Notes: generated by a model from the letters alone, not told the origin. A stretch of 64,000 bases of DNA from Macrostomum lignano (GCA_002269645.1 NIVC01003057.1:58456-122455), one strand, 5' to 3'; positions 1 through 64,000 are shown, counted from the stretch's first letter. Numbers and translations are program-made.

Positions 1-2712
1 TGGTCGACCCGACCAGCCAGGACGAGTGGCGCCTCCTTGGCCTGCCCGGCGACGATTCCTCGGCTCAGAGCGGGCTGGTCGTCAGTCGGCAGGCGGCTGC
101 GGGTCGCTGGCCGCTCCTGGTGGATCCGCACGGTCTCGGGCGCACCTGGCTGCGCAGCTGTCTGGAACAGCGGCACCGAGGCCCGGTGACCATCACTGCG
201 CCAAGTCTTCGAGGCTTCCGCGCCGCCCTGGAGGAGGCCGCCACCGCCGGCAGGCCAATCATTGTCGAGGACGTCGGCGGCGGGCGGCTGCATCCGCTGC
301 TGGCCGGCCTCCTGGCCACCGCAGCCGCCCTCGTCGGTCGCATCCGAATCGGCGAGAAACTCGTCGACGTGGCCGACGGTTTCCAGCTCTACCTGACTTG
401 CCGACAGGCCGCCCCGGCGCACCCTGCCGATGTCCACGCGCTGACGGCTGTCGTGGACTTCGGCGTGACGCCCGGAGGACTTGAGGAGCGGCTGCTGGAC
501 ACGGTGGCCGAGGCTGAGAAGCCGGAGCAGGAGGCTGAGCGAGCCAAGCTGCTGGCCGAGGCCGGGCAGCAGCGTCGCCGACTTGAGCAGCTCGAGGAGG
601 GCCTGCTGCGCCGGCTGAGCGACACCGACGGCGCTCTCGTCGATGACGCCTCGCTAGTTGAAGTTCTCCGAGAGGCCAAGCAGGCCTCCGAGGAGGCTCG
701 CGAGCGACTGTCGGCGGCCACAGAAGGCGAGGCCCGACTGTGCCGAGCCCGCGAGGATCTGCGCCCGGTGGCGTCTCGGGGCCGCCTGCTGTACTCCCTG
801 GTGGCGGACCTGGCCCTGCTCAGCCCGATGTACTCGCAGTCGCTCGACCTGTTCCTGCGGCACTACCGAGCCAGCCTGGCCGAGGCGGCCAAATCGCCGA
901 TCGCTCTGCGCCGCATCGCCAACCTGATTGACAGCTTGACTCGACGAGTCTATCGAGCCACGTCGCGCGGCCTCTACGCCGCAGACCGGGCCGCCTACAG
1001 CCTGCTGCTGGCGCTGCGGCTGCAGACGGCGTCTGGTCACGTGCGGCCGGACGAACTGGACGTTCTGCTGCGTGCTGGAGCCGATGTTGACGCCAGCGAA
1101 GTCGGCGTCAAGCCGCAACGCCGGTGGCTCTCTGACGCCGTTTGGCTGAACGCACACGCCCTGAGCCGACTGGCGCACTTCAGCCTCATCGTCGATCAGC
1201 TCACCAACAATGAACGCGCCTGGCGCGCCTGGTACGAGGAGGAGACGCCAGAGCTGGCCGACCCGCCTGACGGATACGCTCGGCTCGGCGCCTTCCACCG
1301 CCTGCTGCTGGTCCGCTGCCTGGCCCGGAGCGAACACCCGCGATGGCTGCCCGCTACGTCAGCGAGACGCTCGGCCCGAGCTTTGCCGACGAGTCCGCCG
1401 ACACGTCGGGAAGCGGCGGCGGAGGCGGCCTGGAGGCGCTGGCAGAGGAGGCTGGACAAAGGCGAGCTCCGCTGCTCTGCCTGCTGGCGCCAGGCTGCGG
1501 GGACCCCGTGACGGATGGGGTCGAGCGACTGGCGCGTCGGCAGGGCGTGCCGTGCTCGGTGGTGGCTCTGGGTCGCTGCGAGCAGCAGCAGCAGCAGCAG
1601 CAGCATCCGACGCATTCGCAGCAGCATCCGACGCATTCGCAGCAGCAGCAGCAGCCAAGCAACACTCTGGGCGAGGTCCTCGCCCGTCGGCTGCTGCACT
1701 CGGCGATCACCGAAGGTCGCTGGCTGGTGCTGCAGAATCTGCACCTGTGCAGCGCCGCCTTTCTCGACGAGCTCAGCGACACCCTGGCCGCTTGGTCGGC
1801 GGCCGCCGCAGCTGCTAGCGCCGCCTCAGGCAACAGCGGCGGCGGTGTCGGTGGCAGCGGCGCTGGGACTGGCGGCGCTTCATCCACATCCGCCCCGATG
1901 TCGGGCGAGACTTCCGCGGCAGCTGCGGCATCGGCGGCCGCCACGGCTGCCGGCGGCGACGTCGTCATAGCAACCGCGGCGGCGGCCTTGGCGTCGGCGG
2001 CGGCAGCCGTCAGCAGCGGCACCGGAGGCTCGGCAGGTGGCGGCGGCGGCGGGGTCGACGGTCAGCTGGAGGGCGGAGTCGTTAGCGGCGGCGGCATCGG
2101 CGGCTTCCGCTGCTGGCTGACCTCGGAGCCGCTTCAAGCTTCTGCGGCCGCCGGCTTTCCCGCCGCTCTGATTGGCGGCTCGCTGAAGTTCACCGCCGAC
2201 CAGCCGGCCAGCGTCAGGGCCGGGCTGGCGCGCACCTTCGCCCAGATCGGCGCCGAGCAACTGGAGTCCAACGGGACGCCGCAGTGGCGCCCGATGCTGT
2301 TCTGCGCGGCATTTCTCCACGCCGCCGTCAACGCCCGCCTGCGCTTCGGCGCCGTCGGCTGGTCAGCGGAGCCTCGACTGTCGCCGACGGATCTCGGCGC
2401 CGCGCTGCAGGCCCTGCAGAATCACCTGGATGAGGTCGATGCTCGCCGTGGCGTCGCTTGGCCAGCGGTCCGACACATGATCGGCGAGGTCGCTTTCGGT
2501 GGACGATTCCTCGACGACTGGGACCGCCGCCTGCTGAGCGTGTACTGCCGCCTGTGGCTGACGGAGTCCCTGCTGACCGACAGCTTCCAGTTCGCTCGCG
2601 GCTACCGGCTGCCGCGGTGTCGCAACGTCGACGAGTTTCGAGCCTTCGTTGAAGCGCTTCCTGCGATTGACACACCGGAGACCTTCGGACTGCACGCCAA
2701 TGCGGATGTTGG
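1..2712 (+). CDS. DNAH5: Axonemal dynein heavy chain, outer-arm DNAH5/DNAH8 type; exon A, 5'-partial (AAA5 to AAA6); apparent -1 frameshift at 1324-1326
   Basis: The frame from nt 3 reads EWRLLGLPGDDSSAQSGLVV..RWPLLVDPHGLGRTWL, ...RPVASRGRLLYSLV, ...LGAFHRLLLVRCL. After one missing C it continues PERTPAMAARYVSETLG, ...GRWLVLQNLHL, FRCWLTSEP, ...YGG-like FGGRFLDDWDRRLL and PETFGLHANAD. These match remembered dynein AAA5/AAA6 motifs. Donor GG|GTGAGC at 2713. DNAH5 versus DNAH8 cannot be resolved by eye. Confidence 0.9.
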
Positions 2713-2732
2713 GTGAGCGGCTGCGTGTGCGC

Positions 2733-3150
2733 CCACTGACCCTCCCCTGACCTTCCACTGACCCTCCCCAGACCTTCCACTGACCCTCCCCTGACCTTCC
2801 ACTGACCCTCCACTGACCTTCCACTGACCCTCCACTGACCTTCCACTGACCCTTCCCCAGACCTTCCACTGACCCTCCCCTGACCTTCCACTGACCCTCC
2901 ACTGACCTTCCACTGACCCTTCCCCAGACCTTGCACTGACCCTCCCCAGACCTTGCACTGAACCTCCCCTGACCTTCCACTGACCCTCCCCTGACCTTCC
3001 ACTGACCCTCCCCTGACCTTTCACTGACCCTTCCCTGACCTTTCACTGACCCTTCCCCAGACCTTCTACTGACCCTCTCCTGATCTTCCTCTGACCCTTT
3101 CCCTGAATTTCCACTGACCCTCCCCTGACTTCCCACTGAACCATTCACTG
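2733..3150. repeat. Intronic minisatellite, about 22-bp unit CCACTGACCCTCCCCTGACCTT
   Basis: Tandem, degenerate copies fill dynein intron 2713-3317. Confidence 0.9.
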
Positions 3151-3317
3151 AGCCACCTACCCATCTAGATGCAGAATCTGCCCTTGTACATCCTTGATGA
3201 TGCGTTAGTCATGCCCTCTGTACACCCTATGTGAGCGTGTGCTTGCGTACGTAACTGTGTTTCGCTAGCCCCATGCAAGCTCACTAGAAACTTCCACAAA
3301 CCCTTCCATCCTTCCAG

Positions 3318-3477
3318 CTGCCAGAGGGTCAGAGCGAATGCCATATTAGAGTCGGTTTGCCTGATGCAGCACTATCCGCCAAGCCAGCGACTGTCGGGGC
3401 TGGCTGACAGGCGCTCCATCGCGGATATCAGCGAGGATGCGCTGGGAAAACTGCCGGACGAGTTCGGACCCACAGAG
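3318..3477 (+). CDS. DNAH5: Dynein heavy chain exon B
   Basis: Acceptor CTTCCAG| at 3317, and the phase-2 join gives G-CQRVRANAILESVCLMQ...IADISEDALGKLPDEFGPTE, matching 'LADDMLEKLP' of DNAH5/8. Donor GTAATC at 3478. Confidence 0.85.
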
Positions 3478-3532
3478 GTAATCCGACACACTTTAACACT
3501 GCCGCAAATCCAGGCCACAGAGGCCTTCCATT

Positions 3533-3880
3533 CCATCAAAGTATCACCGATCCCATCAAAGTATCACCGATCCCATCAAAGTATCATCGATCCCATCAAA
3601 GTGTCATCGATCCCATCAAAGTATCACCGATCCCATCAAAGTATCACCGATCCCATCAAAGTATCACCGATCCCAACAAAGTATCACCGATCCCAACAAA
3701 GTATCACCAATCCCAACAAAGTATCACCGATCCCATCAAAGTATCACCGATCCCATCAAAGTATCACCGATCCCAACAAAGTATCACCGATCCCATCAAA
3801 GTATCACCGATCCCATCAAAGTATCACTGATCCCAACAAAGTATCACCGATCCCATCAAAGTATCACCGATCCCATCAAG
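3533..3880. repeat. Intronic minisatellite, 20-bp unit GTATCACCGATCCCATCAAA
   Basis: About 17 tandem copies in dynein intron 3478-3940. The same unit occurs at 15228-16035. Confidence 0.95.
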
Positions 3881-3940
3881 CACCGACTATCCCAGCTGAC
3901 GTCACTCCTCCAACATCCACATCCGCATTCCACATCCCAG

Positions 3941-4434
3941 ATTCGCGACCGTCTCCGCAAGCTGGATCATCAGCAGCGCCCGCTGAACGTCTTCCTGCGC
4001 ACCGAGCTCAACCGAATGCACCGTCTGCTAACCGCAGCCCGCGCCGATCTGGCCGCCTTGGCCGCCTCATCCGAGGACGTCATCGAAGCAGCCAAATTGG
4101 TGGACCTGCCGGACACTCTTCTGGACGTGCTGGAGGCCCTTCGCGAGCTCCGGGTGCCGACTCGATGGCTGCGACTCGCCTGGGAGGAGGAGTCGCCGTC
4201 GGAATCCGTTGAGTCGCCAGGTGGCCTCGCTGTCTGGCTGACGGACCTTCGCGAGCGTCACGCTCAGCTTCGCTCATGGCTGGTTGAGGGCCGGCCGCCT
4301 GCGGCGCACTGGCTGGCGGGCTACTTCAGGCCTGCGGCGTTTCTTGTCGCCCTTCGACAGGAGGCCGTCAGGGCGAGGCGCGGATGGTCGCTGGAGACGG
4401 TGCATCTCGTCAGCGATGTCACCCGGCTGTCTAA
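3941..4434 (+). CDS. DNAH5: Dynein heavy chain exon C (C-terminal domain)
   Basis: Acceptor ATCCCAG| at 3940. Reads IRDRLRKLDHQQRPLNVFLRTELNRMHRLL...WLAGYFRPAAFLVALRQE...GWSLETV. Donor AA|GTGAGT at 4435. Confidence 0.88.
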
Positions 4435-4445
4435 GTGAGTGCAGG

Positions 4446-4829
4446 AATTCTAAGACGGGTAATTCTAAGACGGGGAGTTCTAAGACGGGGAATTCTAAGA
4501 CGGGGAATTCTAAGACGGGGAATTCTACGACGGGGAGTTCTAAGACAAGGAATTATAAGACGGGAGTTCTAAGACGGGGAATTCTAAGACGGGGAATTCT
4601 AAGACGGGGAATTCTAAGACGGGGAATTCTAAGACGGGGAGTTCTAAGATGGGGAAGTCTAAGACGGGTAATTCGAAGACGGGGAATTCTAAGACGGGGA
4701 ATTCTAAGATGGGGAATTCTAAGACGGGGAATTCTAAGACAGGGATTCTAAGACGGGGAATTCTAAGATGGGGAATTCTAAGACGGGGAATTCTAAGACG
4801 GGGATTCTAAGACGGGTAATTCTAAGACG
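4446..4829. repeat. Intronic minisatellite, 15-bp unit AATTCTAAGACGGGG
   Basis: About 25 tandem copies in dynein intron 4435-4847. Confidence 0.95.
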
Positions 4830-4847
4830 AACCCCTGTCCCCGACAG

Positions 4848-5202
4848 AGAGGAGGCCCACGCTGCACCACCAGACGGCGCCTTCGTCCACGGTCTTGTCC
4901 TGGACGGCGCAGGCTGGGATCGCAGGAACAGCCGACTCACGGAGGCCGCCCCCAAGGCCGGGCCGGTGCAGCTGCCCCTGGTGCACCTGTTCGCCGTGTG
5001 CAGCAGCGGCGGCGGTGGAGCGGGCGGAGCTGGCGGAGGTTCGGGCGCGGGTTCAACGGGACTGTACGAGTGCCCGGTGTACACCCGCTCTGAGCGGGGT
5101 CAGAAGCGTCAGCTGTGCTGCCTGCAGCTGCGCAGTCAGCGCGATCCGGAGCACTGGACGCTCAGAGGGGTTGCGGCTGTGCTCGGCGACGCTGCGAAAT
5201 GA
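4848..5202 (+). CDS. DNAH5: Dynein heavy chain last exon
   Basis: Acceptor GACAG| at 4847. Reads PPDGAFVHGLVLDGAGWDRRNSRL...LYECPVY...PEHWTLRGVAAVLGD, the canonical dynein C-terminus. TGA at 5200-5202, AATAAA at 5237-5242. Confidence 0.9.
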
Positions 5203-5315
5203 ACGCCAGAAAATTACGAGCGTAAAATTAAAACAAAATAAAAACTTTTACTTTGCATTCCTAAGACTCAAACTCGTTTTTTTAACAAATCAGATTCTAG
5301 TCTAGAGAAATGAGA

Positions 5316-5850
5316 TATTCTTAGAAAACTGATATTCTGTTTTAATTTGTTAAAATAATGTAATTAACCATTTTCAAACAAAAAATTTAACATTCTTAGA
5401 AAACTGATATTCTGTTTTAATTTGTTAAAATAATGTAATTAACCATTTTCAAACAAAAAATTTAACATTCTTAGAAAACTGATATTCTGTTTTAATTTGT
5501 TAAAATAATGTAATCAACCATTTTCAAACAAAAAATTTAACATTCTTAGAAAACCGATATTCTGTTTTAATTTGTTAAAATAATGTAATTAACCATTTTC
5601 AAACAAAAAATTTAACATTCTTAGAAAACCGATATTCTGTTTTAATTTGTTAAAATAATGTAATTAACCATTTTCAAACAAAAAATTTAACATTCTTAGA
5701 AAACCGATATTCTGTTTTAATTTGTTAAAATAATGTAATTAACCATTTTCAAACAAAAAATTTAACATTCTTAGAAAACCGATATTCTGTTTTAATTTGT
5801 TAAAATAATGTAATCAACCATTTTCAAAAAAAATTTAACAGTCTTAGAAA
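5316..5850. repeat. AT-rich 75-bp tandem repeat, about 7 copies
   Basis: CATTCTTAGAAAA recurs at 5391, 5466 and 5541, giving a period of 75. Confidence 0.95.
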
Positions 5851-6540
5851 ACAAGATTCAATTATTGAAAATCGAGATTACAATAGTTAATAATTGTGTT
5901 TCTAAAAAATACTAAATTCGCATAAACAAAAATAAAAAAAAATGATATGTAAATTTAAACGTGGATTCTGGGAAAGCGGAGTTATTTTTGTGTTTTAAAT
6001 AACCATTTAGCCAAGACTTGTTTTTGTTTTTTTCATCTATGCAGAAAAAGAATTCAACTTAAATCTTAATTTGTGTTTTTTTCAGATTTCTAATCTCAAA
6101 TCACCGTTTTAAAGTTTTTTCTAATCCGAAAATGATTAAAGAGTTGCCATAAAAATAGAAATAGAATCTTTGTATTCAACTTGGATATACTCACTCTTCA
6201 GTGAAAAAATAGAATATTTTTCGAACCCGTTAATTAACTCCACCTTGTAGGTCTTTGATAGACTGGCTATATTAGTCTTAATATAGCGATAAACATAGAA
6301 TTGCTGAGGTCATTGCTGGCTTGTGATTATATTCTCTTTGATAATTATTTCCTCATACGCTCGAATTTCGTAATTCAGGGAGGCGACTTCCTCGTCACTG
6401 TCTGATTTTCTTAGAACTTGCGACTCCGTTCAGGAGGAAGCTTTACTTCCTTTGAGCAGAAGTGGAGAGAGGGATGGCTGAGGGATGAATTTTTCTAAGG
6501 TTTGCTTGCAGCTTGAAGCTCAAATCCAATGAACTACATG

Positions 6541-8679
6541 CCTCCCAGATCCTCAGTTGCTGAGCCAGCCTCCCAGATCTTCGATTGCTGGGTGAGCTTC
6601 CCAGATCCTCAGTTGCTGGGTCAGCCTCCAAGATCCTCAGTTGCTGGGCCAGCCTCCCAGATCCTCAGTTGCCGGGTGAGCTTCCCAGATCCTCAGTTGC
6701 TGGGCCAGCCTCCCAGATCCTCAGTTGCTGGGCCAGCCTCCCAGATCCTCTGTTGCTGGGCCAGCCTCCCAGATCCTCAGTTGCTGGGCCACCAGCCTCC
6801 CAGATCCTCAGTTGCTGGGCCAGCCTCCCAGATCCCCAGTTGCTGGGGCAGCCTCCCAGATCCTCAGTTGCTGGGCCAGCCTCCCAAATCCTCAGTTGCT
6901 GGGCCAGCCTCCCGGATCCTCAGTTGCTGGGCCAGCCTCCCAGATCCTCAGTTGCTAGGCCAGCCTCCCAGTTCCTCGGTTGCTGGGCCAGCCTCCCAGA
7001 TCCTCAGTTGCTGGGCCAGCCTCCCAGATCCTCAGTTGCTGGGCCACCAGCCTCCCAGATCCTCAGTTGCTGGGCCAGCCTCCCAGATCCTCAGTTGCTG
7101 GGCCAGCCTCCCAGATCCTCAGTTGCTGGGCCAGCCTCCCAGATCCTCAGTTGCTGGGCCAGCCTCCCAGATCCTCAGTTGCTGGGCCAGCCTCCCAGAT
7201 CCTCAGTTGCTGTGCCAGCCTCCCAGATCCTCAGTTGCTGGGCCAGCTTCCCAGATCCTCAGTTGCTGGGCCAGCCTCCCAGATCCTCAGTTGCTGGGCC
7301 AGCCTCCCAGATCCTCAGTTGCTGGGCCAGCCTCCCAGATCCTCAGTTGCTGGGCCACCCTCCCAGATCCTCAGTTGCTGGGCCAGCCTTCCAGATCCCC
7401 AGTTGCTGAGCCGGCCTCCCAGATCCTCAGTTGCTGAGCCAGCCTCCCAGATCCTCAGTTGCTGGGGCAGCCTCCCAGATCCTCAGTTGCTGGGGCAGCC
7501 TCCTAGATCCTCAGTTGCTGGGCCAGCCTCCCAGATCCTCAGTTGCTGGGCCAGCCTTCCAGATCCTCAGTTGCTGGGGCAGCCTCCCAAATCCTCAGTT
7601 GCTGAGCCAGCTTCCCAGATCCTCAGTTGCTGGGCCAGCCTCCCAGATCCTCAGTTGCTGGGGCAGCCTCCAAGATCCTCAGTTGCTGGGCCAGCCTCCC
7701 GGATCCTCAGTTGCTGGGCCAGCCTCCCAGATCCTCAGTTGCTAGGCCAGCCTCCCAGATCCTCGGTTGCTGGGCCAGCCTCCCAGATCCTCAGTTGCTG
7801 AGCCAGCCTCCCAGATCCTCAGTTGCTGGGCCAGCCTCCCAGATCCTCAGTTGCTGGGCCAGCCTCCCAGATCCTCAGTTGCTGGGGCAGCCTCCCAGAT
7901 CCTCAGTTGCTGGGCCAGCCTTCCAGATCCCCAGTTGCTGAGCCGGCCTCCCAGATCCTCAGTTGCTGAGCCAGCCTCCCAGATCCTCAGTTGCTGGGGC
8001 AGCCTCCCAGATCCTCAGTTGCTGGGGCAGCCTCCCAGCTCCTCAGTTGCTGGGCCAGCCTCCCAGATCCTCAGTTGCTGGGCCAGCCTTCCAGATCCTC
8101 AGTTGCTGGGGCAGCCTCCCAAATCCTCAGTTGCTGAGCCAGCCTCCCAGATCCTCAGTTGCTGGGCCACCCTCCCAGATCCTCAGTTGCTGGGGCAGCC
8201 TCCCAAATCCTCTTTTGCTGGGCCAGCCTCCCAGATCCTCAGTTGCTGGGGCAGCCTCCTAGATCCTCAGTTGCTGGGGCAGCCTCCTAGATCCTCAGTT
8301 GCTGGGCCAGCCTCCCAGATCCTCAGTTGCTGGGCCAGCCTTCCAGATCCTCAGTTGCTGGGGCAGCCTCCCAAATCCTCAGTTGCTGAGCCAGCCTCCC
8401 AGATCCTCAGTTCCTGGGCCAGCCTCCCAGATCCTCAGTTGCTGGGGCAGCCTCCCAAATCCTCAGTTGCTGGGCCAGCCTCCCAGATCCTCAGTTGCTG
8501 GGGCAGCCTCCTAGATCCTCAGTTGCTAGGCAAGCTTCCCAGATCCTCAGTTGCTGGGGCAGCCTCCCAAATCCTCAGTTGCTGAGCCGGCCTCCCAGAT
8601 CCTCAGTTGCTGAGCCAGCCTCCCAGATCCTCAGTTGCTGGGCCAGCCTCCCAGATCCTCAGTTGCTGAGCCGGCCTCC
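6541..8679. repeat. 28-bp minisatellite CCTCCCAGATCCTCAGTTGCTGGGCCAG, about 76 copies
   Basis: Directly visible tandem array. Variant blocks recur 532 bp (19 units) apart at about 7389 and 7921. It explains all the 'PQLLGQPPRSSVAG' ORFs. Confidence 0.95.
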
Positions 8680-9083
8680 TTCATTTTAGATTTAATTTTA
8701 GCCAAGCAAATTAAATTTTATAAGCTACCAACAGACGTGCAACACGCAGACACGAAAGTCGAGTTAAGCGTGCTTGCTGGAGGCTCAGTTGCATACAAAA
8801 AATTTCCCAAACTGACTGGGTGTCCCCTCATGTCTCACCCGTCAGTCAGTTTCTGAGTTTCTCAGCTGGTAAAGCAATTTACTTGGCCAGGAAATCTGCA
8901 ATTTCATCGGCCACTCCCAATGCTCGCTTGTCGTTGTTGTTACGTAATCAAAATTTGCAAACTCGAAGTGAAAAGTAAACGCTGGAATTCCCTCGAGCAG
9001 CATCGGGTTATGAGAAAAAGCTGAGAGAGAGAGCTGTGGTATTAGGGGGGTCAGGGCGAGACTTGTTGTTGTTCAAGTGGCGC

Positions 9084-9085
<2 letters not shown>

Positions 9086-9145
<60 letters not shown>
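9086..9145. repeat. (CT)n microsatellite
   Basis: Directly visible. Confidence 0.95.
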
Positions 9146-9148
<3 letters not shown>

Positions 9149-9449
9149 CAGCTCGCATTAGTCTCCATCATTTTTGTCGAGTTTTGTTCGCGTCGTACAG
9201 CAAGAGTTTCGGAGTAATAATACTGCTACGAACTACACGTAGAGATCTGTGCTTTTTTGCGTTTTTTAAGTTAAAATATTACTGATCATGGCAGCGCCAG
9301 AACCAATGCAAACTTATTGCACTGCTGAGGGAAGAGGTTGCTCGTAGAGGGAGGGTTATAGGCGGAGAGATTCAGGCTTTGATATAGATTGAGAGATTCT
9401 AAGCGTTAAGGAGTCAGATAGTGGATATTGAGACATAAGAGGCGAGATG

Positions 9450-10270
9450 GGAACAGAGTGAGAGGAAGAGGGGAACAGAGGGAGAGAGGGAGAGAGGGGG
9501 AGGGGAAGAGGGAGGGAGGGAGAGAGGGGGAGAGGGGAGAGGGAGAGAGGGAGAGAGGGAGAGAGGGAGGAGGGAGAGAGGGAGAGAGGGGGAGAGGGGA
9601 GAGGGGGAGAGGGAGTGAGGGAGAGAGGGAGAGAGGGGGAGAGGGGGAGAGGGGGAGAAAGAGTGAGGGAGAGAGGGAGAGAGGGAGGGAGGGAGAGAGG
9701 GGGAGAGGGGGAGAGGAGGAGAGGGGGAGAGGGAGTGAGGGAGAGAGGAGAGAGGGGGAGAGGGAGAGAGGGGGAGAGGGGGAGAGGGAGAGAGGGGGAG
9801 AGAGAGAGAGGGGGAGAGGAGGAGAGGGAGAGAGGGGGAGGGGAAGAGGGAGAGAGGGAAAGAGGGAGAGAGGGAGAGAGAGAGAGGGAGAGAGGGAGGA
9901 GGGAGAGAGGGGAGAGGGGGAGAGGGGGAGAGGGAGTGAGGGAGAGAGGGAGAGAGGGGGAGAGGGGGAGAGGGGGAGAAAGAGTGAGGAGAGAGGGGGA
10001 GAGGGGGAGAGGGAGAGAGGGAGAGAGGGAGAGAGGGGGAGAGGGAGAGAGGGAGGAGGGAGAGAGGGAGAGAGGGGGAGAGGGGAGAGGGGGAGAGGGA
10101 GAGAGGGAGAGAGGGGGAGAGGGGGAGAGGGGAGAAAGAGTGAGGGAGAGAGGGGGAGAGGGGGAGAGGGAGAGAGGGGGAGAGGGAGAGAGGGGGAGAG
10201 TGGGAGAGGGGGAGAGGGAGAGAGGGAGAGAGGGAGAGAGAGAGAGGGAGAGAGGGAGAGAGGGGGAGGG
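9450..10270. repeat. Polypurine (GA/G-rich) low-complexity tract
   Basis: About 800 bp of almost only G and A. The ERG/PLSL-type ORFs are artefacts of it. Confidence 0.95.
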
Positions 10271-12873
10271 GATGAAGCGTGAGCGGGCCAGCGCAGAGAC
10301 TGGCAGACAAGCACTAGTTAGGTTAGATTGAATCGAGCAGAAGAGAGGGGAAAATTTAAAGATGGAACAGAGTAAATAACGGAGGGGGCACAGAGCTGGA
10401 CAAGCAGCATGGGAGCGGGTGAGAGCCGTTTAGAACAGCTTCAGAGATTATTGTTGAACAGCGACTGTTGAACGCAGCTACTTATTACGCAAAGCCCATT
10501 ACAAAAACAATTGCGCCCCCTGGCACTGTAAAAGCCAGAATTGATTTGCCGACTGAGAGAGCATCATCATAAAACTGCTGCAGGCAAATTATAAAAATGC
10601 GGCCCAGTCTGCGGAGAAGCCGGCATACTCTGAAGTTTCTCTCACGGTGGGGGACTGCGAGTGCGAAGGCCCGACGCCATTGGCAGGAAGCTCTCAGCCA
10701 ATGAGAATCGAGCAGTAGACTAGCATCGTAAATAGTGATGTCCTGACGTTCCGACATGAAGCAGAGCTTCAAGCAGGCCTCTAAAAGATATTATACTAGT
10801 TTTAGACTTTAGATCTCGGCTACTGCATATAAGTTTTACCACACGCATGATGAATGCCCGTGTTTTTGTCTAAATAATTTTGCTGCTAGCTTAGGTAAGT
10901 ATACATTTAATCGTCTGTATATTTTTTCACTAATGCGAGATTAAAAGTGAACTTTTCTTTGAGCTTGGCAAACATTAATAATTGATTAAGTCTACGCTCG
11001 GGATTAGGGGTATTTGCGTAAGAAAATCTGCTCTCCCGCACTTCCCCCTGTCCACCAACAGAATCGACAGGATCTGGGATATTAAATTTGCACGAGCCCA
11101 GCCTCCAGTCAGCTTCATCAGAGGGGGGGGGTGAGTCAATAGATTTATTGCTGCAAAAATGTGTTGAGGAATTTCTCTGATGAGCTGGCTTGTTCCTCAG
11201 AAATATTCGATTAAATATGAATTCTTTTCTCCCTTTCTCTCGCCCTCTCCCTCTCTCACGTCTGCACTCTCCCCTGTCTACTCTCTCCCTTCTCACCTTT
11301 CTCCATGTCCCTCTTCTACCCATTTTCTTCCATCTTTTTCAGGCACTTCTTCCTGTCAATCTACGTACACACGTGCGTTTTTATAAACTTGTTATAACAC
11401 TAATTTCTGAAAGCAGCACTTCTGTCGCATCTGTTAGAGAAATAGGATTGTTCATGAGGGGAATTGCAGAAAAAACGAAACAGTCAGCCCTCCAGACGCA
11501 CTGAATTGTGCGAAAATAAGACTTGGGGCTTGAGCCTGACACAGTTCTTGCTAAAATTGACAAATTCTGGTTAAAAAAATTTACCGTTGGACTGTTGGAA
11601 AAATGAGGAAGAGAATGATGGAGCAGATGCAGGACTGGAGCCCGGACCTGCCCGCATCGCACACGGGCTGAAAGCTGAACTCAGCCTGGTAGGAGGACGG
11701 TGTAACACGGGGAATAGAAAAAAAGAAGAGGGGAGAAAGAGGGGTCCGCAAGTTGTCAATCTTTTTAGTGGGATTGAAAAAAATTGCTCAGTGAGGAGTG
11801 GGGATCAGCTTGAGCTAAAGTGGTCGGGGGGAGGCCGCGGGCACAGCGCAGATGCAGTAATATTGTTCAGCATTTCCTGCCCGACCGACTCCGCCCTCGC
11901 CACCACTCAGCTTCCAAATCTTCGCTCCTTCTATTTTGCTTTTGCTAGCGACCTGGAGAGAGTGGATCGCTTTAGCTAGAGAGATGGGCTTTTGAAGTTG
12001 CTAATCGCATGGGCTTTGAGCAAGCTAACCATGCCTATGCTTTTTTGATTAATAAAAGCTATAATGATGGCTGGAGTGAGCAAAAACGAGCTGTCTCCTG
12101 GGTCCGCTGCCGTCTCGACTTTCGCAACGTCGCAAAGGTTCTTTCTTGTACACGCTGCATCTAATAATGACCAAGTTCCATTGTTTGTGTTCCCCTAATG
12201 TCTTGTGTCTTTGGCGAGCATTTACCCGATTAAAGATAAATATGAACTTATTGCACCGTTGAGCAAATACTGCACAATCAGAAACCGCAGGTAAATTGTG
12301 CTCCAAACTCTCGAAAATCGTAAGAGCAAAGTGACTTGCAGCAATTTGAAGTGATCACTTATAGTGTCTCTCTTGTGCTTCTCCGCTCGTCTGTGTACAC
12401 AAATGCAGGTCTAGCCTGAGCAGGGTTTAAGCAGTTTTAGAGACACCCGCCGTTGCCGGACTCCGAAGGTGTCTGTCAGTTGGTTGAGTTTTATCTCGGA
12501 GTGTTTGTGTTTCTGTCTTGGCCCGGCATGGCTGCTAAATGGGGTGACTCTGGCTGCTCGCGCGAGATCAGCTGAGCAAACAGGTTGGGAGAAAACTCTG
12601 ACCAAGTCGCTCCTAAAACCAGTTTTGAAATGAACTTCGTGTGGCATAGGCGCGAATGTTTAACTGGTTGGTTAACTTGCCGAGAGTCAAGGCGACAGGC
12701 AACTATGCGTGTTTGTACCAAGGACTACTTAACTACTTAATGATCGAGAGAGTCGAGCTTCGATACTTTTGTCATAAGCCGATTTCAGAAGGTTTTCTAC
12801 CTCAAATTTCACCCTCTCGAACGCGCCCCAACAATCGCAGGTAATTTTCTGCCAAATTCAACCGAGCCAAACA

Positions 12874-15150
12874 ATGCAGCAGTTGCAACGGCTCGCTCTC
12901 AGCCTGCTACTACTCCCCGTGGTTAGCTGGGTGTCCGCATCCGTGACCTACCTGGCCAGGCAGACAATCAGCGAGGGTCCCAGCAGCAGCAGCGGCAGCT
13001 TCCGTCTGGACGCTCTGTCGCTCGTTCGTCAGCAGGGCGGCATGCCCGACGCAGAGCGCGTCAGCTTTTACAAAGCGGCACCGCCGTTCGCAATCGAGTC
13101 GTCCGGTGTCATCGTGCTGCACGGAGCGCTGGACCGCGAGCAGCTCTGCCAGCCGCCGCTTCGGCCGTCGCCCTGCGCCGACGAAGACGCCGCCAGAGGC
13201 TTAGCTAAGGCCATCCCGTCCGACTGCTGCGTTCTGCTGCGCCTGGAGGCCCGCTCAGCTGGCGGCGGCGGCGGCATCCGCGAGTTTCACATCCGGCTAG
13301 ACGTCGAGGACATCAACGACTCGCCGCCAGTGTTTGAAGCGTACACCGAGCAGCGCTTCGTCAGCATCAGCGAGGGCGACAGGTCCACCGGGCAAGAGAT
13401 CCGCCTGCCCAGCGCAACCGACGCTGACAGCGCGGAGAACGGCATCGCCGAGTATCGACTGACGGACAAGCGGCCTAACGCGACCGCGTTCGACAGCTAC
13501 TTCAGCCTGATCGACGCGACCGGCTCCGCGTTCAAACTGGAGCCGAAGCTGCGGGTCATTCACCCTCTGGATCGGGAGCAGGTGCCCCAGTTCGCAGTGG
13601 CCCTGCTTGCAGTTGACAAAGGCCGGCCGCAGCTCACCGGCAGCCTGTCATTCACCATCGACGTCTTGGACCTCAACGATCACACGCCGGAGATTGTCAG
13701 CCTCCGCCCTGGCCGGCTGCTACGCATCAACGAGACGGACGGCCGCTACGGAAAGCTGACAGTGGCCACCTTCAACGTGTCTGACCCGGACTCCGGAGAC
13801 AACGGCCGCATCGCTTGCCACATCCGCTCGGCGGCAGGGTCGGCGCACCGAGCCGAGCGCTACTTTGAGGTTGGCCCAGCACAGGGCGTGCGGTACGGCA
13901 CCTCGACAGGCGGCCTCACCGTCTGGGAGCTTCGGTCTGTTGGCCAGCTGGACTACGAGGAGGTCAGGCAGTTCACCTTCAGCATCGTTGCCAGCGACAG
14001 CGGCTCTCCCCGACTGTCCAGCAGCGTCTCCCTTACTGTCGAGCTGATCAACGTTGACGACCATCCGATGAAGATCAGCTTCAGGAGCCACGGTGGCCAG
14101 AAGCAGCGCGTCGAAGTGCCGGAGAATCAAGCCCCCGGCGCCGCTGTCGCCTCCGTTGAGGTGCGCGACCACGACATTGAGCTGCCGACAGACTACAACC
14201 GGATCGAGTGCCGACTCGGGTCGGGCAGCGAGGCCCACTTCCGGCTAGAGGAGAAGCCACTCATAGAACGGATGCGCGAGTTCCGGTTGAGAACGTCAGT
14301 AACCTTCGACCGCGAGGTCCAGTCCGCCTACCAGGTGCTCGTGCACTGCCGCGACAGAGAGTCCTCAGCCACGGCCACCGCCACCCTGACCGTCGGAGTG
14401 GGAGACCTTAACGACAATCCTCCGTTGCTCAACTCGGCCGTTTATCGCGGTCGCGTCGAGGAGAATTGTGTCCGCCGGACTCTGGTTGCCATGGAGACGG
14501 CAGTGAAAGCCGTAGATCCGGACTCTTATCCCAACAACCAGATTCTCTACCGACTGAGCGGCGGAGACACGGAAGAGCGACTGCCATTCAGCATCAACGC
14601 GCAGGGCGAGCTGTACACCGAGGCCGACTTGGACTTCGAACGCCGCCGCTCGTACACCTTCAACGTGACCGCCTACAACCAGAACAACGAGAGCCAGTCC
14701 AGCACCGCCGAGGTTCGCATTGACATCGTCGACATGAACGACAATCCGCCCGTCATTGTTGGCCACGACGTCGGCTACAGGTTCAGCGTGGTCGAGGAGG
14801 CCGCCCCGCTCAGCGTCGGCTTCATCAATGCCACGGACGAAGACACGCAACCGGAGAACCGGCTGCTTCAGTTCCGCATTCTGTCACCGGGTGATCGCCA
14901 ACTGGGCCGGCTGCCTCCGGGATTTCTAACGACGCCCGACGCTGACAAGTACTTCCGCATTGATCAGCGCAGCGGCGAGCTCCAGGTGAAGACCCGGATC
15001 GACCGGGAGACGCATCCGCACTTTCAATTCTACGTACTGGTGGAGAATATTCGACAGTTGCAGCCGCCGTCGGCACCAAGGCAAGGAGGCATCGACCAGC
15101 AGCCGATGCACAGCGTCGCATCTTCGTCCATCACGACTGTCTACGTTCAG
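12874..15150 (+). CDS. Protocadherin (7 EC, non-clustered type), exon 1: signal peptide and EC1-EC6
   Basis: The ORF starts with a hydrophobic signal (LALSLLLLPVVSWVSA). Cadherin motifs include LDRE, DINDSPP, ATDADS, DLNDHTP, VSDPDSG, LDYEE, NVDDHP, FDRE, DLNDNPP, LDFE, DMNDNPP and IDRE. Donor CAG|GTAAGC at 15151. Confidence 0.93.
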
Positions 15151-15227
15151 GTAAGCCCGTCGCACACAGATCGGCAGGGTTGCGTCCAACCCTCGTGCAG
15201 AATTTCACGATTATTTCCCGAATTTCC

Positions 15228-16035
15228 CGATCCCATCAAAGTATCACCGATCCCATCAAAGAATCACCGATCCCATCAAAGTATCACCGATCCCATCAAA
15301 GAATCACCGATCCCATCAAATAATCACCGATCCCATGAAAGAATCACCGAACCCATCAAAGAATCCCCGATCCCATCCAAGTATTATTGATCCCATCAAA
15401 GAATCACCGATCCCATCCAAGTATTATCGAGCCCATCAAAGAATCCCCGATCCCATCCAAGTATTACCGATCCCATCAAATTATCACCGAACCCATCAAA
15501 GAATCACCGATCACATCCAAGTATCCCCGATCCCATCAAAGTATCACCGATCCCATCAAAGAATCACCGAACCCATCAAAGAATCCCCGATCCCATCCAA
15601 GTAATATCGATCCCATCAAAGAATCCCCGATCCCATCCAAGTATCCCCGATCCCATCAAAGTATCACCGATCCCATCAAATTATCACCGAACCCATCAAA
15701 GAATCACCGATCACATCCAAGTATCCCCGATCCCATCAAAGTATCACCGATCCCATCAAAGAATCACCGAACCCATCAAAGAATCCCCGATCCCATCCAA
15801 GTATTATCGATCCCATCAAAGAATCACCGATGCCATCCAAGTATTATCGAACCCATCAAAGAATCCCCGATCCCATCCAAGTATTACCGATCCCATCAAA
15901 GAATCACCGATCCCATCCAAGTATCATCGATCCCATCAAAGTATCACCGAACCCATCAAAGAATCCCCGATCCCATCAAAGTATTATCGATCCCATCAAA
16001 GTATCATCAACCCCATCAAGGTATCACGATTCCAT
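15228..16035. repeat. Intronic minisatellite, 20-bp unit (GT/GA)ATCACCGATCCCATCAAA family, about 40 copies
   Basis: Fills protocadherin intron 1. Same consensus as 3533-3880. Confidence 0.95.
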
Positions 16036-16141
16036 CAGTTCCTAAGCCACACGCCTGACAATGAGACACCACTTAGTGTCAACTGTACTCCAGAAGCTGA
16101 GCCAGCACTCGCAGACACAAATCTCTCAATAAACATCCCAG

Positions 16142-16843
16142 GTAATCAACGTGAACGACCATCCACCTCGACTGTGCCGACTGGCTTCGTCAAGCTCTCA
16201 GTCGCAATCGTCTCTGCCCTCTGCAAGGACGTCTTCTGGATCGTCAGCAGCAATCTGCCCGGAGCCCAACGGCCCCATCCCGATTACATTCGCCGAATCC
16301 TCGGGCATCGCAGTCGGGCACGCGGTCGCGGAGCCAAAGTGCACCGGCTTCCCGTTCGAGGTGCGCGACGCCGACGATGGAGAGTCCAACCTGGCGGCCG
16401 AGTTCTTGCCCCGGCTGGAGAATCTCACTGAGCTGGTCGACGGTCGCCTCGTCGCCGCGCCGGACGCCGAGTTCAGCCTGGAGGGTCCGCAGACGCTCTG
16501 TATTCGCCGGCTGCCGGCCTCCAAGCTGGAGCGCCAGGAGTTCCGGGTTCGCCTCCGGCTTGAAGACGTCCGCCCGCCCGGCCACAGCAGCAGCTACGAC
16601 TGTCGGATTCTCGTCGTCAGACTGCGCGAGCCGCCGCCGCCTCCACCCGGTTCGACGACGCGCCGGAGGGCGGCGGCCGCAAGGGCGCGGCCGACCAGTT
16701 TGCCGAGGCGGGCGCCGCCGCTGACCGACGTCATTTCGTCATCGTGGTGTCCCTGGTGACCGTGGTCGTGTTTCTCATTGTCTTCGCGTTCGCGTTCGTT
16801 CTGTTCTTCTACGTGCGGCGGCTGGACAACTCCATGGATAAAG
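16142..16843 (+). CDS. Protocadherin exon 2: EC7, transmembrane helix; apparent -1 frameshift near 16619-16640
   Basis: Acceptor CCCAG| at 16141 gives VQ|VINVNDHPP and ...FEVRDADDGES...LEDVRPPGHSSSYDCRILVV. The reading then shifts to the frame carrying HFVIVVSLVTVVVFLIVFAFAFVLFFYVRR, a TM helix plus basic stop-transfer. Donor AAAG|GTGGGC at 16844, phase 1. Confidence 0.82.
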
Positions 16844-16924
16844 GTGGGCATACAGCGCCTTTGAAGGAGAGCAGAAGCGGAAACCGCGTCTCCCAAATAG
16901 GGCGCCCCCAAAACTGCGATGCAC

Positions 16925-17950
16925 CTCAAAACAACAAGCAAAACAAACCCCAAAACAGTCTCCTAAAACAGCACCCCAAAACAGCACCCCAAAACAGCAT
17001 CCCCAAAACAGCATCCCCAAAACAGCATCCCGAAAGCAGCACCCCAAAACAGCATCCCCAAAACAGCACCCCCAAAACAGCACCCCTAAAACAGCACCCC
17101 CAAAACAGCATCCCCAAAACAGCATCCCGAAAACAGCACCTCAAAACAGCACCCCAAAACAGCATCCCGAAAGCAGCACCCCAAAACAGCACCCTCAAAA
17201 CAGCACCCCCAAAACAGCACCCCCAAAACAGCACCCCCAAAACAGCACCCCCAAAACAGCACCCCCAAAACAGCATCCCGAAAACAGCATTTCAAAACAG
17301 CACCTCAAAACAGCACCCCCAAAACAGCACCCCCAAAACAGCACCCCCAAAACAGCACCCCCAAAACAGCACCCCCAAAACAGCACCCCCAAAACAGCAC
17401 CCCAAAACAGCACCCCCAAAACAGCACCCCCAAAACAGCACCCCCAAAACAGCATCCCGAAAGCAGCACCCAAAACAGCACCCCAATACAGCACCCCAAA
17501 ACAGCATCCCGAAAACAGCATTTCAAAACAGCACCCCAAAACAGCACCCCCAAAACAGCACCCCCAAAACAGCACCCCCAAAACAGCACCCCCAAAACAG
17601 CACCCCCAAAACAGCACCCCCAAAACAGCACCCCCAAAACAGAACCCCCAAAACAGCACCCCAAAACAGCACCCCCAAAACAGCACCCCCAAAACAGCAT
17701 CCCGAAAACAGCACCTCAAAACAGCACCCCAAAACAGCACCCCAAAACAGCACCCCTAAAACAGCACCCCCAAAACAGCACCCCAAAACAGCACCCCTAA
17801 AACAGCACCCCCAAAACAGCACCCCTAAAACAGCACCCCCAAAACAGCACCCCCAAAACAGCACCCCCAAAACAGCACCCCCAAAACAGCACCCCCAAAA
17901 CAGCACCCCCAAAACAGAACCCCCAAAACAGCACCCCCAAAACAGCACCC
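16925..17950. repeat. Intronic minisatellite, 13-14-bp unit AAAACAGCACCCC(C)
   Basis: Directly visible in protocadherin intron 2. Confidence 0.95.
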
Positions 17951-18736
17951 AAAAAACAGGTTCAAACTCCAACCCAAAAAGCTTCTGCAGTTTCCTAACA
18001 CTATATTATGCCACGACTTGTTGTTTAGGCCGTTTTCTACAGTTAGTTAAGCTGACTTTAGCTTCGCAAATCAGTCAGGCCAGTCAGGTAGGGGCACTAA
18101 ATGTCAGCAATCTGGAGCAAAACAATCCCCATCCATGGATTTGGGAATCCAAACAATCTCACTTGAAACGGTCCCAAGAGACAGGGACAGACAGGGCTGT
18201 CAATGTCAAGGTCTGTCAAGGCCTACCAGTGAAATTTGACACTTTCCATGCCGTTCTGCGCGTTCCGACCTTATCTCTGCTGTTTTGCTTGCTGTCGTTA
18301 AAAAAAGATTTTTTGTTGGTTCCATGGATAGATGGATAGAGATGCGTGATGACTCTACTGAAGGGTCAGATCAGCTTAGATCCATCTCCCAGCTATATTA
18401 CTATAGGGGGACAAAAGTGGGATTGGCTTAAGCTCCCCTTATGGCTTAAGAGGGGACCCCAGCGCAGGTTTTGGGTTTTCTGGCTCCGATTCTGAAGCCA
18501 GTGGGCTGCGATTTTTGAGTGTTGTTTAGAGTGAACCTCGGACAGATAGAAGACAGAGAGGCTTGGGAGCGATGCGGTGACTCTTTTTGAAACCACTTCT
18601 CTGGCATAAACAAAAGCAGGGAGAAAGAGAGGCGAAGGTGGAAGCTGGGAGTTGAAGTGAAGAAGAGGCCGCCCGGGTGTGCAATCGCGTCAACAACCTC
18701 AGCAGGGGCACCGGCCAGTCACAGAGGTCTGTGTAT

Positions 18737-18803
<67 letters not shown>
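18737..18803. repeat. (AC)n microsatellite
   Basis: Directly visible. Confidence 0.95.
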
Positions 18804-18806
<3 letters not shown>

Positions 18807-19043
18807 ATGTTGACCCGCTTCCTGAAAAGGGGAATATTTTAGGTACGGGAAGGCTTAAGAGGGGACGGCGGCTAGAAGAACGAATGGTTAGGATTGTCGC
18901 CTCCCTGTCAACCTTACGGAGGAATAATATGGGATAAGACCATTTCAGAAAGTAAAAATAATCCCATATTCTGACTGTAAAATAAAGCTATCTGGTCTTA
19001 GTGTTTGCCCAATTAATAATTATCATTTTATGGAATATTGTAG

Positions 19044-19177
19044 ACTGCGAGCCAGACAGATGCGTCACAGTGCCACTCAAGACTCGCCCGTCCGTGACTG
19101 GCACCCTTGGCGGCGGTGGGGGCGGAGGCGGAGGTGGCAGCGGCGGCGGCTGCGGAGGAACTGCGGGAGGTCCTCAG
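19044..19177 (+). CDS. Protocadherin exon 3 (Gly-rich cytoplasmic segment)
   Basis: Acceptor TTGTAG| at 19043, and the phase-1 join gives DCEPDRCVTVPLKTRPSVTGTLGGGG...GPQ. Strong donor CAG|GTAAGG at 19178. Phases fit both neighbours. Confidence 0.7.
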
Positions 19178-19249
19178 GTAAGGAAGGAGAAAACTTCTTT
19201 TTTGGAATATGCTAAATGCATGAGAGTGTACGTGTGGATAGAAAGAGAG

Positions 19250-19531
19250 AGAAGAGAGAGAGGAGAAGAGATTAGAGAAGATAAGGGGAGAGGAGGGTAC
19301 AAGAGGGGAAAGAGGGAGAGAGAGAGGAGTGAAGAAAAGAGAGGGGAGAAGAGAAGAGAGGGAGAAGAGTGGGGGAGAAGAGAGGGAGAAGAGTGGGGGA
19401 GAAGAGAGGGGAAAAGAGAGGGGAGAAGAGAGGGGGAGAATAGAGGGGAGAAGAGAGGGGAGAAGAGAGGGGAGAAGAGAGGGGAGAAGAGAGGGGGAGA
19501 ATAGAGGGGGAGAAGAGAGGGGAGAAGAGAG
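19250..19531. repeat. GA-rich low-complexity repeat
   Basis: Directly visible, at the start of protocadherin intron 3. Confidence 0.9.
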
Positions 19532-20399
19532 GGGTCATACAAGAATCTATCTGACAGTGGCAAAAAGCATGAGAAGCATCTAAAAAGCAAGTGTGCTTGA
19601 AAGAGAGACACAGAGCTTCTTAGAGAAAAGCAAGTAAAGGCAGATATTAGGCCCTCGAAAATAACAATTGCAGCTAACTGACAGTTGCAGCGGACTTGAA
19701 GGTCCTGTTTATTCGTGCTCCCATGGGAGCATTGAAGACAGTTTAGCTAAAGCCACGAATTTACGGCCACTTATGCCTGAATAACTATGGGCGGTGGGAA
19801 TACTTTTTCTGAAGTTTTTTTCCCGTTTGTCTTTCCCTCAATTTTTTTTGTCGAAGCGAGAAGAAGTGCTGAATCCGCCTGGAAACAACTGTCTAACCGT
19901 TAGTAAGCAAATATTCAGTTGAAATTTTCTGAAGAATTGAACATGAAGAAGTCGAGATGAAAAACTTCCAGTTCTTTACGATTCGGTAAACGATAAATTA
20001 TTAGGAAAATTACTGCTAGCGAAAACGCGATTCTGAAATCTGCTATTTCGCGTGTTGTAAATCTCATCTTTTACCTGAACATTTTCTTGTTACAACCAGA
20101 CACCATACGGAATTTTCTAACTATAAACTATCTATTATCTGCCGAACCCTCAGCTTGTGCGGTTACAAAATATGCGCAGCGAAGTTTTTTTGAGCAAAAT
20201 AGTGAGAGTGAGAGAGCGAACAAGACAGAGACAGACAGTTACAAATTTAGACCCACCTTTAAGACAGCGTGAGCAAAGCAGTTTCAAATCGAGGAGATTT
20301 TAAAGGTTTCTCCGCGCTCGCGCAGCGCAACCAAGGAGACCGATAGATAGCAACTGGACTGGTAATAACTTTTTCTGAGTTTCAGTGTCCTCAGTTTGC

Positions 20400-21060
20400 G
20401 AGATAGATTATGAGAGATGGGATGAGAGAAGAGATGAGAGATAGGATGAGAGAAGAGATTGAGAGAAGAAATGAGAGATGGGATGAGAGAAGATAATGAG
20501 AGATGGGATGAGAGAAGAGATGAGAGATGGGATGAGAGAAGAGATTGAGAGAAGAAATGAGAGATGGGATGAGAGAAGAGATTGAGAGAAGAGATGAGAG
20601 ATGGGATGAGAGAAGAGATTGAGAGAAGAGATGAGAGATGGGATGAGAGAAGAGATTGAGAGAAGAAATGAGAGATGGGATGAGAAAAGTGATTGAGAGA
20701 AGAAATAAGAGATGGGATGAGAGAAGAGATTGAGAGAAGAAATGAGAGATGGGATGAAAAAAGTGATGAAAGACGAGATGAGAGAAGAGATGAGAGAAGA
20801 GATTGAGAGAAGAAATGAGAGATGGGATGAGAGAAGAGATTGAGAGAAGAAATGAGAGATGGGATGAGAGAAGAGATTGAGAGAAGAAATGAGAGATGGG
20901 ATGAGAGAAGAGATTGAGAGATGGGATGAGAAAAGTGATGAAAGACGAGATGAAAGAAGAGATGAGAGATAGGATGAGAGAAGAGATTAGAGATGAGATT
21001 AGAGAAGAGTTGAGGGATGGGATGAGAGGATAGATGAGAAAGAAGATAGAATGAGGGAGG
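20400..21060. repeat. Purine-rich minisatellite (GAGATGGGATGAGAGAAGA-like units)
   Basis: Directly visible. Confidence 0.9.
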
Positions 21061-21958
21061 AGAAGGTGCAAACTACTGTAAAGTGGATAGAGAGACCCCA
21101 GGCCCATCCAGACCCCCAGATTGAGTTGCACCGCAGGCTCTAGTCTAAACTCTCCATGGTTCAAGCATTGCAAATTGCAAATTGCATTAGAAATGTATCC
21201 ACGCAGTGCCCTGTAGCATAATCACGCCTGAAGAGATTATGAAAACAGTTTAAATACATGTACAGTATTTTACTAAACTTGTGCTCCAGAAAACATCTAG
21301 CGGAACTTACTTACGGAACATTGAGACTTGGAAAAATATGAACCAAGAATTTTTCTGACCCAGTTTCTGGCTCAACCAAAAACCGTAACTCAGGACAAGC
21401 GGTCTGGCCGGTGTGGGGGTCGCGGGTTCGTTCCCACGGGCTCCGGCTAGAATATAGTGAAAGATGAGCTTACCACATATGCGAGTATTATATGCCTGAT
21501 CAGAAGCCACCATGTAGATGCCGTGTAATCTGAGACAGAACAACAGATTTTATGATTTGAAAAATGAAATATTCAGCTACGAGACCATTTTTTGGTAATG
21601 TCTGTCGGCTCAGGTTTCAGCTGAATCGCACTATGAATCCCGATCTGTGTATGCAGGGGGACTTTTTCTAATAGACACAGTTTGCTCCCAGTCAGATGAC
21701 GCGCAGAGGCTGCGAAGCTGAAACACGACACCGGTGCTGCAGGATTTTCCGCCGGGTGGAGACCGGAACAGTTGCGTCCTTGCAAAATTGAGAAAAAATG
21801 TGTCTAAAAATATTAAATAACCGAGTGCGTACTTTGGCCCGCTAGATCGAGTTCACTTTGCAACCTGAGCTGTAGCGTGCAAGGAGAAGCTGCTAATTAA
21901 ATACTTTGACAACAATATTTAAGTTTTTCATTTTCCTTTGTGGGCGTCTTGTTTACTT

Positions 21959-21959
<1 letters not shown>

Positions 21960-22054
<95 letters not shown>

Positions 22055-22790
22055 TCTCATTCTCCTCTCACTCTCCCCTCTCACTCTTTCCTCTCACTCT
22101 CCCCTCTCATTCTCCTCTCACTCTCCCCTCTCACTCTCTCCTCTCACTCTCCCCTCTCATTCTCCTCTCACTCTCCCCTCTCACTCTCCCCTCTCATTCT
22201 CTCCTCTCACTCTCCCCTCTCATTCTCCTTTCACTCTCCCCTCTCACTCTCCTCTCACTCTCCCCTCTCATTCTCCTCTCATTCTCCTCTCACTCTCCCC
22301 TCTCATTCTCCTCTCACTCTCCCCTCTCACTCTCTCCTCTCACCCTCCCCTCTCATTCTCCTCTCACTCTCTCCTCTCACTCTCTCCTCTCACTCTCCCC
22401 TCTCATTCTCCTCTCACTCTCCCCTCTCATTCTCCTCTCACTCTCCCCTCTCACTCTCCCCTCTCATTCTCCTCTCACTCTCCCCCCTCATTCTCCTCTC
22501 ACTCTCCCCTCTCATTCTCCTCTCACTCTCCCCTCTCATTCTCCTCTCACTCTCCCCTCTCACTCTCCCCTCTCACTCTCCCCTCTCACTCTCCCCCCTC
22601 ATTCTCCTCTCACTCTCCCCTCTCATTCTCCTCTCACTCTCCCCTCTCATTCTCCTCTCACTCTCACCTCTCACTCTCCCCTCTCATTCTCCTCTCACTC
22701 TCCCCTTTCACTCTCCTCTCCCTCTCCCTCTCTATCTCACTCCCTTCGCTCCCTCTCGCCTAATCCTTCACACTCTCCCTCTCTCAGTCT
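21960..22790. repeat. (CT)n grading into a 24-bp pyrimidine minisatellite CTCTCCCCTCTCATTCTCCTCTCA
   Basis: Directly visible. Confidence 0.92.
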
Positions 22791-23413
22791 CCCAGATCCG
22801 CTACCGGTCCCACCCTTTCTCCAAAGCCGAATTTAAATTCCGAGTGCGTCGAAGAAGCAAGCAGCAATCAGGGTGCCATGAGAGCGGGAGGGTCGAACAA
22901 ATCGATAAGAGGAACGCTGAAGAATATTGTACATCTCGCTTTTCAACTGTTTTCAAATGTCTTTACTCAACGGAAATCAATTGATCACAGCAAAATCACA
23001 GGGTCCCAAACAGCAACACGGAACAGCACTCGGTGTACAGCTGACATCTGCCCGGACATGAGAGGAATTTGAAAGACAGCCGGAAAGAGAAACAGACAGG
23101 CGGCTGAGACAGACTGATGCGGGACTCAAGCTCATCAAATACAAAAAATCTTTCTGTTGACAATCGAAGAGAAAAACAGCTGAAACAGAAAATGCGAACA
23201 AGAGATGTTCACTGACAAGTGACGGGGGGAGGCCACGGGGTGCTTTGATTGGAACGTGTTTCATGCCCCACATACGTCACGAATTGCAGTTCTAAACTTT
23301 TTACAGAGCTCTTACAATGTTTCCTGTCGAAGAGTAAATCAAATAGTTTTTAGTCTCATTAGTCAACTAGAACTTTTCTTTTTCTCTCTTTCTTCCTCTC
23401 TCCCTCCCTTTCA

Positions 23414-23952
<539 letters not shown>

Positions 23953-24392
23953 GGATTCCATTTAGACCTGGCACTCCAGTTGGCAATCTACAGACGAATG
24001 AGAGACTCATGCAGCTCCCTGCCGCAGCGGTCCCTAGGCAAACAGGGCACTTGAGCTCGGAGCTCCGCCAAGTCAAATATTAGGCAGGTCTCAAAGAGAG
24101 AAAAATGAGGAACTTGCTGGAAAGCCTCAGCGCTGAAAAAGAACAGACAAGCATTTCCACGTCTTTCATTTCCAGTATTTTTGTCTTGATCGATGAACCA
24201 GTTCAAAAGCACACGCTGGGCATTTTGAGAGTTGATGCTGTTTGAGGAGCGGAGAGTCTTACAAAGCTTATTGCATCCGCTGACTGGGGCTCTCAGAATC
24301 GCGGGTACTTCAGGCAAGCCAACCCAGGGAAGGACCTGCTCAACTGCCTATCTTATATCGATCTGAATTTACTAAGAAAATCTGGGCCAGTT

Positions 24393-24812
24393 TAATCAAA
24401 CATCCGGGCACACCAGTTCAATCAAACATCCGGGCACACCAGTTCAAACAAACATCCAGGCACATCCGTTTTAACAAGCATCCAGGCACACCAGTTTAAA
24501 CAAACATCCAGACACACCAGTTTAAACAAACATCCAGACACACCAGTTTAAACAAAGATCCAGGCACACCAGTTTAAACAAACATCCAGACACACCAGTT
24601 TAAACAAACATCCAGACACACCAGTTTAAACAAACATCCAGGCACACCAGTTTAAACAAACATCCAGACACACCAGTTTAAACAAACATCCAGGCACACC
24701 AGTTTAAACAAACATCCGGGCACACCAGTTTAAACAAACATCCAGGCACACCAGTTTAAACAAACATCCGGGCACACCAGTTTAAACAAACATCCAGACA
24801 CACCAGTTTAAA
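24393..24812. repeat. 26-bp minisatellite AAACAAACATCCAG(A/G)CACACCAGTTT, about 16 copies
   Basis: TCCA recurs at 24481, 24507 and 24533. Confidence 0.95.
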
Positions 24813-24909
24813 CATTAACTTGAACATTAAAATTGACTATTAGCATCGTATTGAGTAAAATGATATGGTGATCAGCGATCTCACACCAACTATCCACAAT
24901 CCCACACAG

Positions 24910-25445
24910 CTGGTCACCCTGCTCTACAACTCGAGAGACATTGTCGCCGACTGCGACTCTGCCAATCGCCAAATGACAGCCGGGGCGTCGGCATCAGCGA
25001 CTGCCGCAGGCGACGACTACAATCAATTCGGCTGCGTCGAAGATGATCGCACAATGTCGGCGGGAGACTTCGCCAGCTGCGGCGGAGGTCGGTACGAGAT
25101 CTGGCGGGACCATCGGCAACCGACTGGCCGGTTCCGGCAGAACCACCAGCAGCCGACGTCATGCGGATGGCAACTCCCGGCACAGGGCCGACAGTTCGCC
25201 GAGTCGCTGGCGCCGCTGGGTCGGCGTCGATGCACGGCAGCAGCAGCTGCGAGGACGTCGACATGTCGGCTGGTGCAACGCCTTCGACGGCGAACCACGT
25301 CGGACAGGCGGTCGGCGGCTATCAGACAATGGGATCGCTGAGGTACCAACGACTGTTTCAGCAACAGCAACAGCAACAGCAGCAGCCAGTCTACAGCCCA
25401 AAAAAGTCATTGAAAAACACTTACTTCGAGACCAGCTTTGTGTAA
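24910..25445 (+). CDS. Protocadherin last exon; apparent -1 frameshift near 25195-25225; ends ...KNTYFETSFV*
   Basis: Acceptor CACAG| at 24909, phase 0, reads LVTLLYNSRDIV.... GC-rich, coding-like sequence continues in the -1 frame to ETSFV-TAA (25443-25445), a PDZ-ligand-like terminus. Confidence 0.65.
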
Positions 25446-26160
25446 CAAGCGAACGCGTCCCTGAGCTCGACTCTCTTGAGGTTAAAAATATCATTTGTTT
25501 TAATTCAGCACCCAGTCTGTTATGCAAACCACCCAGATCTAAGTTTGTATGCTCGATAAAGCTAAGTTTCAATGCTCTATGTAGGCCAAAACAGCCAATT
25601 GTATTTTCTTTCTTTGTAATTACCAGCTGACACACACCACAAATAAATCATATACGAGGCTTAATGCTTTTCCTAAAAAAGGTGTGACTAAAGCCGACAG
25701 TTCAAGGATTAGCGCCAAAAAATATGAAATCGAAAGTGAGCAGAGAGTCTGTGGGGGAGTCGTGCCTACCTTATTCTAAACCTAGGATTGACTCACTGCC
25801 AAGCCCTTTTTTGCATTTGTAGCAATTTCTGGGATTTACACGGACTTACGAGTAATAAGCTCTAATCCCCTTTGTGTCCTGTGCTGGACAAACTATTTCG
25901 ATTGACATGCTGGCTAGATTAAGCGGCTTTATTCAAAATACGTATTTATGGTTTTTTAAGCAACGCTTCTTTGAGCAATAGCTAGGCTAAGTTTCTGTCT
26001 CGGGATTCTCTTTATTTCGCAAATATAATCCTCCCTTATCAATCTTCCTCATGTCTGCCAGTGAACTGTCACTTGTTAGAGTTGCAGTATGGAGCTGGAC
26101 ATCTGCTAAGCTGCACAGCTTCCGCCCGTGTCTTTGCGACAGACTAATCCTGCCTCAAGA

Positions 26161-26580
26161 TGCCTCAAGTGGAGGCAGCGGCTTCTCACTGTGAAGAAGG
26201 ACCTCAGGTGGAGGCAGCGGCTTCTCACTGTGAAGAAGGACCTCAGGTAGAGGCAGCGGCTTCTCACTGTGAAGAAGGACCTCAGGTGGAGGCAGCGGCT
26301 TCTCACTGTGAAGAAGGACCTCAGGTAGAGGCAGCGGCTTCTCACTGTGAAGAAGGACCTCAGGTAGAGGCAGCGGCTTCTCACTGTGAAGAAGGACCTC
26401 AGGTAGAGGCAGCGGCTTCTCACTGTGAAGAAGGACCTCAGGTAGAGGCAGCGGCTTCTCACTGTGAAGAAGGACCTCAGGTAGAGGCAGCTGCTTCTCA
26501 CTGTGAAGAAGGACCTCAGGTAGAGGCAGCGGCTTCTCATTGAGAAGAAGGACCTCAGGTAGAGGCAGCGGCTTCTCACT
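26161..26580. repeat. 39-bp tandem repeat, about 10.7 copies, open on both strands
   Basis: CCTCA(A/G)G at 26163 and 26202. Translates as (PQVEAAASHCEEG)n on the + strand. Confidence 0.93.
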
Positions 26581-27164
26581 GCACTTTATTCACAACTCAA
26601 TCCGAACATCGCAGTTCAAACGCAGGTGGAGACACAGCAATACTTAGCGATGCCGTGTGCACGCAAAAAATTAAGGAAGGGTCAAAGCAAGTCAACAGCC
26701 AGTCATTTTTGGGCCATAAATTCTGCTTCCAGACCCTCTGACTCTCTCTGAAGGGAAAGCAGGCGACCATCAACCAGTCGCCACTCTCATCCTCCTTGTT
26801 TCCACGATAAACTCGACCACTACCGGTGGTAAAAAAGATGCCTTCCCCTTTCCTGCCCTCGCTAATGGGATAATAGAGGGCAAAAAGAGGGGAGGAGATT
26901 TCCAAGAAAGAAAAAAGCCATCAAAACAGGCCTTCCTTCCCATTTAAGCTGAAAGCGGCTTTGTCTGCACTGCCCGCGTCCCCTCAGCGCGAATCTCAGA
27001 CCGCTTCCTGGGCGCCGTTCCGGTCTGGCTTGTTAATTGTTCATCTTCTCTCCGCTTGACAACTGATGCGGGGAGAGGCTCCAGCTTCTCCCGATTTGTT
27101 TCGGTGCATCGGTGCGCAGTTCCTCAGCTGCTCACAATAGCCTCTGCTCGAGCGCTAATTGATT

Positions 27165-27241
27165 TGTCTGTCTGCCTGTCTGTCTTGTCTTAGACAGACA
27201 GGCAGACAGACACTATCTGTATTAGGTTCTGTCTGTCTTAG

Positions 27242-27290
<49 letters not shown>

Positions 27291-27349
27291 TAGTGTCTGT
27301 CTTAGTGTCTGTCTTAGTGTCTGTCTTAGTGTCTGTCTGTCTGTCTTAG

Positions 27350-27398
<49 letters not shown>

Positions 27399-27457
27399 TA
27401 GTGTCTGTCTTAGTGTCTGTCTTAGTGTCTGTCTGTCTGTCTGTCTGTCTGCCTGCC

Positions 27458-27518
<61 letters not shown>

Positions 27519-27621
27519 TAGTGTCTATCTTAGTGTCTGTCTGTCTGTCTGTCTGTCTGTCTTAGTGTCTGTCTTAGTGTCTGTCTTAGTGTCTGTCTGT
27601 CTGTCTGTCTGTCTGCCTGCC

Positions 27622-27654
<33 letters not shown>

Positions 27655-27665
27655 GCCTGCCTGCC

Positions 27666-27698
<33 letters not shown>

Positions 27699-27705
27699 GC
27701 CTGCC

Positions 27706-27758
<53 letters not shown>

Positions 27759-27761
27759 TAG

Positions 27762-27794
<33 letters not shown>

Positions 27795-27849
27795 TAGTGT
27801 CTGTCTTAGTGTCTGTCTTAGTGTCTGTCTGTCTGTCTGTCTGTCTTAG

Positions 27850-27890
<41 letters not shown>

Positions 27891-27937
27891 TAGTGTCTGT
27901 CTTAGTGTCTGTCTGTCTGTCTGTCTGTCTGTCTTAG

Positions 27938-27982
<45 letters not shown>

Positions 27983-28089
27983 TAGTGTCTGTCTTAGTGT
28001 CTGTCTTAGTGTCTGTCTTAGTGTCTGTCTGTCTGTCTGTCTGTCTGTCTGCCTGCCTGTCTGTCTGTCTGTCTGTCTGTCTGCCTGCC

Positions 28090-28130
<41 letters not shown>

Positions 28131-28133
28131 TAG

Positions 28134-28164
<31 letters not shown>

Positions 28165-28303
28165 GTGTCTGTCTATCTGTCTGTCTGTCTGCCTGTCCGT
28201 CTGTCTGTCTGTCCGTCTGTCTGTCTGTCTGTCTGTCCGTCTGTCTATTTGTCTGTCTGTCTGCCTGTCTGTCTGTCTGCCTGTCTGTCTGTCTGTCTGT
28301 CTG
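27165..28303. repeat. (TCTG)n/GACA-type microsatellite with TTAG interruptions
   Basis: Directly visible, about 1.1 kb. Confidence 0.97.
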
Positions 28304-30475
28304 TTATCGTCTCTGCTGCCACATGCAAACATGTCCAAATTGCATGCTCTGACAGCTTAAGAGGCAAAGCTCGCATGGACGACACGACCGAGGAGTCCCC
28401 ATCATAAAACGATCCCATGGCCGGTGTTTTGCATCGTAAAAAAAAGCTGCCTAGCAATAAGCAGCCCCAGCCCGTGAGTGAGCAGGTCTCCCAGCACGCG
28501 ATCTCTCTCTCTCTCGCACAGTCTAAAAGAGCGACTCAACTGTCCCGACAACAAAACAGTTGGGCACTCAGCACCGCCATCCCGGACTCATTCACAGATC
28601 TGGAGAAGTTTAGAAAGCGGAGAAAGCTTAAAAAAACCTGAAACTGAGTTTGAGTTCAGCAACTTCCACTCCCCCCCCCAACCCGTTGTCGTCGCGGTTT
28701 CTTTAACAAGCACTCCCGCCTCCAGTTTGGGTGCGGTGCAGAAAAGTATAGGGACCAAAAGAACTTGATTTTTTCTTCCATAAAAAGCGATTTCTGCTGG
28801 GCAAGGAGTGTGGCGCCTGCAGTGGCTCAATGCGAGTTTGCGTGACTCGGCCACCGCCCATCTCACCGCTGCTGCTTAACCCCAGTCATTGCGGAGGGCG
28901 TCAAGTATTCAGTCAGTTTTTTGAACTGCAAATCTTTAAAGCCATTAGGTGCAGTAGTGAGGGGGGGGGGCTGTCGCACGCACTCAGGTACTGCTTACTG
29001 GTTCGTATTCATGAATTTTAGATACCTCACATGTTTGATAGGAAATGCGTTGTTGAATTGCGATTTCATTGTAAAATAGTTGAATAAATCAATTCTGATA
29101 TTCTCTGTTCAAGAAACTTTTTGTTATTTATAGTTCTCTCATCTTTCATCCCCTCTCCTTTCCCCTCCCGCTTCTTTTCCCTGCCACTATCTCCCCTCTT
29201 CTTCCCCTCCATTCTCCCATCTTCTCTCCTCTCCTCTCCATTCTTCTCTCTTCTCATCTCACCCATTCCTTTCCCAGCTTATAGCCACTTTCCTCTCTCC
29301 CCTCTCTCACATGCCTCTATATCTTCTTCTCTCTTCCCATGGAGATTTCTACTCAGTACTAAATTAAAAAGGCAAGGCACACACGAGCCATGCACATCAA
29401 GCACATCGAGCGACACAGGGAATCCTCCCAACCTGATGCATCATATAGGAGAGAGCTGAAAAGTGACTAAGACAGAGATGCTACTCCGATGCGAGCCATT
29501 AAAAAAATATGCTCCCGGGCTGCTTGCGTACAAAAGTGGGCAAAAGAGCGAGACAGGCCGAGAGCCCCGTGGCTCAATGAAGCGTTGGAAAGCCAGCCCA
29601 GATAAGGCACTGGAGTGGGGGAGGCTGAGGCAGCGCCTCATCATAAGTCTTCGGATTCTCCGATAACCTGGCTTAGTATTAGTACAAGGAGATCTTGACG
29701 AGAGCCTGGAGTGCCAACTCTACCCCCTCAATTTTAGATACGGTATTTATTACACAGCAGATTCACTGTGCCTGATTAAAAAAATTGAATTGCTAAATTA
29801 TAATAATCACGTGATCAATTCAACTTTTGCGAACAGAGAAGTTATTTTTTATTCGAACTAAAAATAATCTCCTTTCTCCTGTCCACACTGCCCTCTTCTC
29901 TCTAGTCTCCTCTCTCCTGTCCACTCTGCCCTCTTCTCTCTAATCTCCTCTCTCCTGTCCACTCTGCCCTCTTCTCTCTAGTCTCCTCTCCCCTCTCTCC
30001 TCTAATCTCCCCTCTTTTCTCTCGTCTGCCCCCCATGAAATTGCATTTCAAGCAGATAACCAACCCTAGAGCGTATGAAACTGCTAAAAGGCTGAAAAGC
30101 CTCTCTGCATGAAAACTCTTTGACTGTCTATTTGGAGAATGTATAGCAATTTGGTGTTATGACGGATATTTCTTCATCTATGAAATTTGATGAAAATAAG
30201 GGTTAGGAGGGAAGAGTCGCTGCTCCAATTTCTCTCTCGAGTTCTCCTTGCCTAGTCTCGGCGAGGCTCACTCATACGTATCAGAGTCACCGTCTTCAGT
30301 CTTCTTCTTCTGCTTCTAGAGGCAAAATATTTTCCTAATTTCATGCGCAACCAACCGCGACTTCAGGATCCGCATCGCAGCATGGACGGTCCCTCCAGTA
30401 GAATCCTCAGCCAACTTTTTAGTCTAAGTGTAGCAATTTATTTTTCAGGGTTAGGTACTTAGCTGTAAGGATGGA

Positions 30476-30830
30476 GAAGTCTACTAGGAAGGTAGACTGG
30501 AGAAGTAGACTAGAGAGGTAGACTGAATTAGGCTACAGAATTAGACTGGAAAAGTACATGTAGGATACAGAGGTAGACTTGAGAAGTAGGCTACTGAGTT
30601 AGAAGTAGGCTCGGCTGGTAGACTGGAGAAGTAGGCTCGGCTGGTAGACTGCAGAAGTAGGCTCGGGTGGTAGAGTGGGGAAGTAGGTTAGGAAGGTAGA
30701 CTGGAGAAGTAGGCTCGGGTGGTAGACTGGAGAAGTAGGTTAGGAAGGTAGACTGGAGAAGTAGGTTAGGAAGGTAAAATGGAGAAGTAGGCTATAAAGG
30801 TAGACAAGAGAAGTAGACTGAACAGGTAGC
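30476..30830. repeat. Degenerate minisatellite, about 26 bp (GTAGACTGGAGAAGTAGGCTCGGCTG-like)
   Basis: The GTAGACTGGAGAAGTAGG core recurs. Confidence 0.8.
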
Positions 30831-31664
30831 CAGAAGTTTTGTGCAAAACTGGACACTTATGAAGATCAAACTTCAACGATGGCAGAGCAGGCCCAAGAGA
30901 GACAGAACGCCGCAGGGGAAGAGCGAGGTGACGGAGATAGGAGGAGAACCTGGAAGGCACAATAGGATCTGCGCATAGCAAGCATTGACAGCCATCAAGC
31001 GACAGAATCGTCAGCTTTTTTTCTCTTGCACCGGAGACGCGCAGGGAGCCACCAGCAAGTTCCGGCGTGTTAGCCACATCCGCATTGAAGTTGGAGTTTG
31101 ACCCAACACAGATCAGAGTGGATGAATGGGCAGCAGCTGCAGCATCTGCAGCAACAATGGCTCCCCCATCGCCTATTATTTAAAAGCCGATCGCAGAGAG
31201 CAGAGCCAGCCCAATGGACTCTGGTCAGAGGAAGAGATGGGGCTGAAGGCTATGGCAGCTAAAGTAGGTGAAAAAAGTGAGCTAAAGGAATAGCAGCTGC
31301 CCGAGGATGAGGAAACAGGATGGGACGCGTGAAGCGACTGCAAAGTTTGGGGAAAATTATTCAGCTCAAGTTCAGCTTGGCTCAGGACTGATGAAGATTA
31401 TCCTGAATTCTCGTGTAGCAAATGACTAATCAAGTGTTAACAAGGACTAATTAACATATTCAAATTAGTAAAAGCACTCAGTATTGCTGCCTGATTAAGC
31501 TAACAACTTTGTACCTGTATATTATTTTAACACTTTCAATGTTCAAATATCTGCATTATCTGCATAAAAAGGCAGATAATGACAATTCTGGCTGAAACGC
31601 ACTTTAGTTCTAATTAGACTCAATGTACATTTGCCTCTACTAGCTCTAAAGGGCACTCACTCAT

Positions 31665-32240
31665 TCTAATCAATCCAAAGTACATTCATTCCAATCAACT
31701 CCAAAGTACATTCATTCTTATCAACTCTAATGTACATTCATTCTTATCAACTCTAATGTACATTCATTCTTATCAACTCTAATGTACATTCAGTCTAATT
31801 AACTCCAAAGTACTTTATTTGCCTTCCAAACTTTTATTACAATCAATCCAAAGTACATTCATTCCAATCAACTCCAAAGTACATTCATTTTAACCAACTC
31901 CAAGTACATTCATTCTTATCAACTCTAATGTACATTCAGTCTAATTAACTCCAAAGTAGTTAATTTATGTTACTAATAATTACTAATAATAAAGTTATAA
32001 TAATTACTTTTATTATAATCAATCCAATGTACATTCATTCCAATCAACTCTAATGTACAGTCAGTCTAATAAACTCCAAAGTACTTTTATTACAATCAAT
32101 CCAAAGTACATTCATTCCAATCAACTCCAAAGTACATTTATTCTAACCAACTCCAAGTACATTCATTCTTATCAACTCTAATGTACTTTCACTCTTATCG
32201 ACTCCAATGTACATTCCTTCTAATTAAATCCTATTAGCTC
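31665..32240. repeat. Degenerate AT-rich minisatellite, about 26 bp (TACATTCATTCTTATCAACTCTAATG-like)
   Basis: The TACATTCATT...ATCAACTC core recurs. Confidence 0.85.
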
Positions 32241-32697
32241 TAATGTAGTAATATTTTAATCAACGCTAATTTACATTACATACAAGCTTTTGATTTTTGA
32301 TAACCAAAGTTATCCATTATCAAGAGAAAGCGAGTTACGAGAGCTGAAGTATTTCGATTAACAAAAGAGTTAATTTTATATACACTTTAAAAACAGCAAA
32401 CTAGAAAAACAACTCAAAATACATAATCATAAAAGTCGAATGAATGTGCATTACAAAGGTACAACAATTGATAAAAGAACCCTGACCAAAAGGCAATCTA
32501 AAAAAGTAAAAATATAAAAAAATCTTTAAAAAACCTCAATATTAAGTTGTCAAAGCCAAAAAATCTGTCCACTCAAAACCTGATTACATCTGTACAAAGC
32601 ACGCACCAAAATATCAATAAAAACAGATCTTATGTACACACGAGGAAGTTTGTACAAATTAAACTTGTATTATAGAAAATTCTAGCAAGAAAACATT

Positions 32698-32811
32698 CTA
32701 GCGAGTACTATTGTTACTACTGGTACTAGTAGTATTAGTAGTAGTGCTACTGCCATAGTTTCCGCTGATAAGAATATCAGAGAGGTCCGGCTGCGATTCC
32801 AGTTGGAGATT
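32698..32811 (-). CDS. NCAPH: Condensin I kleisin last exon (not in the ORF track)
   Basis: Acceptor TTATTTCAG|, then NLQLESQPDLSDILISGNYG...STR*, matching the remembered NLKLEGTEDLSDVLV terminus. The three exons total 1986 nt, or 662 codons, with no frameshift. Confidence 0.88.
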   Translation of the reverse strand, partial: NLQLESQPDLSDILISGNYGSSTTTNTTSTSSNNSTR

Positions 32812-32924
32812 CTGAAATAAATCCGGATTAATCACTAACTAATAATTATCACGCTGATGGTTTAAATAATAAGGTTTCGGTTTGCATCAATTGTTAAATA
32901 GCACCGGATGCTAATTTGTTTGGC

Positions 32925-33190
32925 TACCAGTCTAGCTACCATTTTTTTCTACCAGTTTAGCTACCATTTCATCTACTAGTTTAGCTACCATTTTATCTAC
33001 CAGTCTAGCTACCATTTTTTCTACCAGTTTAGCTACCATTTTATCTACTAGTTTAGCTACCATTTTTTCTACCAGTTTAGCTACCATTTTATCTACTAGT
33101 TTAGCTACCATTTTATCTACCAGTTTAGCTACCATTTTATTTACCAGTTTAGCTACCATTTTATCTACTAGTTTAGCCACCAGTTTAGCC
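32925..33190. repeat. 24-bp minisatellite in NCAPH intron 2
   Basis: CTACCAGTTTAGCTACCATTTTAT-like units, translating as KLVDKMVA on the - strand. Confidence 0.93.
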
Positions 33191-33204
33191 AATCCAGAAC
33201 GCAC

Positions 33205-34736
33205 CTGTTCCCCCGCCAAGTGCAGCAGACAGTTGAACACCAGCTGAACCGAGAGCTCGCCACCAGAGCAGGCGCCAACAGCCGCCGGTATCCCTGGCAA
33301 CTGTTGCAACAATTGCGTAAAGGAAGACGATTGCAAACTTGTAGTAGTTGACTGGGATGATGGGGCGCCACCGCCGCCAACCAGCTGCCACATCGCTCGT
33401 TTGAGTCGTTTAGCATCGACTCGTTTAGCAGTTCGCGCGTAGGCCAGATCAAGCCGCGCCACCTTGTACGGCGGCTCCAGCACGCCGTCGGCAAACGGAT
33501 CTCTGGTTGTCGACACTTCGACAGACGACGCTTCGTCCGACAATAGCGACGCCGCGGCCGCTTCAGCCTCGGCCGTTGTTGTCGACGACGAGACAACTTC
33601 GGTTGAATCGTCAGCAGCCGCGGCTTCAAGGATAGCGTCGGTATGTTCTTGTTCGTCAAGATCTTCGTCTTCGTGTTGTTCAACAACATCAACAGCAACT
33701 GGAGTCGGCGCGACATCGACTGCCGCCGCATCCTGACCAGCCAACCGACGACTCCGCCGTCGGCCATCTGGAAAAGCCGACGAAGCGGACGAATTCAAAG
33801 CGTCGGCCGTGGCAGCTTCGGCCAGTCGGCGCTGTCGACGCTTCGACACTAATTCCGACCGGCGTCGGCGCTGCTTCGAACAACTTGACGGCGGCTGCTG
33901 CTGGTCACCCTTACTCTGGCTAACGCTAGAACCGACTGGCGACAATAAACCCTCGCCAATACTGCTACTACTACTATGAGTAGCAGTAGTAGCAGCAGCA
34001 GGTTTTAACAACAAACGACGCAACGGCATAGCAGACTCAGAGGCGCCGGGCCACCAGGCGCCCAGACGCAACAGTTGAGTCGATGTCGATGCCGACTCAT
34101 TGTCCGTTGTCGTTGACAACAAATTCCCGTCGGACAGGCCGAGGAATCGACGAAGTCCGCCAGCAAAATCGGCGATAGAAGCGGCGCGATTAGCGACAAT
34201 CGTTGCCGGGACAACCGCGGCGTCGCCATCTGCCGTAGCCAGCTGCGCCTGCCAGTGATCGACATCATCATCATCATCAGCATCATCATTGTTGGCAAAG
34301 TGATCATCAATGTCGACAGAGGCTGACGGCAGTCGCAGTTCTGACAACTCGCAGCACAACTGCAAATCCTTGGCCAGCTTCCTATCGGACAAGCGCTGCA
34401 GAGACGGAGTGAAGACTTCGCAATCAGCCACTGCTGTGGAGGCGGAGTCTTCATCGGCATCGCCAATGCGCAATCGGGCGTCGGAGTCCAGCAGGATCTC
34501 GCAGTCGTTGTCGGCAACCCTGGCAGCATTGAGTCGCAGCTCCCAAGCTGCCGATTCGTCGTAGGCGGCTGCCTGCTGGTGGAACAGCGGGTCCAAGTCG
34601 AAGCGCAGACTGGACGGCTTCAAGCGGATGCGAGCCAATCGGGCCGGATCCACCGACTTCCGGCTGCGAGGCTGCTGATTGGCCTGCGAGGTTCGGCTGC
34701 GCTTTGGTGCCACCGGCTCGCCGCTGCCGCCCTCTG
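33205..34736 (-). CDS. NCAPH: Condensin I kleisin exon 2
   Basis: Acceptor CCTCCAG| in phase 1. Reads FDLDPLFHQQAAAYDES, PPYKVARLDLAYARTAKRVDAKRLKRAMWQLV and LSVQLVFNCLLHLAGEQ (C-terminal winged helix). Donor CAG|GTGCGT at 33204. Confidence 0.92.
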
Positions 34737-34744
34737 CTGGAGGC

Positions 34745-36718
34745 AGATGGTGGGATATTTGTAGGCTGATGATGGGATATTTGTAGGCTGATGATGGGAT
34801 ATTTGTAGGCTGATGATGGGATATTTGTAGGCTGATGATGGGATAGTTGTAGACAGGTGATGGGATATTTGTAGGCTGATGATGGGATATTTGTAGGCTG
34901 ATGATGGGATATTTGTAGACAGATGATGGGATATTGTAGGCTGATGATGGGATATTTGTAGACAGGTGATGGGATATTTGTAGGCTGATGATGGGATATT
35001 TGTAGGCTGATGATGGGATATTTGTAGACAGATGATGGGATATTGTAGGCTGATGATGGGATATTTGTAGGCTGATGATGGGATATTTGTAGACAGATGA
35101 TGGGATATTTGTGTAGGCAGATGATGGGATATTTGTAGGCTGATGATGGGATATTTGTAGACAGATGATGGGATATTTGTGTAGGCAGATGATGGGATAT
35201 TTGTAGGCTGATGATGGGATATTTGTAGACAGATGATGGGATATTTGTAGGCGGATAATGGGATATTTGTAGGCAGATAATGGCATAATGTAGGCAGGTG
35301 ATGGGATATTTGTAGACAGATGATGGGATATTGTAGGCTGATGATGGGATATTTGTAGGCTGATGATGGGATATTTGTAGACAGATGATGGGATATTGAA
35401 GGCTGATGATGGGATATTTGTAGACAGGTGATGGGATATTTGTAGGCTGATGATGGGATATTTGTAGGCTGATGATGGGATATTTGTAGACAGATGATGG
35501 GATATTGTAGGCTGATGATGGGATATTTGTAGGCTGATGATGGGATATTTGTAGACAGATGATGGGATATTTGTGTAGGCAGATGATGGGATATTTGTAG
35601 GCTGATGATGGGATATTTGTAGACAGATGATGGGATATTTGTGTAGGCAGATGATGGGATATTTGTAGGCTGATGATGGGATATTTGTAGACAGATGATG
35701 GGATATTTGTAGGCGGATAATGGGATATTTGTAGGCAGATGATGGCATAATGTAGGCAGGTGATGGGATATTTGTAGACAGATGATGGGATATTGTAGGC
35801 TGATGATGGGATATTTGTAGACAGATGGGATATTTGTAGGCAGATGATGGGATATTTGTAGGCAGGTGATGGGATATTTGTAGACAGATGATGGGATATT
35901 GTAGGCTGATGATGGGATATTTGTGGGCAGATGATGGGATATTTGTAGGCAGATGATGGGATATTTATAGGCAGGTGATGGGATATTTGTAGGCTGATGA
36001 TGGGATATTTTTAGGCTGATGATGGGATATTTGTAGGCAGATGATGGGATATTTGTAGGCTGATGATGGGATATTTGTAGGCTGATGATGGGATATTTGT
36101 GGGCAGATGATGGGATATTTGTAGGCTGATGATGGGATATTTGTAGGCAGATGATGGGATATTTATAGGCAGGTGATGGGATATTTGTAGGCTGATGATG
36201 GGATATTTGTAGGCTGATGATGGGATATTTATAGGCTGATGATGGGATATTTATAGGCAGGTGATGGGATATTTGTAGGCAGATTATGGGATATTTGTGG
36301 GCAGATGATGGGATATTTGTAGACAGGTGATGGGATATTTGTGGGCTGATGATGGGATATTTGTAGGCAGGTGATGGGATATTTGTGGGCTGATGATGGG
36401 ATATTTGTAGGCAGGTGATGGGATATTTGTGGGCTGATGATGGGATATTTGTAGGCTGATGATGGGATATTTGTAGACAGGTGATGGGATATTTTTAGAT
36501 ATGTGGGATATTCATAGATAGATGATGGAGATATTTGTATATATGCTGGGGATATTTGTAGATATGATGGGGATATTTGTAGATATGATGGGGGTATTTG
36601 TAGGTAGATGATGGGGATATTTTAGATATGATGGGAATATTTGTAGATATGATGGGGGTATTTGTAGATATGATAGGATATTTATAGATAGATGATGGGG
36701 ATATTTGCAGACATGATG
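34745..36718. repeat. 22-bp minisatellite GATGATGGGATATTTGTAGGCT filling NCAPH intron 1
   Basis: About 90 copies. A variant block is duplicated 462 bp (21 units) apart at 35251 and 35713, and the array degenerates toward 36700. Confidence 0.95.
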
Positions 36719-36735
36719 GAACAGTGAGGACTAAC

Positions 36736-37075
36736 CATCCTCAACGCCAGAGTCCACTCCACCCGCGGCAGTTGCCGAAGACCTGCCCAGCTCGGCCATG
36801 ACTTTATAGGCCTCTCGATGCACAGCATCCACCCGGCCGGCATAGATCTTGGCTCCGGCGTCCAGAGAACTGCTGGCTAATTGAAAATTAGAAAACTCAC
36901 AGTCTCCCTTCACTAGGCCTTCTAAATAGTCGATTAAATTTAATGCGAAGGCATTCTTCGCGGATATTTTGCCTTCAGCCGATAGCCGCATGCAATTCTC
37001 ATATTCACTGAGCTGTCGGGCAGACAGGCGCCGGGTCAAGGTCAGCGCCGTGGGGCCCTCGCCAGCGCTCGCCAT
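36736..37075 (-). CDS. NCAPH: Condensin I kleisin (CAP-H/barren/Cnd2), exon 1
   Basis: Reads MASAGEG...CMRLSAEGKISAKNAFALNLIDYL...NFQLASSSLDAGAKIYAGRVDAVHREAYKVMAELG, the N-terminal kleisin helix-turn-helix motif. Donor G|GTTAGT at 36735. An upstream exon is not excluded. Confidence 0.92.
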
Positions 37076-38479
37076 TGAGGAGCTGGCAGCAGAATGAGCG
37101 ACTGATGAGGACTGCAAGTTAAGATTGAAATGGCAGTATAAAAGTTATGACCTTGCTATTAGCCTTGACCCAACAGAAGTCTATTGGACAAAAGCTGAGA
37201 ACATTTCTTTGCATATGCAAATTCAATAATACTAACATCTAAAGTCAGTGTTCTGCCATCATGACAGTTACAGCAAATGATGAGTGGCACTTTTGTAGTC
37301 ATATTTTTCATTACAGTTATGACTACAGAGAAATTTTATAGTCGGTTACCAATTACAAGATGCCTATTTTTTATATGCCTAAAGATGCCTACAACCACTT
37401 GCAGTATTGTGTGAAACACATCATTAAATTTAATTTAATCTTGATTTTCACTTTTCTATTTTTCATATTTATTTACTTCTGATCTAACTCGTTTCTTTCG
37501 CTCAAAATAAACCTGAAGATGCACAGTACTGTGCAAAATGCATTATTAAATTAAGTTTATGTTGATTTTTGCTTTTCTAGATACTATTAGTAACAATATA
37601 ATAATAATAATTATAATAATATAGTTAATATTGTAATTATTTATTTTTATGTATACAATGGGGCAGATAACAATGTCATTAGTATAACTACTATGGCATT
37701 AAAGGCGCAAAAGGTGTACATATGGTGTAAATATGTGCATTTCCAAAATTCTAATGCACACTGTATACCTTTTATGCACCTCTATTGCAGTGCAACTTTT
37801 GTCCACCTTTCACTTTACCAATACCCTTAATTTCTACTTTGTTCACCTTTTGTGCTCCCAATGCACACTGTGCCCCTACCACCTATTTTGTGCTTTAAAT
37901 TCACCTTTTGACCTTGCCAAGGCACTTAGATAAACATGTAGCATAAAAATATTACAAAATAGACATAAGCAAGGCAAAAGTGAGATAGAAAGTACAAAAC
38001 TCTTCACCTTTTATGCCTATTACTATAAAAGTCTAAATCTAACAAGATGTAACTAAATATATTGTGTCCACTCTTTGTTATACACTTGTTGAAACTATCA
38101 TAATGCATGCAATACTAGATTTCAAATTTGCTCCTTGGCAGGTAGTAGTATTTATTAAAAGGCAGTACTTATTACTGTAGGAATAATTTCTATCTTATTC
38201 TGCTTATCCACATGGCACACTTACAAGATAGCTGCCCAGTCTTCTATATATGCTATGGGAATAATTTTGCTTGCAGCTGAATAGTCAGGCGCTGACCTTA
38301 AAGAAAGACTACAATTGCTTGCCAATCTCAAAAAAACTATTAGGCAGCACAAAAGCATGTCATTCTAAAATGTGATAATAAATACTATGCAACATATATC
38401 AGATTGGTATATGTCAGTCTAGCTGTTAGTAATGCCTTTGGCCAATCCAAGTTGTGCACTGATCTTCAAGCCAATGTAG

Positions 38480-39215
38480 CAAGAAATGTCTCTGACCAAT
38501 CAAGCTATGCACTGATCCTCCAGTCAACACTGCAAAAAACATCTCTGACTAATCCAAGTTGTGCACTGATCTTCCAGCTAACACTGTAAGCAACATCTCT
38601 GACTAATCCAAGTTGTGCACTGATCCTCCAGCTAACACTGTAAGCAACACCTCTGACTAATCCAAGTTGTGCACTGATCTTCCAGCTAACACTGTAAGCA
38701 ACATCTCTGACTAATCCAAGTTGTGCACTGATCTTCCAGCTAACACTGTAAGCAACACCTCTGACTAATCCAAGTTGTGCACTGATCCTCCAGCTAACAC
38801 TGTAAGCAACACCTCTGACTAATCCAAGTTGTGCATTGATCTTCCAGCTAACACTATAAGCAACATCTCTGACTAATCCAAGTTGTACACTGATCTTCCA
38901 GCTAACACTATAAGCAACATCTCTGACTAATCCAAGTTGTGCACTGATCTTCCAGCCAACACTGTAAGCAACATCTCTGACTAATCCAAGTTGTGCACTG
39001 ATCCTCCAGCCAACGCTATAAGCAACATCTCTGACTAATCCAAGTTGTGCACTGATCCTCCAGCCAACGCTATAAGCAACATCTTTGACTAATCCAAGTT
39101 GTGCACTGATCCTCCAGCCAACGCTATAAGCAACATCTCTGACTAATCCAAGTTGTGCACTGATCCTCCAGCCAACGCTATAAGCAACATCTCTAGTTAA
39201 TCCAAGTTGTGCTCT
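38480..39215. repeat. 54-bp tandem repeat, about 13 copies
   Basis: CTCTGACTAATCCAAGTTGTGCACTGATC... with an 18-codon periodicity in ORF 38505-39254. Confidence 0.95.
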
Positions 39216-39279
39216 TTGACTACAATCCTTTTCCCAATTGTCTTTACAAGTCAAGCAAGTATTTGTACACTAGCCAATC

Positions 39280-39570
39280 TTATGACAAGTGATGATTATT
39301 TATAAAAAAGGTAGCACATGCACTTATAATATCAAACTTTAGCCTCATGATAATAGTTGCTGTCTTCTTTGTGATATTTCTATAATATACATTGCAAGTG
39401 TTTGTTATCTCTCTATTGTTGTGTACCATTAGGTAAAATGCTTTGTCCTTGGGTGAAAGATGCTCAAAGTTTGGGACAATGTTTAATATTTCTCTAATAA
39501 ACCTATTTTGAATTGGAATATACAATGCTAAGCTGCATTTAAAAACAAAATGAGTATACAATGACTATCA
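39280..39570 (-). mobile_element. Probable 3' relic of non-LTR retrotransposon ORF2
   Basis: HFVFKC..Y...NRFIREILNIVPNFEHLSPKDKAFYLM resembles the C-terminal 'HFxxxCxxY..R' region of LINE ORF2 proteins. This is motif recall only; no RT domain was seen. Confidence 0.35.
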
Positions 39571-40087
39571 TAGCCAAAGGGTCTATATTAAAAATATATT
39601 GATATGATCAATTTTATATTTTAGAATAAAATATTTTATACACAGGCTTTTTACAAAAATGATCCTTTTTTCCTTTCTAAAAATCACCACTGGAGGTAAC
39701 TTGAATCCTATTATTTTCATTTTATTTCTACTTTACTTTTGAACTATTGAGCATATATACTAAGCACTCATAAGTTTGAAGGAATATATTTGTAGTTAAA
39801 TAATTATTTATTGTATCATTAAAGCAAAATAACATATGTATACACACATACATAATAATCTAGAACTGATTTGATTTTATAGATTAACAGCTTCTTAGTA
39901 TCTTCAAGTTCCTTTATAATAAGCTATGAACTATTCATATACAGCATTAGAAGAGTATACAAATTCTAAACATGATAATGCACTGTTGAATGCATATATA
40001 ACTCTTATGAACCTATCAAGCTACATTTAAATAAGATTTTGCATGTTCAGAATCAAACTAAATATCCACTCATTTGCAAGCATTGTA

Positions 40088-42900
40088 ATGGGTTATAAGT
40101 GCTGTGTATTTGGCTGCAAATCTGGCTAAGCATCAGACAAGACAGAAAATGAGAACTATTATGCTTTTTCTATTTAGACACCAATTTGCAACAGTGCTAG
40201 CTTTGCACCATTCCAAATGATGATTTGAATGCTTTTGAATTTTAATGCACTTACTTGAATCATTTTACTGAATCAGATTTTGTGAAGAGTTCATTGGATA
40301 CAAATTAATGCCAGAAGAAATTATGCTTTTCTGCATTTGAATTGACTCAAAGATGAGTTCTATTTCAATTTGAAGGCTTGCTAAGATATCTAATCAAGCC
40401 TATTACATAGGTAAGAAGTTAAATGCTACTTCCACTATGTGCTTCATAGGAGACCTTAGATAAAGAAATCAACAACTATCTTGGCTCCAATGAGTTACAC
40501 AATTTTAGCAATTTGATTCAAAAGCTGGCACAAGCTACAATTCCCTCTGGATTTGTCAGAAGTATGGAAGCTGATTTTTGATAAAACTTGATAAAAAGAT
40601 CTGACTCAATTTGAGCTCCTTGTTCAGCTCTATGATAGTACTGCAGGACTTACCTTCCAAGTCTTCATCTCTGGCCTTTCTTGCTCTGATAGCATGTTTA
40701 AACACCTGCTCAAAGATGACTTGCACTATATGTGCATTAGCTTTCAATTTACTTGATCTTTTCAACAAGTTGTGCCATCTATAAGGCAATCCTAGACAAT
40801 GGTGCCCTCTTTTACCATCTAAAAGAGGTAGAAATTCTGTTCTTTCAAAGGATCCTAGAGTGGTTGAGGAGAAAAGGACAGTTGCAGTTGAGGACAAAGT
40901 TGCTATCTAGCAAAGAGAAACATATTGTGCTTAATATTAATAAGGTTGCAACAGCTAAAAAAGTCAAGTTCAACTGTTCAATTACAAGTCTACTTATTGC
41001 CTTGCCAATGACAAAAAAATGACCACTTCCATTTTTGCCTTTCTAATCAAGTCCATTAGTGCATCTTATCAGGATGTGGTTTGTCTATCTTCTATTAACT
41101 GCTTGACCACTTTGAAATTATATAGCATGGCCAAAGAAGTGATTGTGGCTGTCACAAAGAGAGTGGATTTGAAATTGTTGCATTGTCCTATGACAACTCT
41201 TATGAACTGAAAGTTTTACTCAATGTCAGCTATACCAAAACATGGGCTGTCTATGCAACATCTGTGTGACAATCAAAAAGAAAGCTTCATTGCTGATAGA
41301 CACTACTCACAACATAAATAATGTGTATAACAACTTTCAAAGATAAGGTCTATTTTACTATCTAGCATTTGACAATGGCAACAACTTTATGGCTAGGTTC
41401 AATTATTTTGTGACTTTTTTTAATCAAAAGAGGTCAGCTATCAAAGATTGCTTTCTATCTGACAGAGAAGGTTTATGTCCTCTTAATGTTTAGAGAACTA
41501 GTGCTTCACTGGTTGCAACTGCTTTTGGTGATACAATAGTTTCTATACTCAGACTGTATTCAAGCACAAAGAGCATAGAGATAGACACTTCAATGTTCAA
41601 TAACATAGCCAATTTTTTGTCCATGATCAGGAAGCTATGGGCAATATTGAATGTTTAAAAGCCATTTGCAGGTCAACATAAAGAAGATAGGAAAGTGAGC
41701 CATTGACTAATATGCAAGACTGGCAGCTCCAATACAGTGTACCTTACTGACTTTGTTGGATTCCTAGAGAATTGGCAAATGGTATCAATAGCGCAGGTAG
41801 TCTGATAAACAAGACTTTTGGTAGCCTTATTCAAACATGCTCAGCCATTCTACTATTGTATGCAAAACTTTTTCTATTGGCCACTTTGACTACATTTTGC
41901 TAGGAAAGTTTTTGTCTGATCCTCTTAAAAGACAATTTGGAAAGTATAGGCAGATATCCAGTACATTTATATTTTATCAGTGCAAAGCAAGTCATTTAGT
42001 CTGAGAATAAACTTTAAATGACTTCATTGTTTAAACATTCAGAAATAGACTTGCTATGCCTAAAGAAGTCTTTCATAAAGGATTTGAGCAAGACACTGAC
42101 ATTAGTCTAAGAGCAGCAAAAATCTTTGCTAATGTATTAGATAAGCCATGCATGACCTTGCACAGTAACAAAATAGGCTGTTTGAAAATGATATTCTACA
42201 TAGCAAGCTCTACTTTTCAAAGTCTATCAGCAAAGAATATGCTGATTGTAGAGAATTTTTGGTGAGCAAAGACAAGGTCCTTCTAGTAGAAGCGACTCTT
42301 GACAATGCTTTTAATTGTGATTTCCTAGTTTGCTAGCTATCACAAGGAGGACTATACAAGCGCAACTCCCCTGATTTACACTGGCCATGCGACTTAACTG
42401 TAAAAGAAACCCTAAAGCAAAATTAACACAGTTTTGAGTAAATGGCAGGAGTAACAATGACTGTCTTATCAGGCCTAAATGCCTTGGCATCTAATTAATA
42501 CTATGTCTATTCTTTGGGGTGGTATTTTTGTGACTTACCCCTGGTCTACCACAATTTATAGTGGCCAGATCGGCCAGGTCGGCCAACAGTTGCGCATGTA
42601 TGAGGAGGACTATGCTATCTATATAATTACTACTTTTGTTCTCTACATGACAATGTTCAATTCATTTGAGCTCATCAAAGGTTCTAAATCTGTTCTAAAT
42701 AGCTATTGCAGAAGCTTCTTAGCTTTAAATAGCATCAAACTTTTGCATCAGTCATGATGGTAAAAACTTAAAATTGTGCAACTTTTCTGGCTTATTGCTT
42801 CCCTTTCTCAAATCATTTACTAAGACAAGTCATTTGGCAGTTTGCTTTCCAACTCCTAAACTGTTTTCTAAATAACCTTTTTTTGAAGCTAACTGTCTAT
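40088..42900 (+). pseudogene. Decayed THAP-domain / P-element-type (THAP9-like) transposase
   Basis: Fragments occur in the expected order despite many stops and frameshifts. They are MGYKCCVFGCKSG...*LCTIP...C..NHFTESDF (THAP), IVLNINKV (for IDE), SIFAFLIKSISASYQDVV, GFEIVALSYDN, HL...NNF, YILLGKFLSDPLKRQFGKYRQ (D.LE..F...RQ), IFYIAS, GGL, and a C-terminal ..FLNNLFLK. Confidence 0.75.
42353..42602. mobile_element. MITE copy A (250 bp) inserted in the transposase relic
   Basis: TIRs TATACAAGCGCAAC / GTTGCGCATGTATG. Perfect 8-bp TSD AGGAGGAC at 42345-42352 and 42603-42610. Confidence 0.85.
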
Positions 42901-42952
42901 CTGCTATTGGCAATAGGGACCACAACACTAGAAATTCTTGTATCTACAGATA

Positions 42953-43247
42953 CATACATGCGCAACCTCCAAAATTCAGTTGGCCGTGCAACTTAGTTTT
43001 AACAAAAATGCGATGTAGTTTTTGGCCAAAATGCAACTTACATGTAAAAAACCCTAAAGCAAAATTAACGCAACTTTGGGTAAACGGCAGGAGTAACTCG
43101 ACTGTCTTATAAGGCCAAAATGCCTCGTCAGCTACTTAGTACTACTACTTTGGTGTTTTTTTGGGTGGGCATTTTTGCAACTTCCTTTGTTGGCCGCCAA
43201 ATCAGTCAGCCGGATTGGCCGACTCGGCCAACTGTTGGGCATGTATG
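42953..43247. mobile_element. MITE copy B (295 bp), same family as copy A
   Basis: TIRs CATACATGCGCAAC / GTTGGGCATGTATG. Perfect 8-bp TSD TACAGATA at 42945-42952 and 43248-43255. The interior aligns with copy A. Confidence 0.88.
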
Positions 43248-44379
43248 TACAGATATGGGGAAGCAATTATAGTATGGGGAAGCAAGAAGGTAGGGATATT
43301 TTCAGTGTCTACATGAATTTTAAAATAAAAGTTTTCCGATTTTGTACTTTGTAATTATGTAATTGAACTTTAATTATAGATGATTTGTCTAACATAAATT
43401 GGAAGTTCAAATTGAACTAAGAATATAATCGTTTTCATTTTTATAACATTTTATGTTTTTTTGATTGTTTGCTGATTTAAGACATATTAGTTTTGCTTCT
43501 AGTTTTCTAATATTTCCAATATTTAAGCATGCAACAATAGTATTAGTAGGATACTATAGTGGTTGTTTACCTAAGACACTTGAGTTGTATCTAAGATAGT
43601 TAGAATTAGAATTCAATAGAAACTTCAAAAATTTTATTTAGTTTCATTTAGACTCATTGGAATGTTCCCCAATTCTATTGTTCCAGAAACCATGAAAGTT
43701 TTCTCCCAAAAAATCAGTGTTCCCACTCAGCAACCTTCATTTTCTGTGCCATTATCACTCTACCTCTAATGCTCTAATGCAGTGTGATATCTATTGAGAT
43801 ATTTAAAAAACTCAAATACCTAACATCCAGGGACCTCGATCATAAATTATCCAATTTTGGACAAGATAAAACATAACTTGGCAAAAAATAGGTCAAAAAA
43901 TGGCAACAACAACAGACTGAAGAGAGAGTAGGACCGTGGTACGGCAACGCCAACAACAACAACAACAACAACAGCATGAGCATTAGACTATTAATTTTTC
44001 TAAATCAATATTGCAATTAAAACATAAAAATTCTATTCAACACCATCAAGGTTGGCTTTGTTATTCTATTGGTATATAAAAAGTATGCTTGTTCTTTATA
44101 CTAGCAAAAAGGATGTTAAGAGAATTTTAAATTAGCATAAATAATACCATGCAATACCCATAGCTGTAGCTTATACTTAGTCCCTTGGAAAAGATGACCA
44201 GCACTATAGCAAAATAAATGAAATAACAATAGAGTATAATTTGTATAGTAAAACATATAGAAAATGGAAAAAATTAGGGAAGAAGCAAAAAAGGCAACAT
44301 AAAAGGCCCTATTTCCCATAATCCTCTTTTTTTTCTCCTTCTCCTTCTTTTGCTCCTCTATGCTCAGAGGAGATGCTTT

Positions 44380-44790
44380 GTAGGAGATATTCTATGTAAG
44401 AGTTGTGAGGCTAAACCACATGAAATGATAAAGGCTATTGATTTTTGTAATAGAGATCATATGCTCTGCCTATTAGAAGCCCTGTATATTAAGACCAAAC
44501 AGCCCACATTAAATAACCAACTTGCAATGGGTGGGGCTAGCCGTCAACTCAGAATTTTTTAGCTGATTTGTCAATGACCGGACTGGCTTAAAACTGATAT
44601 GAATTTTACCCAACCAATACTGTATCAAAAAATTGATTACTATGTACAAGTTTTAAACTGTCAATTAAAAACTCAATTTAACTACTCTTGGTACTCTCAA
44701 CTATCTATATATACTGAATTCATTCAAATTGTTCCTTAAATAAAAAGACCCTGACAATGTCCTAATGCAAATGGACAAAATGCATCGGCA
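44380..44790 (+). mobile_element. Penelope-like element 3' remnant: GIY-YIG endonuclease C-terminus plus decayed hammerhead-like motif
   Basis: LCLLEALYIKTKQPTLNNQL...SRQLRIF* is typical of PLE endonuclease ends. It is followed by CTGACAAT-GTCC-loop-GGAC-AAAATGCATCGG at 44751-44788. Confidence 0.65.
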
Positions 44791-45249
44791 ATTAAACTAA
44801 ATAAATACAATTTATGTTGATTCTTACTTTTGTTTATCTTATCTTTATTAAGCAAGCTACTTTGCCAGGTCCTAGGCCCTAAGATTTATTTATCCTTATA
44901 TTGATAGATACACATTGCAACCTCAAGGGTTGAAACAAACAACACCTAACATAAAAAGCATAGGCCCCTACAAAAAGCATCCAAAAATAGGGAAAGGTTA
45001 CAATTAGATTTTAGGTGCAAATTTTACACATTTTCAGATTTGTGCCAAACCTTTGGCCTATTAATCACATATTTGGGCAATCTTCTAGTTTCACACGTTT
45101 AATTATTTTAAAGCATTTTTAATTATTTTCAACAAAGCAATCATGGCTAGGCGCCCTGCAGCACCAACAACTATCATTCCGGTCCCAGAACCTATGACCT
45201 GCTGCTGATCTGTGCAACCTGAAACCCTTCGATGTGTGAGTTCAATGCA

Positions 45250-45600
45250 ATTATAGCTACGAATGATGCGATGATCCACTGGCTGGCCATATACCACCTG
45301 TTGGCCAATGAACGTTGCTGTGCCAATTGTCCTGGGCAGCCATCCATGCGGCTGCAGAGACAGGAAGGCAACTGCTTCATCAACTGTCTATTTTGCCTCA
45401 TTTTCAGGCATGGCGCAAATTTGTACCAGAGAGGGAACACTGCAAAAAGTTTTGTACCTCTTGACAGATGGCATTCACATCATAGCTACATAAGCTCATA
45501 ACCTTGACAACATGAGTGAGACCAAATTTTTGTGGCTTAGGCCTATTGTCATTGATGAAGTCAACAAAGGTAGAATTAGACAGGGTCATAAGGCCTACAG
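45250..45600 (+). mobile_element. Possible Merlin/ISXO2-like transposase relic
   Basis: IHWLAIYHLLANERCCANCPGQPSMRL resembles the N-terminal CxxC..MxL segment, and a later VIDEVNKGRIRQGHK resembles the IDE..G.RK..RG segment. Heavily decayed, motif recall only. Confidence 0.35.
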
Positions 45601-46480
45601 CAGTTTGATGGCGCAGCAAGATTTTATAGACAGTAGAAGAGAAACCCTGGTACAAATCGTATTAGTATATTGTGCAGTAATAGTAGAAGCAATCAACTTC
45701 GACTGTTTCTAATGCTGTTTCCAAGCTAAAAGTCGAAAGGCAAAGAAAGAACCGAATGACTAGTGGCATGGACATGAAGCCCAAAGTAGTGTTAATTAAC
45801 CCCTTTAAAAACTTTGATAAAGGTTAGAACGTTACGTCTAAGTCTAAGGGGCTAATATCTTTAGGCCCTATGCATGCTAAGTCAACGCTAGGGCCTAACT
45901 GAATTTGATGGAAAAACTCTTTCAAAAAGTTGGCACGAACAGCAAAAATAGCGAGGAACATTTTAACCGCCATCTTTGACCCAGCACGCCGAGTACTGAA
46001 CTGAAATCAATCGCTCTGTCAATTTCCCAGCCCTAGGAGTAGGCTTGAGTAGTAATTCGTCTTATTGATTACACGATGGATAATTATAACGTATTTAAGG
46101 GTTTGCTGACTATGACTATGATAAGTACTTCCGGCGCCTCAGCCTAAGTAAAAAGGCTCTTACGCCACTAGAGATAATTTAGCTTCCAGATTGGGAGTAG
46201 TTAAGGGTATTGCTGCACGAACCTCGTGATTTTTGTAGAGTGCTGTTTCTTAAAAACTGTATTTTGATCCATAAAAGTCGAAGAATTTAAAAACATTAAT
46301 TTTAAATTCTCAAAAACAGCACGTCAATAAGTGAATAAAAATATTAACCTTTGTAGCATACGACAATTTTTAACATACATTTTGTTTAAACTATTACAAA
46401 TGAATTCATCAATGCAAAAATTTTAAAAAGCTATTTGCCTCAAAAAAATTTATATTAGCATTGATCAGAGGATTTCTCCC

Positions 46481-46765
46481 GGTTATGGCTAGGGTTCCGG
46501 CACCGGAACCCGTTTTCTAATGTCTATGGATCTGCTGCAGGCAGTTATCTACTAATGAAGTCTTGAATGTTAGAAGTATCTTGATTTGAATCTCATCGTT
46601 TCGTTTAGATCTTATCTTGAACAAAATCTCAATATCAACCACTCGTTAAAAAGTAAAATGTTTCTGCTATATTATACACATAAATTGCACTACTGGAGTA
46701 CATACCACTGCCGGATCCATAGCCGTTAGAAAATAGGTTCCGGTGCCGGAACTCTAGCCATTGCT
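46481..46765. mobile_element. Foldback MITE (285 bp) with about 54-bp TIRs and 9-bp TSD (Merlin- or MULE-type)
   Basis: Left end GGTTATGGCTAGGGTTCCGGCACCGGAACC... versus reverse complement of the right end AGCAATGGCTAGAGTTCCGGCACCGGAACC.... TSD ATTTCTCCC at 46472-46480 and 46766-46774. Confidence 0.85.
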
Positions 46766-47449
46766 ATTTCTCCCTAATGGATTCCTTTATGGTCTTCTTA
46801 GTTTTCCGGCCTCGGGTTATTTGAGTTGCAATTTAAGTCGCTTATTATACCATCCTGTGGTTATTTTTTACGATGTTTTATAGTCAAATAGTCAAATTAG
46901 TACTGGTACTAGTAGCTTTGTATTGTATTGTAATTTGTAGCACCTTGACCTTCCTGGTTTTTTAAACTTTAAGATAAGGTCGTCAATTTTCATTTCATAA
47001 AAGCATTAACATTTATTTGTTCTGTAAATTTTTATATTCATATTCAAATTTGGTGTAAACTATAGTAAATTTTTTATCACTGACCAAGAAAACAATGTTA
47101 GGTCTATGTTAATGTGTTGAATATTTTTTTTGTAATTAAATTAGTTTTGTAATTTTTCATATCTTGACTTAAACAAAAAAGCTCCATATTATAATTTTTT
47201 GTATTGGCCAAGATATATATCCAATTTAATAACATAATGACTAAATTTTTAAAAAGCTTTTTGAAAAATGAGACAAATAAGATGTTTTTGTCTTTGGACT
47301 TAGGCATTAGAGGCCATAGTTCAAAACACTGTTTATAACTATATTAGAAAAAATGACCACATTTTTTGTATATACCAAGTGACCAATTTATATTAGATAG
47401 GCCTATATTTGTTCTAGGCCTATTTATTCCTAGTTGATTTATCTTAGGC

Positions 47450-48226
47450 CAGTGATGTTACAAGCTGCGGAAATTTCTGCACTGCAGATTTTTTAGCTTT
47501 CTGAAAAAAATGCTAATTATTTTATTTGTTTTTGAATTTCTGCGGATTTTTTATTTTTTTGCAAAACGTATATAAAAGCAATGTTTTACATTTACAAGTA
47601 TGGTTCCTGTCTTTTTGTGTTTTCTATTTTAATTTATTTTTGTTATATCACTTAGTTTTTTAATATAGCTAAACTGACAGACTTGTATCAGCTAGTGTTC
47701 TATCTAGCTGATAAAAGATCCAAATAGCAAGCAGTCAACCAAATGTTGCGTATGTGGCAACAAAAAGTTTCTCTGTGGGAACAAGTGGCTTTGGTGCAAT
47801 TGAGCACCATAGAAAAGGCAAAGCGCATGTCAAAAACCTCCAGCGCTTTCTAGAAGGATGTCGCATAAGCAAGTCATCTATTCTGTGCTTCTTTAAACCT
47901 GCTGCTGCGCAAGGTCTATCTGGCCCATTCTCTACTGTGCCAAGCATCAAAAAAAGTTTTGGAATTTTTTCGAAAATTTATAGTGCAAATTTTCTCCAAC
48001 TGTCTTCATTTTATATTGTTAGCATTTTACTTTATGGAGACCCAGAATACATTAGGATTTAGATTTCTTGATTAGAACGTAGTTGAAATTGGTTTTAATA
48101 ATATTGTAAACAAGTATTTTGAGGATTAAAACTGGATCTTTTAACTTTCTAATTCATGAAAAATATACTCTGCAGATTTTTTTTAATCTGCGGATTATTT
48201 TTTTAGAAATGCCTGTAACAACACTG
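47450..48226 (+). mobile_element. Non-autonomous hAT element (777 bp) retaining a zinc-finger fragment
   Basis: TIRs CAGTGATGTTACA / TGTAACAACACTG. 8-bp TSD TCTTAGGC at 47442-47449 and 48227-48234. Internal KCCVC/KSFSVGTSGFGAIEHHRKGKAH is a frameshifted CxxC..H....H finger. Confidence 0.85.
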
Positions 48227-49710
48227 TCTTAGGCCTTATTATGTCATCAAGTTCTTATAGTACAAAAAATCCTTTTATAAAAATCTTATATCTATACTAT
48301 ATAACTATTCTATACAAATACAATACTATAGATATAAATTTTGGTAATAGCCATTTTGGTATTAGCCACTTTGTAACAAAAAATGACTATTTATTTTGGT
48401 AATACCCATTTTGGTAACAGCCACTTCAGTAACAAAAAATGACCATTTCAATAATAGTTATTTTGGTAATAGCCACTTTGGTAACAAAGTAGATTTATAA
48501 TTATAATTGTCAACACTTTATTCTTATGATAATTAGGTTTAGCAATAACTAGTTTAATAATTAATATCTAAAATATCTTATTGCTATATATGGTTAAAGT
48601 TTCTAATTCAACTATTATAATTTGTTTAAACTTGCAGGTTAACTTTGTGAAAAATTTAAAGGAAAAAAAAAATTAAGCCAAGCATCAAGCAAGCTCGCAT
48701 ACATTGAAATTGAAGCAAAATTTAAATAATTAATAAAGAAAAAGTAGATTCTGCAATTTTAAATTGCTATTCACTAACTAGATCAGAGATCCTAATGTAT
48801 ATAATATACAATATTTGGTTAATTATAGGATGTCTTAGGTGCATGCATTTGACTCATTCAAAAATTAAAATAGATCAGTTAAAACACTTTTAGACAAGTT
48901 AAACACATGCAGGTATGTATGTGTTTTGTTGTTCTTTCTTTAGAATCTTTAGAAAAGCTTATTCATGAAATGAATATAATGAATTTGTAATAAACAAACC
49001 CTAATCTAGGAATTATATACAATCACAGTTTCTATATAGACTAGCATAACCTAAAAATGATTGTGAAACTAAGACTTCTATATAAAAATACTAATCAAAG
49101 ATGCAGGCCTGCTCAACCACTAAAGCAGGTCTTAGACTTTTAAAAACAGTGCTTCATTCAATTAAATAAATAAATGGCTTTTTCAGGCCAGCTGACTACA
49201 TGGCCCTAGATGGGACAATTAATGGATTAGTTAGATATTCACTGAGTCACCTAGGCTGAAAGCAGATTTAATTTACCATTCAAGAGTAATGCCCACTGTG
49301 TTATTTTCTGGTTGGGAACAAAAGCAGTGACTGAAATACTGATATTATGACTTGGATAGAAACAATTTTCAATTGTAACAGCAAAGCCTATTTTGTACAA
49401 AAGTTTGATAAAGTGAGTAATAAGTAAAAGCCTACTTCTAATTTCTTTAAATGCCTTGCAAAGTAGCAACAATAACTTCATGATAGGGTGTAGAATTTAA
49501 GCAAGCACATTATCCTTTGTTAAGGATTTCCTATGCAGAATCATGCTTATTATTTAGATTTGAAACCATAACCACATAATATACTTGTATGACATTAGTT
49601 TACACTTGTAAAGAAATAAATGCAATGATTTTAAAGCAGTTCATGATAAAAAATAAATATTGTTCTCTGCTTCTGATAATGTTGCGCCTTTGAAAGTCAG
49701 AAAAACCACA

Positions 49711-49808
49711 ATGTCTTTCAAATTGTTGCCCAAGTCTACAGAAGAGTTTTCTGATACCAAATTTTGGGAAGGATTTTTTAAGACACGCGGAAGCAAGGCG
49801 TTTGAATG
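49711..49808 (+). CDS. METTL13: eEF1A lysine and N-terminal methyltransferase, exon 1
   Basis: MSFKLLPKSTEEFSDTKFWEGFFKTRGSKAFEW matches the METTL13 N-terminus (LLPKS..EF...YW..FF..RG.KAFEWYG). Donor TG|GTATTT at 49809, 78-nt intron. Confidence 0.92.
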
Positions 49809-49886
49809 GTATTTCTTTGATTTTGTGTTATCACGGATTTAAATAAGTGATTAATTATTGATTTAATGCTAATAAAATACTTCTAG

Positions 49887-50324
49887 GTATGGAGAATACC
49901 AGGACATGGTGGAGCTGTGGGCACAGTATGTGAAAACTGGCGATCGCGTACTCAACATTGGCTGCGGCAATTCCAATCTGGGCGCTGAGTTGCACGACTA
50001 TCAAAACTGCGAAGTCCTGTGCATTGACACCAGCTCCACTGTGGTGCAACAGATGTCGCGAAAGCACAGTAAACGACCCAGACTATCCTATCGCGTGATG
50101 GACGCCGCCAATCTTGAAGGCCTCAATGATGGCAGCTTTGCCTGCGCTGTAGACAAAGGCACCCTTGATGCTTTGATGTCGGCCGCAGATTCCTCTATTC
50201 AAGCTGTTGTTGATGGCATGCTGGCCGAGGCGCATCGGGTACTGCGGGTTGGCGGCAGGCATCTCATTGTTAGCCTTTGTCAGAAACAAGTTGTTGATAA
50301 ACTAGTGCAGCACATCTCTCTGAG
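49887..50324 (+). CDS. METTL13: METTL13 exon 2 (N-terminal class I methyltransferase domain)
   Basis: Acceptor TTCTAG|. Reads YGEY...VLNIGCGNS...CIDTS...VMDA...DKGTLDAL...MLAEAHRVLRVGGRHLIVSL. Donor AG|GTTTGT at 50325. Confidence 0.93.
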
Positions 50325-50449
50325 GTTTGTGAATTTGTCTTATGTTCTTTTTGGAATAAAAATCCCCTTGGAAAGAAATCTTACTAATCATGTGAAAACC
50401 TGCCACTCATTCCTTAAAAATCTCATTTTTATCCCGTGCGAAATCTCAG

Positions 50450-51655
50450 ATTTATCCAGTGAGAAATCTCTCATTCATCTAGTGGGAACTCTCTCTCATC
50501 TATCCATTTGGAAATCTCCCATTTATAAATTTGGAAATCTCCCATTTATTCATTGGGAAAACTCCCATTCATCTATTAGGAAATAGCCCATTCATCCATT
50601 AGGAAATAGCCCATTCATCCAGTGAGAAATCTCTCATTCATCTAGTGGGAACTCTCTCTCATCTATCCATTTAAAAATCTCCCATTTATCAATTTGGAAA
50701 TCTCCCATTTATTCATTGGGAAAACTCCCATTCATCTATTAGGAAATAGCCCATTCATCCATTAGGAAATAGCCCATTCATCCAGTGAGAAATCTCTCAT
50801 TCATCTAGTGGGAACTCTCTCTCATCTATCCATTTGAAAATCTCCCATTTATCAATTTGGAAATCTCCCATTTATTCATTGGGAAAACTCCCATTCATCT
50901 ATTAGGAAATAGCCCATTCATCCATTAGGAAATAGCCCATTCATCCAGTGAGAAATCTCTCATTCATCTAGTGGGAACTCTCTCATCTATCCATTTGGAA
51001 ATCTCCCATTTATCAATTTGGAAATCTCCCATTTATTCATTGGGAAAACTCCCATTCATCTATTAGGAAATAGCCCATTCATCCATTAGGAAATAGCCCA
51101 TTCATCCGGTGAGAAATCTCCCATTTACCCAGGGAGAAGTCTTCCATTCATTCAGTGAGAAATCTCCCATTTATCCAGTGAGAAATCTCCCATTCATCTA
51201 GTGGGAACTCTCTCTCATTTATCAATTTGGAAATCTCCCATTTATTCATTGGGAAAACTGCCATTCATCTATTAGGAAATAGCCCATTCATCCAGTGAGA
51301 AATCTCCCATTTACCCAGGGAGAAGTCTCCCATTCATTCAGTGAGAAATCTCCCATTTATCCAGTGAGAAATCTCCCATTTATCTAGTGAGAAATCTCCC
51401 ATTTATCCAGTGAGAAATCTCCCATTTATCCAGTGAGAAATCTCCCATTTATCCAGTGAGAAATCTCCCATTTATCCAGTGAGAAATCTCCCATTTATCC
51501 AGTGAGAAATCTCCCATTTATCCAGTGAGAAATCTCCCATTTATCCAGTGAGAAATCTCCCATTTATCCAGTGAGAAATCTCCCATTTATCCAGTGAGAA
51601 ATCTCCCATTTATCCAGTGAGAAATCTCCCATTTATCCAGTGAGAAATCTCCTAT
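50450..51655. repeat. 23-bp minisatellite GAGAAATCTCCCATTTATCCAGT with a 163-bp higher-order repeat, in METTL13 intron 2
   Basis: The higher-order unit recurs at 50461, 50624, 50787 and 50950. Homogeneous monomers run from about 51360 to 51655. Confidence 0.93.
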
Positions 51656-51688
51656 TTCTATACTTATTATCTCCCATAAATTTTGCAG

Positions 51689-53156
51689 GCCGTGGATAGC
51701 CCGAGTCCACCAGGTCGCATCAACATCGGCCTCGGACTCTTCCGGCTTTCCTTTGCCGGTGTTTTTTATTGCCCTAACCAAACTGCGCCCAGAAGCAGCA
51801 GCAACGGCAACTGCGGTCTCTTCCATAGTGCAGGTGCAGGACGCCTATTCCACTGGACCGCCTGAACGACTCGATTCAGTGGCCAGCCTCACTGATTGGA
51901 TTCGGCAAGTTCAACTAACAGCTTATTCCTTGTCTCGATCTTCCGGTATGGAAATCAACAGCACTGATGCCTCTGGCGATGCCGACAGTCAATGCCGGGT
52001 GACTCAGTTCAGTTATTCTTGCGGTCGCACCGGTTTGCCAACTTTCACCTGTCACTTGTTGACGCATGTCGCTACATCGTCTCGTCGACGTACTGGCTAC
52101 GCTGTCTTTATTGAACCGTTAGGATCGTCTGCCTGTCGATTGTCGCCTAGCGATCGGCGAGATCTGCTAGAATCGCAGTCTAATTTGCGTCGATTATTAT
52201 TTGTTAAATTGCATCCCTGGCTGCACTACCAGTCGGACACAGCGTTGCAAGCTTCGCTGTCTCGCCTAGTGATGGCATTTGCGCCTAAGCCTGGCATGCC
52301 AGAGTCTCAGGTGCCTTTCTTAAGCACTGGCCGGCTAGCTTATCCCTATCAGTCAGTTGCTACTCGAATTGGGTATATTGTTGAACAATCCGAGGATGAT
52401 AGTCAAACTAAAGAGCTCCGATTGCTACGCCCGGAAAGCGACCTGTCGCCGCTGCTTTGCTGCGCCAATGCCGCTCTGGTCAAGTCAGTGTCATCGACCG
52501 TCTGTTCCGACATTGTTGCTGAAGCTGGCAACAGTCCGTTGGGTCGCCTGCTAGATCAGCTTATTGGTATTAGTAGCGACACCAACCCGTGTGCTTTGAT
52601 CAATTGGCCTTGCAATCTTGACTGGCTGTTGACGTACAAGCATCGTCAACCTGAGAGGCCGCCTCCGAAGCTGTACGTGTCTGCATCGTCTCCGGCTGTT
52701 AGCCTTCTTGCCGAGTATTTTAACCTCACCTGGACTGCTACTAAGCAGCCGTTTGCATTGGATTCTCGGCACCGTCTAGTGGCTCTGTTTCCTCCTGCTG
52801 ACTCTCTGGCATCATATGCTGCAGCTGTGACACCCGAATCTATTGCTAGCCTAGCCAGTGCTATAGAATCGGACGGCTGCTTGCTGCTGGCTACTAGACT
52901 ATTCGATTCTAAGCAACAAGTTTCGAATATTAATGCCAGAGCTGTAGATTCCCTGCGTCAGTGTAGTCAATTTGTTGACGTCATTTGCGCTACCTTTTCT
53001 GATGAGGATATCGACGCTAAACAGGTAGAAATTGACGAGTCCGCTGAGCATCGCTGTCGTTGGTGGATTGCCTGCGCTCTGATGTCGATTGGATCGAAGT
53101 CTTTGATTGAAGACTTTCTTGCTGGTTTGCCTGGCTGTCAACTGATTGAAGCTTGA
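51689..53156 (+). CDS. METTL13: METTL13 exon 3 (linker and degenerate C-terminal methyltransferase domain)
   Basis: Acceptor TTTTGCAG|, and the phase-2 join gives RPWIARVHQV...PLPVFFIALTKLRP, ...YAVFIEP...LLESQSNLRRLLFVKLH. Total 2004 nt, or 668 codons. AATAAA at 53237-53242. Confidence 0.88.
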
Positions 53157-53383
53157 GCTGACTATGATGAGTTACGGCAAAAAGTAGATTTTGTGTTTTT
53201 AGAGAACATTTAAGGTCATTTTGAAGTCAGTTGTAAAATAAAATCATGAAAATTTGATACTCTATGTCAGAAGCATTTGTCATTATTGACCAACAGTTCT
53301 GCCAATTCTTTTAACAACACGTCGCTTTTTGTGTCTTTTTTTCAATTTTTAGCTTCTAGGTTAAAAGTTTGTGTTATTAGGTT

Positions 53384-53467
53384 AGGCAAAAATGATGATA
53401 TTACTGGTCCGTGTTTCTGAGCCACCCGTATTGCGGTGCTGCTGATAACTACCAGATCTGAATGCCT
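53384..53467 (+). ncRNA. SNORD18: Box C/D snoRNA U18/SNORD18-like, paralogue 1
   Basis: Box C ATGATGA at 53392-53398, guide TGGTCCGTGTTT, box D' CTGA at 53417-53420, C'-like TGCTGA, box D CTGA at 53458-53461. Terminal stem AGGCA/TGCCT. Confidence 0.9.
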
Positions 53468-53510
53468 TTGAGGATGCGTCTATTTATATTAGACATTATT
53501 AGATCCATAT

Positions 53511-53597
53511 ACAGCAATGATGAGATTTCTGGTCCGTGTTTCTGATTACCAATTTTAAACGGTAATGCTGTTACTTTTTACCAGAACTGAATGCTGT
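53511..53597 (+). ncRNA. SNORD18: Box C/D snoRNA U18/SNORD18-like, paralogue 2
   Basis: Box C at 53517-53523, same guide, D' at 53542-53545, D at 53587-53590. Terminal stem ACAGCA/TGCTGT. Confidence 0.9.
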
Positions 53598-53630
53598 TTA
53601 AATTAGTCTCAAAACCTGAAATAATTAACA

Positions 53631-56600
53631 ATGATGAGATTTCTGGTCCGTGTTTCTGATTACCCATTCAAGCGGTAATGCTGTTACTTTTTACCAGAAC
53701 TGAATGCCAATTTATCCAAGTTTATAATAGTAGAAGTTTAAATTAAAGGTAGGTAAATCAGGAGTTAGATGTTGATAACAATCAATGATGAGATTTCTGG
53801 TCCGTGTTTCTGATTACCCATTCAAGCGGTAATGCTGTTACTTTTTACCAGAACTGAATGCCAATTTATCCAAGTTTATAATAGTAGAAGTTTAAATTAA
53901 AGGTAGGTAAATCAGGAGTTAGATGTTGATAACAATCAATGATGAGATTTCTGGTCCGTGTTTCTGATTACCCATTCAAGCGGTAATGCTGTTACTTTTT
54001 ACCAGAACTGAATGCCAATTTATCCAAGTTTATAATAGTAGAAGTTTAAATTAAAGGTAGGTAAATCAGGAGTTAGATGTTGATAACAATCAATGATGAG
54101 ATTTCTGGTCCGTGTTTCTGATTACCCATTCAAGCGGTAATGCTGTTACTTTTTACCAGAACTGAATGCCAATTTATCCAAGTTTATAATAGTAGAAGTT
54201 TAAATTAAAGGTAGGTAAATCAGGAGTTAGATGTTGATAACAATCAATGATGAGATTTCTGGTCCGTGTTTCTGATTACCCATTCAAGCGGTAATGCTGT
54301 TACTTTTTACCAGAACTGAATGCCAATTTATCCAAGTTTATAATAGTAGAAGTTTAAATTAAAGGTAGGTAAATCAGGAGTTAGATGTTGATAACAATCA
54401 ATGATGAGATTTCTGGTCCGTGTTTCTGATTACCCATTCAAGCGGTAATGCTGTTACTTTTTACCAGAACTGAATGCCAATTTATCCAAGTTTATAATAG
54501 TAGAAGTTTAAATTAAAGGTAGGTAAATCAGGAGTTAGATGTTGATAACAATCAATGATGAGATTTCTGGTCCGTGTTTCTGATTACCCATTCAAGCGGT
54601 AATGCTGTTACTTTTTACCAGAACTGAATGCCAATTTATCCAAGTTTATAATAGTAGAAGTTTAAATTAAAGGTAGGTAAATCAGGAGTTAGATGTTGAT
54701 AACAATCAATGATGAGATTTCTGGTCCGTGTTTCTGATTACCCATTCAAGCGGTAATGCTGTTACTTTTTACCAGAACTGAATGCCAATTTATCCAAGTT
54801 TATAATAGTAGAAGTTTAAATTAAAGGTAGGTAAATCAGGAGTTAGATGTTGATAACAATCAATGATGAGATTTCTGGTCCGTGTTTCTGATTACCCATT
54901 CAAGCGGTAATGCTGTTACTTTTTACCAGAACTGAATGCCAATTTATCCAAGTTTATAATAGTAGAAGTTTAAATTAAAGGTAGGTAAATCAGGAGTTAG
55001 ATGTTGATAACAATCAATGATGAGATTTCTGGTCCGTGTTTCTGATTACCCATTCAAGCGGTAATGCTGTTACTTTTTACCAGAACTGAATGCCAATTTA
55101 TCCAAGTTTATAATAGTAGAAGTTTAAATTAAAGGTAGGTAAATCAGGAGTTAGATGTTGATAACAATCAATGATGAGATTTCTGGTCCGTGTTTCTGAT
55201 TACCCATTCAAGCGGTAATGCTGTTACTTTTTACCAGAACTGAATGCCAATTTATCCAAGTTTATAATAGTAGAAGTTTAAATTAAAGGTAGGTAAATCA
55301 GGAGTTAGATGTTGATAACAATCAATGATGAGATTTCTGGTCCGTGTTTCTGATTACCCATTCAAGCGGTAATGCTGTTACTTTTTACCAGAACTGAATG
55401 CCAATTTATCCAAGTTTATAATAGTAGAAGTTTAAATTAAAGGTAGGTAAATCAGGAGTTAGATGTTGATAACAATCAATGATGAGATTTCTGGTCCGTG
55501 TTTCTGATTACCCATTCAAGCGGTAATGCTGTTACTTTTTACCAGAACTGAATGCCAATTTATCCAAGTTTATAATAGTAGAAGTTTAAATTAAAGGTAG
55601 GTAAATCAGGAGTTAGATGTTGATAACAATCAATGATGAGATTTCTGGTCCGTGTTTCTGATTACCCATTCAAGCGGTAATGCTGTTACTTTTTACCAGA
55701 ACTGAATGCCAATTTATCCAAGTTTATAATAGTAGAAGTTTAAATTAAAGGTAGGTAAATCAGGAGTTAGATGTTGATAACAATCAATGATGAGATTTCT
55801 GGTCCGTGTTTCTGATTACCCATTCAAGCGGTAATGCTGTTACTTTTTACCAGAACTGAATGCCAATTTATCCAAGTTTATAATAGTAGAAGTTTAAATT
55901 AAAGGTAGGTAAATCAGGAGTTAGATGTTGATAACAATCAATGATGAGATTTCTGGTCCGTGTTTCTGATTACCCATTCAAGCGGTAATGCTGTTACTTT
56001 TTACCAGAACTGAATGCCAATTTATCCAAGTTTATAATAGTAGAAGTTTAAATTAAAGGTAGGTAAATCAGGAGTTAGATGTTGATAACAATCAATGATG
56101 AGATTTCTGGTCCGTGTTTCTGATTACCCATTCAAGCGGTAATGCTGTTACTTTTTACCAGAACTGAATGCCAATTTATCCAAGTTTATAATAGTAGAAG
56201 TTTAAATTAAAGGTAGGTAAATCAGGAGTTAGATGTTGATAACAATCAATGATGAGATTTCTGGTCCGTGTTTCTGATTACCCATTCAAGCGGTAATGCT
56301 GTTACTTTTTACCAGAACTGAATGCCAATTTATCCAAGTTTATAATAGTAGAAGTTTAAATTAAAGGTAGGTAAATCAGGAGTTAGATGTTGATAACAAT
56401 CAATGATGAGATTTCTGGTCCGTGTTTCTGATTACCCATTCAAGCGGTAATGCTGTTACTTTTTACCAGAACTGAATGCCAATTTATCCAAGTTTATAAT
56501 AGTAGAAGTTTAAATTAAAGGTAGGTAAATCAGGAGTTAGATGTTGATAACAATCAATGATGAGATTTCTGGTCCGTGTTTCTGATTACCCATTCAAGCG

Positions 56601-59600
56601 GTAATGCTGTTACTTTTTACCAGAACTGAATGCCAATTTATCCAAGTTTATAATAGTAGAAGTTTAAATTAAAGGTAGGTAAATCAGGAGTTAGATGTTG
56701 ATAACAATCAATGATGAGATTTCTGGTCCGTGTTTCTGATTACCCATTCAAGCGGTAATGCTGTTACTTTTTACCAGAACTGAATGCCAATTTATCCAAG
56801 TTTATAATAGTAGAAGTTTAAATTAAAGGTAGGTAAATCAGGAGTTAGATGTTGATAACAATCAATGATGAGATTTCTGGTCCGTGTTTCTGATTACCCA
56901 TTCAAGCGGTAATGCTGTTACTTTTTACCAGAACTGAATGCCAATTTATCCAAGTTTATAATAGTAGAAGTTTAAATTAAAGGTAGGTAAATCAGGAGTT
57001 AGATGTTGATAACAATCAATGATGAGATTTCTGGTCCGTGTTTCTGATTACCCATTCAAGCGGTAATGCTGTTACTTTTTACCAGAACTGAATGCCAATT
57101 TATCCAAGTTTATAATAGTAGAAGTTTAAATTAAAGGTAGGTAAATCAGGAGTTAGATGTTGATAACAATCAATGATGAGATTTCTGGTCCGTGTTTCTG
57201 ATTACCCATTCAAGCGGTAATGCTGTTACTTTTTACCAGAACTGAATGCCAATTTATCCAAGTTTATAATAGTAGAAGTTTAAATTAAAGGTAGGTAAAT
57301 CAGGAGTTAGATGTTGATAACAATCAATGATGAGATTTCTGGTCCGTGTTTCTGATTACCCATTCAAGCGGTAATGCTGTTACTTTTTACCAGAACTGAA
57401 TGCCAATTTATCCAAGTTTATAATAGTAGAAGTTTAAATTAAAGGTAGGTAAATCAGGAGTTAGATGTTGATAACAATCAATGATGAGATTTCTGGTCCG
57501 TGTTTCTGATTACCCATTCAAGCGGTAATGCTGTTACTTTTTACCAGAACTGAATGCCAATTTATCCAAGTTTATAATAGTAGAAGTTTAAATTAAAGGT
57601 AGGTAAATCAGGAGTTAGATGTTGATAACAATCAATGATGAGATTTCTGGTCCGTGTTTCTGATTACCCATTCAAGCGGTAATGCTGTTACTTTTTACCA
57701 GAACTGAATGCCAATTTATCCAAGTTTATAATAGTAGAAGTTTAAATTAAAGGTAGGTAAATCAGGAGTTAGATGTTGATAACAATCAATGATGAGATTT
57801 CTGGTCCGTGTTTCTGATTACCCATTCAAGCGGTAATGCTGTTACTTTTTACCAGAACTGAATGCCAATTTATCCAAGTTTATAATAGTAGAAGTTTAAA
57901 TTAAAGGTAGGTAAATCAGGAGTTAGATGTTGATAACAATCAATGATGAGATTTCTGGTCCGTGTTTCTGATTACCCATTCAAGCGGTAATGCTGTTACT
58001 TTTTACCAGAACTGAATGCCAATTTATCCAAGTTTATAATAGTAGAAGTTTAAATTAAAGGTAGGTAAATCAGGAGTTAGATGTTGATAACAATCAATGA
58101 TGAGATTTCTGGTCCGTGTTTCTGATTACCCATTCAAGCGGTAATGCTGTTACTTTTTACCAGAACTGAATGCCAATTTATCCAAGTTTATAATAGTAGA
58201 AGTTTAAATTAAAGGTAGGTAAATCAGGAGTTAGATGTTGATAACAATCAATGATGAGATTTCTGGTCCGTGTTTCTGATTACCCATTCAAGCGGTAATG
58301 CTGTTACTTTTTACCAGAACTGAATGCCAATTTATCCAAGTTTATAATAGTAGAAGTTTAAATTAAAGGTAGGTAAATCAGGAGTTAGATGTTGATAACA
58401 ATCAATGATGAGATTTCTGGTCCGTGTTTCTGATTACCCATTCAAGCGGTAATGCTGTTACTTTTTACCAGAACTGAATGCCAATTTATCCAAGTTTATA
58501 ATAGTAGAAGTTTAAATTAAAGGTAGGTAAATCAGGAGTTAGATGTTGATAACAATCAATGATGAGATTTCTGGTCCGTGTTTCTGATTACCCATTCAAG
58601 CGGTAATGCTGTTACTTTTTACCAGAACTGAATGCCAATTTATCCAAGTTTATAATAGTAGAAGTTTAAATTAAAGGTAGGTAAATCAGGAGTTAGATGT
58701 TGATAACAATCAATGATGAGATTTCTGGTCCGTGTTTCTGATTACCCATTCAAGCGGTAATGCTGTTACTTTTTACCAGAACTGAATGCCAATTTATCCA
58801 AGTTTATAATAGTAGAAGTTTAAATTAAAGGTAGGTAAATCAGGAGTTAGATGTTGATAACAATCAATGATGAGATTTCTGGTCCGTGTTTCTGATTACC
58901 CATTCAAGCGGTAATGCTGTTACTTTTTACCAGAACTGAATGCCAATTTATCCAAGTTTATAATAGTAGAAGTTTAAATTAAAGGTAGGTAAATCAGGAG
59001 TTAGATGTTGATAACAATCAATGATGAGATTTCTGGTCCGTGTTTCTGATTACCCATTCAAGCGGTAATGCTGTTACTTTTTACCAGAACTGAATGCCAA
59101 TTTATCCAAGTTTATAATAGTAGAAGTTTAAATTAAAGGTAGGTAAATCAGGAGTTAGATGTTGATAACAATCAATGATGAGATTTCTGGTCCGTGTTTC
59201 TGATTACCCATTCAAGCGGTAATGCTGTTACTTTTTACCAGAACTGAATGCCAATTTATCCAAGTTTATAATAGTAGAAGTTTAAATTAAAGGTAGGTAA
59301 ATCAGGAGTTAGATGTTGATAACAATCAATGATGAGATTTCTGGTCCGTGTTTCTGATTACCCATTCAAGCGGTAATGCTGTTACTTTTTACCAGAACTG
59401 AATGCCAATTTATCCAAGTTTATAATAGTAGAAGTTTAAATTAAAGGTAGGTAAATCAGGAGTTAGATGTTGATAACAATCAATGATGAGATTTCTGGTC
59501 CGTGTTTCTGATTACCCATTCAAGCGGTAATGCTGTTACTTTTTACCAGAACTGAATGCCAATTTATCCAAGTTTATAATAGTAGAAGTTTAAATTAAAG

Positions 59601-61249
59601 GTAGGTAAATCAGGAGTTAGATGTTGATAACAATCAATGATGAGATTTCTGGTCCGTGTTTCTGATTACCCATTCAAGCGGTAATGCTGTTACTTTTTAC
59701 CAGAACTGAATGCCAATTTATCCAAGTTTATAATAGTAGAAGTTTAAATTAAAGGTAGGTAAATCAGGAGTTAGATGTTGATAACAATCAATGATGAGAT
59801 TTCTGGTCCGTGTTTCTGATTACCCATTCAAGCGGTAATGCTGTTACTTTTTACCAGAACTGAATGCCAATTTATCCAAGTTTATAATAGTAGAAGTTTA
59901 AATTAAAGGTAGGTAAATCAGGAGTTAGATGTTGATAACAATCAATGATGAGATTTCTGGTCCGTGTTTCTGATTACCCATTCAAGCGGTAATGCTGTTA
60001 CTTTTTACCAGAACTGAATGCCAATTTATCCAAGTTTATAATAGTAGAAGTTTAAATTAAAGGTAGGTAAATCAGGAGTTAGATGTTGATAACAATCAAT
60101 GATGAGATTTCTGGTCCGTGTTTCTGATTACCCATTCAAGCGGTAATGCTGTTACTTTTTACCAGAACTGAATGCCAATTTATCCAAGTTTATAATAGTA
60201 GAAGTTTAAATTAAAGGTAGGTAAATCAGGAGTTAGATGTTGATAACAATCAATGATGAGATTTCTGGTCCGTGTTTCTGATTACCCATTCAAGCGGTAA
60301 TGCTGTTACTTTTTACCAGAACTGAATGCCAATTTATCCAAGTTTATAATAGTAGAAGTTTAAATTAAAGGTAGGTAAATCAGGAGTTAGATGTTGATAA
60401 CAATCAATGATGAGATTTCTGGTCCGTGTTTCTGATTACCCATTCAAGCGGTAATGCTGTTACTTTTTACCAGAACTGAATGCCAATTTATCCAAGTTTA
60501 TAATAGTAGAAGTTTAAATTAAAGGTAGGTAAATCAGGAGTTAGATGTTGATAACAATCAATGATGAGATTTCTGGTCCGTGTTTCTGATTACCCATTCA
60601 AGCGGTAATGCTGTTACTTTTTACCAGAACTGAATGCCAATTTATCCAAGTTTATAATAGTAGAAGTTTAAATTAAAGGTAGGTAAATCAGGAGTTAGAT
60701 GTTGATAACAATCAATGATGAGATTTCTGGTCCGTGTTTCTGATTACCCATTCAAGCGGTAATGCTGTTACTTTTTACCAGAACTGAATGCCAATTTATC
60801 CAAGTTTATAATAGTAGAAGTTTAAATTAAAGGTAGGTAAATCAGGAGTTAGATGTTGATAACAATCAATGATGAGATTTCTGGTCCGTGTTTCTGATTA
60901 CCCATTCAAGCGGTAATGCTGTTACTTTTTACCAGAACTGAATGCCAATTTATCCAAGTTTATAATAGTAGAAGTTTAAATTAAAGGTAGGTAAATCAGG
61001 AGTTAGATGTTGATAACAATCAATGATGAGATTTCTGGTCCGTGTTTCTGATTACCCATTCAAGCGGTAATGCTGTTACTTTTTACCAGAACTGAATGCC
61101 AATTTATCCAAGTTTATAATAGTAGAAGTTTAAATTAAAGGTAGGTAAATCAGGAGTTAGATGTTGATAACAATCAATGATGAGATTTCTGGTCCGTGTT
61201 TCTGATTACCCATTCAAGCGGTAATGCTGTTACTTTTTACCAGAACTGA
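53631..61249 (+). ncRNA. SNORD18: Tandem array of 50 apparently identical U18/SNORD18-like box C/D snoRNA genes (154-bp unit)
   Basis: Each unit reads ATGATGA-gatttc-TGGTCCGTGTTT-CTGA-ttacc(cattcaagc)ggtaa-tgctgt...accagaa-CTGA plus an 81-nt spacer. The first C box is at 53631 and the last at 61177, and 7546 = 49 x 154 exactly. The guide is the reverse complement of LSU rRNA GAAACACGGACCA. Confidence 0.9.
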
Positions 61250-61250
61250 A
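53631..61250. repeat. 154-bp tandem repeat, 49.5 units (DNA-level description of the snoRNA array)
   Basis: The period was measured at 53631, 53785 and 53939. Lines 53641 and 58261, which are 4620 bp or 30 units apart, are identical. Confidence 0.98.
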
Positions 61251-61342
61251 ATTACTTAGTCTATGAAAGTTGAGTTTATTGATTAATTAAGGCAGGTGTT
61301 TTTATACTGTTAATATCGTTAATGCATGCTTAAGCTGACAAC

Positions 61343-61579
61343 ATGACCAACACCAAGGGTATTCGCCGCGGCACGCGGTACATGTTTGCCAGGGATTTCC
61401 GACGCCGCGGTGCCCTCCCCCTGTCCACCTACATGCGGGTGTTTAAACGCGGTGATATTGTCGATATTAAAGGCAACGGCAGCATACAGAAAGGTATGCC
61501 GTATAAAACCTATCACGGCAAAACTGGCCGCGTGTACAATGTCACACCACACGCTGTCGGTGTGATTGTTAATAAGCAG
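61343..61579 (+). CDS. RPL21: 60S ribosomal protein L21 (eL21), coding exon 1
   Basis: Reads [23 protein letters not shown]...[26 protein letters not shown]. Donor CAG|GTAAGT at 61580. Confidence 0.97.
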
Positions 61580-61671
61580 GTAAGTTCGCGTAAAATTTAT
61601 ACAGAATCCTGAATTTTAAAACTCCTGACCACTTGTAGTCACCCTGCAATGACTGTCAGTCCTGTCACTTA

Positions 61672-62015
61672 CCTGTCATTTGTGTGACTCACCTGTCATT
61701 TGAGTGACACCTGTTATCTTTGTGACTCACCTGTTATTTGAGTGACTCATCTGTAATTTGAGTGACTCACCTGTTATTTGAGTGACTCATCTGTCATTTG
61801 AGTGACTCACCTGTCATTTGAGTGACTCGCCTGTCATTTGAGTGACACCTGTCATCTGAGTGACTCATCTGTCATCTTAGTGACTCACCTGTAATTTGAG
61901 TGACACCTGTCATCTGAGTGACTCATCTGTCATCTGAGTGACTCACCTGTCATCTGAGTGACTCACCTGTTATTTAAGTGACTCACCTGTTTTTTGAGTT
62001 ACACCTGTCATCTGA
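61672..62015. repeat. 20-bp minisatellite GAGTGACTCACCTGTCATTT in the RPL21 intron
   Basis: About 17 degenerate copies, many containing TGACTCA. Confidence 0.92.
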
Positions 62016-62057
62016 ATGACACATAACGATCGCCTCACCACCCCACAAATTCACCAG

Positions 62058-62302
62058 GTGCGCAACCGCGTGATCCCCAAACGGATCAACGTCCGCATCG
62101 AGCACGTGAATCCAGCAAGTGCCGACTGGACTTTCTTCGCCGCGTCAAAGAGAACGACATCAAGCGACGCGAGGCCAAAGCCGCTGGCAAGAAAATCTCC
62201 CTGAAGCGTCGGCCGCAGGGTCCGAGGCGCGCCACCATTGTGAAGACTAAGAAGAACAAGCCCCAGCTGCTGGAGCCGCTGCCCTACGAGCTGATCGCTT
62301 AG
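62058..62302 (+). CDS. RPL21: RPL21 coding exon 2; one missing C at 62112-62113
   Basis: Acceptor CACCAG|. Reads VRNRVIPKRINVRIEHVN(P)SKCRLDFLRRVKEND...LKRRPQGPR...LLEPLPYELIA*. Restoring one base gives 160 aa, the normal eL21 length. AATAAA at 62390-62395. Confidence 0.93.
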
Positions 62303-62544
62303 GCATTAAAAGGGCCTGCGTAATTCTATACAATATTACATCTGGACTCGAGTAATGGGCAAATGAATTTTCAATTCCGAGAATTATGAAATAAAAAACA
62401 CCGGCCTGTGGTTGTGTTGTTGTTGTTGGACAACTAAAGCTCTATTGGATGAAAGATTTGCGTTGGTGTTGTGTTGCTTCTTTTTGATGATAATATAATT
62501 AGCTTTTTCTAATTTTCGGCTTGTTAGGCTTGCAATGTACAGCC

Positions 62545-62897
62545 TCCCAGATCCTCAGTTTCTGGTCAGCCTCCCAGATCCTCAGTTGTTGGGCCACCAG
62601 CCTCCCAGATCCTCAGTTTTTGGGCCACAACTCCCCCCCCAGATCCTCAGTTGTTGGGCCACCCCCCCCCCCAGATCCTCAGTTGTTGGGCCACCAGCCT
62701 CCCAGATCCCCTGTTGCTGGCCATCCAGCCTCCCAGATCCCCACTTGCTGGGCCAGCCTCCCAGATCCTCTGTTGCTGTGCCACCACTGCCTCCCAGCTC
62801 CTCAGTTTGCTGGGCCAGCCTCCCGGATCCTCAGTTGCTGGGGCCGGCCTCCCAGATCCTCAGTTGCTGGGCCAGCCTCCCAGATCCCCAGTTGCTA
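62545..62897. repeat. Degenerate copy of the 28-bp CCTCCCAGATCCTCAGTTGCTGGGCCAG minisatellite
   Basis: Same consensus and orientation as 6541-8679. Confidence 0.92.
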
Positions 62898-62970
62898 GGC
62901 ATTGTCACCCAGTACTCAGACTCAACTGCGTGTTACCATCACCATTTCTGCCAATTGGACAACCAACACA

Positions 62971-63710
62971 ATGGCAACCGCTGTGCTACCTCCGCCGCCC
63001 TCAATGCCGGATCCGAACTCCTCTGGCGGCAGCTTCAGTCCTCTAACTCTGTTCGAATGCACCATGACCAATGCCGGTATGCTGGTGGACAGTATGCCAG
63101 TTAGGACCTGGTCTCGGCCCTACGCATCATTGGCACTCTGCACACTCACGTTGTCAACATCATGGACCCTGGCGTGGCCAGCGTGTGCGACCTGGCCGAT
63201 CAGTTCAACTCTCACCGGATTAAATGCCCCGCTGCCGCTGCCGAGACCGCCGCCGCCTCAGCTGCCGCCGCCGGCGAGGCCGAGCAGTCGCCAACTGCCA
63301 ACTCCTCACTAGACGAAGGCGGCAACGCTAAGAAACGCTTGAAACTGGACGATAATTCTATGGCCTCATCGTTAAACGATCAGAATTCTACGGATAACAA
63401 TCAGACACTTAATAACACCGCTTCTGCTGCTGTCAATGTCAAGTCCGAATCTGTTGCCGAATCTGATGATGATTGTTGTATCCTTGACGACGGCGGCTTA
63501 GGCCTGATTGGTTCCGACTTTTACACCAGCATGCAGCAGCAGCAACATCAGCCTCGCAATCCGCAGATATCCTCAGCAGCTTCAGCATCTGCCGCTCCAC
63601 CCTATGGCGGTCCCGTGCAAGATTCGGCAGCTATGAAGCAGATTTTACGCAACACCTACAAAGCTATGCGAGCTGGCGGTCCGCACCTATACGATTTTAA
63701 TAGGCCGTGA
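62971..63710 (+). CDS. Hypothetical protein of about 246 aa, probably nuclear; apparent -1 frameshift at 63104-63105
   Basis: MATAVLPPPP...LFECTMTNAGMLVDSMPVR joins DLVSALRIIGTLHTHVVNIMDPG... if AGG-ACC is read as AGG-GAC, i.e. with one extra G. It is GC-rich like the other exons and carries AKKRLKL. No family was recognised. Confidence 0.5.
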
Positions 63711-64000
63711 GAGATTCATCTGTGTATTCTCTAATTTTCTACTGGGTTTGTTAAATATGACAGATTATACTACTGAATTGAGAGTAGCTTAATACTGCAT
63801 GTGCCTCACAATTTATTAGCTTGAGCTTAAAAATCAAGAAATTATACTACTTAATTGATAGTAGTTTAATGGCACATGTATGGACTTATTAATGCTTCTC
63901 AGTAATCATTACAGCGGTTTAAAATCTCAGAAGAGACTACACTACTTAACTGAAAGTAGTTTAATAGCACATGCACGGAGTTATTTATGCTTCTCGGGAA

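What the first reader, a model, noticed from the sequence alone, without database searches (positions are those of the whole stretch)
53631..61249. A 7.6-kb 'satellite' is a 50-copy tandem array of U18/SNORD18 box C/D snoRNA genes
Seen: every 154-bp unit contains box C (ATGATGA), a 12-nt element TGGTCCGTGTTT directly before a D' box (CTGA), a short D'-C' hairpin (TTACC/GGTAA), and a D box (CTGA) 73 nt after the start of C. Known: the guide is the exact reverse complement of the universally conserved LSU rRNA segment TTGAAACACGGACCAAG. The D'+5 rule places 2'-O-methylation on GAAAC[A]CGG, the site guided by U18 (yeast snR18, 25S Am649; human SNORD18, 28S Am1313). U18 normally exists in one or a few copies. 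Large tandem C/D arrays are best known for orphan imprinted mammalian families such as SNORD115/116, not for a canonical rRNA guide. Inference: this is a recent, massive dosage amplification of one rRNA-modification guide, invisible to ORF- and repeat-based annotation.
Basis: partly seen in the sequence, partly recalled or inferred. Interest (0 to 1): 0.92.

Follow-up and report, generated by a model that had tools for sequence, protein, structure and literature searches.

The report
Amplified U18 snoRNA array, flatworm
One copy of the flatworm Macrostomum lignano's genome carries about 50 identical tandem copies of a gene for U18, a small RNA that guides one chemical mark on ribosomal RNA; sister copies of the same locus carry only 4 or 9, so this is most likely a recent expansion in a genome whose tandem repeats are all unstable, not a proven dosage adaptation.

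Summary
Window 53629-61250 is a 154-bp tandem array: 49 byte-identical units plus a 50th complete snoRNA core. Two diverged copies lie just upstream, at 53392 and 53517.

Each unit has box C, the exact U18 guide followed by D', a D'-C' hairpin, box D, and a U18-typical internal helix. SNORD18 is the best Rfam match but falls below its gathering score (31-35 bits against 41).

The organism is Macrostomum lignano. The cluster lies between a METTL13-like gene and RPL21 on the same strand, most likely in the 5' outron of an SL-trans-spliced RPL21.

Homeologous loci, about 98% identical in the flanks, carry 9 and 4 U18 copies in a shorter 113-bp unit, so the 154-bp expansion is recent and locus-specific. 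Three other minisatellites within 12 kb also differ about 2- to 16-fold between the same loci, which favours neutral repeat instability over selected dosage.

The amplified units have lost the terminal stem that the older copies keep. Their C-to-D core is identical to the homeolog's, so it is not array-specific.

The exact copy number and the perfect identity are uncertain at the assembly level. Expression was not testable.

Verdict: real U18 genes, an unusual amplification, and moderate interest.

The parts
53392..53461 (+). U18 copy A. The C-to-D core is 70 nt: box C ATGATGA, guide TGGTCCGTGTTT followed by D' CTGA, hairpin CACC/GGTG, and D CTGA. The terminal stem is AGGCA/UGCCU.
   Evidence: SNORD18 scores 32.0 bits. 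Terminal stem energy is -6.2 kcal/mol. The copy is conserved in L003 and L004.
53517..53590 (+). U18 copy B. The core is 74 nt with a loop variant CCAATTTTAAAC, a 113-bp-type spacer, and the canonical terminal stem ACAGCA/UGCUGU next to boxes C and D.
   Evidence: SNORD18 scores 33.9 bits. Terminal stem energy is -7.6 kcal/mol.
53631..61249 (+). Tandem array of 49 identical 154-bp units plus a 50th complete core at 61177-61249. Each unit is a 73-nt U18 core followed by an 81-nt spacer.
   Evidence: TRF and unit-by-unit identity. The same array appears in L002 (50 cores) and L001 (at least 46).
53785..53857 (+). Representative array core. It runs box C, GATTTC, guide TGGTCCGTGTTT, D' CTGA, hairpin TTACC-CATTCAAGC-GGTAA, degenerate C' (TGCTGT), ACCAGAA and D CTGA. 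The internal helix UUCUGGU/ACCAGAA is present.
   Evidence: One search gives the sequence. One search gives the internal helix at -8.3 kcal/mol, with 0.5% of shuffles as good. One search gives the SNORD18 alignment.
53858..53938 (+). The 81-nt spacer specific to the 154-bp unit. It leaves only 2 bp (CA/UG) of terminal stem and a weak external stem GAUAA/UUAUC. It contains GTAGG and GTAAA but no consensus GTRAG donor.
   Evidence: No source for the extra sequence was found (blastn-short).
53325..53343 (+). Polypyrimidine, TOP-like element CTTTTTGTGTCTTTTTTTC, a candidate RPL21 transcription start upstream of the cluster. This is an inference.
   Evidence: Read. It is conserved in L003 and L004. 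No transcript data were available.
61323..61328 (+). Position of the splice acceptor, with the exon starting at 61329 (CTTAAGCTGACAAC ATG). The window and L002 read TGCATG here. L001 and L003 read TTCCAG and L004 reads TTTCAG, which fit the [T/C]TNCAG trans-splice acceptor motif.
   Evidence: The motif and the SL sequence come from PMC8629364.
61343..61579 (+). First coding exon of RPL21 (eL21), 79 codons, followed by a GTAAGT donor.
   Evidence: The corrected protein is 100% identical to M. lignano BOX15_Mlig028121g1.
62058..62302 (+). Last coding exon of RPL21. In the window it carries a 1-nt deletion at about 62111 (CC instead of CCC) that shifts the frame. The exon is intact in L001 and L002.
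49906..53156 (+). 3' part of the upstream METTL13-like methyltransferase gene on the same strand. Its stop codon ends at 53156 and an AATAAA lies at 53237-53242.
   Evidence: Pfam methyltransferase domains. A 676-aa gene model with Methyltransf_11/25/31 is called in L003 and L004. Sequence read.

Best explanation
What it is: a genuine cluster of U18-type box C/D snoRNA genes in Macrostomum lignano. It lies between a METTL13-like gene and RPL21, on their strand.

How each RNA works: each RNA should be about 75-85 nt. Its D' guide UGGUCCGUGUUU pairs with the universally conserved LSU rRNA segment AAAC[A]CGGACCA. This directs fibrillarin to 2'-O-methylate the A equivalent to yeast 25S A649.

How it is expressed (inferred): Pol II transcribes the cluster as part of the RPL21 primary transcript. 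An upstream TOP-like element may mark the start. The cluster is discarded as the 5' outron when the spliced leader is joined at CAG|CTTAAG, 14 nt before the AUG. Endo- and exonucleolytic trimming then releases the snoRNAs.

How the array arose: the ancestral state is a short tandem cluster, copy A plus 3-8 copies of a 113-bp unit with a proper terminal stem. In one homeolog a variant unit with a longer 81-nt spacer expanded to about 50 copies very recently. The likely mechanism is unequal exchange or replication slippage, the same instability that changes every other minisatellite at this locus.

Likely consequence: the expansion is most likely selectively neutral. The amplified copies keep the boxes, guide and internal helix but have lost the terminal stem, so they probably mature less efficiently than the older copies.

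Shown here: the sequence anatomy, the guide-target match, the copy-number contrast between loci, and the loss of the stem.
Inferred: transcription, processing, methylation and neutrality.
For: Identity:
- The guide plus D' matches the SNORD18 consensus exactly, and SNORD18 is the top Rfam family for copy A, copy B and the array unit in the window. It is the only family at E<0.01 for all nine copies in L003.
- The yeast target context comes from PMC3938493.
- Paralogs A and B differ in the hairpin and terminal stem but keep both paired. The hairpin is CACC/GGUG in A and UACC/GGUA in B. The terminal stem is AGGCA/UGCCU in A and ACAGCA/UGCUGU in B. Boxes and guide are invariant.
- The U18-typical internal helix upstream of box D is present, and its sequence covaries across eukaryotes.

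Organism and context:
- RPL21 is 100% identical to the M. lignano protein.
- The gene order METTL13-like, U18 cluster, RPL21 is found in four Mlig_3_7 contigs.

Recent expansion:
- L003 has 9 copies and L004 has 4, in 113/114-bp units. Their flanks are about 98% identical to the window.

Neutral instability, comparing the window with L003 and L004:
- 23-mer: 53 copies against 3.3 and 3.3
- 20-mer in the RPL21 intron: 18 against 53 and 13
- 28-mer: 12 against 19 and 10

Outron model:
- No GTRAG donor lies between the two genes.
- A YTNCAG acceptor is present in three of the four Mlig_3_7 contigs.
- The last 6 nt of the SL sit exactly at that junction in the window and L002.

Polymerase: a T5 run inside the core argues against Pol III.

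Loss of stem: +0.6 kcal/mol in the array unit, against -6.1 to -7.6 in copy A, copy B and the CAGCA-type units of L003.
Against: - No expression, snoRNP-association or methylation data could be consulted.
- SNORD18 does not reach Rfam's gathering score.
- The M. lignano 28S sequence itself was not checked. The target is assumed from universal conservation.
- RNAfold gives the unit no unusual stability (z = 0.12). This is normal for C/D snoRNAs but gives no support.
- The array's 100% identity contrasts with 82-93% in the neighbouring minisatellites. It is either much younger than they are or has been homogenised.
- The trans-splicing of RPL21 is inferred from motifs, not from reads.
- The window and L002 haplotype lacks the consensus acceptor.
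- Neutrality is argued only by analogy with the neighbouring repeats.
Confidence: 0.6

Rival explanations
1. Adaptive dosage amplification. Under this view selection favoured about 50 copies in order to raise U18 levels. That would secure or increase methylation of the target A, or some other U18 function, in a fast-proliferating, regenerating animal.
For: - The expanded unit is perfectly homogeneous and retains every functional core element.
- It sits beside a highly expressed ribosomal-protein gene.
- Tandem multiplication of U18 recurs at this locus (4, 9 and 52 copies).
[quoted passage not shown] U18 dosage can therefore matter.
Against: - Three neighbouring non-coding minisatellites vary about 2- to 16-fold between the same loci. 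Expansion therefore needs no selection.
- The amplified units lost the terminal stem.
- Homeologous loci manage with 4-9 copies.
- Other eukaryotes sampled have 1-3 copies.
- No data on expression or methylation stoichiometry were available.
Confidence: 0.12
2. Assembly artefact. Under this view the true locus has only a few units, as the homeologs do, and the assembler over-expanded a short repeat. Alternatively the copy number is roughly right but the perfect identity is produced by consensus calling.
For: - In Mlig_3_7 the array sits at a contig start (L002) or next to an N gap joined to non-collinear sequence (L001).
- The window and L002 are the same locus in different polishing states, so their shared count of 50 is not independent.
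- The window has 10 single-base deletions in 2.75 kb of unique flank. About 28 would be expected in the array at that rate, and none is seen.
Against: - Contiguous runs of 50 and at least 46 units are assembled in separate contigs, and a 154-bp unit is absent from the homeologs. The array is therefore not a mis-join of homeolog reads.
- L002 and the window both have distinguishable anchors on both sides: copies A and B upstream and RPL21 downstream.
- A 7.6-kb array could in principle be crossed by single long reads, if these assemblies were built from them. This rests on general knowledge and was not checked here.
Confidence: 0.1
3. A silent satellite of snoRNA pseudogenes. Under this view the 154-bp units are transcribed little or not at all, or fail to assemble into stable snoRNPs. 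Functional U18 would then come only from copies A and B and from the homeologous clusters.
For: - The array unit has no terminal stem (+0.6 kcal/mol) and only a weak AU-rich external stem (-2.6). All other U18s examined here have 4-6 bp next to the boxes.
- The window and L002 haplotype has also lost the consensus acceptor of the downstream RPL21.
- Fifty snoRNAs in one outron or intron would need endonucleolytic separation.
Against: - Boxes C, D' and D, the guide, the hairpin and the internal helix are all intact in all 50 copies.
- Half of the 113-bp units in L003 also have a weakened stem (CAACA, -0.5 kcal/mol).
- External stems are known to substitute for terminal stems in some intronic C/D snoRNAs. 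This rests on my own knowledge of Darzacq and Kiss 2000 and was not checked here.
Confidence: 0.3
4. A SNORD116-like host gene. Under this view each 154-bp unit is a mini-exon plus a short intron holding one snoRNA, so the array follows the rule of one snoRNA per intron.
For: - The spacer contains TTTATAATAG|TAGAAGTTTAAATTAAAG|GTAGGTAAAT, which looks like an acceptor followed by a donor. These signals are absent from the 113-bp unit.
Against: - The unit has no GT[G/A]AG donor and no YTNCAG or CAG acceptor in a suitable position, judged by M. lignano's own consensus.
- The implied exon would be only about 18 nt.
- The snoRNA would lie only about 25 nt from the acceptor.
- Such signals are expected by chance in an AT-rich spacer.
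Confidence: 0.05

Closest known systems
U18 / SNORD18 (Rfam RF00093; yeast snR18; human SNORD18A/B/C and chicken GGgCD33 in RPL4 introns)
   Same: - Box C/D architecture that uses the 5' (D') guide.
- A guide plus D' identical to the family consensus.
- The same predicted target A in the conserved GAAAC[A]CGGACC segment.
- An internal helix upstream of box D.
- Multi-copy and associated with a translation-related gene: RPL4 in vertebrates and EFB1 in yeast (PMC2653536, PMC3938493).
   Different: - The neighbouring gene is RPL21, not RPL4 or EFB1.
- The linkage is absent from the four other species checked.
- All copies lie together upstream of the first coding exon, not one per intron.
- There are 52 copies instead of 1-3.
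- The spacer between C and the guide is shorter and the 3' half is longer, so the Rfam score falls below the gathering score.
- The amplified copies lack the terminal stem.
Mammalian imprinted tandem C/D arrays (SNORD115/116, SNORD113/114)
   Same: Dozens of near-identical C/D snoRNA genes in a head-to-tail array within one transcription unit.
   Different: - Those are orphan or non-rRNA guides with units of kilobase scale. Each has its own exons, giving one snoRNA per intron, and the arrays are imprinted and conserved across mammals.
- Here the guide is a canonical rRNA guide and the unit is 154 bp with no convincing exons.
- The array is specific to one locus and absent from the homeolog.
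Polycistronic or tandem snoRNA clusters of plants, trypanosomatids and Euglena, and the Drosophila snoR28-like X-linked array (17 copies in 4.5 kb, PMC2721679)
   Same: - Several snoRNAs lie close together on one precursor with short spacers and must be separated by nucleases.
- Tandem duplication of the same snoRNA occurs.
- In trypanosomatids this co-occurs with SL trans-splicing.
- Plant-type clusters holding two U18 copies were seen here (L009, L024).
   Different: - Those clusters usually mix different snoRNAs or have few copies of each.
- A 50-fold homogeneous repeat of one canonical guide in an animal was not found in the literature I could search.
Ordinary M. lignano minisatellites
   Same: - Head-to-tail repeats with large copy-number differences between homeologous loci.
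- Three other arrays within 12 kb behave the same way.
   Different: - The period is longer (154 bp against 20-28 bp) and the identity is 100%, against 82-93%.
- The unit carries a complete functional-looking RNA gene.

Membership tests
Box C/D snoRNA (class) | Box C (RUGAUGA) near the 5' end and box D (CUGA) near the 3' end, with internal D' and C' boxes | tested here: met
   Every copy has AUGAUGA (GUGAUGA in copy A of L004), a D' CUGA and a D CUGA, with an 18-nt spacer between C and D'. The C' box is degenerate (UGCUGU).
Box C/D snoRNA (class) | A short 5'/3' terminal stem that brings boxes C and D together | tested here: inconclusive
   Met in copy A (-6.2 kcal/mol), copy B (-7.6) and the CAGCA-type units of L003 (-6.1). 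Not met in the 50 amplified units, which score +0.6 and have only a -2.6 external stem.
Box C/D snoRNA (class) | A stable RNA of about 70-100 nt bound by fibrillarin, NOP56, NOP58 and SNU13 | not testable with these tools
   No RNA-seq or RIP data are reachable. No paper in the library describes M. lignano snoRNAs.
SNORD18 / U18 (RF00093) | A guide directly upstream of D' that is complementary to LSU rRNA GAAAC[A]CGGACCA, with the fifth nucleotide rule selecting that A | tested here: met
   GGUCCGUGUUUCUGA aligns to the SNORD18 consensus with full posterior probability. The rRNA context at yeast A649 was reconstructed from the DNAzyme arms in PMC3938493. The M. lignano 28S itself was not examined.
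SNORD18 / U18 (RF00093) | A score at or above Rfam's gathering score of 41 bits | tested here: not met
   There are 0 hits at the gathering score in the window and in L003. The best scores are 34.7, 33.9 and 32.0 bits and 31.4-34.0 bits. cmscan uses a local end and misplaces the 3' end. As calibration, only 8 of 20 metagenome loci with the exact 16-mer pass, and 10 of the 15 passing hits score 41.7-47 bits.
SNORD18 / U18 (RF00093) | An internal helix between the region just upstream of box D and the 5' edge of the D' guide. This feature was observed here across U18s and is not part of the Rfam structure. | tested here: met
   The helix is UUCUGGU/ACCAGAA at -8.3 kcal/mol in copy B and the array unit, and -6.4 in copy A. 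Analogous helices with other sequences occur in L011, L024, L031, L055 and L066, where at most 2.5% of shuffles are as stable. L061 has one too, but there 14% of shuffles are as stable. The helix is weak in the two L009 copies.
SNORD18 / U18 (RF00093) | 2'-O-methylation of the target A depends on the snoRNA | not testable with these tools
   This needs RiboMeth-seq and a knock-down or deletion.
SNORD115/116-type host-gene array | Each repeat unit has its own exon(s), and the snoRNA lies in the intron between them | tested here: not met
   The 154-bp unit has no GT[G/A]AG donor and no suitably placed consensus acceptor (consensus from PMC8629364). Only near-consensus GTAGG and GTAAA are present.
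Outron- or intron-hosted snoRNA of a ribosomal-protein gene | The snoRNA lies on the host's strand, upstream of a used splice acceptor and inside the primary transcript | tested here: inconclusive
   The cluster is on the same strand and ends about 80 nt before the acceptor. A YTNCAG acceptor is present in L001, L003 and L004, and an SL-like TGCATG lies at the junction in the window and L002. A TOP-like element lies upstream and there is no cis donor. No transcript evidence exists.
Neutral minisatellite or satellite | Copy number varies freely between homologous loci, as it does for neighbouring non-genic repeats | tested here: met
   The U18 cluster has 49.5 copies against 7.7 and 2.7. The 23-mer has 53 against 3.3 and 3.3. 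The 20-mer has 18 against 53 and 13. The 28-mer has 12 against 19 and 10.

The most novel reading that the evidence does not exclude
The U18 cluster may be a case of snoRNAs encoded in the outron, or in the space between cistrons, of an SL-trans-spliced ribosomal-protein gene. The snoRNAs would be matured from RNA that trans-splicing discards.

Its copy number (4, 9 and about 52 at homeologous loci within one animal) would form a natural dosage series for a single conserved rRNA 2'-O-methylation guide. If the amplified copies are expressed, U18 level and methylation stoichiometry at the A649-equivalent site could differ with array length. Downstream translation properties could differ too, by analogy with yeast SNR18 overexpression.

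This would make the question of whether snoRNA dosage limits site-specific rRNA modification testable in a regenerating animal.
Probability: 0.15. Interest if true: 0.65.

Novelty: new variant of a known kind. Interest (0 to 1): 0.42.

Why it matters
If the amplified copies are expressed, this is an unusually clean natural experiment. One canonical, universally conserved rRNA-methylation guide is present at very different gene doses at otherwise about 98%-identical loci, in a transgenesis-capable regeneration model. It could show three things:
- whether guide abundance limits site-specific 2'-O-methylation;
- how many snoRNAs can be matured from a single outron or intron;
- whether a terminal stem is dispensable in vivo.

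If the copies are not expressed, the array documents how a functional small-RNA gene can seed a satellite. It is also a warning for annotation: masked tandem repeats can hide RNA genes, and repeat-adjusted intergenic distances in M. lignano operon calls subtract such arrays.

Tried and rejected
- Rfam at gathering score on the whole window and on L003: no hit. Permissive mode was needed.
- RNAfold of a unit with flanks: MFE -21 kcal/mol, z = 0.12, so not informative.
- Formal pair counting on alignment A2: abandoned. Copy A's terminal stem is shifted by 3 nt relative to copy B, and MAFFT columns cannot hold both registers. Duplex energies were used instead.
- Origin of the extra 41 nt of spacer: blastn-short against the rest of the window and against L003 and L004 found only 10-12-nt chance matches. 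The one exception is GTTTAAATTA, which is shared with the 113-bp spacer.
- Mini-exon (SNORD116-like) reading: rejected because consensus donors and acceptors are lacking.
- Coding potential: no ORF of 90 aa or more lies between 53157 and 62520 on either strand.
- Pol III transcription: unlikely because of the T5 run in the core.
- Ancestral U18-RPL21 linkage: no guide within 8 kb of RPL21 in Schistosoma mansoni, Paragonimus westermani (where only 565 bp upstream of the gene was available), Cichlidogyrus or Mercenaria.
- Literature: nothing on M. lignano snoRNAs, on U18 arrays or on the gene ids. PMC8629364 has no supplements held as text.
- L001 and L002 as independent haplotypes: rejected. 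They differ only by a 3-nt patch and by homopolymer indels.
- A purifying-selection argument from the identical core in the window and L003: rejected. At about 2% flank divergence only about 1.5 differences are expected in 73 nt.

Full report
**1. The observation**

Tandem Repeats Finder reports one array at 53629-61250 with period 154, 49.5 copies, 100% matches and no indels. I cut the sequence into 154-bp units starting at 53631. This gives 49 units that are identical at every base, plus a 50th unit that stops right after its D box at 61249.

The 16-mer TGGTCCGTGTTTCTGA, which is the guide plus D', occurs 52 times, always on the + strand. Fifty copies are in the array. Two lie just upstream: copy A (core 53392-53461) and copy B (core 53517-53590).

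Every unit contains, in order:
- box C ATGATGA
- GATTTC
- the guide TGGTCCGTGTTT
- D' CTGA
- the hairpin TTACC-CATTCAAGC-GGTAA
- a degenerate C' box
- ACCAGAA
- D CTGA

The C-to-D core is 73 nt, so box D starts at nt 70. Twelve nucleotides of the rRNA 17-mer are complementary to the guide, not seventeen.

**2. Is it U18?**

At Rfam's gathering scores the whole window gives no hit. In permissive mode SNORD18 (RF00093) is the best family for all three copy types, at 34.7, 33.9 and 32.0 bits against a threshold of 41. It is the only family at E<0.01 for all nine copies of a homeologous locus, at 31.4-34.0 bits.

The alignments show the 15 nt GGUCCGUGUUUCUGA matching the consensus with full posterior probability. 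The score is lost in three places: a shorter spacer between C and the guide, a longer 3' half, and a misplaced 3' end.

To judge what a near miss means, I scanned the metagenome collection for the exact 16-mer and ran Rfam on 20 of the hits. Only 8 of those 20 loci reach the gathering score, and many do so narrowly (41.7-47 bits). Failing the threshold is therefore weak evidence against membership.

Independent support for the target comes from PMC3938493. Its DNAzymes against yeast 25S A649, the snR18 site, have arms that define the rRNA as GCCCGUCUUGAAAC[A]CGGACCAAGGAGUC. The worm guide pairs with AAAC[A]CGGACCA, and the fifth position upstream of D' falls on that A.

Two further features speak for real genes:
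- **Paired elements covary between paralogs.** Copies A and B differ in the hairpin (CACC/GGUG against UACC/GGUA, with a UUGCC G-U variant in L003). They also differ in the terminal stem (AGGCA/UGCCU against ACAGCA/UGCUGU). Both stay paired, while the boxes and guide are invariant.
- **A U18-typical internal helix is present.** The bases just upstream of box D pair with the 5' edge of the guide region (UUCUGGU/ACCAGAA, -8.3 kcal/mol). The same helix, built from other sequences, occurs in most of the Rfam-confirmed U18s I examined from unrelated eukaryotes.

**3. Organism and surroundings**

The two exons downstream (61343-61579 and 62058-62302) encode ribosomal protein eL21. In the window the second exon changes frame inside a conserved motif. 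Restoring one C gives a protein 100% identical to Macrostomum lignano BOX15_Mlig028121g1.

The gene upstream (49906-53156, same strand) has class I methyltransferase domains.

The window is crowded with minisatellites: TRF returns 64 rows.

**4. Other copies of the locus**

Exact look-up of the RPL21 proteins returned four contigs of assembly GCA_002269645.1.

| Locus | U18 content | Relation to the window |
|---|---|---|
| L002 | copies A and B plus 50 array cores, the same layout | differs by 2 mismatches and 12 single-base indels in 10.6 kb |
| L001 | at least 46 identical 154-bp units, then an N gap | sequence upstream of the gap matches nothing in the window |
| L003 | 9 copies: A plus eight 113-bp units | homeolog, flanks about 98% identical |
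| L004 | 4 copies | homeolog, flanks about 98% identical |

L001 and L002 differ from each other only by a three-substitution patch and by homopolymer indels. They are near-identical copies, and the window is a less polished rendering of the same locus. It carries ten extra single-base deletions in 2.75 kb, including the RPL21 frameshift.

In L003 and L004 the gap between the METTL13-like stop codon and the RPL21 start codon is only 1.3 and 0.8 kb, against 8.2 kb in the window. The 73-nt core of the window's array unit is byte-identical to the major core in L003, so the loop variant CATTCAAGC is not array-specific. Only the spacers differ, at 40 nt against 81 nt.

The 154-bp array therefore arose after the two homeologs diverged by about 2%, from a locus that already held a short U18 tandem.

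**5. Selection or repeat instability?**

The same comparison supplies a control. Every tandem array in this 12-kb neighbourhood differs several-fold between the loci:

| Repeat | Window | L003 | L004 |
|---|---|---|---|
| 23-mer in the METTL13-like gene | 53 | 3.3 | 3.3 |
| U18 cluster | 49.5 | 7.7 | 2.7 |
| 20-mer in the RPL21 intron | 18 | 53 | 13 |
| 28-mer downstream | 12 | 19 | 10 |

Expansion of the U18 unit therefore needs no special explanation.

The amplified unit has also lost the terminal stem. Duplex energies next to the boxes are -6.2 kcal/mol (copy A), -7.6 (copy B), -6.1 (L003 CAGCA units), -0.5 (L003 CAACA units) and +0.6 (154-bp unit). The 154-bp unit has only a weak external stem at -2.6. 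Most of the other U18s examined keep 4-6 bp there.

These two facts make a neutral, recent expansion more likely than selected dosage. They also leave open whether the amplified copies mature efficiently.

**6. How the cluster is probably expressed**

PMC8629364 gives the M. lignano consensus signals:
- donor: GT[G/A]AG
- acceptor: CAG
- SL trans-splice acceptor: [T/C]TNCAG
- spliced leader sequence: ...CAATTTATTGCATG

No GTRAG lies between the METTL13-like stop codon and the RPL21 ATG in the window, and none lies inside the repeat unit. L001, L003 and L004 have TTCCAG or TTTCAG ending 14 nt before the ATG.

In the window and L002 that hexamer reads TGCATG, which is the last six bases of the spliced leader, exactly at the predicted junction. 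This could be an RNA-templated patch or a polishing artefact from SL-bearing reads. Either would point to SL trans-splicing at 61329. Chance is not excluded: three substitutions all going toward the SL sequence has a probability of about 1 in 27.

A polypyrimidine, TOP-like element at 53325-53343 is conserved upstream of copy A.

I therefore infer that the cluster lies in the RPL21 outron, or in the space between cistrons of a METTL13-RPL21 operon. The snoRNAs would be released from the discarded RNA. A T5 run inside the core argues against Pol III. All of this is inference, because no transcript data were reachable.

**7. Assembly caveats**

- In Mlig_3_7 the array sits at a contig start or beside a gap.
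- The count of 50 in the window and in L002 is not independent.
- At the window's own error rate about 28 single-base errors would be expected in 7.6 kb, and none is seen. Pooled consensus calling probably contributes to the perfect identity.

Dozens of copies is a robust statement. Exactly 50 identical copies is not.

**8. Comparison with what is known**

- **U18 elsewhere.** U18 is multi-copy in other species: three copies in RPL4 introns in chicken and human, and one in the EFB1 intron in yeast (PMC2653536, PMC3938493).
- **Small tandems.** Tandems of 2-3 copies occur in other eukaryotes (L066, L009, L061).
- **Linkage.** The link to RPL21 was not found in four other species.
- **An invertebrate array.** A 17-copy snoR28-like tandem array has been predicted on the Drosophila X chromosome (PMC2721679).
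- **Mammalian arrays.** The large mammalian arrays (SNORD115/116) are orphan guides with one snoRNA per intron, an architecture not supported here.

I found no report of a comparable array of a canonical rRNA guide in an animal, and none of M. lignano snoRNAs, in the searchable library.

**9. Verdict**

These are real U18-type genes, and the amplification is real, recent and locus-specific. It is most likely a neutral product of this genome's repeat instability, and whether the amplified copies are expressed is unknown. I class it as a new variant of a known kind, of moderate interest. Its main value is as a possible natural dosage series and as a case of snoRNAs sitting in an outron.

Noticed in passing
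window 61323-61328 (also L002 7945-7950): TGCATG replaces the consensus trans-splice acceptor TTCCAG/TTTCAG seen in L001, L003 and L004. It equals the last 6 nt of the M. lignano spliced leader, exactly at the predicted SL-exon junction. These three changes are the only substitutions between L001 and L002 in 2.75 kb. Possible causes are an RNA-templated conversion, polishing with SL-bearing RNA reads, or chance.
   Followed up: partly
window ~62111, and nine other sites in 61251-64000: A single-base deletion (CC instead of CCC) shifts the frame of the last RPL21 exon. The window has ten single-base deletions relative to both Mlig_3_7 contigs. It is therefore a less polished assembly, and RPL21 is not a pseudogene.
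   Followed up: yes
window 50428-51657, 61667-62020, 62540-62900; L003 7108-7189, 10319-11357, 11878-12437: Three non-genic minisatellites flanking the U18 array differ about 2- to 16-fold in copy number between homeologous loci: the 23-mer has 53 copies against 3.3, the 20-mer 18 against 53 and 13, and the 28-mer 12 against 19 and 10.
   Followed up: yes
window 6540-8679 and 62540-62900; 3533-3879 and 15227-16037: The same minisatellite families recur at separate places tens of kb apart, in or near different genes. One is the 28-mer GCCTCCCAGATCCTCAGTTGCTGGGCCA and the other the 20-mer CCATCAAAGTATCACCGATC. This suggests dispersal by a mobile element or by repeated seeding.
   Followed up: no
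Metagenome loci L011, L024, L031, L055, L061, L066; window U18 copies: U18 snoRNAs from unrelated eukaryotes share an internal helix between the 5-7 nt just upstream of box D and the 5' edge of the D' guide region. The sequences covary: AUCUUC/GAAGAU, CACUUC/GAAGUG, AUUGGU/ACCAAU and UUCUGGU/ACCAGAA. The helix is not part of the Rfam consensus structure shown by cmscan.
   Followed up: partly
L066 85-376; L009 6122-6904; L061 954-4145: Small natural U18 tandems or clusters occur in unidentified eukaryotes. L066, an AT-rich contig, has three copies 123 and 153 bp apart. L009 has a plant-type cluster with SNOR75, snoZ105 and two U18 copies. L061 has three SNORD18 and two SNORD16 copies, as in an RPL4-type host.
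   Followed up: partly
window 61329-61346: The spliced leader ends in AUG. If it is joined at 61329, AUG-CUU-AAG-CUG-ACA-ACA-UGA would form a six-codon upstream ORF whose stop codon overlaps the RPL21 start codon. This is inference only.
   Followed up: no
L004 9419 and 9938-10000: Copy A in L004 has GTGATGA as box C, which is still RUGAUGA. The contig has many homopolymer deletions, including several in the RPL21 coding sequence, so its fine sequence is unreliable.
   Followed up: partly
L001 1-1003: The sequence upstream of the N gap that abuts the array matches nothing in the window or in L002-L004. The scaffold join at the array is therefore not collinear with the window.
   Followed up: partly
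L005 12507-12584 (-): A mir-3492 precursor hit (81 bits) lies about 4 kb downstream of Schistosoma mansoni RPL21.
   Followed up: no
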